Source: Lingula anatina
Lineage: Eukaryota > Animalia > Brachiopoda
Assembly (NCBI GenBank): GCA_051362555.1
Contig: CM120642.1
Span: 9,610,001 to 9,674,000 of the forward strand
Length of the DNA stretch: 64,000 bases
Direction of reading: 5' to 3'
Shown here: piece by piece, positions 1-64,000 of the stretch
How the letters are laid out: the number at the start of each line of letters is the position of its first letter
Numbering within the stretch: the first letter of the stretch is position 1
Made by a program: the position numbers and the translations under genes
Notes under the pieces: generated by a model
The model's database searches: none
Seen by the model: only the letters and a program-made list of their open reading frames with translations
Told to the model about the DNA's origin: nothing

Positions 1-106
1 GTCTAGGAAGAGAAGCAGTTATGGTGACATTGTGGCAGAGTCGGTGGATAAAACGGGTTAGGACTAAAACTGAATGTACCCCCAGCGCTTACGCTGGTGG
101 TATAAT
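1..106 (-). mobile_element. 5' end of Helentron/DINE-1-like element family B in the TRAF intron
   Basis: Reverse complement (taccaccagcgtaagcgctgggggtac...gttttagtcctaacccgt...cttctcttcctagac) matches 29008-29170. Confidence 0.7.
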
Positions 107-243
107 AATCACACTTTTTAAGACTGTTAAATCCACTAAATAAATTCATATCACAGACCATGTTATATAAAACATTAAAATGTTCATCCAACAATTAACC
201 TATAAATGTTTCAAATTAGAATTAAATGTACAGTATATTATAC

Positions 244-422
244 CTAATAAGTCCATGAAAGCATCCTTTACAATATCTGTGGCCACAGAAGGACTGTATG
301 GGGTCATTCAACACTTCTTCACAGTGAGTGCAGAGGTACTTTTTATCTAGGCTCGGACCAACAAAAATACTCTGAGGGTATCCATGTTTTACAGAAGGTT
401 CGAAAATTCCTCCGGTTGCCAT
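244..422 (-). CDS. TRAF2: First coding exon of a TNF receptor-associated factor (TRAF2-like), N-terminal RING finger; gene continues left of window
   Basis: MATGGIFEPSVKHGYPQSIFVGPSLDKKYLCTHCEEVLNDPIQSFCGHRYCKGCFHGLIR: C-x2-C...CGHRYC-x2-C RING preceded by the GY..F...L..KY motif of TRAFs. Acceptor at 463-462 (exon 244-461), donor at 243. Paralog identity is uncertain. Confidence 0.75.
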
Positions 423-984
423 TACAATACATTGTACTTGTACCAAATTTAAGGCTAAAATCTGAAATAAGATGTAAAAAAACATATACTAGTAGCTAGT
501 TCAATTATAATAAATAGAGGTACACCAAACAAAATCATACTCCAGAAGCAAACGGAACATGCACTATTTTCTATAAAATTAAAATGTCCTCTGCAGAATC
601 ATGTTGTCATTTACATCATTACCCCCAACCATTTTTAACTGGTTTATCAAATCCCTCCGCATTCAAATAAGTGAGAACTGCTCTTGAAAACCTGTTTGTG
701 TGAGAGAGAGCATGTAAGTGTGATTTGGGGGGGGGGGGGGGGGGTAATTAAGAATACTTAGCACTAGAAGCTCTGAACATATAAAGTAACATATAAAATG
801 TTTAAGGAGAAGGACTAACAGGGAAACTTTATTATGCCCCACCCTAAACTACTATGAGCCTATCCAAATTAAAAATTTACACCCACTGCCTGCAAATAAA
901 AAGGGATAGGTACACAAATGTCACTTCCTCCTTAGATGCCCAGCACATGGTAATCTCTAATGCCTGTTCATAAGTAACATGATA

Positions 985-1676
985 TATACACTCAGTGAAA
1001 CGCAACACTCAATTCTGGGAGTTTTTTTATTTAGTTATTATTATTATTATTATTATTTTTTTTTTTTGGAGGGGGGCAGAATAATTTTATATTTGAGACC
1101 CGCCAGTTTTAGATGGGCCGTACATCCATTTCTTATCCTTAGGCCAACTTTTTAGGCATTTACACATTTTTGAGTCCAATAACACAAACAAAACAATAGA
1201 GCAACCCCCCCCCCCCCCCCCTCCCAAACCAAAAGTGACAGGAACTGCATCATACTGTCAATAGTTCATGTGACCCCCGTTGGCATCCTGGACAACGGTT
1301 ATTCCTCGCCTCATGGATCAGCAGTAGTGCCTGAGTTGATCCTATGGAATCGCCACTCGTTCTTCCACTAGTGCTGCCCTCTCTTGAGTTTCAGGAGGAT
1401 GTTCACATCGGCGGACACGCAAACAAAGCAGATCCCATACATTTTCATTGGGATTTAAGTTGCGACTATTGACCATATGATGCAATACCTCTCACTTTTG
1501 GTTTGGGGGGCCAGGGGGTGCTCTATTGTTTGGTCGTGTTATTGGACTGAAAAATATGTTAACGTCGAAAATTTGGCCTAAGGATTAGAAATGGATGTAG
1601 GGTTCATATAAAACTGGCGGATCTCAAAAAACTCCCAAAACTTAGTGTTGCGTTTCTTTTTTTCCTTGAGTATATT
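985..1676. mobile_element. Foldback MITE with ~210-280-bp degenerate inverted arms, Tc1/mariner-like
   Basis: 985-1266 pairs with 1463-1676 (gaaacgcaacact/agtgttgcgtttc, tacatccatttct/agaaatggatgta, ccaaaccaaaagtga/tcacttttggtttgg); TA at both ends. Confidence 0.65.
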
Positions 1677-1832
1677 ATCATGTTGCACACATTTTTGTAA
1701 CTGTTCTGGTATTTAGTCTAAACATTACAGTTTAAATGATTTCATTGGGATCTTTACTGTGCCTTGCCTGTGAAAGTTGTTTTATTGGGGCAACTGTGCT
1801 CCCCCCCTCCCAGGCACAGCCCCGTTGTGGAA

Positions 1833-2770
1833 TCCACGCTCGGCTGTCACCTTGATTGGATAGTAAACGATTGTCGTAAAACCGCTAAATGATATTAAAA
1901 CCGGGTGCATAAACTTGAAAACCACCTAGGACAACCTTAGACTGCCACATTAATCCAATACAATGCAAAAATAAACTATAACAAGTGGTTAAAGCCTTCA
2001 AACCGAATGTCGTAAAGTCCCCATATACCTCCATAGAGACAATAAAATAGAATGAGCTTCTGAAACAAAACTCGGCCAACTTAAACATAATAATCGAAAT
2101 AAAATACTGCCGGGCATCGGAGCGGCCTAAAACTTGGCACGCTTACCGCTAATACTGCAGGCTACATCATCCCGTCGCTCGTTTGTAAATTCCGTGCATG
2201 GCATACGCACAATCAAACCGTAAAGCCAAATATCACCAAATATCACCCCTGATGTTTATCTTGGTCCTCTCAACAATCCAATTCAGGAAATGACGTAACC
2301 GCAGAGGTCGCATTGTCCAATGGCATGGCTTCTTTTTCGTAATGGCAGGTTAGAGTGGACCAACTTAAACATCAGAGGTGGAATTTTGATTTACGGTTTG
2401 ATTGTGCACAGAATTTACAAACGGGCGACGGGATGATGTAGCCTGCAGTATTAGCGGTAAGCGTGCCAAGTTTTAGGCCGCTCCGATGCCCGGCAGTATT
2501 TTATTTCGATTATTATGTTTAAGTTGGCCGAGTTTTGTTTCAGAAGCTCATTCTATTTTATTGTCTCTATGGAGGTATATGGGGACTTTACGACATTCGG
2601 TTTGAAGGCTTTAACCACTTGTTATAGTTTATTTTTGCATTGTATTGGATTAATGTGGCAGTCTAAGGTTGTCCTAGGTGGTTTTCAAGTTTATGCACCC
2701 GGTTTTAATATCATTTAGCGATTTTACGACAATCGTTTACTATCCAATCAAGGTGACAGCCGAGCGTGGA
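1833..2770. repeat. Large inverted repeat, arms ~1833-2273 and ~2349-2770, spacer ~75 bp
   Basis: Outer ~360 bp nearly identical in reverse complement (gives identical ORFs 1885-2088 and 2515-2718); inner ~80 bp diverged with indels. Confidence 0.97.
2274..2348. promoter_or_regulatory. Putative (bidirectional) promoter core of the TRAF-like gene
   Basis: CpG-rich context; CAGGAAATGACGTAA (ETS-like plus CRE/ATF-like) at 2284-2298; CCAAT at 2278 and 2317; outward-facing GTAAGC donors at 2146 (-) and 2457 (+). Confidence 0.45.
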
Positions 2771-3885
2771 GCACACGAACGAAACGTAGTGCCTCGATAT
2801 GAAACCAGACAACTTTTGTGTTTTTAATCTCCAAATACGAAAAAAAATCAATTAAGCTAATAAATAGGCTAACGTTAAGAACGTATTATATCGTTTGTTT
2901 TATATTAATTATTATTTAAGATCATAATAATAAACAAGTCGCATTTCGATGTACTCCATGCTATAACCTTTATATAAAAATAGCAATTTTTACGAGATTA
3001 CAAATTGTATCGCGTTGTTTGGTTCCATTGCCTCGCTTTCAAAAATTAGAACAGGCGCTCCAAAATCGTAAAACGAAGTTAAAAATTTTATATTGGCCGA
3101 GTTCCCCCACTGTTAAGAATATCCTCGCAGCATTATCTGCAGTTAACCTTCCTACGATTTTCAATGTATTTTGCAATGTAATTTACAATCCTCCAGGTGA
3201 AGAATTTTACTAATCAAGAGTAGGGGAGGTGTGAAAATCCCCATTGGGGCCACATATAACACTATAAATACAATGGGAATCCCCTTAAAATGAAGGTAAA
3301 ATAAATGTTTTTCTAAGGAATTCCGACGGATTTACTTACGGATTTACATAAAATCAATAGAACATTTCTAATATAAATTTTCAAAAAGACACCAGAGAGC
3401 TAATGAAATAAAATCAGCCAGACGGTCTTTGTCAATTTCACCAACTTGTTTATTTCAAACAGCGCACTTTTCGCACATGCGCAGTTGTTTGAAGCCTGTG
3501 CTCGAGCGTGGTGGAATCCACCAAAATGGCCACTTTGACCTGATTACTACTTCAAAATGTGTCTCGCCAGAAAATTCAATAAGACTTCTTTCTGGTGCAG
3601 AAATAAGTTTATTCTTACTATGTAGAACTCAAATGCAACCTTAGAGGATTTTGCTGTGCATACCTAGAGGTCTATTTCGGCCAATTTCTAGCCATTTCTA
3701 TGTTTTAAAGGACTGCACTTCATACCTGTACTAGTAGCTCCTGGGGAAATACTCAAAGTTGATCTAAGGTTTAGCCGTCGTGTTCATTTTATTCTTTAAC
3801 TGCTGTGTACCATTATGCTATTATTATTATAATTATCAACATTGAAAAATCGCAACGTATTACTCACCGTCAGAACAAACACTGC

Positions 3886-5902
3886 GCAGTTGCAAATAAA
3901 ATTAAAGCCCATTGGATAAAATTGTTATCTTCTGGATAATTATTCTTACGATATCGGTCATTTTTAACCATTGTATATGAATAAAATTAAAAAATAATTA
4001 TCTAGAGGCTAGATAACTTTGCCCACATGATAGCAAGGAGTAATAACTCCTTGATGATAGCAATTGTCAAGAGGATAAGAATTTTAACCAATGGATAGTA
4101 TTTTCTGCGCTATGCAGGAAAGATAGGTGGGCAAATGGGGGGCGTCTCGATAGTCCGAAGGTTCATTGGTCCGAAAAGTGGAAACATTTTTATCGATTTT
4201 TTATTCGAGGGTTCATTGGTCCGAAGGTTCTATAGCGAACATTTGGACCAATGAACCTTCGGACTATTGAACCTTCGGACTATCGCTACGGGGTGTCACG
4301 TGAAGAAACCGTCGTCGTAAACCGTTCGGACGGATTATTCACGCAGGGGTAGCAGTCTGTTGACTTACAGTAGGCCTACATAGCTGCACATGCATTTCCA
4401 ACATTTCCCCGTAGAGAAAGTTGTTGCATTATCTAACACACTATTTCTTTTTTATGAAAATTACTTAACTCTGAATTGAAAGAACATTGTAGGGTGAAAA
4501 GTTTTATTCTACGAGTCTTAGATCTGCCACGTTTTTCACACAGAGCAAAACAGTTCAGTCACTATCAAAAGCTCACTTCCAACATTCCCCCGTAGGCCTA
4601 TACTGTAGTAATAAGATTATCAAATACATACTCTCTCATGACGAAAACAACTGAATTATGAATCGGAAAATCATAGTTCAGTGCAAAAATAGCGCCTACT
4701 AAGGACGATATCGTCATACCGGAAGTTACTTCTTTCAATCTACCCTCAATGCGCATGCGCAGAACGGTTTCGTCACGGCACGGGTCTATCACGCCACACC
4801 GGGAAATGCATCAGTCAAAGTCATGACCACAAACGACTACATACGTCCACAAACATAAAATGGTTGGGAAATCAGTTAATATATGTAGGCAGTTGCAAAT
4901 AAAATTAAAGCTACCCATTGGATAAAATTGTTATCTTCTGGATAATTATTCTTACGATAGGCCTATCGGTCATTTTTAACCATTGTATATGAATAAAATT
5001 AAAAAATAATTATCTAGAGGCTAGATAACTTTGCCCACATGATAGCAAGGAGTAATAACTCCTTGATGATAGCAATTGTCAAGAGGATAAGAATTTTAAC
5101 CAATGGATAGTATTTTCTGCGCTATGCAGGAAAGATAGGTGGGCAAATGGGGGGCGTCTCGATAGTCCGAAGGTTCATTGGTCCGAAAAGTGGAAACATT
5201 TTTATCGATTTTTTATTCGAGGGTTCATTGGTCCGAAGGTTCTATAGCGAACATTTGGACCAATGAACCTTCGGACTATTGAACCTTCGGACTATCGCTA
5301 CGGGGTGTCACGTGAAGAAACTGTCGTCGTAAACCGTTCGGACGGATTATTCACGCAGGGGTAGCAGTCTGTTGACTTACAGTAGGCCTACATAGCTGCA
5401 CATGCATTTCCAACATTTCCCCGTAGAGAAAGTTGTTGCATTATCAAACACACTATTTCTTTTTAATGAAAATTACTGAACTCTGAATTGAAAGAACATT
5501 GTAGGTTGAAAAGTTTTATTCTACGAGTCTTAGATCTGCCACGTTTTTCACACAGAGCAAAACAGTTCAGTCACTATCAAAAGCTCACTTCCAACATTCC
5601 CCCGTAGGCCTATACTGTAGTAATAAGATTATCAAATACATACTCTCTCATGACGAAAACAACTGAATTATGAATCGGAAAATCATAGTTCAGTGCAAAA
5701 ATAGCGCCTACTAAGGACGATATCGTCATACCGGAAGTTACTTCTTTCAATCTACCCTCAATGCGCATGTGCAGAACGGTTTCGTCACGGCACGGGTCTA
5801 TCACGCCACACCGGGAAATGCATCAGTCAAAGTCATGACCACAAACGACTACATACGTCCACAAACATAAAATGGTTGGGAAATCAGTTAATATATGTAG
5901 GC
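3886..5902 (+). repeat. Near-identical tandem duplication, two units of ~1.0 kb
   Basis: 3886-4890 repeats at 4889-5902; offset 1003, rising to 1012 after two small insertions. Confidence 0.97.
4148..4285. mobile_element. Small foldback element of inverted GGTTCATTGGTCCGAA-type subrepeats (second copy 5160-5297)
   Basis: cgatagtccgaaggttca ... tgaaccttcggactatcg termini with internal subrepeats. Confidence 0.6.
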
Positions 5903-7001
5903 CTATATACATTGAACATATTAAAAGATATTTAAACAGCACACAATGCCTTAAAATGTAAACCTACTGAAAGATTTCAAGAATAAGATCTAGAGAATGA
6001 GGTTGTGTCAGCACAGTCCGGGAGCCACCGGCTCTTATATTATCTGACGGTTATTTTGGAAAATATTAGATTTGGCCTCGTTTTCAAAACGTGGAGCGAA
6101 ATCTCTACAATCGGCGATCCTCGGCTGATTCCGCAAGCTCCATACTAACCTCGGATGTGATAGATGGAGGAATATGTATATGGGTATGGGCCGCCCATAC
6201 AGCTAGTGTACTACCTGATTTTCACAAGATCCTTTAAGAACTCTGAAACATCCTTATTTTTGCAGCACTTACCATAAACACCAAACAATAATTAGATATG
6301 GGCAAATCGGATTGCATACATGCAGAAATTCAACATGACAACGATTTTCAACGTCGCGGGATTTTTCCCCGTGACGTTCTTTGTCGGGCTGTTGGGCGAT
6401 GCAGCAAGTTATTTGAAAACAAGCTAACTGAAAATAAACACAGTTTTGCTCCTTCAAGCTTCGTGACATAACGTTTCATATTCGTTTCATATCATATAGG
6501 CCTACCCCGTATTTTTGTATATTCTGCTCAAAATGACAAAAGAAAAATATTATCTTACCATGCAGTAGGAAAATCCGATCAACTTCGCACTCACGGCTCC
6601 ACTCCTGTAAATAAAGCTTACATATAACTTTATAGTTAATAACCATACAAGAAGTATATGTAAAATCTACGAATTTCATTACAAATCAGCAATTTTAATG
6701 AGGCTACTGTCTCCTGTAGATGAATGCCTCTTGCAGATGAGCATAATAAGCATCTTTATATATAGGCTAAATAATTAACAGGTGAGCCGCCAGTTTGTTC
6801 GTATGTCAGGTGTAATTAAATTATGGATGTTATGGATCAAGGTAAATAATATTAAACCTACAGGCCTGGCAAATTAAATTCCCTTTAAAACATCTGATAA
6901 TGCATGTATAACTCCTCGTATAGCCTATGCAACAGTAGGGTTTTTACGTGCTATCCAGATCCACACCCCTCAATAGCTAGCTCAATCGATAGACATCCTT
7001 A

Positions 7002-9552
7002 TAGTCTAGATGACTGGTGCAAAAATTGCTCAAAAGGTGGAAAAAGCATGAAACTTGGCACAAATGTTCTTTGGACTATGCTGATCATTTTCAAGGGCAG
7101 TGCCCAAAAATTCAAAACGTTGCTTAGCAACCGTTGCTAAGGAAGTGATTTACCTTAGTAACAAGATTTCTTGTTCAGTTTAAATGATTTAAAAAGGCTT
7201 TTAATAATGTTTCAAACCATCAGAACTATCACCATACTATTTTAAGACATTGAAAACCCAAGAAAACCATCGCAACAGTTGCTAGGCAGCATATTACCCT
7301 AGCAACAAGTATTTAACATAATATATTTAATAACATATATTAAATAATATATATACAGATATTTCTGTAGCACTTTACATACCCTCCAGTTCCTTCCCAT
7401 CTTTCTGTTCCCATTCTACATATAGTAACATGTTTCTTAATTATTAATAAACATAAATAGTGTATGCTTGCACAAACCCAAATACAAATATCTCCGGAGA
7501 TTTACCAATGACCACACCTAAATTATTTTTAGCGGGGCAAATGATGCACATCCAAACATTTTTTACATGTGGACAATCCCAAAAAACCTACAGAATATTT
7601 TCCCTAGTAGTATTGCAAAATTCTCAAATTCATAAGATGAGCATAAGTATTGAATATTCTATAATTTATTCTGAATTGGAGCAACTTTATTTTCTTGTGA
7701 TCCGTTTCTTAAATGTAGGTTCCCAATTATCAGTACTCAAGGTTTATTTTAAATATGTCTGCCATTCACCTACACCTTTACCTGGTGATATAATATGGCT
7801 TTGGAGGATTTTCTGCGAAAAAATATCTGGATGGTTCGGTAACTTGTTTAATTGAGTCAATTATTTCTTGGAATGCTATGAGTAATTTCCTTCTATGGGA
7901 AGAGATAGCCATTCAGATGGTAAGCTCTTTAGGATGCTGAATTAGCCCAGAAAGTTAGTGTTAAGGTTGATTTTTTGTTGAGTTCCTCTAGACAGAGGGA
8001 ATTTCAAATGTCATTTAAAATATCATTGATGTAAAAATAGAACAAAAACATTTTTACACCATCTTTTATGGAAAATAGTTTTTCAATTTCTTTCAATATT
8101 TGAGTTTTGACATAATGGTCGTGATAGGATTTCATCTGGGGTTAAACTGAAATTTTCCTGAATTTCGCTCAAAGAACCAATAATCTCTGCCAAAAGGGAT
8201 AGGAAGTTGCTTTTGGTATTTTTAATCCACCTTTTGTTACTACCGATTCCTGACATTTTACCGAGAAAAACGCTCTCCACTTACTCTTATTTTTTTTTAT
8301 TTAGAAAGACTTTAAAGCCATGTAAAGTTTAGGGCCTTGGGAAATGTTTTATTTGTTTCCATTTTTGTAATCAGACGCTATCCTTGCTCATTTTATTTTG
8401 TATTTTTTTCCATTCCTGATAAAGTTAAATATGATATGCATATTTTTAAGTATTGAGGGAGGGGTGGTGGTGGCAGGAGAGTTTATACATACACTACGTA
8501 AGATGAGAAATACTAAAGATTTAACCACTGCTGACTTTCCTATTATTGAAAGGTTCTTCAGAGACCAGCTTTCCAAGATTTTTTTCATTTTGTTCAATAT
8601 TTTCTAAAAAGTTTTTCACATTGTATTTCGTCAGTTTCTATTCTCTACCAAGTAACTTAAATACACCCGCATGGCTCTATTTTAATTCTTTTTGTTAATC
8701 AATGAATTTCAAAAGTTTCTGTTCACACCCAAAGGCCGTTAGATGCCATATCTTACTTCCACCAAGGCTGCTCTACAACAATATAAGAGTATTCTTGCGA
8801 GATGAACATATCTGAATCAGCACTACGGCGTCATGTCATCAGATACCATGTGGTTACTCTGGTTGGACTTGTGCGGAACAGTGGACCCTTGTGGACACGT
8901 TTGCCAGAAGCTATTGACCTGCCCAGAGTTGCTCCTGTGTGCATGTAGGTGCAGATGTAGAGGCTGACAATGTGCAAGGACAAAATGCACTGTATGTTGC
9001 ACATACAAGGGATAATTTAACGTCTTAACTATTGCAAAGTTTTATAAAGAGTCGTAAGGTGATAAAAGCATGGGAATGGCAATGTATTTGATAGGATGTG
9101 TGTAAACACACTAAATATTGTTTCAACTTACTGGATTTAAAGTATGAACATCTTGCTCAAAAGTGTAGTTCTTAGCTAGCATTATAAATTTGCCTTACTT
9201 AGTGGACTTACGCAACTTTAAATGCTTGTTGCTAGGGTAATATGCTGCCTAGCAAACGTGGCTAAGGTTAATTTGGGTTTTAATTGCCTTAAAATAGTCT
9301 AGTGATAATTCTGATGCCCTGAAACATAATTATTAGCATTTCAAAACCATTTAAACTGGACAAGAAAGGTCTTATTAGCTTGTTACTAAGGAAATTCACT
9401 TCCATAGCAACGGTTGCTAAGCAACGCTTTGAAAATTTGGGCACTGCCCTTGAAAATGATCAGCATTGACCAAAGAACATTTGTGCCAAGTTTCATGCTT
9501 TTTCCACATTTTGAGCAATTTGGCCAAAATATAGCACCAGTCATCCAGACTA
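7002..9552. mobile_element. Non-autonomous TIR DNA transposon, Academ-like (TAG...CTA ends, 3-bp TSD)
   Basis: ~300-bp TIRs (7002-7310 vs 9225-9552) starting TAGTCT(A/G)GATGACTGGTGC; TTA duplicated at 6999-7001 and 9553-9555. Superfamily is inferred from the termini. Confidence 0.75.
7380..8620 (-). mobile_element. Decayed L1/Tx1-type LINE ORF2 C-terminal fragment inside the TIR element
   Basis: Broken frames including KILESWSLKNLSIIGKSAVVKSL...FNFIRNGK and SRPLCQNSNI, resembling the post-RT region of Tx1/L1 ORF2; boundaries approximate. Confidence 0.6.
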
Positions 9553-9887
9553 TTAGAAATAGATAACTGAGGGAGAACTCTGCAAACATTAACGATCTCA
9601 CACTATCTTTGCAGCGTATGTAGAACGCCATCACTGTGCAAACGTTACAAAACTTTTTGGCTCCTCGCACATGTACGCGACATGGACATAATAACGTTAT
9701 TATGTCCAAGGACGAGACTAGTGCGTCCTCCAATCCAGAAGATACTGTACAAAATTTTAAAAAGTGGTTTTGATTTTTTATATAATTTATTCATTGGTTG
9801 TACAATAAGTAAAAATCCTTTTAGAAATAGAATAGGCCTTTCTGTACCGCTTTACGCATTGCGTTAGGAGTGACACTTTTTTGTTAA

Positions 9888-10224
9888 AGGGATAATAACT
9901 CTTCGTTTTGGCCAAAAAATGAATTTTCCTAGAGTAAACAACAATTTTCCCATACTTACCAATGGTTAATGAATCCATTTTTGCATTCAAAGTTAGTCGC
10001 TGGTTTTTTTCTAAAACGGTTGGTTTTTTGTTAAAATCTCTTAAGAGATTTTAACACAGTATAGCCATCAATGGAGGTCACGTGGTCTAAAGACAAGCTC
10101 AGATATCAGAATAATACCTATAACTGCCGTTTTTGTGGTAAAACACAACATATTATATTTCTATGAGTTATTCACAATGTTTTTACTGTGAAATATAGAT
10201 CTCATACGAAGAGTTATTATCCCT
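9888..10224. mobile_element. Kolobok-like MITE
   Basis: TIR AGGGATAATAACTC...GAGTTATTATCCCT with TTAA on both sides. Confidence 0.8.
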
Positions 10225-10234
10225 TTAAGGGAGT

Positions 10235-11956
10235 ATATAAACAAACGTGGCATTTAATATGTAATATTTCAGTTTTAAAGGTATACCTAGGTAGAAATGC
10301 GTTCTTTTAAAAAAAGATCTCATGTAAGATATCTAGTGTGAAGTCAGGTTTGTCTCTACTGATTAACTGAATACAAAGTCTGTTGTACTGATTGTGTAAT
10401 ATTCAGTGATTTAACTGGGTAGTGGTGGTCAAAGCTTGGCTTTGGCGAAGCATGGTTCTGTCAAAAAAGTATCCATATGTCGGCAACTACTGCATCGAAG
10501 AATTTGAAATTTTGCATGCAAGCAGTCGGTTTGGCAATGCGTAAAATGAGTTAAGCAGTGTTTTACAAATTTGTTAAGCTGTGCCAGAATGGCGCGGAAA
10601 AAAAAGACATTGCAAGACAGATTATTGTGTCAAACGGAATGGTCTACACATTTTTGTGGAGTTATGCCCAGACTGATGCACTACACAGAGACCATGCCCA
10701 ATGTATCGTCATCTTACCACCAGGATACAGGACTCTGTCCTTCGGGATTTGCTGCAAAAACCACCCAATCCTTTTTGAATGAGGGGTAAATTGTCACCAA
10801 AACGCGTTTTTCAAGGCTCTTAACGAACACCAAACTTGTCAGGATACCAGGCGACCTCTGAGGAAGTCACTGTAAACAGCGTCGTCTGTTTCTCTAATGA
10901 ATTGGGGACCATGGCAGTTTCTGGGTAGAACACTGATACCGCGTGGCTTCATTTTTATTGAGGTCAGATTTCACCTGTACTGCTAAACTGGTCAGAACAG
11001 AGTTTACAGACATCCTGAAGAGGCATACATGCTACTTCCTAAGTGACTAGGGTCATTGACAGCGTCAGTGTTTGGAGTTGATACCATACTGGTGCCAAAA
11101 CACCAATGGAATTTATCGATGAAAACTTGAACCAGATCAAATAAAGTAATAATCTGGGAACCACTTGGCTATGATTTGATGGGGGGCAGGGCACCTAAGG
11201 AATGATTTTAGGTTGCACGATGAGATTGCCAGTTCACACAGAGCATTTTAATAGCAGATAACTTGCAGAGCCAAGGGAATGAGCAGCTACCTTGGTCACT
11301 AAAATCACGAATATTGGAACCACATAGACAATGTGTGGGTTGTTTATTACTCACCGAATCAATGGTCTGCATGTCCTACAACAATCGGTTTTGTTTATTT
11401 GCAACAGCATATCCCGAAAGACAGTGGGTCCTGTACCCTGGTGGTAAGATTTCAATACATTGGGTGTGGCCTCTGTGTAGGTACATCAGTCTGGGCATTA
11501 CTCTATAAAACTGTGTGGGCCGTTTCGTTTGGGGCGATTATCTCTCTGGCAATGTCTGTTTTTTACAAGCCATTCTGCCGGGGTTTAAATAATTGTAAAG
11601 CAATGCATAGCTCATTTTACTGCAAAACCGACCACTTGCATGCAAAATTTCAGATTCTTCTATTCAGCAGTTGGATACTTTTTTGACAGAACCATGCTTT
11701 GCCAAAGCCAAGCTTTGACCTGCCCAAAGGAGCACTACCCAACTAAATCACTGCATATAACATAATGCAACAGCCCAACAAACCTGGTATTCAGTTAATT
11801 GGAAGCGATACACATGACTACACACTTTTCCATTCACAGTTCTTATATGAGATTTGAGGGTTTTTTTTATTTATTTTTTTTTTATTATATTTTTTTTTAC
11901 CTAGGCATACCTTCGAAACTGAAATATTCCATATTAAATGTCAAGTCTGTATATAT
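10235..11956. mobile_element. Foldback element with long (~550 bp) degenerate inverted arms
   Basis: tttcagttttaaaggtatacctaggta vs tacctaggcataccttcgaaactgaaa; gcatggttctgtcaaaaaagtatcca vs tggatacttttttgacagaaccatgc. Confidence 0.7.
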
Positions 11957-12118
11957 CAGGGGTGGATTGAGGCCGTCTTCTGGGTCTTCTAGAAGACAGT
12001 CAGATTTTCAAGTTTACATTACATTGATTTTTGACTGTCGGAAGACAGTCAAAAATGGAGGACGGAACAACAAAGATAATTTGGAAGACTGTCAAAAATT
12101 TCTCTGGATCCGCCCCTG
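11957..12118 (+). mobile_element. Short MITE with CAGGGG(C/T)GGAT termini (hAT-like ends)
   Basis: caggggtggatt...ggatccgcccctg; related to 20734-20901; decayed copies are built into family A elements. Confidence 0.65.
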
Positions 12119-12149
12119 CGTATAATACCCTGTTGTTCAAAATGATTTA

Positions 12150-12799
12150 AAAAAAAAAGATGCAGAAAAGAGGTAATTTTGTCAATTTTATGCATTAATT
12201 ATTTTATGCAGTAATGAATAATGCTTATAATAGCACAGTCAATCAACAATGAATTTTAATCATGCAAAACAGCTTACATGGTCAATAACAGGGGCGGATC
12301 AAGAGATATTTTCTGACAGTATTCCAAGTTATCTTTGTTGATCCATCCTCCATTTTTGATGGTCTTTCAAAAGAAAAAAATAGGTACCCGTCAATGTAAA
12401 CATTAAAATCTGACCCCAAAGGAGGGTCTCAATTTGTCCTTGCAATAACATTACAGTGTCAATACCATTAGAGTTCAAATTCACATAATGAAAAACCTTA
12501 TATTTGATAAATGATGACAGTGTGTAAAATATCACTACATAATATTTAAAGACTTCAATACCAATACAATTGCTAATGTGGAAATACAGAAAATATGCAG
12601 AGTTTCAGGTGGATGGAAGTTAAAAGTCATATCTTTAAAATGTCATTGTTTGAAAAAAATAACATAAGAATATTCTAATAAACCTGCAATTCAAACTTTT
12701 AATCTGGCTGTATTAACATGATATGAATAACCCCATTAAGTTTGAGAATAATACCTGTAAGGTACTGTTATTCAATTATACCATTAATGTTGGCATGAC

Positions 12800-12845
<46 letters not shown>

Positions 12846-14070
12846 GTAATATTAAACAACATTTACCTGCATAATTATCACTGCTTCCTATCACTGTTAT
12901 CTGACAGAGAGCTTAACCTGTGGGAGTTTACAGGGAAATATCAACAAGTGCGTTTAGTGTTATCTCATTTAATACCCACTTGAAACTTAATTAGGCAAGT
13001 GACTTTATAGCTCTGAATTTAGCTAAGGATAAACCCAAGGGAAAATTACACCTTGACCACCCAAATGTGACTAACAAAGGTCTTTTAAGGCCCATAAGTC
13101 AAATCAGAAAATAATAATGGACAAAATAGGAGACTGTCAATTCTGATGCATAACTGCACAGCCAACATCAAATTTTAATTATGCATAACAGGTAATACCG
13201 ATAAAAGTAAAGGCAGTGCCCAAAATAGGGCTTTCTTCAATTTTGATGCAATATTACAAAATAACAGCAAAATGACCATCAATTTTTTATGGTAAGATAA
13301 AAATATAATGGATATTCAGAAAATGTGACTTGCAAAGGTCTTTAAGCCAATGGAAGTTTAAATTCACACCTTGAAAATGTCGTTTAGTGAAAAGTTAAAT
13401 TTTCACAAAAACAGTATAACTTCCAGAAAATTAACTAATGAGACAGAATGCTGTATTTCAGTCTTTTGCTTGTTTCCTGTAAGTGTGAGAGAGAATAAGT
13501 GACATGGTTTTCCTTTAACGGTCACTATGAAGGCAATGCCCAAAATAGGTTTTTTTTTTTTTTCAATTTTGAAGCAACATTACACAATGCTCAACAGCAC
13601 CATGACCATCATTTTTTTAAATAATAAAATTAAATTGTTATGGATTTTTAGAAAATGTGACTAGCAAAAGTCTTTAAGCCCATAGAATTCAGAGTCACAC
13701 CTTGAAAATCCCAAAATGTAAACAAAAGAACTGTACTGAAATAAGTTTATTTCCGTTTACAACACCTTTTTTTACATTAAATTAAATAATCACTTTACTG
13801 TCATTTTTACATGATCAACTGAGAAAAGTGTTGTCAAAGGTAAAATATCAATAGAAAAACTTTAAATGCTCAACTTGCTCCATTCTGAGATCCTTAACTT
13901 ATTGAAAAATTGAATCTGACGAACGGCAATGATAGCTCATTTCCATTTTTGGCACCTTATTACACAAAACACGATAATAGGTTTACCGTTGTTTTTATAT
14001 AATCAACTAACACAATTGTTAAGAAGCAGAAAATCAAAACAATACCTTTACCTATCTAATTGGTTCTATA
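12150..14070 (-). mobile_element. Degenerate internal fragment of Helentron/DINE-1-like family A
   Basis: Colinear similarity to the elements at 44040-47965 and 47965-50820; termini not seen. Confidence 0.65.
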
Positions 14071-14149
14071 AAGAGACAGTCAACATGCTTAAGAATCAGA
14101 ACCATACAAAAAAGGCAGAACTTCATCAAGAATATATATGTATAGCGGC

Positions 14150-14752
14150 AAAGCATTCCTAAGGATAGGTTTTTAGAGTTTAATCTGGAATAAAATCCCA
14201 GGCAATGGTTAAAACCTGGTGGTAAGATGACCATACCTTGGGTATGGCCTCTCTGTAGGAACATCAGTCTGGAAATTACTCTATAAAACTGTGCGATCGT
14301 TCCGTTGGGCGTAATAATCTGTCTTTTTCACGCCATTCTGCCACAGATTTTCAAGTTTGTGAAACACTGCTTAGCTCATTTTACGCACTGCATAACCGAG
14401 CGCTTGCATGCAAATTCTTCTTTGCGGTAGTTGCCGACATATGGATACTTTTTTTGACAGAACGGCAGTAGTCGCCGACATATGGATACTTTTAAACAGA
14501 ACTATGTTTTGCCAAAACCAAGCCTTGACCAGTCCAAAGGAGCTCTACCCAATTAAATCACTACATATTACACAATGCAGCAGTGCAACAGGCATGGTAG
14601 TCAGTTAATTGGTAGCGACACACCTGACTACACACTTCTCCATTCACATATCTTGAATGGAGTTTTCGAGTTTTTTGAAAAAAGAAAGCATTTTACCTAG
14701 GCATACCTTCGAAACTGAAACTTCCATATTAAAAGTCGTCTGAATATATATT
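14150..14752. mobile_element. Additional right-arm copy of the 10235-11956 foldback family
   Basis: Direct similarity to ~11400-11956, ending cctaggcataccttcgaaactgaaa...tatata. Confidence 0.65.
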
Positions 14753-15462
14753 TCCAAAATAAATACTAGTTCATGGGCGAAGAAAAAAGTGTACGTTTCC
14801 TGTCACTGCGCACGTCGATCACTTTACCTCCTTTTGCGGCGTTTGCAAGAATGGAAAATATCAACCACTACACACTGTACTCCAAATATTTTACAATTGC
14901 AAAATGGAATAGCATGTTCATTTCTAAGCGTAATTTCCAGCCAGACCTTATGGACTATTATGGTCAAGGTAGCAACGTCCTTCGAAATAGGCCTTCCCCC
15001 TAACATGATTCGTAATATGGCTTTGAGCTATCTTCTGTTCAAATATGTGACCTACGTAATTCTAAATGGTGATTGATGGGAAAGAAAGAATACTAAGCCA
15101 AAATATCAAAAATTTATGAAATTTATAAAATTTAAATTTTTTCGAGGGTATGACAGTTATTTTGAACAACGGTGCTTTAAGTACAGTCTTGCCGCTCTTT
15201 GCTGCCCACTCTTTGTCGTTTTTTTTTTTTTAATTTTAAAAAATATATTCTTTGGTCGTCAGAACATTGCCCATGTAGTAGTACATGTACTAACTGTTTT
15301 ATATAGTCAAAGAAAATATATGATTCCTTGATATAGTCATCACAGGTCTGTTTCCGATGCAGTATAGTTTCGAAGCTGAACTAAGAAATATGGGCAGATA
15401 TCTGATAGATCTACTGGGAGGACACTAGATTTTTATGACAGTTTTATGGTATTTTCAATTCT

Positions 15463-17232
15463 TTTTTTATGTACAGACACAGATTGCCATCACCTGCGTC
15501 TGTCGTCGCCGATGCCGATGCCGTCGCCGATGCCGTGCACTTTCCTTGTAAACACGATAAGTGGAGGACAGTTTTACTTTTTGGCTTTATATTTACAGAG
15601 CTGATGAATATTCATAAAACGCAGGTCAAGTTCGAAAATCAGCATGATCGGGCCATTATTGTAGAAGTTATGCTGTTTTTTATTTTTTCAGCATATATGC
15701 AACCCTGTAAACACATTTTAAGGAAAACCGTTAGGCCTGTTGTCATGAAACTCACAGGAGTAATCAATCTTACTAAAACGCAGGTCAAGTTCATAAATCG
15801 GCATGATCAGGCCACTATTTTAGTAGTTATGCTGTTTTTTCATTTTTCAGCATATATGCAACACTGTAAACACAATATAAGAAAAACAGATAGGCCAATT
15901 GTCATTAAACTCACAGGAGTGGTCAATCTTACTAAAACACAGGCTGAGTTCGAAAATCAGCATAATTGGGCCATTATTTTAGAAGTTATGCTGTTTTTTT
16001 CACATTTCCTCAAATTCAACTCTTAGGCATATTAACAGTCTCATTATTGAACTAATAAGATACATAAAAGTGTTTGTTTGACATTTCCTGCATGTTTACA
16101 ACATTGTTAGTTGATTATGTAAAAATGATGGTAAACTTGTTATCATGTATTGTGTAATAAAGTGTCAAAAATGGAAATAAACTCATATCATTGCTGTTTG
16201 TCAGATTCAATCATTCACTTTGTTCAGAATCTCAGAATGGAGGAAAATGGACATTTAACACTGCTCTTTTGATATTTTTCCCATCTCATCAATTTTCTTA
16301 GTTGATCATATAAAGATTGCAGTAAACTGTTTATTTTGTTTAATGTTAAAAAAGTGTTAAAAATGGAAATAAACCCATTTCAGAATAGTGCTGACTTGTT
16401 TACATTTTGGCATTTTCAAGATGTGACTTTGAAGTTCCATGGGCCTGAAGACCTTTGCTAGTCACATTTTCTGAACATCCATAATACTAATATTTTATTA
16501 TTAAAATTGATGGCCATTATGCTGTTAAACATTATGTAATATTGCATAAAATTTCAAAATTTGAAAAAAAGACTATTTTGGGCACTGCTCCCATGATGAC
16601 CATTTAAGAAAAACCATGTAACTTACTGTTTTCAAACTTACAGGAAAGAAATAACGACTAAAATACAGCTTCAGAAGGCAATGCAGTCAGTTTGGTAATT
16701 CTTACTGTTAGTTAAACAGTTTTTTGTGAAAATTCAATTTTTCACATTTTGGCATTTTCAAGGTGTGACTTTGAAGTTTCACGGGCTTGAAGACCCATGC
16801 TAGTCACATTTTCTGAAAATCCATGATACTAATATTTTATTATTAAAAATTGACGGTCATTATGCTGTTTACCATTATGTTATGTGGCATCAGAATAGAA
16901 GAAAACACAATTTTGGGTGCTGCTGCCATTATGGGAAAACCATGTTACTTATGATTTCCAAACTTTCAAAAAAGAAATACAGGCCTAAAATGCAGCCTGA
17001 GTTGGAAAAGCAGTCTAATTAGCTTCTTTTTCTGGAAGTTATACATTTTCAAAGTGTGAACTTGTTACACATTTTACTTACATTGGTATTACCTGTTGAG
17101 CATAATTAAAATTTGATGTTGAATTTGCAGTTTAACATAATGTACTTTTGCATCAGAATTGACAGTGGCCTATTTTGTGCATAGTTATTTCCTGTTTTTT
17201 GTCTGTACATTTGACAGCTTTGCTGCCTTGTT
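15463..17232 (+). mobile_element. Helentron/DINE-1-like non-autonomous element, family A (short form)
   Basis: 5' ttttatgtacagacac, GTCGCC microsatellite, three ~160-bp repeats, 3' gtctgtacat subTIR plus gacagc-ttt-gctgcc stem-loop and ttgtt. Confidence 0.8.
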
Positions 17233-17966
17233 TTTCTATTTATCTATTTTGGTCCCCAATTTATATTTGTATTCAACTCAAAATATGTGCTGCATGTTTC
17301 TTTGCCGATCGAGATATGTAGTGAGGAGAAATTTTTGGCAGCTGCGACGGAAGTGTGCGGTCATTTTAAATAGGCCACCCACTTCTGTCGTAACCAGGGG
17401 TAAGAAACGCGCTACTTGAATGATTGTGGTGAGCACGGAGTTCAGTAAGGTGTGACAGGTATAGTTCTCTGCTGGAAACCTTTCCAGAAATCCGTCTTAT
17501 TAACGATAACAAACGGCCTCAAACGTCCACAAGCATCAAAAGCATCAATGTCTATATACATATATTTGACATAATGTGGTACTTTTTAAAAGCTTGAAAA
17601 CAGTATAGTGTCCTAATTTGTAGATCTATTGAACAACAACAGAAGGGAGGCCAATTCCACTTTGAAAGTAGCATTAATACATCCTATTAATATTTCCTAT
17701 CTGATATAGCAATTTATGAGCTTTCCAAAACATTTTTTTTTCTGAAAATCAAGCAAGCCAAGCCGTAAAAGTTGAAGCCAAAAGTGTCACCTAATTGCCC
17801 AACCAATTAAAAAAATAGCATAACTTTGAATAGAGTAAAATATCCATTTGAAATTTTGTCCAGTTACACTACACCTCAAGAGTTGACACCTTGGGTTTCA
17901 GGTGGACACGAGAAACATGCACACATACTAGTTGTTCAGTGTGGGGCTCAATGTTCTCCACCACCT

Positions 17967-18559
17967 TGTAACCTTCGTTGGTTACTTATTTTTAAGAGAA
18001 CGGCGGCTTAAAAACTCAGAACAACTTCAGTTGTAATTCATAAAGATCTTTATTCTTTCCAGACGGGCTACAGGCTGTCACGCAGGCAGGGACAGTCGTG
18101 ACGATCTCCCGGGGTCTCTCTCTTTCTACTTCAGAGGCCCAGTTTTTATAGGGAATCGCACAGATTCCTGCGTGCCGTGAACTATTAGTTTAAACGTAAA
18201 TAACTGCATCCGCTATAAACAGTCGATCATTATAACTAGATATTGGTTACTGTTGCCCTGAGCATGGATATATTATCTGGGAAACTTGCGTATATTCATC
18301 AATAACGGGATCAATAGGCCTATAACAAACAAAGGTCTAAATTACAGCAAGATTTATTATAAAATACACACCATCTTATTTTGGTAACCATGAGGAACAT
18401 CTGCTGCTGGTAACTTAAACATAATTGTTCTTGTGGACGCGCGTCGGCACTTGTGGTCGCTCAAGGACGCAACCATATATATAGCCTATATATAATTTTT
18501 AAAAAAAGTCTGGTTACGCCGCTGCCGTTGTCCGTTTCCCCTTACTTGGTAAGGTGACA
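17967..18559 (-). mobile_element. Probable retrotransposon LTR with adjacent PBS-like sequence
   Basis: On the - strand TGTCACCTT...AAGGTTACA (TG..CA, 8/9 inverted match), internal AATAAA, then TGGTGGAGAA 3 nt later. No TSD or gag/pol seen. Confidence 0.45.
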
Positions 18560-18624
18560 TTCGCACTACAGGCCTTTACTAACCCAAATACTCCGAATAT
18601 AACCCTTTGTGTACCTGTACCTAT

Positions 18625-19061
18625 GGCCTAGGTCCCGACTACGTTTTTCACGCACGGTTTTTAGGTTCCTTGCGTCCGGCAAGGACGTAGCAAGATCGCA
18701 CGTAGCGGCTGTTGATCATGTCGAAAAGTTAAGCCTAGGTCCCAACTACGTTTTCGACGCACGGTTTTTTGGTTCCTTGCGTCCAGCTAGGACGTAGCTA
18801 GACCGCACGTAGCGGCTGTTGATCATGTCGAAAAGTTTCTACGTGCTGTTTGCGTCCTACAGAAGTCGCACGATGGACGTGCTCCTCACGCACGAACTCC
18901 CACGTTTTCCCCATTTTTTGGCCGTAGACCACACGTGGCAGCCCATACGTTCGGTTGGGACCTAGGCTTTACTTGATTCCCTCCCTGCGATTTAGCTACG
19001 TCCTAGACGGACGCAAGGAACCTAAAAACCGTGCGTCCAAAACGTAGTTGGGACCTAGGCT
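18625..19061. mobile_element. Harbinger-like MITE containing a nested copy of the same family (18732-18968)
   Basis: TIR (A/G)GCCTAGGTCCC(A/G)AC; outer TSD TAT, inner TSD TTA. Confidence 0.75.
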
Positions 19062-19163
19062 TATGAGAACCTGCGACCTACTTCCATTCTTAGGACAAGG
19101 CCTACCATTCCTGTCACACTACTCGTCAGCAAGGTGTGCCTACCTTGAATGGAGTTAACTTAA

Positions 19164-19503
19164 AGGGATAATAACTCCTCGTATGAGATCTATATTTCAC
19201 AATAAAAACATTGTGAATAACTCATAGAAATATAATATATTCTGTTTTACCACAAAAACGTCAGTCGTACCTGTTTTTTTTCTATCTGAGCTGGTCTTTA
19301 GACCACGTGGCCTCCATGGATGGCTATACTTTGTTAAAATCGCTAAAAAGATTTTGACAAAAAACCAAAAAAAAAAAAAAAAAACAAAAAAAAACAGGGA
19401 CTAACTTTGAATGTAAAAATAGATTCATTAACCATTGGCAAGTATGGGAAAATTGTTGTTTACGCCAGGAAAATGTTGGCCGAAACAAAGAGTTATTATC
19501 CCT
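19164..19503. mobile_element. Kolobok-like MITE, second copy in opposite orientation
   Basis: Same TIRs and TTAA TSD; interior is the reverse complement of 9888-10224. Confidence 0.8.
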
Positions 19504-20733
19504 TTAAGTATTTTATATATGCTGTTGTTTGAAGGTTTGTAAGATAAATGTTTTTGTTAGGCTACATTAAAATGTTTCTTACTGCAAGGAAAGATAAGTG
19601 TAACTTGTATGGCTTGGGGGGGGGGGGGGGGGGTTAGAGGCCATATCTCAAAGTGGAACATTACCTATTTTTTCTATACGTTAGAAATGGAATTCGTGTA
19701 TTTTGAATATTTATCTTATTTTCTGAAGGTCCATTATAACTTGCCACGCTGTTGTGTTTTATGGAATAAATATTAGGCCTACGGAAGAATAAAAACTAGC
19801 TGTTGAAATATTACATTGTGTTTTGACCATTAGGCCTATATGATAATAATATTGATACTATAATTATCAAATAATTCATAAATCAATTAGTTAATGAATA
19901 ATAAGGTAAATAAATAATTATAAAAGCGGTGGACCTACGTCGGCCCAACCGCTACTGTAGTTGATGGGCCGACGTACAGGTAGTTGGTGTCGGCGGCCCA
20001 ACGTCGGCCCACCACCGACATGCTATCTGGGACGTGTTTTCGCTGGATATGTGATCTTCTCCTGTGGTTTTCAGTATACACTATACACGGTTTGCTTGTA
20101 CATACCCTAAGTTTAAACTTCGGTGGCGTCGGTAATAGTCGTTTCTCACCCCTCGCTTGTATTACCCCTGTCGATCGCCACCCATGCAGGAGCTGCCAAT
20201 ATTATATGTATTGCAGTAACATGCATGTAAACATTGTTGTGTTAAGGTGTCTAAGGTCATGGTAGTGAAACAAACGCTGTTTTGATGTTACTAAGGTAAC
20301 ATATTTGTGTGTCGTTTCAGTATTTAGTGACGCCCCTCTGATTAAGCAAGAGTATGCAAAGAGATGGTTTAGAATAATCAAGATGACGGTCAAAAAATAA
20401 GTAAACGTTCTGTATTTACAGTTATTATTAGTTGACGTCACACGTACATCTTAGCAACCGGCAAATATTAGTATATGAGATAAGCGGCGAGGTCAACATG
20501 TCGGACTGCATTGACTTTACCATCTCCCTAGGATTACCCCTGGTTGTACGTAAATGTCGTCAGATTTTGTCCGATCATATCATACTTCACAGTGCTTGAC
20601 CACTTGTGTCAATGAGCGCCAGTGTGGCCCGTCTTGGGAATATGTTACTCCAGCATCATATGGTCAAAGCGGCGCTGTATGCTGACGATTTTTTTCACAG
20701 GTAGTTATTTGGACGATGTGCTGGGAGGGAACG

Positions 20734-20901
20734 CAGGGGCGGATTTAGGCCGCCTTCTGGGTCTTCTGGAAGACGGTCAGATTTTCAAGTTTACATTGAT
20801 GGGTGTCTAATTTTTTCTGTCGGAAGACCGTCAAAAATAAAGGGCGAATCAACAAAGATAATTTGGAAGACTGTCAGAAAATGTCTCTGGATCCGCCCCT
20901 G
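20734..20901 (+). mobile_element. Short MITE with CAGGGGCGGAT TIRs
   Basis: caggggcggattt...ggatccgcccctg with gaacg on both flanks. Confidence 0.7.
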
Positions 20902-21352
20902 GAACGATATCATAGAAAGCGATTATAAAGTGGTGACTGAGGATGGTCGCCATGAGTTTTTTTGAGTCGGTGATAGATGGCTTTTCTTTTGCACAACACA
21001 GTGAAAAATCATCAAGGATAAGTCAAAAGAAAACGTCCCAACTGTGGTTTGTGAAAATGACATTCAAGTGAACGTCTGTCCTCACTGCCGAAGGGCATAA
21101 TATTAATACATAAACGTTTGGACCCCCCTGCCCTTTGGTCCCATAAACATATGCATTGAGACAGTGCCTAAGCTTTGTGACTGGTTTTAAATTTCTTTAA
21201 GTAATGCCACGACATGTCAGTTTACTAAATACTCGTTATAAATTTCTTTATCTTGGAAATCTCCATTTTTATTTTCAGGATTATTTTGACACATACTAAC
21301 ATTTCTTATTTGTCGGTAAACAAGTGCACAGTGCTAAACATTAAGAATAATT

Positions 21353-21358
21353 TTTATT
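21353..21358 (-). terminator. Candidate polyadenylation signal (AATAAA) for the distal NTE 3' end
   Basis: tttatt on the + strand, close to where the CpG-poor gene-body-like sequence ends. Confidence 0.35.
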
Positions 21359-22229
21359 CATTCATAAATATATTTATGTACAAAATATATCAGAAATTTT
21401 AGCATTAACTGAGCTCTTTAAAGTGAAACAAATAAAGATGAGAATTTTGAATTTCAAACTATTATTTACTATATTAACTTAAAATATCTTTTAAGTCAAC
21501 TCTATACTCAAGCATCATGATAGTAGCATCTGTGAGTAAAACCATTTTATTATATCAATAGAACAAAAACAAAATTTTACACACAAGCAGTAATTAATGA
21601 AGTCATAAGAATGATTAAGTTGCTATAGTTCCAGTTTTATGCAGTCTGTGTTGGAATTTTTTTCAACCGTGCAAATAGAAATAATTATATTCTTTTTTAT
21701 CTGACTTGCTGATACCAGTCTGCGCCAGATACTATTCCACTCACAGGCCAGCAAGGTCTGAGAATCTAATGGGCTGAATGAAAAAAAAAAAAAACCCTAG
21801 AAGATAAAGTGGCTGATTCTTACAAATAGGATAAAAAACATGGGATTTTCAAAAGGTTATTATAAATCAAGACAACACTTAGTAAGAACATTTATAAAAT
21901 GAACTGGAGTACATGTTACAGCTGAAAAAATTAACTGGGCCAGTAAGTGACTGCTTTAAAGAAATTTCACTGAAACAGTCCAAATTTTACTGGCAATCAA
22001 GTAGACTGTTATACCATGGCACTCAACAAATTATATATATAGGTTTTAAATTTTTTTCCATGTGACAGTAACATAAAATTTATGTCAACTTTTGAAATGT
22101 ATAGAGTCAGTTAAGTGACTGAAAATATTTTAAAATGTCATGAAGGAACACTATTAATTTAATGCAAGCTCTGTTGGCCAGTCTTATCCAGTTTCTTCTC
22201 CAAAAAAGACAACTCAAGTGAGAATTTCT

Positions 22230-22283
22230 TCAGGGCCTTTTCTTCTGCCTGCCAATGCCATGCCACTCAGAAAAGAGAGAAAC
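22230..22283 (-). CDS. PNPLA7: Candidate distal alternative terminal exon of NTE (VSLFSEWHGIGRQKKRP*)
   Basis: Strong acceptor tttttttttctaaccttcag with CTAAC branch motif; phase-0 reading stops at 22232-22230; AATAAA downstream at 21358-21353. Confidence 0.45.
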   Translation of the reverse strand, partial: VSLFSEWHGIGRQKKRP

Positions 22284-23819
22284 CTGAAGGTTAGAAAAAA
22301 AAACATAAAAATAGCATTATGAACTACTAGTCTCCATGTAGACGTTATGGTATTACGCAGTGAAGTTTAATGTGTCTTGTTATGACTTGACTGAAATAAT
22401 GTTCACCACATAAATGAACAATTTACAACTAAATTTATGTAGAATATCAAGATTCATAATCACAAGCTAATAACCCCAAGAAATTGAAAGAAATTGTACT
22501 TATTACAAGAAATTATTTAAATCTGCCCTGGTTCCTACTCTTCTGACAGGACAAAAAGGGGATTTCAGAGAGGCTGGTTGCTAAAAGGAAAATGTCCAAG
22601 GTTGTTGTATTTTGAAAAAAAATTAAAAAGGGTACTGTTGTTAGTGAATGTTTAATGCATCTTAGGCATTATGACAAAAGTAACTTACCCCAGACACGCT
22701 GACCTCCTTTTTTCATTGACATTTTTAAATTTTTTCCAGCCTGACCATAATTCATATATTCAATGCAGCCTTCTCCCATATCTATAATAGAAGAAAAAAA
22801 AAACTTAAGTGTTAAGATATGCATGTAAAATTCAATTTTGAGAGAATTTCTGTTTCCACACATCAAGATGAAATATTTACTTTCAAGTAATGAATAAACC
22901 TTAATAGAGTTCTATTCTTTTGTAACCACCAAGGCAAAGCTTCTTTCTTAAAATGAACTGAAACATCCAAGCTTGCCACCTAACATGCCAAATTAGTGAA
23001 GTATAATTAAAGTAGAGAAGCAAGTACCCCTTAATTATAGAGGTGTCTTACACAATAAGGTGTGTCTTACACACCTTGACTCAAAGGGAGATGTGTAGTG
23101 AGATAACAGGTAAAGTAATTGGTATAGCCTAGGTGAACTTAAAACCTGTAGACTTTAAATTAAAAGCACCAGGATTCATGTATGTTCTTTTTTCAAAGGT
23201 TTAATATAAATTAAATCACATATATGTAAAAAGAAGACTAAATAAGTTAAAAATAACTATGCCATGAAGTCAAACTTCATGTTAGACCGCCATGATGGAA
23301 AATGCTGGGTGGAGGCAATATTTTCCAGTCAAAAAAACTGAGCACTTTACTTTAACAACAAAGTTACCACTCCAAAGCCACCCACCATGGTGAGAAGAAA
23401 AATGATGACCAACTGTCATGATAAGTCTTTTTAGATTTAAACATGAAAAAGGTAAAGGCCAAAATGGTACATTTACCCATAACACTAGAGTAAAAAATTG
23501 GTATTCTGAACAAATCAGGTTATTTTTTTCAAGAAATATTGGAGCAGTATCCATGCAATATATACCACGCCACGACCAAGATGTTCAAGAATCTAAACAC
23601 ACCAAATTTTTTTATAATCTTGCATTTGAAAAGTACAAAAAGCGGTAAGGCTTTTGGCCGTAACAAGCGTAACACTTTTTGATCGGAACTCATGAAAATT
23701 GTCAATTGTCGTATCCAAGCTAGACCACATGTAAAATCGCAAAAAAAACAATACTGCTCAAGCGTGTTGCAAACATAACAATTAGTTAAATTTTATGACT
23801 GTCATGTGACACAAGTTTC

Positions 23820-25785
23820 AACAAGGCAGCAAAGCTGTCAAATGTACAGACAAAAAGCAGGAAATAACAAAATAGGCTACTGTCAATTCTGATGCAAAAG
23901 TACATTATGTTAAACTGCAAATTCAACATCAAATTTTATGCTCAACAGGTAATACCAATGTAAGTAAAATGTGAAACAAGCATAAGGCTTCAGGCCCATG
24001 GGAGTTCAAGTTCACACTTTGAAAATGTAAAACTTCCAGAAAAAGAAGTCAATTAGACTGCTTTTCCAACTCAGGCTGCATTTTAGTCCTGTATTTCTTT
24101 TTTGAAAGTTTGGCAATCATAAGTAACATGGTTTTCCCATAATGGTCATCATGGCAGCAGCACCCAAAATTGTGTTTTCTTCTATTCTGATGCAATATTA
24201 AATAATGGTTAACAGCATAATGACAATCAATTTTTAATAACAAAATATATGTATCATGGATTTTCAGAAAATGTGACTAGCCTGGGTCTTCAAGCCTGTG
24301 GAACTTCAAAGTCACACCTTGAAAATGCCAATATGTGAAAAATTAAATTTTCACAAAAAAAACTGTTTATCTGGCAGATTGCATTGCCTACTGAAGCTGT
24401 ATTTTAGTCCCATGTTTCTTTCCTGTAAGTTTGAGAACAGTAAGTGACATGGTTTTTCTTAAAAGGTAATCATGGGAGCAGTGCCGAAAATAGGTTTTTT
24501 TCAAATTTTGATGCAATATTACATAATGTTTAACAGCATAATGACCATCAATTTTTAATAATAAAATATTAGTATCATGGATATTCAGAAAATGTGACTA
24601 GCAAAGGTCTTCAGGCCCATGGAACTTTAAAGTCACAACTTGAAAATGCCAAAATGTAAACAAGACAGCACTGTTCTGAAATGTTTTTTTCCCCATTTTT
24701 AACAATTTTTAACCTAAAACAAAATTAACAGTTTACTGCCATTTTTATATGATCAACTAAGAAAATTGATAAGATGAGAAAAGTATCAATAGAGCAGTGT
24801 TAAATGTCCAATTTCTTCCATTCTGAGATTCTGAACATAGTGAATGATTGAATCTGACAAATTGCAATGATATGAGTTTATTTCCATTTTTGAAACTTGA
24901 TTAAACAATACACGATAACATGTTTACCATCATTTTTACAAAATCAACTAACAATGTTGTAAAGATGCAGGAAATGTCAAACAAACACTTTCACGTATCT
25001 TATTAGTTTAATAATGAGACTGTTAACATGCCTAAAAATTGAATCTGAGGAAATGTGAAAAAACAGCATACCTTCTAAAATAATGGCACGATTATGCTGA
25101 TTTACAAACTCAACCTGCATTTTTGTAAAATTGACCACTCCTGTGACTTTCATGACAATTGGCCCATCTGTTTTTCTTATATTGTGTTTACAGTGTTGCA
25201 TATATGCTGAAAAGTGTAAAAAACAGCATAACTAGTAAAATGGTGGCCCGATCATGCCGATTTTCGAAATTGACCTGCATTTTAGTAAGATTGATTACTC
25301 CTGTGAGTTTCATGACAACAGGTCTATTGGTTTTCCTTGAAATGTGTTAACAGTGTTGCATATATGTTGAAAAGTGAAAAAACAGCATAACTACTAAAAT
25401 AGTGGCCCGATCATGCCGATTTTCGAACTTGATCTGCGTTTTAGTAAGACTGATTACTCCTGTGAGTTTCATGACAACAGGCCTATCGGTTTTCCTTGAA
25501 ATGTGTTAACAGTGTTGCATATATGCTAAAAAGTGAAAAAACGGCATAAATTCTACAATAATGGCCCGATCATGCTGATTTTCGAACTTGACCTGCGTTT
25601 TATGAATATAGGTCAGCTCTGTAAATATGAAGCCAAAAAGTAAAACTGTCTTCCACTTATGGTGTTAACGCTGAAAGTGCACGGCGACTGCGACAGCGAC
25701 GGCGACATGATCGGCGACGGCGACGGCGACGACAGACGCAGGTGATGGCAATATGTACAGACACATCTGTGTCTGTACATAAAAA
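23820..25785 (-). mobile_element. Helentron/DINE-1-like element, family A
   Basis: Both termini present (aacaaggcagcaaagctgtcaaatgtacagac ... atgtacagacacatctgtgtctgtacataaaaa); four ~160-bp repeats. Confidence 0.85.
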
Positions 25786-28345
25786 GTAGGAGGAAAATGT
25801 CTTTTGGAGTAATTTTTTTTCGAAATATTAACAAGATGGCGGCTTAAGCATCTGCTTGTTATTCGGCTACTGAAAGTGCACCTAAGTTTTATTCTTTGCT
25901 ATTGCCACAAATTACTTAACAATTGCAACTGTATAAAGACCAAACTTTCTTCATCTGATACTATATTTATAGGTACTTGTTATGAGTGGAAAATATTTTT
26001 CGTGCAATATTTATTCTCCACACACCACCTCGCGAGATCAACGTGTAGCTGGACACTTACACAGTGAGACCCTACGACATAAAAGTTGCAATTTATCTTC
26101 ATATTTCGTGTAGTTATGCATTTAAAAGCACTTACCTGTTTTTTGAAAACCTTGTCCAACGTAATATCATATAAATTCTGTATTTCTCTCATTTTTTAGA
26201 AACTTGGGACTCCGTTTCTGTTTCGGTCCTCAAAAATCAACAGACGAAGGCACAGATACTAACAAACGAGATTTAAACGAGAGTAACAATTAAGCGTAAC
26301 AGAGATAGGCATCCATTATTCTCTGGGTTCTATTCATTCCGACCAATGAGAGACCGTAATATGGGCTCCGCCCCCACGCGTGTAATCTCCTTCTGTTATG
26401 ACTCCTTGGTTCTTTCGAACCCCCCTGGCTACAGGCCTGAAATAACAGAAAGCTGCCTTGAATGATTTCCTATCATATTTGAAACAAATATAGCCTTATT
26501 CCACCAAGGTGGCTCGTGGGACACTGAAATTTCAAAATGCACATAACTCTATAAGTAGACATTGTTTTAAAGAAACTTGAGCACATCTTTGGGTTTTTAG
26601 GAGGAAAAAACATTACTTTATAGTATAAATTTGAATGGGATCTTGTTTATCTGTATCAGCTTTCAGCATTTTCTGGTAAAATACAACTTTATGTATTCTT
26701 TAAAACAAAATTTTGTACTACTACTACTACTACTATACCTGAATAGTCAAATTTAGCTTGAGAAAAGTAACCCTTTACCTCCAAGGGGTCTTTTTTATGC
26801 AATAAAACCAACATTAAATTGGAAGGAGTAAATTGAACAAAGTGCATTTGCCCTTTGTGCAACAGGTTAAAAAAAATTGCCAGTAACAGTGGACTGCTTG
26901 ATTTGTGCTTCACAACCAAGTATACTTAAGTAGAATTATAAGTTTTTTTTATCTGTTGAATTAAGCAATGCTATTTAGTGTTTATAGCTTAAAAAGTAGT
27001 GAGAGCAGTGGAAGATATTTGTTGGTGCCCTTGCCATCAGACGGCATAAAATGAATTGATGATTAATTTAAAGTAAGATATCTTCCGACTAAGCCTCCTG
27101 CCCAAAAATGTTTGATAAAGATGGATTCTTTTGTTTTATTTCTTAATTGCATCAACTTCACACAGTGTTAATTTCCATAGGTTATTCTCATATCACACAG
27201 TAATACTGTGATGATCTGATGCATACCTTCAGCACCAAAACACATAAATACAAAGATCTAGCCCCTTTACACACAAAAAAGTTTTTAATAATAGCAACAC
27301 TGTATAATTGACATGAGTGCTTTCTATTCCTTTTGACAATGGATGTTTTAGTGCAAAATAAGCCCAAGTCTCTGCATACTCTGTCTGGCAAGTGTGACAA
27401 TTATCAAACAGTACACCATGAACAGTGCACTGCTTGGTGCATCAAATCTGGAGAAGATAAGCCGGGTGTTCGGCCTGTAATATCTCTGATGATGAGGGCC
27501 TTGTGTTAGACCCTTGACAGATTTCAATGAGGCAAAAGTGCAAGATGTGTAGTATGTACTACTCACACCACTGACCTGGCACTGCACCATAAGCAATCAA
27601 ATCCAAGCACTTTATATTTAACAAGTGCAAAGGCACAATCCACACAGTGCAGAGTATAACTGGGTGTATCTCAAACATGCACAAATATTTAAAATACCCA
27701 AGCCCAGCAGAGCATTGTGAAAACAAGCAATTACGTGGCTAAAAATGGCATTGAAGTGTCTCTGCCTCCCCATATATACATATACATGTACATTACATTA
27801 TAAAGATATACATTAACATATAGAGAAGTATATATGAGCTTGTGCACATGTGCAGGCTTTGTGGAGCATCATACAGACATAGTGATAGATGTCAATGTAT
27901 TTCTAGAATGTAGCAGTCCAGGTGCTCAACTTCAATAAACAGTTGTCAGGCCAATCATTTCAAAATACTAATGCTTAGTATTAGTATATTATTTGTAGCT
28001 GACTGCTGACCACTCTTCTCACAGGTTCTTGGCATATTCATCTGGGTAACAATCCTCCTAGACTTACAAACTTGCATTGAAAATTACTTGTTTTTATCCT
28101 TTATTACAGTTCAAACTTGGTGTGCATTACTGGCCATTGTTTCTTTGGAAATGAGTAAAGTACTCTGCCAACTGTCAAAAACCACAGGCTCTGTGCATAC
28201 AAGAAATGTCTATTTCCACAGTCATCCAACCACAGATTTTTACATGGCCTTGCAATAGCCAGTGTTTCTGTGGCCCCTGGTTTTTACCCCAAGATTCCTT
28301 CAGATGTTTATAAAGGCTGACACGGTCTAGTGAGATTTCTTAAGA

Positions 28346-28432
28346 TCAGTCCTTGCGAACAGTCTTGACTTTTGTGGCTGATGAAGATAGTCTCGACGCT
28401 GGATGGTTTCTTTTTCTTAGACCCTGACTCAC
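28346..28432 (-). CDS. PNPLA7: NTE proximal terminal exon ([28 protein letters not shown])
   Basis: ttttttctgcacag acceptor, phase 0, TGA at 28348-28346, followed by long UTR-like sequence. Confidence 0.7.
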   Translation of the reverse strand: MSQGLRKRNHPASRLSSSATKVKTVRKD

Positions 28433-31137
28433 CTGTGCAGAAAAAATAAGATAAAGACAAAAGTTGAAACAACTGGGCATTTTTTTTTCTGCTTTGATTA
28501 GCCACAGTTTAACTTTTATATTAAATAAACACTAAGTTACCACTTGCATAAAAATGTGTTAACACTTTAAAAAACAGCTTTGTTTCTTCACTTAATCACA
28601 CCGTTAACATGCAATAATCATAAGGTACAAAATTAATCTACAAGATAGCTCCATTCAGAAGAAGTGTATGGACACCCGGGTTGATGCACATACCCTGTGA
28701 CCAGGAGAATGCTTTGGTTTAAGTCTCCCAGCAGACGCTGAGGTTGTAAGTTGCTGAGGTTCCATTCTGTCCTTCTCCTCCTCTTCTTCCTCATCTTCAT
28801 ACTCTTCTCCATCCTCATCCTCTCCCTCCTCCACAACCTCTATTATGTCATCGCCATCCTCATCCATGTCTTCAGAATCTACAACAATAAGATGTACTTT
28901 AAAGTACACAATCACTACATAACTATACCGACAAGTATAAATGATTTAACATGTACATGTTCAAATCACATCCACATGCAAGTAAGCACTACCATAGATC
29001 ACATTAATTAGTACCACCAGCGTGTACGCTGGCGGTACTCATGGTTTTAGTCCCGACCCGTCTCGTCCGGCTGTGCCGGCTCCGTTGGCTCCGCCGGCTC
29101 CGTAAGCTCCGCCGGCTCCGCGTACTGGCGCCGGATACAAGTCACCGTTACCGCTTCTCCTCCTAGACCGCAAAGACCCCTGTCCCCATCTTTTGGATTT
29201 AGGTCACATATAACCTCAACTTGAACCCCCAGGTTTTTTTTGTCTCAGTCGGTGCATTAACCTGGGCGTGACGCTCGTTGAAATGCACCCTTGTCAAAAT
29301 TTTTGAAAATTCAATGCCAATTATCTACCCTACGGAAGGAATTATGGGAAAAATTTCTACAGACGGCTTTTCAAAAGTCATATGTGTAGATTTCAAATAT
29401 GCCCTTGGATTTGACCTTTGACCTTTATTTCAAGGTCAAACGGGCCAAAATTTTCAAAAAAATGAATTTTTTTATGAAAAAATATTATTTGCGCTGTTAT
29501 TCAGACACTACAAAGACTTAACCAATGATATTATTGGAAAGTGTTACCCTTTGGGTCATCTTTCATCTCCGTGAATTTGGGGTCAATCGGTGCATTTTCA
29601 CGGGAGAAGCGGCCATAAGATACTGAAACTGAAAACTGTCTCTAATTCGGGAACCATTAATGCTAGCGACCCGTTCTTTTTTGCATTTTGTAGAGCATGT
29701 AAAGCCCAACATTGAAGGTGGTCTCCGTTTTTATGTACAGACACAGATGTGTCTGTACATATTGCCATCATCTGCGTCTGTCGTCGCCGTCGCTGTCGCC
29801 GTCGCCGTTGGCGTGCACTTTCACCGTAAACACGATAAGTGAAAAACTGTTTTACCTTTTGGCTTGAAAGTTACAGAACTGATGAATATTCATAATACGC
29901 CGGTCAAGTTCGAAAATCAGCATGATCGGGCTATTTGTAGGGAATTTATGCTTTTTTTTCACTTTTTTCAGTATATATGCAACACCGTAAACACGATAAG
30001 TGGAAAACCGTTTTACCTTTTGGTTTGAAACATACAGAACTGATGAATATTCATAATACGCCGGTCAAGTTCGAAAATCAGCATGATCGGGCTATTTGTA
30101 GGGAATTTATGCTTTTTTTTCACTTTTTTCAGCATATATGCAACACCGTAAACATGATAAGTGGAACACCATTTTACCTTTTGGCTTGAAAGTTTCAGAA
30201 CTGATGAATATTCATAATACGCCGGTCAAGTTCGAAAATCAGCATGATCGGGTCATTTTTATGGAAGTTTAGCTGTTTTTTTTTCACTTTTTCCAACATA
30301 TATGCAACACTGATAACACAATATAAGAAAAACAGATAGGCCAATTGTCATAATACTTACAGGAGTAGTCAATCTTACCAAAAAGCAGGTTGAGTTCGAA
30401 AATCAGCATAATCGGGCTATTATTTTAGAAGTTATGCTGTTTTTTTTTTTCACATTTCCTCAGATTCAATTCTTAAGCATGTTAACAGTCTCTTTATTTA
30501 ACTAATAAGATACGTAAAAGTGTTTGTTTGATATTTCCTGCATCTTTACAACATTGTTAGTTGATTATGTAAAAATGATGGTAAACTTGATATTGTGTAC
30601 TGTATAATAAAGTGTCAAAAATGGAAATAAACTCATATCATTGCAGTTTGTCAGATTCAATCATCCACTATGTTCAGAATCTCAGAATGGAGGAAATCTG
30701 ACATTTAACACTGTTCTTTTGATACTTTTCCCATCTCATCAATTTTTTTAGTTGGTCATATAAAAATGGCAGTAAAATGTTTATTTTGTTTTATGTTCAA
30801 AAAGTGTTAAAAATAGAAATGAACCCATTTCAGAATAGTGCTGTCTTGTTTACATTTTGGCATTTTCAAGATGTGACTTTGAAGTTCCATGGGCCTGAAG
30901 ACCTTTGCTAGTCACATTTTCTGAATATCTGTGATACATATAATTTATTATTAAAAATTGATGGTCATTAAGCTGTTAAAAATTATGTAATATTGCATCA
31001 AAATTTGAAGAAACCCCTATTTTGGGCACTGCTCCCTTGATGACCATTTAAGGAAAATCATGTCACTTACTGTTCTCAAACTTACAGGAAAGAAACATGG
31101 GACTATAATACAGCTTCAGTAGGCAATGCAGTCTGTT

Positions 31138-31192
<55 letters not shown>

Positions 31193-34100
31193 TCATTCTT
31201 TGCTAGTGGTTACAAAATGTTGAATTTGACCGAAAATTTCAAACTTTCTCTGGGAAGCTGTAATTTTGCAATGTGATAGCTACACCATCACAGTTTATCA
31301 TTTCATCAAAAGGGAAACAGCAGATGCCCTTGTCAGGGCACACAAGAGAGTTGAACAGCTATACCTTCCAAATCCAAGACGCGTTACATGGGAGATATAT
31401 TTGGCACTAAAACTAATGAAAATCTAATGGAATGTTTTTAGTTTTAGTTTAAATCATAAGGGGGTGTTGTCTCAATGCTTTAAAATTGGTTTTGAAGAAT
31501 TTAATCCACATTTCATAATTAATAAAAATGGTGAATATGTGGGTCACGGTAATGTTAGTGTCGCAGGTACAAAAACTTTTTATAATCATGTAAATAATAA
31601 AATATTTTTGCTATTATCCACATACACTTCAATCATGAGGGGAACATCACTCTCACATGCTTTGAAAATGGAATTGGCAAACACAGAGGAATAATGCACA
31701 TATTTTGTTTACTGTAACTCTGTCACGTGGGACACACACTGAACAAAGTTGATCTAAAGAATGTTCTAGATTGTAGTTCTTTATCGGAATTATTATTATT
31801 TTTTATTATTTTAACACAATAAAGTTCAGTTAAATACAAAATTTAACAAAATGAAGTCCAGTGTAACACAAAGTTCAGTATTATAACATTCTTCCTGGTG
31901 ATATCTGCTCTGTGCTCACCAAGGCATCCACTCTTGGGATTCTGAAAAAAATCAAAAATCATGGATAACCTATGACCACAAATAGTTTATTGCTTATTCA
32001 AACAAAGTACAGTGCATTATGAGTGGCAAACACCCATTACTGACACACATTTTCTTCACCCATTTTCGGTGCTTCATTGCATAACGTAAGTGTTGCGAGT
32101 AATCCATTATTGCTGTTTTTACAGACGGTTAAATTTTAAACGCACTGAATACAGTGTAGCAGTTAAATCAAGACAAAACTAAAAAAAGTCATTCAATTTC
32201 AATGATTGAGTTTTCGAGAACAAGAGAACATGAATACGGTGTCGCCGCGTTACCATGTTCAATATGAACTTTAGTCCCCCATGTGACACAGACGCAAAAC
32301 GAAAGTTCAGACGAAGTCGCCCTATACTTATCGAATGGTAATAATCAATCGGTAGGGCCTACACATATATGTTGAAACAATTGAAGAAAAATGAAACGAA
32401 ACTCAGTATTTCTCACCTTCATACAAAGAAGATCCCTATAAACAGTCCTGTGGCAGTTAAATCGAGGGAATTACACCTGTGCCCTGCATCCGATCAAGAA
32501 AGCGTCACTGCATTACACGTATCAGAATGGGGCACCCGCCAGTTTGAGCTGGTTTTTTTAGTGTGCAAAAGAAGCCATTCGTGTGTGAGACGTCATCAGT
32601 TAGTGAGTATGGAAGAAGATCGCTATTGATGTATAATTTTCACGCGGCATTTTAAAGTCGTCTGATAAAAATCGATCTCTGAAGTTTCAGCGTAACGAAC
32701 GTTACATTGGGACGGGGTGTAGAAAAATCAACATGTTGAGCAAGAAATGTGAAATTCTTAAGAAAACTGATATTATCATGGACTTTGTGACTCAAACTAA
32801 CCGACCTACTACTTTGGACGATTGAACAGTTTTAATACGGAAAGATAGGATTAGATGAAATTTTCATCGGGGTGGGACACCGCATGTATCGTAAATTACG
32901 CTAATTTTGTGATCATTTTTCAGTGACTTCAAATAAATTTTTATTTAAATAACTATTTGCACATTCTGTTTATTATATCTTCTTGCAGTAGATGTATTTC
33001 CTGCTTCAATAATCCCTTCAAACCCTAAACAAACTGTTCTTAAATAGAGGTAGGGTCAAAATTCCACAAAAAAGGACGCTATTTTGAGGGTAAATTCGAT
33101 ATATTTTCTGCTTTTTCTCTTATTTTGCTTTTATAACAGCATCCCCCTTGCTCATGCAGCTTCTTTGATTTGTTATTGAAACATACACAACGATGTCATG
33201 AGAATTTGGTTGGCTATCTAAATTCAAATTACATTCTTGTTATGGCCCCCCCCCCCCCCCCCCCCGCAGTGCACCACTAGCAAAGAATGACTGATATATA
33301 TTTTGGCAGTTAAACAGTTTTTTGTGAAAATTTAATTTTTCACATGTTGGCATTTTCAAGGTGTGACTTTGAAGTTCCATGATCTTGAAGACCTTTGCTT
33401 GTCACATTTTCTAAATGTCCATGTTACTAATATTCTATTATTAAAATATAGATGGTCATTTTGCTGTAAAGCATTATGTAATGTTGCATCAAAATAGAAG
33501 AAAACACAATTTTTGATGCTGCTGCCATGATGACCATTATAAAAAAACTGTGTTACTCATGACTGTCAAACCTTTAAAAAAGAAACACTGAACTAAAATG
33601 CAGCCTGAGTTGGAAATTTGCTTCTTTTTCTGGAAGTTATACATTTGAGTGAAATATTCATTATCTTTTTGGCATATTCATAGTGGGACTTGGAGCTCCC
33701 ATGGATATGAAGGCGAATGGTAATCAAATTTTCTACATGTCCATGCTATTTATAGTCAATAATCAAAAATTGGTGATAATTATTCTACAATTTATTATGT
33801 AATGTTACATCAAAATTGACAACAATCTTTCTGCGCTGCTACTGCAAACATTATGAAAAGAAAATTGTGTTACTTATTATTATTTTTAACTTCCAAGTAT
33901 GATTTCAAGGATTGGCATGCAGTTCAAATTAGAAAGCCAGGTCAATTGGGTTATTGTTTATTATTGAATAATTTATGCAGTTTTGTGTGAAATTTTCATT
34001 TTTCTCATTCTGGCACTTTCTTAGTATAAACTTGAACTTTGATGGGCCTGAAGCCTTATGCTCCTACTTTAGTTGGTGTTACCTGTTGTACATAATTAAA

Positions 34101-34422
34101 ATTTGATGTTGACTGTGCAGTTAAACATAATGTATTAATGCATCAGAATTGGTAGTCTCCTATTTTGTTTTGTGCTTTTCTTAAGATGTGACTTATGGGC
34201 CTAAAAGGCCTTTGAGAGGGTCAGTCTGTAAATTTCCCTTGGGTATCACTTAGCTGAGCTCTGAGTTATAATGTCATTTGCCTAATTGATTATTAATAGG
34301 CCATTAAATGAGATTACATAAAGCACACTTGTTGATATCTCCCTGTAAACTCCCAAAGGTTAAGCTCTCTGCTAGATTAATAATAAGGAAGCAGTGATAA
34401 TTATGGAGGTAAATTATTCAGG

Positions 34423-34469
<47 letters not shown>

Positions 34470-37400
34470 AACACAAAGATGAAAAGTTTGAATAGCAGCA
34501 TCATTGGAATTATATTTACCTCAGGCTCTGCAAAGGAGGTTATATTTTCACCCCTGTTTGTCTGTCATCAACATTACTCAAAAAGTTATAGACCAATTTC
34601 GCTGAAATTTTCAGGAACTGTCAGAAGTGGGCCAATGATTAGTTTTTGGTGGTGGTTTGGCTCAATTATCAATCAATAATAATCAACAATTGCTGCCTTG
34701 GCAGAGGTCTGCACTCTCGGAGTGCTTTTCTAGTTTTGTTATGTTTTCCTTTATAATTTTTTCTCAAACACTTGCATTTGTGACTTTAAACTCAAATCCG
34801 CTCGAGGCTCTGCAAAATTTTCCGTATTTCCACAGAAGCAGTTGTATTGTTTTTATGTCTTTAAACATTATGTAATATTATTTTATGCACTGTCATCATT
34901 TTTCAAATATTGAGACTTTCATCGTGCGACTTTGGTCTCTCATGGACCTGAAACTGTAATCTTATTGAAGGGGTGGATTGAGACCATCTTCTGGGTCTTC
35001 CGGAAGACAGTCAAGTTATTAAGTTTATATTGACTGGTATCTATTTTTTTCTGTTGGAAGACCATCAAAGTGGAGGATGAATCAACATAGATACTTTGGA
35101 ATACTGTCAGAAAATATCTCAGGGTCCGCTCCTGTTATTGACCATGTTACCTGTTGTGTATGATTAAAATTCAGTGTTGACTGGCAGTGCTATTATAAGC
35201 ATTATTTATTAATGCATCAAAATTGACAAAATGACCTTTTTTGCATCTTTATTTTCTGTTTTTTGTCTGTACATTTGACAGCTTTGCTGCCTTGTTTTGT
35301 ATTTCATACGATTTTTGTATTATGCTGTATTAAAGAGTACATTATGGTGACACATTATTGTAACTCGGAATTGTAACATTTAGTCCCTTATATCTCCAAA
35401 ACTGGCAGAGATAGGTCAATAGTTATTATTTAAGTTGAATAGGAAGTCATTTACTGGCATTCTAAATGTGACCTTTAAATTGACCTTTGACCTACTTTTC
35501 ACCATGAACTGAACTTTGCAAATTTTTGTTCCCTTTTATCTCCAAAACTGGCAGAGATAGGTCAATAGTTACTATTAAAATTGAATAGGAAGTCACATAC
35601 TGGCAATTTAACAGTGACCTTTAAATTGACCTTTGACCTACTTTTCACCATGAATTGAACTTTGCAAATTTTCGTTCCCTTTTATCTCCAAAACTGGCAG
35701 AGATAGGTTCATAGTTACTTTTGAACTTGAATAGGAAGTCATATACTGGCAATTTACTGTGACCTTAAATTTGACCTTTGACCTACTTTTTACCATGAAC
35801 TGAACTTTGCAAATTTTTGTTCCCTTTTATCTCTAAAACTGGCAGAAATAGGTCCATAGTTACTATTGAACTTGAATAGGAAGTCATATACTGGCAATCT
35901 AAGTGTGACCTTGAAATTGACCTTTGACCTACTTTTCATTATGAATTGAACTTTGCAAATTTTCTTTCCGTTTTATCATCAAAACTGGCAGATATAGGTC
36001 CATAGTTACTATTGAACTTGAATAGGAAGTAATACACTAGCAATCTGTGACCTTGGAATTGATCTTTGATCTACTTTTTATGATGAACTGCTTTTTGCAT
36101 GTTTTCGGGCCTTTAAATCTGCAAAATTGGCAAAGAAATGCCCATGGTTGCTATTGAACTTGAATAGAAATTCATATACTATGATATTGAAATTGACCTT
36201 TGACCTACTTTTTCACCATGAACTGAGCTTTGCATATTTTCTTGCCTCTCATATCTTTAAAACTAGCAGAGATGTGCCCCTTGTTGCCCCTAGGTTTTCT
36301 CTTTTGTCAGCATATATGCACCATTGACAACACTTTTCAAGGAAAACCAATAGGCCTTTTGTCTAGAGAATACAGGAGTGATCAAGGGTAGGAAAATGCA
36401 AGTCAATTTGAAAATCTGCTTGATTGTACCATTTTTAGTTATATTTTTTTGCATATTTTGAGAACTCTTATTGATTGCATCTTATAGAGCTTGTCAAGCA
36501 CAAGACTGGTGATGGTGTCCCTTTTTGGAGGGGGGGTCCATACGAATGCGCTTACTCCAGCTGGTGGTACAATATCCGGAGGCGGTATCGCCTCTCTGAT
36601 CCTCTAGTTTTAAACTAGGTTTTGCTTTCATATGAACCCAAACAAGTACACATACACTTGTATGCCCATATCCATCTACATACACCTATACATTCACACT
36701 GCACGTGCACACTTACACACACAAACACACACATACACAGAGCAAGTTTGTTTTCTGGAAAGTTGTTCTTCAAGATTGGAAAGACTAATGACAGCATCTG
36801 ATAGTGTGTCATAAAAACAGTAAATCGAAGCTTATGTTACCTGTTTCATCACTGGGAGTGTAAAATTTTGGTGGTTCTTCAATCCTAGACACAAGCTCTG
36901 CCAGGTCAGTGAAGGTTGCATTGAGTGGTGTAAAACACTTAAAATAAAAACAATGTTTTTCATCATTTTCTATAAACTGCTTGAGACACAAGTGTTGGAC
37001 ACAAGTGCAAGGAATAGAGGTGTGTTTTGAAGGGGGCTTACATCAAGAGAGGCCAAGGTCTTGTTTCGTTAATATGTTTGAATTGCTTAATCAAGACTGC
37101 AGTGCACTGCAATTGGGTGACAATAATGAAGATAAAGTATTCTAAAAAGGTTCCATGTGCACATGAGCACAGCCAACCTCACCAAAAAATTAGAAGTAAA
37201 GACATTTCATAAACACCACACCAGTAAAGATTTTATGAATATGACTATACATAAATGAATTGTTCAAAGTGTTAAAGTAAAAGAAAACAAAAACTGTCAA
37301 AGATGAAGATTGTTGTTTAATACTAACCTGATGTATTTTAGGTTTTACTCTATCTTTAGATTTCTCTTTGAAGAGTTCGTTGATAGCATCTCCCTTGGCC

Positions 37401-38957
37401 ATTGCAGAGAAGAACACCTTACCATGGTTGTAACCCACATCCTATGTACAAACAATGTTCACTGGCTACACTTCATTGTTATTATTACTAAAATATTATT
37501 ATTATTATTATATGTTTAAATACTGTGTAAAGAACTTACAAAATAAATCAAAATTCTGTTCAAACTAATGGTTTTTGTTTAAATCATCGTTCTTATAATT
37601 TCTGACAAAAATATATACATACAAAATTTCTATTATAAATATTCTTTTATATTACAGTACTTTCAAACAGAAGTACTTGATACTCTGAGTCAGTTACATA
37701 CAAATCTTTCATCACCACTAATGGTGTTGTGATTAGTTGTGATTTGGACACTTACATAAATCTCATCAAAGCTTCCAAACTGCAGTGTGCCATACTTGTC
37801 AATGGGTGGCCGCAGGTACTCACACATTCCACTGTTTGTCACCATCTCCATCTGACGCACACATGACACATAGGCAAGGCGGGACTGGACGTCACTCATG
37901 TTTGGCACCTTGAAAAAGAAATAAGTGTGAAAAGTGAACTTTCGCAAATGGAAGCTAAGCAAAGATATGAGGAGAAAAAGTGACCATCATCTCTTAGGTA
38001 GGAAATTGGTCTCATAAAGGGGTAGGGGGTGGGGTGGGGGGGGGGGGGGGTTAGAAAGTAGACTCGCAATCAAAGCTTCTTAATTTCTTTGACTTTTGTC
38101 TGCAAGAGCAACATTCAAGAAGAATGTATAAGATGTTTAATGGAATATGATTTTTTGCCAGTCAAGAATCCTCTGACATTTTTAACATAACCAAATGTAT
38201 TTTTAAATAGAAACTTTTGATAAACAAAAAGGAACCAGTTTCGCTGACTTCTAACATAGTTTAGTCCAAGCTTGGCTCTCTTCACTCACTTTGACAGGTT
38301 CTGCCCATGGATTCCAGCGTTTCCACAGCAACCACCATCCAGACAACTTGTCGCCATAGTTGGTGAGGTTTGTCTCATCCTGGCTGCCTACGTCTATGGC
38401 AAATATTGTTTGAGCACCCATGGTTTTCATGACATCAGCTGCATAAATAAAAAGAAACCATTCAGAGTAGTCGTAGATGACATGGTGCATACTAAATTGA
38501 TTAAATGTTATTATTGAAGTGCTTGAATTTCCCATTCACTCAGAGGTCTGAGGTTTAAAAATACTACGTATGAAGTTTACAAATACTACATTTTTAACAT
38601 TTTCCAATTTGTCATCTGTAACTGATAATCAATGTTTTTCTTTGATTAAACATTATACTACACCTGCAAAAAAAAATTTAAACTGTTTTCCTCAATAATA
38701 AAGAAAGGATGGCATACAAATAAAGTTTTTTTAATCATTTCTCATCCCATAATAATCAATGGAAATACATGGTAAGATGGATGAAATGTTCGCTGTGGAC
38801 ATTGCAACAAGATTAACTTTTTGAAAAGACTTTGTGATTACCCTTTACAAAGAACAATCTTGCTTTATTTATATAAAAAAAACAAATCCTTCAAGAGAAC
38901 AACAGTCAAAGTCTCAAAAAGTGCTTTAAAACCCAAAGAAGTCCTCAATTCAGAAAT

Positions 38958-39014
<57 letters not shown>

Positions 39015-42000
39015 ATCTAAAACACTACAAGATATGTAAATGAAAATATTGTACATAACAAGTCACAAACATTTCACCACAGATCATAAAGCATATTAAA
39101 ACAAAAAGTAAAATCTTAACAGTGCTTAAAATTTAGATTGAGGAAATACAGATGATGCTCAATTATGCAGTTTATCAAAAGAAGTATAACTTGGAAGTTA
39201 AGTTACTTCAGGAACAAACCAGTTAGCCAGAGGAAACATTTCAAATTACTATTTAATTTTTCAGTTAAAAGTTTATCATTTTAGATTGAAATGCCAGATT
39301 ATTTCCATGTTATAAGTCTGAATAATAAAATTAAGAAAATTTGTAGCTACAGCACTATCTAAGTCAAAATATCAACAATATACACTGGTCACATTACAGA
39401 TGGCCATATCACAATAGAGATGACCATGTTAAAGCTGATGTCCAGTATGTACCTGGTAAATTATTAACATATCCTCCGTCCATCAGTAAGTGACCGTCCA
39501 TGGGATCACACAATGGCGGCATATATCCCGCGAGGGACATGCTAGAACGTACATAGCGCCACAGGGACCCTAGAAAAAGAAAGGGAAAATTCCTCTCCCT
39601 TAGACTACTGGGTCTCAACACACAAAATACCTGGTAAGTTGTTGCAATAACCGCCATCTAAAATAAGATGTCCGTCCTGGGGATCACACAGAGGAGGGAA
39701 GTAGCCAGCCAGTGACATGCTGGCCCTGATGTATCTCCACAAGGAGCCTGTAAAAACACAATCCTCAGTCAACATAACACAGTGGTGAATGCACCACGGC
39801 ACCAGTGCGCACATGCACATTGCCTACCAGAGCATGCACCGCATGTTTGTACACAGCATGCATTTTAGTTGTTTACCTGGGACGTTATCTACGTAAGCTC
39901 CGTCCACAAGTAAATGTCCGTCCCGCGGATCACAGATAGGAGGTAGTGCGCTCGCAATGGACATGCTGCCACGCACATAACGCCACAAGCACCCTACAAA
40001 GAGCCGGATACAGCAAATACAATCTTTCCTGCTGGAGTTAAGTGTAGAAAACCTACTGCACAGAAAAAAAGGCTTGTTAGTAAAAAAGAAGACAAGTTTA
40101 GAAATTTGCACCTTCTGTTTGTTTCTTTTTTTTTTCATAAGCCAAAAAATAAAAACCAATCCATATTACATATCATTAAATGGGTCAATACAAGAAAGAT
40201 TTTGGCTTTCCTGCATGTGAAAATTTCTAACCTTACAAACTGTAAAAGTCAAACATTAAAGTGAGATAACCATTAGCCAGGTATGCACCACCTAGCTGCT
40301 CAACTTTCAGTGTAATGAGGTAAATAGATAAAATCAAATTTTGTCATTCAAGCGTCTAGTTAAATTCTACAAGTCTTTATTTGCTTTTGGCAAGTAAAAT
40401 TAGAAAAATAAAATAAAATAAAGCTGCTTATATCAAGTCTTTGTCCAGTGCTATAAGGCTTTTCCACTCAAGCATCATATCTTATATATACAGTTGTATT
40501 GTTATTCTTTAAGAGGCTCAACTATGTATGATTATGCTACACAGGAATTAACTCCCTTTCAAAAGTCCTTCATAAATTCGCTTCAACCTGCTTAAACATT
40601 TTACTGACTCTTATATAAAAGCTACACTATTAATTTGTCAACCTCTTTAACATGCCAATACAACTGTATCACCAAGATAGACTGCTTGATGTGAAAAGAA
40701 ATAAAGTGTTAACCTGGCTTGGTGTCATACATTTCTTACAATTGACTGCTTTCCCACTAACAGATACAGTGATCCAGCTTTATCAAGTCATTAGTGTGAA
40801 GTGATGTTCAAACAAATGGGATCATTTTCACATTTTGTTCTTAACAAAGGTAACGTTGTGCAATATGGTTATGACTCTTCCCTAGCCATGCATCACATTT
40901 TTTAAGCCCTAGACTCAAACAGTCGAAATAGAAGACAAAAAATTAAAAATGTGAAACTGATCCTTAACATTTTACAGCAATAACACATGATAAAAGAGAA
41001 ATATTTTTCTAAGATATCAGTACGGTGTAAAAGTAGGTGGTTTCATATGTTAGATTTTATAACAAATGGAATTAAGTTCAAGTAACAAAGATAAGACTAT
41101 GAAAGACATGGTTGTGACATCATACTGACCATATGCATGCACCTCATTACTTGCATTTTAACTTTCTTAAAATTAGTTGAGTCAAACTGATACTTAACAT
41201 TTAATACATTATGAAATTAAAGAAATATTTTGTTTACTAAAATATCAGTAGGTGGTATCATAGGTTAGATCAAACAATTTGTTCTCAAAATGGATCAAGA
41301 TGGGAAGGGAGGAACTGGAAGTAAAGGCACTGTTAAACCAACAGAGGTAGTGATAAAAAAATTGCAACAAATGCTAAACTTCAACACTGAACATAATTAA
41401 GCATGCAAATTTCAACATAACTTTCACCAATATTTTCATTATAATTATCACCATACAATTTTCTTTAAACTGCCATGTCTTTTTTCATTTACCCAGGGGC
41501 ACCCACCTAGTATATTCAACAAACACATCCAGAATATATCAGGCTGTGCCTTCACCCACTTGCACCCACATAAATCACTCACCCACTCTATGTAACCCAC
41601 CTGAGGTATGTACCCTCATCTTAGAGGAGGTAATATCAGTAGTAATACAGAAGTAAGGAAGCCAAAGGTCTTCTATCTGAGTGTCTCGGAAGACTTCTTC
41701 CAAACTGTTGTTGAATGATCCACCTGTATACAGAGAAAAAATGTAGTACTGTAGTACCAAAGAAACATATAGCATTTAATTGTTGCTAGTTCTGTCAAAA
41801 CCTAAAATACTCAAAGTGAATTATAAACAATTCTAAAAATATCATAATTGAAATGAGAATATGTAAATTAATTTCGAATTCAGATGGAATCAGGGAATGA
41901 CATGAAAGTGATGGCCTACAGTTCAATGAGCTTAAAAGCATGACTAAATCTGCACTGATTCAGACAAATTGGTTCCTTTTCTTTAGAAGTGATATGATAA

Positions 42001-45000
42001 CAATTAAACACATTCTAAATAGCAGTCAGTGATTTACTGGATCTAAGAACATAACTTAAAGAAAACCAGACTTAATCTAGCTGAAATACAAAAACATCTT
42101 ATGTTAGAAATATTTTTATTGAAACCAGTCTAAAAGTCTGCAACTTGCTATCAGTAAAGACCAACAAATAAGTTTCCAACTTGCCTGTGAAGAAGGAGGT
42201 CACTGGGTAGGTGAGGTCAAAAATCTTCTTCCACAAACAATTCATTTCCTAAAACAACAGGGGATTATTTATTATTTTATCAATCATGTGAAAATGATGT
42301 TTCCTCGTCATGATAAACTTCTCCATATGGTACACAAAGAATCAGTGCTTTTTCTCCCTTACACTACAGCATTGTTATCTTTCTAAATGCTACATTCTAA
42401 ATTGTGCTACACATATACATACATTTTCCAAAAAACATGCTAAATCAAAATCAAAGTAAAAACACTGAAAAAGAACACTGCCACAAAGCATCTTATATAA
42501 ATATATTTTAAAAGAATAAGGTGGGGTTTTTCCATAACATACATGATTACACCCACGGCATAATGCTGTACAGAGACTACCATCTAATCTCAGCAGTTTG
42601 ACTATTCTTACCATAGCCCACTCCCTGGCCCTTTGTTTTAGCCTGGTAATGTTCCTTTCATCACACCAGATGGCCCCTATGAATGCCCCGATGCTGGTGC
42701 CACCTACAATATCTATAGGTATCCCTGCTTCTACTATTGACTTGATCATTCCGATATGAGCACATCCCCTAAAATAGAATTATTTTCTTAAATGTATTAA
42801 ATGTGTCATACCTGAAGGAGAAATGCACCAGTGAGAAAAAAAAAACATTCCATTAACCCTAAACATATTCATATATCATCAAGTTTTGGGAAGCACTGAT
42901 GTCTGTAAAGCACATTTGGTGATTGTACAAGTAGTAAAATTATGTTCAACTTGATAATTTCAGACAGGCAAAATTTGTCTTATTCAAGCTTGTCCTTTGA
43001 TTTTAACAGAAAAAATATGTATCTGAGAGAATTTTTTTAAACATAAATAAATCAATGCATTATATAATTACAAAAACATCTTTTAATTCTTAATTTTCTG
43101 ATGTTAAAATTTTTGATCTCTTAAATATGAACTAAATTTAAAATAAAATTTTAATATCAAAACATTCTAATCCCAGTAATCACCACCGGTGTTCAAAACA
43201 TACCTGGCCCCTCCACCCCCCAGTACCAGGCCTATGGAGGTGCCGGTCAGGAAGCGGGCGAGACGAGAGAAGTCTGAATGTCGATCAGGTTCTGTTTGGA
43301 AGATCTTGTCATATTTTTGCATCTTAAAGTAAAAAGAAACAATGACATATTCAATTACGAAGATAGCACATGATTGACAGAATGATGTATTTAATCAAAA
43401 TTGTCACCATATAAAAAAATTTAATGATGCCATTGTAAAATGTAAGTGTTCTAATAGACAAACAATCACTGCCTCCTGTTCACAAGTGATTTTAGAAACT
43501 CCTATTTCATTTATATAAAATATACTCTTTTTCTTTATTTATTATTTTTCTTTCTGGTTACTGACATTAATATTACCTATGGCATAATCCAAAGCACTCT
43601 TCAAAGCTTTTGGATCAACTTCTGCATCATAAAACCACAAACCGAAAACAAGGCAGCAAAGCTGTCAAATGTACAGACAAAAAACAGAAAATAAAGATGC
43701 AAAATAGGTCATTTTGTCAATTTTGATGCAATAATAAATAATGCTTATAATAGCACTGTCAGTCAACACTGAATTTTAATCATGCACAACAGGTAAAATG
43801 GTCAATAACATGAGCGGACCCAGAGATATTTTCTGACAGTATTCCAAAGTATCTATTTTGATCCATCCTCCATTTTGATGGTCTTCCAACAGAAGAAAAA
43901 ATAGATACCAGGCAATATAAACTTAATAACCTGACTGTCTTCCGGAAGACCCAGAAGATGGTCTCAATCTACCCTTTCAATAAGATTACAGTTTTAGGAC
44001 CATGAGTTTAAATTCACATGATGAAAGTCTCAATATTTGAACAAGGCAGCAAAGCTGTCAAATGTACAGACAAAAAACAGAAAATAAAGATGCAAAAAAA
44101 GGTCATTTTGTCAATTTTGATGCAATAATAAATAATGCTTATAATAGCACTGTCAGTCAACACTGAATTTTAATCTTGCACAACAGGTAACATGGTCAAT
44201 AACAGGAGCGGACCCAGAGATATTTTCTGACAGTATTACGAATCTATGTTGATCCATCCTCCATTTTGATGGTCTTCCAACAGAAAAAAATAGATACCAG
44301 TCAATATAAACTTAATAACCTGACTGTCTTCCGGAAGACCCAGAAGATGGTCTCAATCCACCCCTTCAATAAGATTACAGTTTCAGGACCATGAGAGTTC
44401 AAATTCACATTATGAAAGTCTCAATATTTGAAAAATGATGACAGTGCATAAAATAATATTACATAATGTTTAAAGACATAAAAAACAATACAACTGCTTA
44501 TGTAGAAATACAGAAAATGTGCAGAGCCCCAGGCAGATGAGAGCCTGCCTGGGGCTAAAAGTCACAAATGCAAGTGTTTGAGAAAAAATTATAAAGGAAA
44601 ACAACAAAACTAGAAAAGCACTTTGAGAGTGCAGACCTCTGCCAAGGCAGCAATTGTTGATTATTATTGATAATTGATTGATTATTGATCCGGACCACCA
44701 CCAAAAATTAATCATTGTCCTCTTTGGCCCACTTCCGACAGTTCCTGAAAATTTCTGCAAAATCAGTCCATAACTTTTTGTGTTATGTGGATGACAGACA
44801 AACAGGGGTGAAAATATAACCTCCTTGGCAGAGCTTGAGGTAAATATAATTCCAATGAAGCTGCTATTCAAACTTTTAATCTTCCAGTTTGATATATATA
44901 TACATATATATATAAATAAAAAACTTATTTGCAATATTAAACAAAATTTACCTGCATAATTATCACTGCTTCCTTATTATTAATCTAGCAGAGAGCTTTA

Positions 45001-48000
45001 CCTTTGGGAGTTTACAGGGAAATATCAACAAGTGTGCTTTACGTAATCTCATTTAATGGCCTATTAAAGCAAATGACTTTATAACTCTGAAATTAATCTA
45101 GTGATACCCAAGGGTAATTTACAGACTGACCCACTCAAAGGTCTTCAGGCCCATAAGTCACACCTTAAGAAAAGCACAAAACCATAATGCCCAAAATAGG
45201 AGACTACCAATCCTGATGCAATAATACATTATGTCAACATCAACTTATGCACAACAGGTAACACAGACGAAAGTAAAAGCATAAGGCTTCAGGCCCATCA
45301 GAGTTCAAGTTTATACTTAGAAAGTGCCAGAATGAGAAAAATGAAAATTTCACAAAAAATGCATAAATACAATAAACATGATAATCCAATAGAGCTGGTT
45401 TTCTCATGAGCTGAAGGCCAATCCTAAAAATCGTACTTGTAAGTTTAAAATTATAATAAGTAGCACAGTTTTCTTTTCATAATGTTTGCAGTAGCAGTGC
45501 AAAAAGATTGTCAATTTTGATGTAACATTACATAATAAATTAGAGAATAATTATCATCAATTTTTGTTTATTGACTATAAATAGGATGGACATGTAGAAA
45601 ATATGATTACCATTTGGCTTCATGTCCATGGGAGCTCCGAGTCCCACAATGAATATGCCAAAAAAGATAATGAATATAACACTAAAATGTATAGCTTCCA
45701 GAAAAAGAAGCCAATTAGACTGCTTTTCTAACTCAGGCTGCATTTTAGTCCTGTGTTTCTTTTTTGAAAGTTTGACAGTTATAAGTAACACGGTTTTTCC
45801 ATAATGGTCATCAAGGCAGCAGCACCAAAAATTGTTTTCTTCTATTTTGATGCAACATTACATAATGCTTAACAGCATAATGACCATCGATTTTTAATAA
45901 TAAAATATAAGTGTCATGGATTTTCACAAAATGTGACTAGCACGGGTCTTCAAGCCCGTGGAGGTTCTAAGTCACACCTTGGAAATGCCAATATGTGAAA
46001 AATTAAATTTTCACAAAAAACTGTTTAATTGCCAGAAAAATTTACCAAACAGACTGCATTGCCTACTGAAGCTGTATTTTAGACCCACGTTTCTTTCCTG
46101 TAAGTTTGAGAACAGTAATTAACATGACTTTTGTTAAATGGTCATCATGGGAGCAGTGCCCAAAATAGGGGTTTCTTCAAATTTTGATGCAACATTACAT
46201 AATGTTTAACAGCATAATGACCATCAATTTTTAATTATAAAATATTAGTATCATGGATATTCAGGAAATGTGACAAGCAAAGGTCTTCAGGATCATGGAA
46301 CTTCAAAGTCACACCTTGAAAATGCCAATAAGTGAAAAATTAAATTTTCACAAAAAACTGTTTAATTGCCAGAAAAATTTACCAAACAGACTGCATTGCC
46401 TACTGGAGCTGTATTTTAGTCCCATGTTTCTTTCCTGTAAGTTTGAGAACAGTAAGTGACATGATTTTCCTTAAATGGTCATCATGGGAGCAGTGCCCAA
46501 AATAGGGGTTTCTTAAAATTTTCATGCAATATTACATAATGTTTTACTGCATAATGACCATCAATTTTTAATTATAAAATATTAGTATCATGGTTATTCA
46601 GAAAATGTGACTAGCAAAAGCCTTCAGGCCCATGGAACTTCAAAGTCACATATTGAAAATGCCAAAATGTAAACAATACAGCACTGTTCTGAAATGGGTT
46701 TATTTCCATTTTTAACACTTTTTAAACATAAAACAACATAAACAGTTTACTGCCATTTTTATATGACCAATGAAGAAAATTGATGAGATGGGAAAAGTAT
46801 CAATAGAACAGTTTTAAATGTCCAACTTCCTCCATTCTGAGATTCTGAACATAGTGGATGAATACATCTGACAAACTGCAATGATATGAGTTTATTTCCA
46901 TTTTTGACACTTTATTACACAATACATGATAACAAGTTTACCATCATTTTTACAAAATCAACTAACAATGTTGTAAAGATGCAGGAAATGCCAAACAAAC
47001 ACATTTACGTATCTTATTAGTTCAATAATGAGACTGTTAACATGCCTAAGAATTGAATGTGAGGAAATGTGAAAAAACAGCATTACCTTTTAAAATAATG
47101 GACTGATTACGCTGATTTTCAAACTCAACCTGCGTTTTAGTAAGATTGGCCCCTCCTGTGAGTATAATGACAATTGGCCAATCTGTTTTTCTTATATTGT
47201 GTTATCAGTGTTGCATATATACTGAAAAAAGTGAAAAAATAGCCTAAATTCACTAAAAATGACCCAATCATGCTGATTTTCGAACTTGACCTGCGTATTA
47301 TGAATATTCATCAGTTCTGTAGGTTTCAAGCCAAAAGGTCAAATGGTTTTCCATTTATGGTGTTATCCGTGCTGCATATATGCTGAAAAAAGAGAAAAAA
47401 AAGCCTAAATTCACTAAAAATGACCCAATCACGCCGATTTTCGAACTTGACCTGCGTATTATGTATATTCATCAGTTCTGTAAGTTTCAAGCCAAAAGGT
47501 AAAATGGTTTTCCACTTATTGTGTTATCGGTGCTGCATATATGCTGAAAAAAGTGAAAAAACAGCATAAATTCCCTATAAGTGACCCGATCATGCTGATT
47601 TTCGAACTCGACCTGCGTATTATGAATATTCATCAGTTCTGTAAGTTTCAAGCCAAAAGGTACAATGGTTTTCCACTTATCGTGTTATCGGTGCTGCATA
47701 TATGTTGAAAAAAGTGAAAAAACAGCATAAATTCCCTAAGAGTGACCCGATCATGCTGATTTTCGAACTTGACCTGCGTATTATGAATATTCATCAGTTC
47801 TGCAAGTTTCAAAGCAAAAGGCAAAATGGTTTTCCACTTATCGTGTTATCGGTAAAAGTGCACGGCGACGGCGACGGCGACGGCGACAGCAACGACGGCG
47901 ACGACGGCGACGACAGACGCAGATGATGGCTATATGTACAGACACATCTGTGTCTGTACATAAAAATGATGACAGTGCATAAAATAATATTACATAAGTA

Positions 48001-48363
48001 ACATAATGTTTAAAGACATAAAAAACAATACAACTGCTTATGTGGAAATACAGAAATGTCAGAGCCTCAGGCGGATGAGAGTTAAAAGTCACAAATGCAA
48101 GTGTTTGAGAAAAAATTATAAAGGAAAACATAACAAAACTAGAAAAGCGCTCCGAGAGTGCAGACCTCTGCCAAGGTAGCAATTGTTGATTATTATTGAT
48201 TATTGTCCTCTTTGGCCCACTTCTGACAGTTCCTGAAAATTTCAGCAAAATCGGTCCATAACTTTTTGAGTTATGTTGATGACAAACAGGGGTGAAAATA
48301 TAACCTCCTTGGCAGAGGTAAATATAATTCCAATGAAGCTGCTATTCAAACTTTTAATCTTTG

Positions 48364-48442
<79 letters not shown>

Positions 48443-51400
48443 CTTATTTGCAATATTAAACAAAATTCACCTGCATAATTATCACTGCTTCCTTATTATT
48501 AATCTAGCAGAGAGCTTAACCTATGGGAGTTTACAGGGAAATATCAACAAGTGTGCTTTATGTAATCTCATTTAATGGCCGATTAATTAGGCAAATTACT
48601 TTATAACACTGAAATTAGCTAAGTGATACCCAAGGGAAATTTACAGACTGACCCTCTCAAAGGTCTTTCAGGCCCATAAGTCACAACTTAAGAAAAGCAC
48701 AAAACAATAATGCACAAAATAGGAGACTACCAATTCTGATGCAATAATACATTATGTTTAAGTGCAAAGTCAACATCAAATTTTAATTTTGCACAACAGG
48801 TAACACCAACGAAAGTAAAAGCATAAGGCTTCAGGCCCATCAGAGTTCAAGTTTATACTTAGAAAGTGCCAGAATGAGAAAAATGAAAATTTCACACAAA
48901 ATTGCATAAATTCAATAATAAATGATAACCCAATTGACCTGGCTTTCTAATTTGAACTGCATGCCAATCCTTAAAATCATACTTGGAAGTTAAAAATAAT
49001 AATAAGTAACACAGTTTTCTTTTCATAATGTTTGCAGTAGCAGTGCAAAAAGATTGTTGTCAATTTTGATGTAACATTACATAATAAATTGTAGAATAAT
49101 TATCAACAATTTTTGATTATTGACTATAAATAGCATGGACATGTAGAAAATTTGATTACCATTCGCCTTCATGTCCATGGGAGCTCCGAGTCCCACAATG
49201 AATATGCCAAAAAGATAATGAATATTTCACTCAAATGTATAACTTCCAGAAAAAGAAGCCAATTAGACTGCTTTTCCAAGTCAGGCTGCATTTTAGTCCA
49301 GTGTTTCTTTTTTAAAGGTTTGACAGTCATAAGTAACACATTTTTCTCATAATGGTCATCATGGCAGCGGCACCAAAAATTGTGTTTTCTTCTATTTTGA
49401 TGCAACATTACATAATGCTTAACAGCATAATGACCATCAATTTTTTAATAATAGAATATTAGTAACATGAACATTCAGAAAACGTGACAAGCAAAGGTCT
49501 TCAGGATCATGGAACTTCAAAGTCACACCTTGAAAATGCCAATAAGTGAAAAATAAATTTTCACAAAAAACTGTTTAATTGCCAGAAAAAAATTACCAAA
49601 CAGGCTGCATTGCCTACTAAAGCTGTAATTTAGACCCATATTTCTTTCCTGTAAGTTTGAAAACAGTAAGTGACATGATTTTCCTTAAATGGTCATCATG
49701 GGAGCAGTGCCCAAAATAGGGGTTTCTTCATATTTTGATGCAACATTACATAATGTTTAACAGCATAACGACCATCAATTTTTAATAATGGAATATTAGT
49801 AACATGGACATTCAGAAAATGTGACTAGCAAAGGTCTGCAGGCTCATGGAACTTCAAAGTCACATCTTAAAAATGCCAAAATATAAACAAGACAGCACTG
49901 TTCTGAAATGGGTTTATTTTCATTTTAACACTTTTTTAACATAAAACAAAATAAACAGTTTACTGCCATTTTTATATGACCAACTAAGAAAATTGATGAG
50001 ATGGGAAAAATATCAATAGAGCAGTGTTAAATGTCCAATTTCCTCCATTCTGAGATTCTGAACATAATGGATGATTGAATCTAACAAACTGCAATGATAT
50101 GAGTTTATTTCCATTTTTGACACTTTATTACACAATACACGATATCAAGTTTACCATCATTTTTACATAATCAACTAACAATTTTGTAAAGATGCAGGCA
50201 ATATCAAACTAACACTTTTACATATCTTATTAGTTAAATAATGAGACTGTTAACATGCTTAAGAATTGAATCTGAGAAAATGTGAAAAAACAGCATAACT
50301 TCTAAAATAATGGCCCGTTTATGCTGATTTTCGAAATCAACCTGCGTTTTAGTAAGATTGACCACTCCTGTAAGTATAATGACAATTGTCCTATCTGTTT
50401 TTCTTATATTGTGTTATCAGTGTTGCATATATGTTCAAAAAAGTGAAAAAACAGCATAACTCCCCTAAAAATGGCCCGATCATGCTGATTTTCGAACTTG
50501 ACCTGCGAATTATGAATATTTATCAGTTTTGTAAGTTTCAAGCCAAAAAGTAAAATGGTTTTCCACTTATTGTGTTATCGGTGCTGCATATATGCTGAAA
50601 ATAGTGAAAAAACAGCATAACTTCCCTATAAGTCACCCATTCATGCTGATTTTCGAACTTGACCTGCGTATCATGAATATTCATCAGTTCTGCAGGTTTC
50701 AAGCCAAAAGATAAAACGGTTCTTCACTTATCGTGTTATCGGTGAAAGTGCACGACGGCGACGACGACAGACGCAGATGATGGCTATATGTACAGACACA
50801 TCTGTGTCTGTACATAAAAAGTAATCTGCAGAATCAAATGTATCACATCAAAGTGTACTCACAATCTGCTCAGGTGTTTTCCTACTGTAAGTGAATACTC
50901 TGCCTGGACACCTGACATGGAATACAGAGCTACACCAGCCCCTGGGGTTCAACCACTCGGCTGTACGCTGAGGCTTCCCGCTGTCCTCACTGTACAACAA
51001 GATCATCTCCCTCTGAGCCCTCACAGACATGTTTTCTAGTTGTTTCTCAAGCTAAGGTATAAGAAGAATATATAGGTAAATTTTGTTTTGCAAAGGTTCT
51101 CTCTTCTCTTCTCTCCATGTTCCAACAGCAAATTTTTTAAAAACTTAACAAAAAAAGAAAAAGGAGAACTTCTTTTACCAGTCTACCTATCTATATAAGT
51201 TTACATGTCTATGTAGGTATGAAATCCTCAGTACACAACTCCCAAAATATTCAAGGATGAATTTACTATGGCTAAAGCGACAGCAAAGAATGCTTCATGT
51301 GTGACAGTGGATGAGCCAGAACACAATGCTATATGATACTCACCTTCCCCACAGTGGGTTCACTTTCAGCCAGTGTGACAATAAATATGCAGTCAGCCTG

Positions 51401-54400
51401 GCGTATGCACCTCTGTGTCCAGGGGGTCAGTGTCTTGTCACACTGATATAACACCATCCTATGTAAGTCCTCCTGCTGCCCCAGCCAGCTGGACAGGCGG
51501 TACTCACTCACGCTGGAGTATGAAATGATTTTGAAGGTAAATAGAATGAGCTGTTGGTAGGTATTAATTACAGCATAAAAAGTAAAAAGGTCCCCTTTTT
51601 TTTTTTTTCAATACCTATTCTCTAAAACCCAATTTCACCTTTTTATTTGAGGTCAAACAAAATATCATAAGGCTCACTTATAAGCTGGCTACAAATCTTT
51701 GACAACTTTCACTTTTATATACCTCAAAAAAACATTTTGGTCTTCTTTTCTGCAAAGTCATTTTAAAAAACCTTCATTACATATTTTTTATAGTTTATCA
51801 ATAGATCTATTTATGTTTCCAAGGCTTAAATCTCACTAACATACACATGGTGAGATGATGTAAAAGCATGTTACCTGTCTAAAGCCCCAGCACCCAGTCT
51901 TTGAACAATAACATCACTGGTCAGACGTAAAGTGGGCCCTGAAACATATGGGTACAAACTTTGTATTTCATAATTCTGCTTAAAAAGGTATTTTTCAAAT
52001 ATATCTTACATACTGTGGAAAAGATATGTCAAAAAGCTTTGAGGAATTCAGGAAACAGATTTAAGTTTTTTTATCACAAAATAATGATTTAAAAACAGAA
52101 TCAAAACAACATTAAACATGCTATGGACTGGCTGCTCTCATTAACACGCATCAAATGATCATTCAATTTTTTCTGTAAACAAGAATTTGATGAACATTTA
52201 TACAGAACCCTTCTGCACACAATTATCAATGAGCTATAAAAAATAAAACAGTAAGTAACCAATGCTCTCTATACCTATTGCACCAAGGGCATGTTGTAGT
52301 TCTATAGTGAATGTCTCAAGTGGAACATCATCAGTGACAGGCAGCACTGCCACAGTGTTCAGGTTGGCACCTATTGGCCTCTGGTCTACATTGGGATGTT
52401 CTGGAATGGTTTTACAATATATCATAGGTTAAATAATATCAAGTCTGAATTTATTTGAAGCAGAAAGTACTGGAAATTTATATGTATATGCATGTGTGTG
52501 TGTGTTTCTGTACTTCATAATGGCACAGCATCAGAGGAAAAATACAATTTGTATAATTTTCAGAATATTGCATTTTGCATACTTGTAGTCAATTTACCCC
52601 TTTTTATTAAAATTAAATGAGTTGGGCAGTTAAATAGAACATTTCAGTAGAAAGAACAGATGACTTCATAACTATTTACACAAACAGTAAAACCAACAAT
52701 AAACAGTAACTGCTGATGTATAGTTTTCATTGAAAGAATCTTTAATCAAAACAAAAATAAGATAATTATAGATCACTTTCAATATGTACCAGAAAGTGTC
52801 ATGGCTGTCTCTTTGTGCTCTAAACTTCCCAGAATCCTCTGCCCCAGGAGGTGAATAAGGCGAGTGACAATCTGAGGATATTTCCTCTTGATTAAGTTGA
52901 GCAATTCGGCAGGAATTTTGGCTAACTCTGTGTCTCTGTAAAATCAAAACAGCCCAAATATGTCACATAAAGCCCACAAGAAAACAATTTGATAGACATG
53001 CTTGCATTGACAAAATAAAGCTAAATGGTTTCAATTAAACAGTGTGCTTTCAAATTTTTAACTGACTTTCATGTCAAATAGTCTTGTCCCAGTTCAGGGG
53101 ATTTAATTTAGGGACTGTTTACAAACTTGTTTCCTTTACTTTAACCCTACCAACACCAATGACAAAGAGAATGTACAAGAAAAATGACCCAAGATACACT
53201 CACCTTACAGCAATACTGGTTGTAGCCCTCTCAGTCTGTGTGAGAACTTCCACTATCCCTATCAGCTCTCCTCTCCCGTATTCACCCACCAGTTCTCGTT
53301 TACCACTCAAGGTTGTCAGGACCTGACGCAGACGACCATTTAGTATGATGTAGAGAGATTCAGATGGATCATTTTGCCTGCAAAATAAACAGTTCAGATG
53401 TTTATTTTTTCTGTAGCATGATAAATTATGATATCATTTCTTATATTTTATACAGTCACTTGATATATTTCTATATTTCAATCCATTACTTCTTATTCTG
53501 TCATATTCATGAAATTTAATTATTTTCTGCTTTATAAGTAATGAATAAGTCGGCCATTACATCCTTAGAAATGTCAGACAAAAGTTCATGTTCTTAAACA
53601 CAAAGGTTCTAATACATATTATCCGTCCTCCTTTAAAAAAATTCTCCTTAATGAGTTGTTGAAAAAATAATTACATCTGTGATGTCTGACCACATTACAT
53701 ATTTGGCATGAAGCACACACTTAGGCTGCATTCACATGAAAATCTATTTTTTAAAAATCTAAATATCTATTTGCGGCATCTAGATTTTTAGATTTTTAGA
53801 AAATAGATTTTTCATGTGAACACAGCCTTAGTGCTAAACTGAGTCACATTCCTCAGTATTATACCCTATAGCTATCTATCTTATACCCTATAGCTATCTA
53901 CTCACTTATAGAGCGCTCTGCCTGCCTCAATCTGCTCCCAGTCCAAAGCAAAGTCAATTTGTCGCACAAATGGAGACATGCGACGCACAAACGTGTGAGC
54001 CACATTTAGTACTATCTTTGGGTGTTCGCGCATGATGCTGGAAAGAGAACATGTTATGTACACGATCAGCTGTCTGAATGGAAACTCACAAACAGTTCAC
54101 ATTATGGAAACCCGACAGGATTACCAGCTTGTTTAAGTAACCCAAACAGAGTAGACCACATGATGATCATTCCAGAAAAATATGCTCATATGAAGTCTTT
54201 TGTCAATTCAAGATACAAAACCATTTTATTTATTGCAGAATTGGATACTTATGGTACCAGAGCATTTCTGTAAATCTACAAATTTCAAAATTCTATTTTA
54301 CAAGCTGAGCCACATTCACCAATTTAACAAGCAACATCTAAGGCAAAGCATCTTTCAGGAGTATTTAGAATACCAGAGTCTCATATACACCTAAAATATA

Positions 54401-56570
54401 TCATATGAGAAGTGTTTACCCATAGAACTCATTCTTGTCTATGTAGACCACCCTGGAGTCTGTCCTGGCTCTGATGGTGAAGAAGGAGGGTTCTCCAGTC
54501 AGCACTGCCAATGTTCCCACCACTTCCCCTGGGTGGGCAATGAACAGAGATGTCTGAATTATAACAACAGAGTATAGTTATTGAACAGAGGGTCCTGGCA
54601 ATGAATGGAGAGAGAAATATCACTACAGAGTACAGTAATTAACTGGGTACAGAGCTAGCAACGAACAAAGGCATCTGAAATATAACAGTACGATGTAGAA
54701 ATTTAACTGGGCTTAAAGCTAGTTAAATATAACAAGAAATAGTAGTCCATTTCCAAAATAGTCTTTGTTCTGAAAATTTCATATGTAACACTTATTCATA
54801 AGATGATTGCCTCTCTGTTTCTCACATGTGCGTGCGTGCACAAGGGGGTGTCTGTGCATGCATGCACACGTGTATGTGTTGGCATCACAGTGCATGTTTG
54901 TGCCCTGATTATTTTCACACAGTCTGTGATATTAACCACTGGCCCCATACCAAATCCCCAAGACCAGTCAACATATTTTGTGAATTCCTACAGTTACTGT
55001 GCAGTGTTTCTACCTTGAACTAGTACATGTAAGTTCTCAGGCACTTGTGGACCAGTGTGTGAGTAACCTGGACAGTGTCTGGGACACACTGTTCACCAAT
55101 GAAATGTTGTATGTTGTGTTAGGTCAACCTACCTCTTCTGTTTCCTTGCCAACCACCTGTTGAATAACTTGCAAAGATCCTGTTACAACAAACATCAATG
55201 TGGCATCCTAAAAACATTTTATGAAAAAACTTTTTATATTTCTGACAAGACGAATACTAACAAAGCATAAAAAAATTGGAACTATCTGGATTAAATTACA
55301 TCCAATCAGTTTTAGCCTTTTTTTAGAAAACTGTTCTTTACATAAAAGCATGCAAATATAATTTTAATGGATAGCTGAAATGCTTAATGTTGGTTGAAAA
55401 CAGACACTTTGATTCAGTCATGAAATATAAACAGTATCAGAATTTGTCTGTTATTAACTGTAAACGCTGATTCAACCACGAAAGTGCAACTGAGGATGTA
55501 GCTTATCATAATCCATACAGTTGGCCTGGCTGTGTTACCTGGTCTCCTTGTTTCACTAACACTGTCCCAGCTTCATGGTACCTTAGTATCAGCTTGCCTT
55601 CCAACAGAGACTTATCCTGAAGTGAAAAATCAAATAGACACATCATCATAGGTTATATATAACCCATTCAAAAAAGATAAAGGAAGAAATAAAAAGCAAC
55701 TGCCAGGACAAGAGAGTAAATATCCCGTTAGAATCATATACAATTTTTCATGTTAAGTTGCAACTCTATAAGCCAATTGCTTCTACTGTGCTACACAGCC
55801 ACAAATTCACTCACTAGGTTTCTAACCTACCTTAATTAGTTCTGGATCTCTTTTTAATCAAAACATTTTTTTCTTTCATGCAAATCAGATTTTTCATGGG
55901 TGAAACCTTTACGCATTTCCAGAAGGTTAAAACCCTTTGTAAGCCCAAAGATTTGTGAATACCACATAAGTGCAAAGCTACAAATTGTGCAAAGCTACAA
56001 ATTCATACAAATAGTTACGGATTGTCATTAACCTTTGAGAATATGGGCCAAATTCCCCAAATCATTACCTCCAGCCCAAAGAGTTTATCACTGGCCAAGT
56101 CCTGCATGGCACAGCTGATGATGTACTCCTCTGTCAGCTCCTGGGAGTTGGTGGTGATGTTGGCCTCCTCCTGAATGTTCACCGTTTTCTTGACAGTTCT
56201 CTGCTTTGAGCTACCCAATGCCTCATCTGAGACCTGAAGGACATATAACTTAATGTAAATACTCATAAATTTCATACACCATAAATGTCCAATAATTACA
56301 CTTTATATTTTTTTAAAGACCTAACATGATTTAAGTTTATTTTAATTTATTTTATTATAAAATTTCTTGAGGGAAAAGGAGAAGGCAATTATTATCAATT
56401 TAGTTCACATGAAGTGGAAAATAACCATGTTCTTTTTGAAAAAAATTAATATCCAGTCTTCACTAAGACAAACTTTTTCAATACCAATTCGGTGCTTAAT
56501 AAAATGTAATCATTAATATGGTACATTCAACTATTAAATTTCTTGTGTTAATATTTAGACAATAAACAAT

Positions 56571-56624
<54 letters not shown>

Positions 56625-59600
56625 GGCACCTGTTTCACAGGGGGTTTAACTCCAGCCTTAGAACAGGCAGCGTCAAAATCTGAGTGCTGACGTAAATCTG
56701 TCTCTAAAGATTCTGCTTTCTTCAAATCTGAAAAAAAATTAATAACAATTAAATGAAAGAACCTCAGAGTTTACTTCAGCATGTAAAAATGTACTTTTTC
56801 AGCAAATGTACCAAATAGAAGTCAACATTTGAACAATGTGAGATGCCTCCATAACACGCACGCATGCATGCACACCTGCACATGCGCGCGCACACACACA
56901 CACACACACTAACCTAAGATTTAATAAGGAAATATCTTGTACAGTCTCTCCAGTGTAATTGGATGTATACCTACCACTCCACTGATCTTTGCCATCATAA
57001 AAAGTTATTTTCTGGACTTTCTCCTCAGTTTCAATTTGACTACTACTTCGTGTATATTTGCTAGGACTACCCCTGGGAGACTGAATTGACAGCACAGAAA
57101 ACTTGGAATCTGATAAGTTTCTCTGGAACACAGAGAAGAAAACATATTAAAAATAAATCTTCTTGTACTTACACAAAATAAAAACAAGTTCATGCCATTA
57201 AGTTAAACTCTCTTTTATTTCATTTTAATTTATTAAAATAAATTATTCTCAGGAATGATTACAGAGAAAACAATAAACCTCATCAGGATCCTCTAAATGA
57301 ATATTATCTCATGACAGCAGGCTCGGCAACTGTTAAAAGTATCTTTCTTATAGTGATTTTATTGTTAAGTGGTGAAACAAGTGACAGAAAAACAACACTT
57401 TTTTTAACAAGCCAGGTGACAGAAGTGACAAAGCAAGGCTCACATATATACCCAAGTATGTATTAAAAGATGTCCATGTTTAAATCATGATAAGTGATTA
57501 ATACACATATCTTATAAATCTGTAGTTTATTAGTAACAAGAGGTATGGACTTTAAACAAGTTGAAGCTTTCTAGGTCTTTTTTCAGAGGGCAGAAGTCAC
57601 AATAATCACAACCCCAACACCTTTTCAATCTTGAAGGCTTTGTGAAAAAAACCACAACCAAAGAAAATATTATTCTCTCTAAAGAACAGTGCTATAAAAC
57701 AATCACAATTTCAGGTTACTGTGCATTTAACTTAAGTAGTGTTAAAATGAAATGTGAAAAACCACATCAAACATATCTGCATTATTGAGACATCATTACA
57801 TTCTCAAGCTCATCTCTGTTCTGCATAATGCTAACAGAATGCCTGCGGGGGCTACGAGGAGGTGAAGCGTTGCCGCTCAGATGACGCACACTCATGCGTC
57901 TGGAGTCTTCATGCGTATGCCTCTGTGATATAATAATGCAAATTTGGATCAATTCCTTTGATATGGCAGAAGGACATGGATAAAACATTCTACCCTTCAC
58001 CACTAAGATAAAAACAGCATGCTATAAAATACCCACATCTCCCATCATGCATGTGTGACCAGCACCGCCACCATCTTCATAAAATGCATTGTGCCAGTTC
58101 AATACTATTGCATTGTTATCTAGCCATTCCCAAATAATCTTCCATGCAATTCCCTATTTTTTCAACTGCCCTTTTGACCTCCCTATTGCAATTTCAACAT
58201 TTTTTCTTTTTTCTTTGAATACTTTCCAAATAATATTTTGTCAGGTCTAAGTTTTTTTTTTGAAAGGATTTTTCCACAAGCATTCATTGTTTTAAAAAGA
58301 AACAAAAAATCATCTTGAAGGTTTTCAGAAGTTTTAGGTGCTCACAAACTATCAATATGCTGGTCTATATAACCCAAAATGTAAGTGAAATTTGACTTCA
58401 CAACCACTTTTGCTGGTCTTTGCTTGAAATGAAAGGTTTTCTATTGAAAAAGGCTTCTTTCAGCAAGATAGCAATTTCATTATATAGCTAATAAATGTTA
58501 CAAGCATCCAATAAAACTTGAGTCATTAGAGAGGAAAATTATTCAAATGAGGAAAAAATGAGTTCTTGTTTTTCATTATTCATCAAAAACACTGATAAAA
58601 ATTTCCTTCCAAAAACCAAGCCCCTGAAATATCATAACATTAAATGAATGCAGTTTCCATACCCGAGGAGGCCACTTCTGGCTGAACATCTGAGAAAAGC
58701 AAATTCAACATGTGCTGTTATCATCATCTTTCAAAATAAACATATATTATGATATCATTACTCAGAAATTAAGTGACAGTTCACTAAATCTGTAAACATA
58801 CACTATTTAGTATAATGGTATAAGTTTTGTATAACATTTATCACTACTTCCCTTTCTTCCATACCCCTTCTTCTTTCAATTTCTCATAATCCTTTATTAA
58901 TCCAGTCTACCTTAAAATTTGCCCTTAACACACTGGAGAGTAAATTTTTATACCCCCCCCCCTTCTTTTTAGTTTTGCTTGCCCTGTCCCAGAAGGGGGT
59001 CTACCTCCAAGCAAATCACAACACATACATTTCAACTTTTATCTACTAGCATTGCCAATTAAAAAGTTCACTATAACTAAATCTAAGGCATAAGCCTGCA
59101 ATATGTAAATGTTATCTAATATATATTTATAAATCTTATTAGTAACTAAACAACCAAAGATGATTATGTAAATAGAACATACACCTTTTTTTTATAATAT
59201 TTAAATAGACAATCTATAAGTGCTATATGTACTTACAGGATTGATCAGTTCGTGGCTGAGTCCAAGGTAGTTGTGGAGTGCCATGAATGTAACTCTCTGC
59301 ATCCTAACCATAATAACCTGCAATTATTAAGTTAGAAAATTAGTATTTGAATGCTACCCACTTTTTCAACATGACCATGCTCTTAAAAATTCAAAATGAA
59401 AAGAGAAAGAGAGATAAGAAGACGTCACTGAAAATCACTCATACAAAGCTGAGGTAAATCATAATTATTTTTCAAAATCCAAAAATTCTCTTTAAAAATT
59501 GCACTCTCACCTGTACAATCCTGATAATGGACTCTGGGAATCTCTCAAAGATGGAATTGAAGGCATTTGCTGGCAATCTAAAACAGCAACACCAAACATT

Positions 59601-62600
59601 TTAACCTAAATCTTAAATAGAAGCTTTTATATTGGTGGTAATATTATCCTCAAGTACTATAGCTGCTGGGATAGAGATTGAAACAAGAAAATGGACTTAT
59701 TAACGAAGCAAATTTTCATTTCAACTTACAGGTCTTTCACAACATTTTGAGATTATGACAAACCAATCTTTATATTACATATTCTCCTTCTCTCCTGCAG
59801 TTTGGATATATATATTTTTTATTTTCACGTGATTCTGAGAAAATATCAAAGTTTAGATAAAAAGCCAGCTCATATGGTCCCATGTTATATTTATTTAACT
59901 CACTTGAGTACTGTTGAATCTACGGCAGCTTTGGCACACACAGTTTTGTAAGGAGCTGGATGCCCCTATATGACCAGAAAAAACAATACATTAAAATACA
60001 TAACTAGGCCTACCACACTTACTCATTATACTTAAGTTAAGCAATTTTTAATAGCATTGCCATCTCACACATGTGTTTATGTGCAAATTTGTGTGCACGT
60101 GTCAATGTCAGCATATGTGTATATTCACATGTAAAATAACCATCATGCCTTGCACAATGATCTAAGCAAATATAGAACTATCCTACACATATTACTCAGA
60201 ATACATACATAATTTTCAGGAATTAGAGAGAACATGAGGATAAGGGTCCATATATCATTAATGCAGAGACATTTAAATTATTCATTTTGTCACTGTATTA
60301 TCTCCATTGAAAAGAAAAACATCTTTTACATAAAGCTGAACAAAGATGGCATGATATGAGTGATCAAATTTAGAAGGTCAAATATTCTATGTAAAATGGC
60401 ACTTGTTGGTTGTCCTACCGTGAGTACATCAAGAATACTGAGCAAACTGTGAATGCTCTCCCCTGTTTCCACATCTTTAATTGTGTGTTCTGTACCATCC
60501 TGAATACGAAAAGTGGGAGAAAAAAATAATTAAATGTCACAATCAGTTAATGTTTATATCGTATCCTTTTACTCTTCTATTAACACCATAAACTTTATTA
60601 AGTAAGTTGGTGGATTTACACAGATTACTTGAGCCAGAGGACTGCAAGAGTCAACGATCCAGTTTTAAATCTACGAACTGCAAAACTGCTAACATCAAAT
60701 ACCGATTCTTCTTCAACAAATAACTATTTCCAATATAAATTATATCATATTATTATAATAACTTACTTTTCTTACTTGCAATTAACCATTTTATCTCATT
60801 CTGCACAAAAATATGTATTACTCCTTACCAAAATCATCACTAGGGCTTTTTCAGATACTAGTGGCCCAGTTAAAAAACACCTAGCCTAGGGCCAAATATG
60901 ATAATTATTATGATGAATTCCATACACTGCTTTTATACCTGTTCTGTGATGAATACCCTTATCTTTCCATTCTGCACCACATAAATGCTGTCATCGCTCT
61001 CTCCAATCTTGAACAGTAAGTTTCCAGATGCCACAAACTTACATTCCATGTGCTTGCATAGTTCCAGGAAGATGGGGCGTTCAAAATGACCAAACACCCT
61101 GAAACAGGACTTTACTGAATTAAGTGACATTTGAAAAAATAATTGCTGAAAATAAAGACCCCTCAGAAAAAAAAAAAAAAAAAAACAAATAATAAGTTGC
61201 CTTTTGTTGTCAGTCTGCCAAAACATCCCATTTCTCTTAACATCAATGCTTAGTTCATTAAATTGCCTATCAATAATTAATAAACAAAACTCTACCTTGT
61301 TATTCCAAAGTACTTTACCAAGGCTATTAAATTGCTACACAATGTTCAGTCAATATTTGATACAAATGGCACTAACCTGACACTCTTGAGCATAAAGAGT
61401 ACTTCCGGGGGCAAAAGGAGATCACTTTGTTGATCCTCCAAATCTGCCTCCAAGAATGACTGAGGTGGCTCTGTATTTTTCAGCTGAGGTTTGCTTTTCT
61501 CACGCCTTTGTAAAAACCTGTAATACAGAGAGCAGAAGAGTCATACGATAAGTTGCAAGCATGCTATTGAGCTGTATGAACTATTGTTGTTTCCCTTGCA
61601 ATAACAGAGGTAAATGAGGGTATGTGGCTCACTGTTATACCATCATAAAACAGTTGAACTTCCTGAAACTCAAATATACTGAAAATGCTCCAATTTGGAA
61701 AAATGTTTAATTAAGGTTTTTTATACTTTGGCACCCCACCATTAAAAAAAAAAGTATGTGGTCTTTAAAAAGACGAAACTTGTTTTACCAGTGACAAATG
61801 TTGTTTTGAGCCTGTTATCATGACAAGTGCTCCTGATGAATGGTCAGTATGCCTTATTGGTAAAAAAACAAGAAGTCTTTTTCAAAAAAAAATATTTTTT
61901 CACATCTGTTCATAATAGTCAAAAAGAAAACCAACTTCACTGTTACTGTATATGCGTATAGTTCCCCATGACAGTGTGCACTTACTGCTTAGCTAACTTC
62001 ATCACAATCTGCCTTTTCTTCAGTCCTTTCTTTTCCATCTTTAAGTTTTTGGCAGTAAAAGAATTCACCTAGAACATGAAGTACAAGAAAGTGAGCCAAT
62101 TTTGGTGTTGGTTCAAGATTAATTTACATAACAACTGGAAATTAAGGTAGACTTCTAGCCTGTTTGGGCATAGCTTTATAAAATATTATTTATCAAATTG
62201 TAATGTTGTCAATACTGCCCATCGTCCACAGTAACAATGCACTTTATCGATTTTGAAAAAGTTTGGGCTTTACCCTTTACAGTAAAACTCACAAATCTTC
62301 AAATTTCTAGTTCCTTACAAAAATGTTTAGGCTTCCAGCTAACAAAATTTGAGAAGCAATTGCTGTGAAATTATATTCCAGTAAACAAAATACTAATGTA
62401 GCTTCTTCTTCTTCTCTCTTTTTTTTTTTTTGAAAATAAAAATAAAATAACAAAATATTACTGTAAAAGAATCAACAGATGATTGATGGTATCTTTGTTA
62501 AAAGCCTGAAATCACCATTTTCTATGTCACAGACAATAATGAAGGTCTATATTCTTCATTAATAAATAAAGTTCAAATGTACCTTACCAGTATATAAAGG

Positions 62601-62933
62601 AAAGGTACATGGAAACAATTTTAGTTTTACACAGTCAAGAACTGCACAAACAAAACAAGATCTCTTGGACAAGTTAACTGGCAATAACAGAGATGAACTT
62701 CACAACAGACTTGAAGACACAGACACACAATACCTGTCTCTAAGATAACCCCTGATCACAACCTAGAACATATTGAAACAAATAGTATGTGACCCATGAC
62801 CCATTGTTACAGATTACAATATATATATATACAGCATTTACCTTTCGCATAATCTTTTTTCCATAAAACATGAATCTGTCTCTCTTTCTAAATCTGTATT
62901 TGGGGCCCCTTAAACTGGGAATGCCTGAAAATC
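28346..62933 (-). CDS. PNPLA7: Neuropathy target esterase / patatin-like phospholipase (PNPLA6/PNPLA7, swiss cheese family); spliced CDS, 5' end outside window
   Basis: Exons join in frame (transcript order): 62842-62933, 61986-62068, 61377-61517, 60939-61098, 60419-60499, 59904-59965, 59511-59577, 59237-59317, [58663-58689], [57800-57922], 56975-57122, 56630-56727, 56069-56233, 55539-55616, 55133-55207, 54420-54553, 53906-54037, 53204-53377, 52790-52935, 52275-52400, 51875-51938, 51344-51512, 50863-51051, 43204-43322, 42612-42768, 42185-42248, 41601-41723, one of three 117-nt exons, 38290-38438, 37756-37908, 37328-37441, 36841-36937, 28694-28878, 28346-28432. Family motifs: [89 protein letters not shown]. 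The invertebrate gene is co-orthologous to PNPLA6 and PNPLA7. Confidence 0.95.
28694..28878 (-). CDS. PNPLA7: NTE penultimate exon, highly acidic tract
   Basis: [42 protein letters not shown]...HR; phase 1 start matches exon 36841-36937; gtatgt donor. Confidence 0.8.
31140..31189. repeat. (TA)n microsatellite
   Basis: Directly visible; others at ~12804-12841, 34427-34467 and 38960-39010. Confidence 0.95.
31190..33293. mobile_element. Non-autonomous TIR element inserted in a (TA)n tract
   Basis: 21-bp perfect TIR CAGTCATTCTTTGCTAGTGGT / ACCACTAGCAAAGAATGACTG flanked by (TA)n; family A sequence resumes after it; no transposase ORF seen. Confidence 0.8.
35380..36270 (+). repeat. Satellite array, ~146-bp unit, about 6 copies, inside family B
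   Basis: tgacctttgacctactttt recurs at ~35481, 35627, 35772, 35918, 36060 and 36194. Confidence 0.9.
39453..39569 (-). CDS. PNPLA7: Duplicated catalytic-Asp exon C ([39 protein letters not shown])
   Basis: 117 nt, phase 1-1, tttttctag acceptor, gtacat donor, DGG motif; closest to the vertebrate NTE sequence as I recall it. Confidence 0.9.
39631..39747 (-). CDS. PNPLA7: Duplicated catalytic-Asp exon B ([39 protein letters not shown])
   Basis: 117 nt, phase 1-1, tttttacag acceptor, gtattt donor, DGG motif. Confidence 0.9.
39877..39993 (-). CDS. PNPLA7: Duplicated catalytic-Asp exon A ([39 protein letters not shown])
   Basis: 117 nt, phase 1-1, ctttgtag acceptor, gtaaac donor, open frame, DGA motif. 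Confidence 0.85.
42612..42768 (-). CDS. PNPLA7: NTE exon with catalytic serine (GxSxG)
   Basis: [52 protein letters not shown]. Confidence 0.95.
43204..43322 (-). CDS. PNPLA7: NTE exon with patatin glycine-rich oxyanion loop
   Basis: [40 protein letters not shown]. Confidence 0.93.
44040..47965 (-). mobile_element. Family A element (inner), nested in the same orientation
   Basis: Complete termini; five ~160-bp repeats; inserted in the A-run of tcaatatttg-aaaaa-tgatgacagt. Confidence 0.85.
48367..48437. repeat. (TA)n microsatellite
   Basis: Directly visible, at the same internal position of family A as the tracts at 12804, 34427 and 44892. Confidence 0.95.
53724..53827. mobile_element. ~100-bp Harbinger-like MITE in an NTE intron
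   Basis: tta|ggctgcattcacatgaaaatctatttt ... aaaatagatttttcatgtgaacacagcc|tta; near-complete hairpin with TTA TSD. Confidence 0.8.
56573..56622. repeat. (GA)n microsatellite just downstream of an NTE donor site
   Basis: Directly visible. Confidence 0.95.
57800..57922 (-). CDS. PNPLA7: Candidate cassette exon in the NTE inter-domain linker ([41 protein letters not shown])
   Basis: 123 nt, phase 0-0, cacag acceptor and gtaatg donor; GC- and CpG-rich open frame within an AT-rich intron. Confidence 0.6.
58663..58689 (-). CDS. PNPLA7: Candidate 27-nt microexon of NTE (MFSQKWPPR)
   Basis: ttgcttttctcag|ATGTTCAGCCAGAAGTGGCCTCCTCGG|gtatgg; phase 0-0, matching the flanking exons. Confidence 0.55.
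60939..61098 (-). CDS. PNPLA7: NTE exon, start of first cyclic-nucleotide-binding domain
   Basis: [53 protein letters not shown], bounded by AG and GT. Confidence 0.93.
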
Positions 62934-64000
62934 CTGAAAACAGGTGCAATTATGTTGAAAACATATTGTAACAAATACACCACAGAGATGGTGATTTGGT
63001 AAACAAAATTATGATACAAAGCATGATGCTACGTATAGAAATACATAAAACTACTCAGCCCTTCACATCACTTCGTATATCAAAATTTGGTGCAGTCAAA
63101 TAATAATTTATGAGGAAGTACTACAGATTTTCCCGTTTGGGGCTTATGCCCATTCAGGATGCGAATATAAGAGTGCTTTCATTTCCCCTGTCCCTTGTTT
63201 TTCCATGCTAAAAATGTTGCAAAGACTACATAAGTGCCAATATTGGTATTATTTTTGAACAAATTATTGCATAAAAAACTTGCTTCAAATTTTGGGTTCC
63301 AATTTACACCTGCTGGTTTGCATGGGCTTGTCATAAGGACCCTGGCCCTTAAGTTTAAAGGTGATAACAAATTTCATTTCACTGTTTTCCTATCTCTGCA
63401 CCCAGCAGGGCTCCAAAAGGTAGAAGTTTCACTTTTCATTTCTCCTTTGTTGCAGAGACCGACACATAATAAAAACTACAAACAACTGCATGTGAATTTT
63501 TGGAGCATCTGTGAAATAAATGTCTGATGTCATTTTGTCACATACGTGACTTAATCATTTATAGTCACAGTAACTAAAATAGGCAGCAAGACATTTTTTT
63601 CCACCAAACTGTAAGTTTGCTACATATTTTCTAGCCATTTCACATTATGAGAAAATGCGATGTTGGTAGAAATGTGAACTCCAATGACTTCAAACAAACT
63701 GGATAATTCTCATCCATTTTACATGCAGAAAGCTGTCTCAACTTTGAAAATTTTTTAAGGGTGGATTGTCAGACAATTGCCGAGTTAGTTTGCAAATGGT
63801 AGAGGACATCAATCAGTCTGACTGAAGTGTGCAATACACCACAATACAGTGCAACAAACAAGAAAAAAAGAGAGTCCTGTAAGTACTGGAAATGGTGATT
63901 TCTAAGAAAACAAGACAATTTAAAAAGTGAAATTTATATTTAAAATAGGTAATAAATGTCACTGATGCAGCTAAACAAATTGGCATGACTTGTTTATTGT

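What the first reader, a model, noticed from the sequence alone, without database searches (positions are those of the whole stretch)
39453..39993. Three interchangeable active-site exons: a putative mutually exclusive catalytic cassette in neuropathy target esterase
Seen: three tandem exons, each exactly 117 nt and phase 1-1, with intact splice sites and open frames, diverged in DNA but clearly homologous. A is [33 protein letters not shown] is [32 protein letters not shown] and C is [32 protein letters not shown]. Known: this segment carries the catalytic Asp of the patatin Ser-Asp dyad (DGx motif), and vertebrate PNPLA6/7 have one such segment, so including two would disrupt the fold. Inference: the gene swaps half of its active site by mutually exclusive splicing, giving three enzymes that share one serine and regulatory domain but may differ in lipid preference or organophosphate sensitivity. 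A is the most derived (DGA for DGG, SAL for GY[FM], VDNV for [VC]NNL). I cannot confirm whether this has been described in other invertebrates.
Basis: partly seen in the sequence, partly recalled or inferred. Interest (0 to 1): 0.9.

Follow-up and report, generated by a model that had tools for sequence, protein, structure and literature searches.

The report
Three swappable catalytic exons in NTE
The neuropathy target esterase gene of a lamp shell (it matches a Lingula anatina record) has three tandem versions of the exon carrying the catalytic aspartate, all three seen spliced in RNA and likely used one at a time; two-version switching at this exon is already published for humans and flies, so what is new is the third version and a soft-coral pair suggesting the switch is likely older than bilaterian animals.

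Summary
Observation confirmed: three 117-nt, phase 1-1 exons (A, B, C) with intact splice sites in an NTE/PNPLA6-7 gene matching a named Lingula anatina protein. RNA reads from 8 runs join B and C to both flanking exons and A to the downstream exon (4 reads, one run). No A-B, B-C, A-C or skip-all joint was listed, but depth is low: up to about 30% B-to-C joining could be hidden. All 10 alleles listed in the exons are synonymous. The core event is not new: the human PNPLA6 / fly sws exon pair is published and dated to Bilateria (PMC8373072, PMC9741552), and this scan noted the arthropod pair before on other DNA (e1-7392627). So 'vertebrates have one segment' is wrong for PNPLA6, and A is not a local novelty but belongs to the widespread DG[C/A] variant class; B and C are both canonical DGG. 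New here: a third, old, expressed exon (0 of 386 fetched proteins show three), and octocoral isoforms differing only in this exon, which would push the switch before Bilateria. The class-defining residue likely corresponds to PNPLA3 Ile148. Different enzyme properties are untested.

The parts
28820..62934 (-). NTE / PNPLA6-7 (swiss cheese) gene, coding exons matched to residues 54-1370 of named record P0149 (Lingula anatina)
   Evidence: 33 exact-match blocks, collinear; the record uses exon B
43204..43322 (-). constitutive exon with the glycine-rich loop (GGGGAR)
   Evidence: spliced reads
42612..42768 (-). constitutive exon with the catalytic serine motif GTSIG, shared by all isoforms
   Evidence: spliced reads
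41601..41723 (-). constitutive exon upstream of the cluster (phase-1 donor)
   Evidence: joints to B (17 reads, 5 runs) and C (15 reads, 5 runs)
39877..39993 (-). exon A, variant class (Ile at column 12, DGA; Asp codon 39904-39902)
   Evidence: 4 reads in run X1 continue into exon 38438; upstream joint not listed in any run; class score +18.4
39748..39876 (-). A-B intron, 129 nt, three TGCATG copies (first bases 39862, 39838, 39817); in-frame stop if retained
   Evidence: 4 reads of X1 run from B into this intron
39730..39760 (-). predicted 14-bp hairpin covering the pyrimidine tract and AG of exon B's acceptor
   Evidence: -12.5 kcal/mol; lowest predicted openness of 33 acceptors, tied with one other; prediction only
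39631..39747 (-). exon B, canonical class (DGG; Asp codon 39658-39656); the extra third exon or its twin
   Evidence: 17 upstream and 17 downstream junction reads; class score -18.0
39570..39630 (-). B-C intron, 61 nt, branch-point-like sites 16 and 31 nt from the donor
   Evidence: the other 31 introns placed from P0149 are 193 nt or longer
39453..39569 (-). exon C, canonical class (DGG; Asp codon 39480-39478)
   Evidence: 15 upstream and 36 downstream junction reads; class score -21.5
38290..38438 (-). constitutive exon downstream of the cluster (phase-1 acceptor)
   Evidence: joints and loose-end consensus from A, B and C

Best explanation
This is a cluster of three homologous 117-nt exons in an NTE/PNPLA6-7 gene, each seen spliced to the common downstream exon and likely used one per transcript, so that the likely products share the catalytic serine but differ in the 39-residue segment that carries the catalytic aspartate. 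Exon A belongs to the ancient variant class known from human PNPLA6 and fly sws; B and C are two old copies of the canonical class. B-to-C joining is likely blocked sterically by the 61-nt intron; A versus B is likely a regulated choice (weak A acceptor, three RBFOX-type motifs between A and B, a predicted hairpin on B's acceptor). The A isoform is predicted to be an active enzyme with a reshaped substrate groove, because the class-defining change (Leu to Ile/Tyr/Val/Phe, 18 residues before the Asp) sits where PNPLA3 Ile148 sits; B versus C would be a finer adjustment.
For: Shown: exon anatomy. Junction reads in 8 of 9 listed runs: B 17 up/17 down, C 15 up/36 down, A 0 up/4 down; no joint between cluster exons and no skip-all joint listed. 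Alleles listed in the exons: 9 of 9 synonymous in the complete table, plus one more in the cut table; chance for 10 of 10 about 4e-6, for B's 7 alleles at 6 sites about 2e-4 (ts/tv 4). B vs C pS 0.95, pN 0.16: old copies under purifying selection. Class columns: column 12 is Leu in 30 of 30 canonical and 0 of 25 variant exons; A scores variant, B and C canonical without using the DGx column. Same-length isoform pairs differing only in this exon in Dendronephthya, Myxine, Glossina, Amblyomma. Published human/fly event. DGA is a normal patatin motif (passages, PMC10291501; PMC12871566). I148 and D166 of PNPLA3 are 18 apart and I148 is modelled in the substrate groove (passages, PMC3199456); column 12 to column 30 is also 18. 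Model pLDDT 86.9 puts the exon on a helix, loop and the strand before the Asp, fold PlpD/patatin.
Against: Depth is low and a joint is listed only from 3 reads in one run: a 30% B-to-C share would stay unlisted with probability 0.25, 40% with 0.04. The 41601-to-A joint was listed in no run, and A rests on 4 reads of one run. Mates are counted separately; X7's four reads into C share one start. Databases of other animals list both-exon and no-exon isoforms (Glossina 5 both, 3 skipping both plus 1 truncated, of 15 listed; Myxine 5 both of 7), so exclusivity may be leaky there. The exon tree (38 columns) is mostly unresolved, the variant class is one side of a branch in only 48% of bootstrap trees, exon order differs (canonical first in 15 arthropods and the coral-like ORFs, variant first in 9 chordates, rotifers and Trichinella and in this window), and a profile without arthropods put only 3 of 15 arthropod variant exons above zero. 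The TGCATG cluster is modest (236 of 20,000 shuffles reach 3, found after looking) and the region does not fold better than shuffles (z -1.6). No activity was measured.
Confidence: 0.7

Rival explanations
1. Only two functional classes exist: B and C are interchangeable duplicates of the canonical exon, kept because both feed the total level of canonical enzyme, with no difference in enzyme properties.
For: B and C agree at all class-defining columns (12, 14, 15, 32, 37) and most of their 7 differences are residues seen in canonical exons of other animals. Both are used in the same runs (X4, X6, X7, X8).
Against: Synonymous sites are saturated while amino acids are kept, so both have been retained for a long time; differences include the residue just before the Asp (L/M) and C/V four after it; X1 and X2 list C but no B junction.
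Confidence: 0.3
2. The variant exons arose several times by independent duplication of an exon prone to it, converging on DG[C/A] and a non-Leu column 12; the coral pair then does not date the human event.
For: Exon order flips between lineages; the chordate/rotifer variants form their own starred group apart from the arthropod, coral and window variants; the authors of PMC8373072 call common ancestry only the 'balance of probabilities' (supplement passage).
Against: The AU test does not reject one origin (p 0.618, and the constrained tree is 6.4 log units better than the free one); same exon, same length, same changed columns in six phyla; A's nearest sequence is the octocoral variant (76%); order can flip by duplication and loss through three-exon states such as this one.
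Confidence: 0.3
3. Splicing is not exclusive: two or three exons are often included together, or all skipped, giving inactive or regulatory forms.
For: All exons are multiples of three, so co-inclusion keeps frame and escapes decay; many database proteins of other animals carry both copies (78 of 386 fetched) and Glossina has skip-both models; the read threshold hides small shares.
Against: No such joint listed in 8 runs against 89 single-exon junction reads; the B-C intron is 61 nt with branch-point-like sites under 50 nt from the donor (criterion from PMC5740500 passage); both-exon database entries may be gene-prediction merges.
Confidence: 0.12
4. Exon A encodes a weak or dead enzyme used to turn activity down while keeping the regulatory domains.
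For: A has Ser-Ala at columns 14-15, seen in none of 55 named exons; it is rare in the runs and has the third weakest acceptor score.
Against: The Asp, both prolines, W, R, S, D and H columns are intact; DGA is a working motif in other patatin domains.
Confidence: 0.12

Closest known systems
[quoted passage not shown]
   Same: Same exon, 117 nt / 39 residues, one canonical DGG exon and one variant exon, variant first, short intron between them (85 nt by the table's coordinates).
   Different: Two exons in human, three here; human variant has DGC and Tyr at column 12, A has DGA and Ile; RNA junction support shown here for a brachiopod.
Drosophila swiss cheese (sws) exon pair (PMC8373072 supplement; PMC9741552 Table S5 'Bilaterian ancestor') and the arthropod sws pair
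   Same: Same position; arthropod variants resemble A (SMSI start, V before the Asp, final VP).
   Different: Canonical exon comes first in all 15 arthropods examined; two exons only in the records fetched.
Dendronephthya gigantea PNPLA7 isoforms X1/X2 (XP_028394630.1, XP_028394631.1)
   Same: Equal length, 10 differences, all inside this exon; variant has DGA like A and is A's closest sequence.
   Different: Two exons; canonical first with a 36-nt spacer in unnamed look-alike ORFs. Annotated in a database, not discussed in the papers I read.
PNPLA3 I148M
   Same: A single residue 18 before the catalytic Asp that is modelled in the substrate groove and changes activity (PMC3199456 passages); the class-defining NTE column has the same spacing.
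   Different: An allele in another paralogue, not a splice switch; the equivalence is inferred from spacing and a recalled motif, not from an alignment made here.

Membership tests
Mutually exclusive cluster of tandem-duplicated homologous exons | Tandem exons of like length, same phase, intact splice sites | tested here: met
   117 nt, phase 1-1, AG/GT
Mutually exclusive cluster of tandem-duplicated homologous exons | Sequence homology over the same protein region | tested here: met
   23-31 of 38 residues; same Pfam positions
Mutually exclusive cluster of tandem-duplicated homologous exons | Each exon joined to both flanking constitutive exons | tested here: inconclusive
   Met for B and C; A only downstream (4 reads), upstream joint not listed
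Mutually exclusive cluster of tandem-duplicated homologous exons | No transcripts joining cluster exons | tested here: inconclusive
   None listed in 8 runs, but shares up to about 30% could be hidden
NTE / PNPLA6-7 / swiss cheese | Patatin domain with glycine loop, GTSIG serine and DGG/DGA aspartate | tested here: met
NTE / PNPLA6-7 / swiss cheese | Cyclic-nucleotide-binding domains before the patatin domain | tested here: met
   P0149 carries PF00027, PF24179, PF01734 and its exons lie in the window
NTE / PNPLA6-7 / swiss cheese | Lysophospholipase / organophosphate-sensitive esterase activity | not testable with these tools
   needs enzyme assays
Published PNPLA6/sws exon-substitution event | Same exon, one canonical and one variant class | tested here: met
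Published PNPLA6/sws exon-substitution event | A pair of exons | tested here: not met
   three exons here; hence filed as a variant of it
Published PNPLA6/sws exon-substitution event | Variant exon orthologous across phyla | tested here: inconclusive
   tree unresolved, AU p 0.618, order differs

The most novel reading that the evidence does not exclude
The catalytic-Asp exon switch of NTE is a single event older than the cnidarian-bilaterian split, kept from soft corals to humans, that exchanges the substrate-groove residue equivalent to PNPLA3 Ile148 together with the DGx residue and so makes a second NTE enzyme with its own lipid and organophosphate specificity; this brachiopod has expanded it to three regulated exons, the kind of intermediate that explains why exon order flips between phyla. 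The second enzyme of a human disease gene would then be biochemically unstudied.
Probability: 0.4. Interest if true: 0.68.

Novelty: new variant of a known kind. Interest (0 to 1): 0.42.

Why it matters
NTE/PNPLA6 is the target in organophosphate-induced delayed neuropathy and is mutated in inherited neurological disease (PMC9025805 passages). An alternative catalytic-Asp exon is catalogued for human and fly, but my searches listed no paper that compares the enzymes. This window adds an expressed three-exon state in a brachiopod, points to a cnidarian pair that would make the event older than its published date, and names a residue (column 12) that makes the functional question directly testable. 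On its own the third exon is a modest addition.

Tried and rejected
No whole genome is held, so further gene copies elsewhere in the genome could not be checked. Pseudo-exon reading for B or A: rejected on junction reads and synonymous-only alleles. Recent duplication of B/C: rejected, synonymous sites saturated. Docking-site/selector RNA pairing: no convincing candidate; region z -1.6, the 25 longest inverted repeats shown were mostly the AT run, and no related DNA was on hand to test conservation. No Rfam match in 36300-41800. Looking for three-exon states or named mollusc/annelid variant exons: none among 386 fetched proteins; cluster look-ups for 10 candidate proteins gave no useful names; this is weak evidence, since protein records rarely show all exons. 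Short spacers between paired exons in read-through ORFs (36-150 nt, 12 proteins) are biased to short stop-free introns and were not used as proof. Literature on RBFOX control of this exon: nothing relevant in 8 listed papers; PMC11494077 mentions Pnpla6 mis-splicing without saying which exon in the passage seen.

Full report
Observation. The three exons are at the stated places on the minus strand: A 39993-39877, B 39747-39631, C 39569-39453, each 117 nt, AG before and GT after, phase 1-1, open frame. DNA identity is 77-82 of 117 and protein identity 23, 26 and 31 of 38 for A-B, A-C and B-C; each hits Pfam Patatin positions 152-186 of 191. The introns between them are 129 nt (A-B) and 61 nt (B-C).

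Gene and organism. A homologue search with exon B returned the named record P0149, a Lingula anatina PNPLA7-named protein. Its residues 54-1370 lie in the window as 33 exact, collinear blocks from 62934 to 28820, and it uses exon B. So the window is an NTE/PNPLA6-7 gene of this brachiopod or a near-identical source. The glycine loop and the GTSIG serine are in constitutive exons upstream; the Asp of the dyad is in the cluster (GTSIG/DGG dyad of PNPLA6: passages of PMC10291501, and PMC9025805).

RNA. Nine RNA runs were listed by species label and eight were laid, about 6% or 25% of each being read. Junction reads: upstream exon to B 17 (5 runs), to C 15 (5 runs), to A none listed; to the downstream exon from A 4 (run X1 only), from B 17 (4 runs), from C 36 (6 runs) (tally). 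In one search the downstream links are loose ends whose consensus is the start of exon 38438. No A-B, B-C, A-C or skip-all joint was listed. Limits: a joint needs 3 reads from 2 starts in one run, mates count separately, X7's four reads into C share one start; a B-to-C share of 30% would be unlisted with probability 0.25, of 40% with 0.04. X1, the run that uses A, lists no B junction and has 4 reads running from B into the unspliced A-B intron, which holds an in-frame stop. Tissues are unknown.

Selection. All 9 alleles listed inside the three exons (complete table) are synonymous, as is one more, whose table was cut by 146 rows. Expected synonymous share is 0.22-0.29, so 10 of 10 has a chance of about 4e-6 and B's 7 alleles at 6 sites about 2e-4. 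B versus C has pS 0.95 and pN 0.16: the duplication is old and both copies are conserved.

Relatives. Searches with A, B and C and cluster look-ups gave 386 proteins; 78 hold two tandem copies of this segment and none holds three by my pattern. Named carriers include insects, crustaceans, chelicerates, a centipede, rotifers, Trichinella, amphioxus, hagfish, reptiles and mammals. One copy is canonical (Leu at column 12, DGG), the other variant (never Leu at column 12; DGC in 21, DGA in 4 of 25). In a set of 30 canonical and 25 variant named exons, A scores as variant (+18.4) and B and C as canonical (-18.0, -21.5) with the DGx column left out; five fungal segments have the canonical Leu and DGG (the fungal rows were picked by DGG). 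Leaving one phylum out classed chordates (13 of 13), rotifers (4 of 4), Trichinella (2 of 2) and the coral (2 of 2) correctly but arthropods only 18 of 30. Same-length isoform pairs differing only in this exon are on record for Glossina, Amblyomma, Myxine and the octocoral Dendronephthya (XP_028394630.1 / XP_028394631.1). Unnamed ORFs P0027 and P0206-P0209, nearly identical to the Dendronephthya exons, read through both copies with a 36-nt spacer, canonical first. The same clusters also list both-exon and no-exon models, so exclusivity may be leaky, or the models are merges.

History. The 38-column tree of 63 rows is mostly open; the variant class is one side of a branch in 48% of bootstrap trees, the AU test does not reject one origin (p 0.618), and B and C do not pair with support. 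Order is canonical-first in 15 arthropods and the coral-like ORFs, variant-first in chordates, rotifers, Trichinella and here. One pre-bilaterian origin with reshuffling is my preferred reading, convergence a real rival.

What is known. PMC8373072 names PNPLA6 among 13 human events with Drosophila orthologues (passages and section 17); its supplement discusses PNPLA6-sws and lists the two human 117-nt exons as event 164, last common ancestor Bilateria (supplement passages and table rows). PMC9741552 Table S5 lists PNPLA6-sws under 'Bilaterian ancestor'; its main text has no hit for cnidaria, coral or Nematostella. PMC9025805 notes two 1425-residue fly isoforms without comment (passage). PMC5740500 and PMC7954323 have no PNPLA6 or sws hit in the main text; their supplements, Hatje and Kollmar 2013 and the MetazExp database (listing only) were not seen and may hold more, including Lingula splice events. 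Searches for a study of the isoforms' function or of a three-exon or Lingula case listed none; the library lacks most subscription papers. This scan noted the arthropod pair earlier in a springtail-like window (e1-7392627).

Mechanism, shown and inferred. Shown: alternative use of the three exons. Inferred for B/C: the 61-nt intron has branch-point-like sites 16 and 31 nt from the donor, under the 50-nt steric limit used in PMC5740500 (passage), while the other 31 placed introns are at least 193 nt. Inferred for A/B: the 129-nt intron has a normal branch-point-like site, so something else must act; A's acceptor is weak (third lowest score), B's is strong but predicted to sit in a 14-bp hairpin, and three TGCATG copies lie downstream of A and upstream of B, the only such cluster on the window's minus strand (236 of 20,000 shuffles). 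That TGCATG binds RBFOX, which promotes an upstream and represses a downstream exon, is recalled, not tested. Inferred for the protein: the model (pLDDT 86.9, patatin fold) places the exon on a helix, a loop and the strand before the Asp, so two copies would not fit simply. DGA is an accepted patatin motif. Column 12 lies 18 residues before the Asp, as PNPLA3 Ile148 does before Asp166; Ile148 is modelled in the substrate groove (PMC3199456 passages). The A switch would therefore reshape the groove; B and C share column 12 and DGG and differ in 7 residues nearby.

Verdict. Real, expressed and conserved; a three-exon variant of a published but functionally unstudied event. The cnidarian pair and the Ile148 correspondence are the useful additions.

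Noticed in passing
window 42184-41724 (- strand): A GC-AG intron of 461 nt in the patatin domain, supported by spliced reads in 6 of 8 runs.
   Followed up: yes
window 36532-36609: Hundreds of reads, mostly from the strand opposite to the gene, cover this 78-nt stretch and run on into varied unrelated sequence: a widely transcribed repeat inside the last intron. No Rfam match.
   Followed up: partly
P0202/P0203 (Dendronephthya gigantea); P0027, P0206-P0209: An octocoral has the canonical/variant exon pair, beyond the published Bilateria date; look-alike unnamed ORFs imply a 36-nt spacer.
   Followed up: partly
P0158, P0161, P0284, P0339, P0360, P0380 (unnamed contig ORFs): The upstream exon reads straight into the canonical segment and then into intron-like sequence, as if the upstream intron, and with it the switch, was lost in some lineage; taxon not found.
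   Followed up: partly
P0222, P0224, P0230 (Glossina): Annotated isoforms skip both exons and so lack the catalytic Asp.
   Followed up: no
P0004, P0005, P0365 (unnamed full-length proteins): Single segments that mix canonical and variant marks (DGA with Leu or Ile at column 12), possibly gene conversion or a single fused class.
   Followed up: no
window 58689-57800 (- strand): P0149 residues 310-380 look unlike relatives and one junction there has no GT/GC-AG solution: the database model may be wrong in this part.
   Followed up: no
window 29822-30310, 47195-47853, 50407-50744; 35384-36273; 45796-46677: Tandem repeat arrays with periods 161, 146 and 337 nt inside the two long introns.
   Followed up: no
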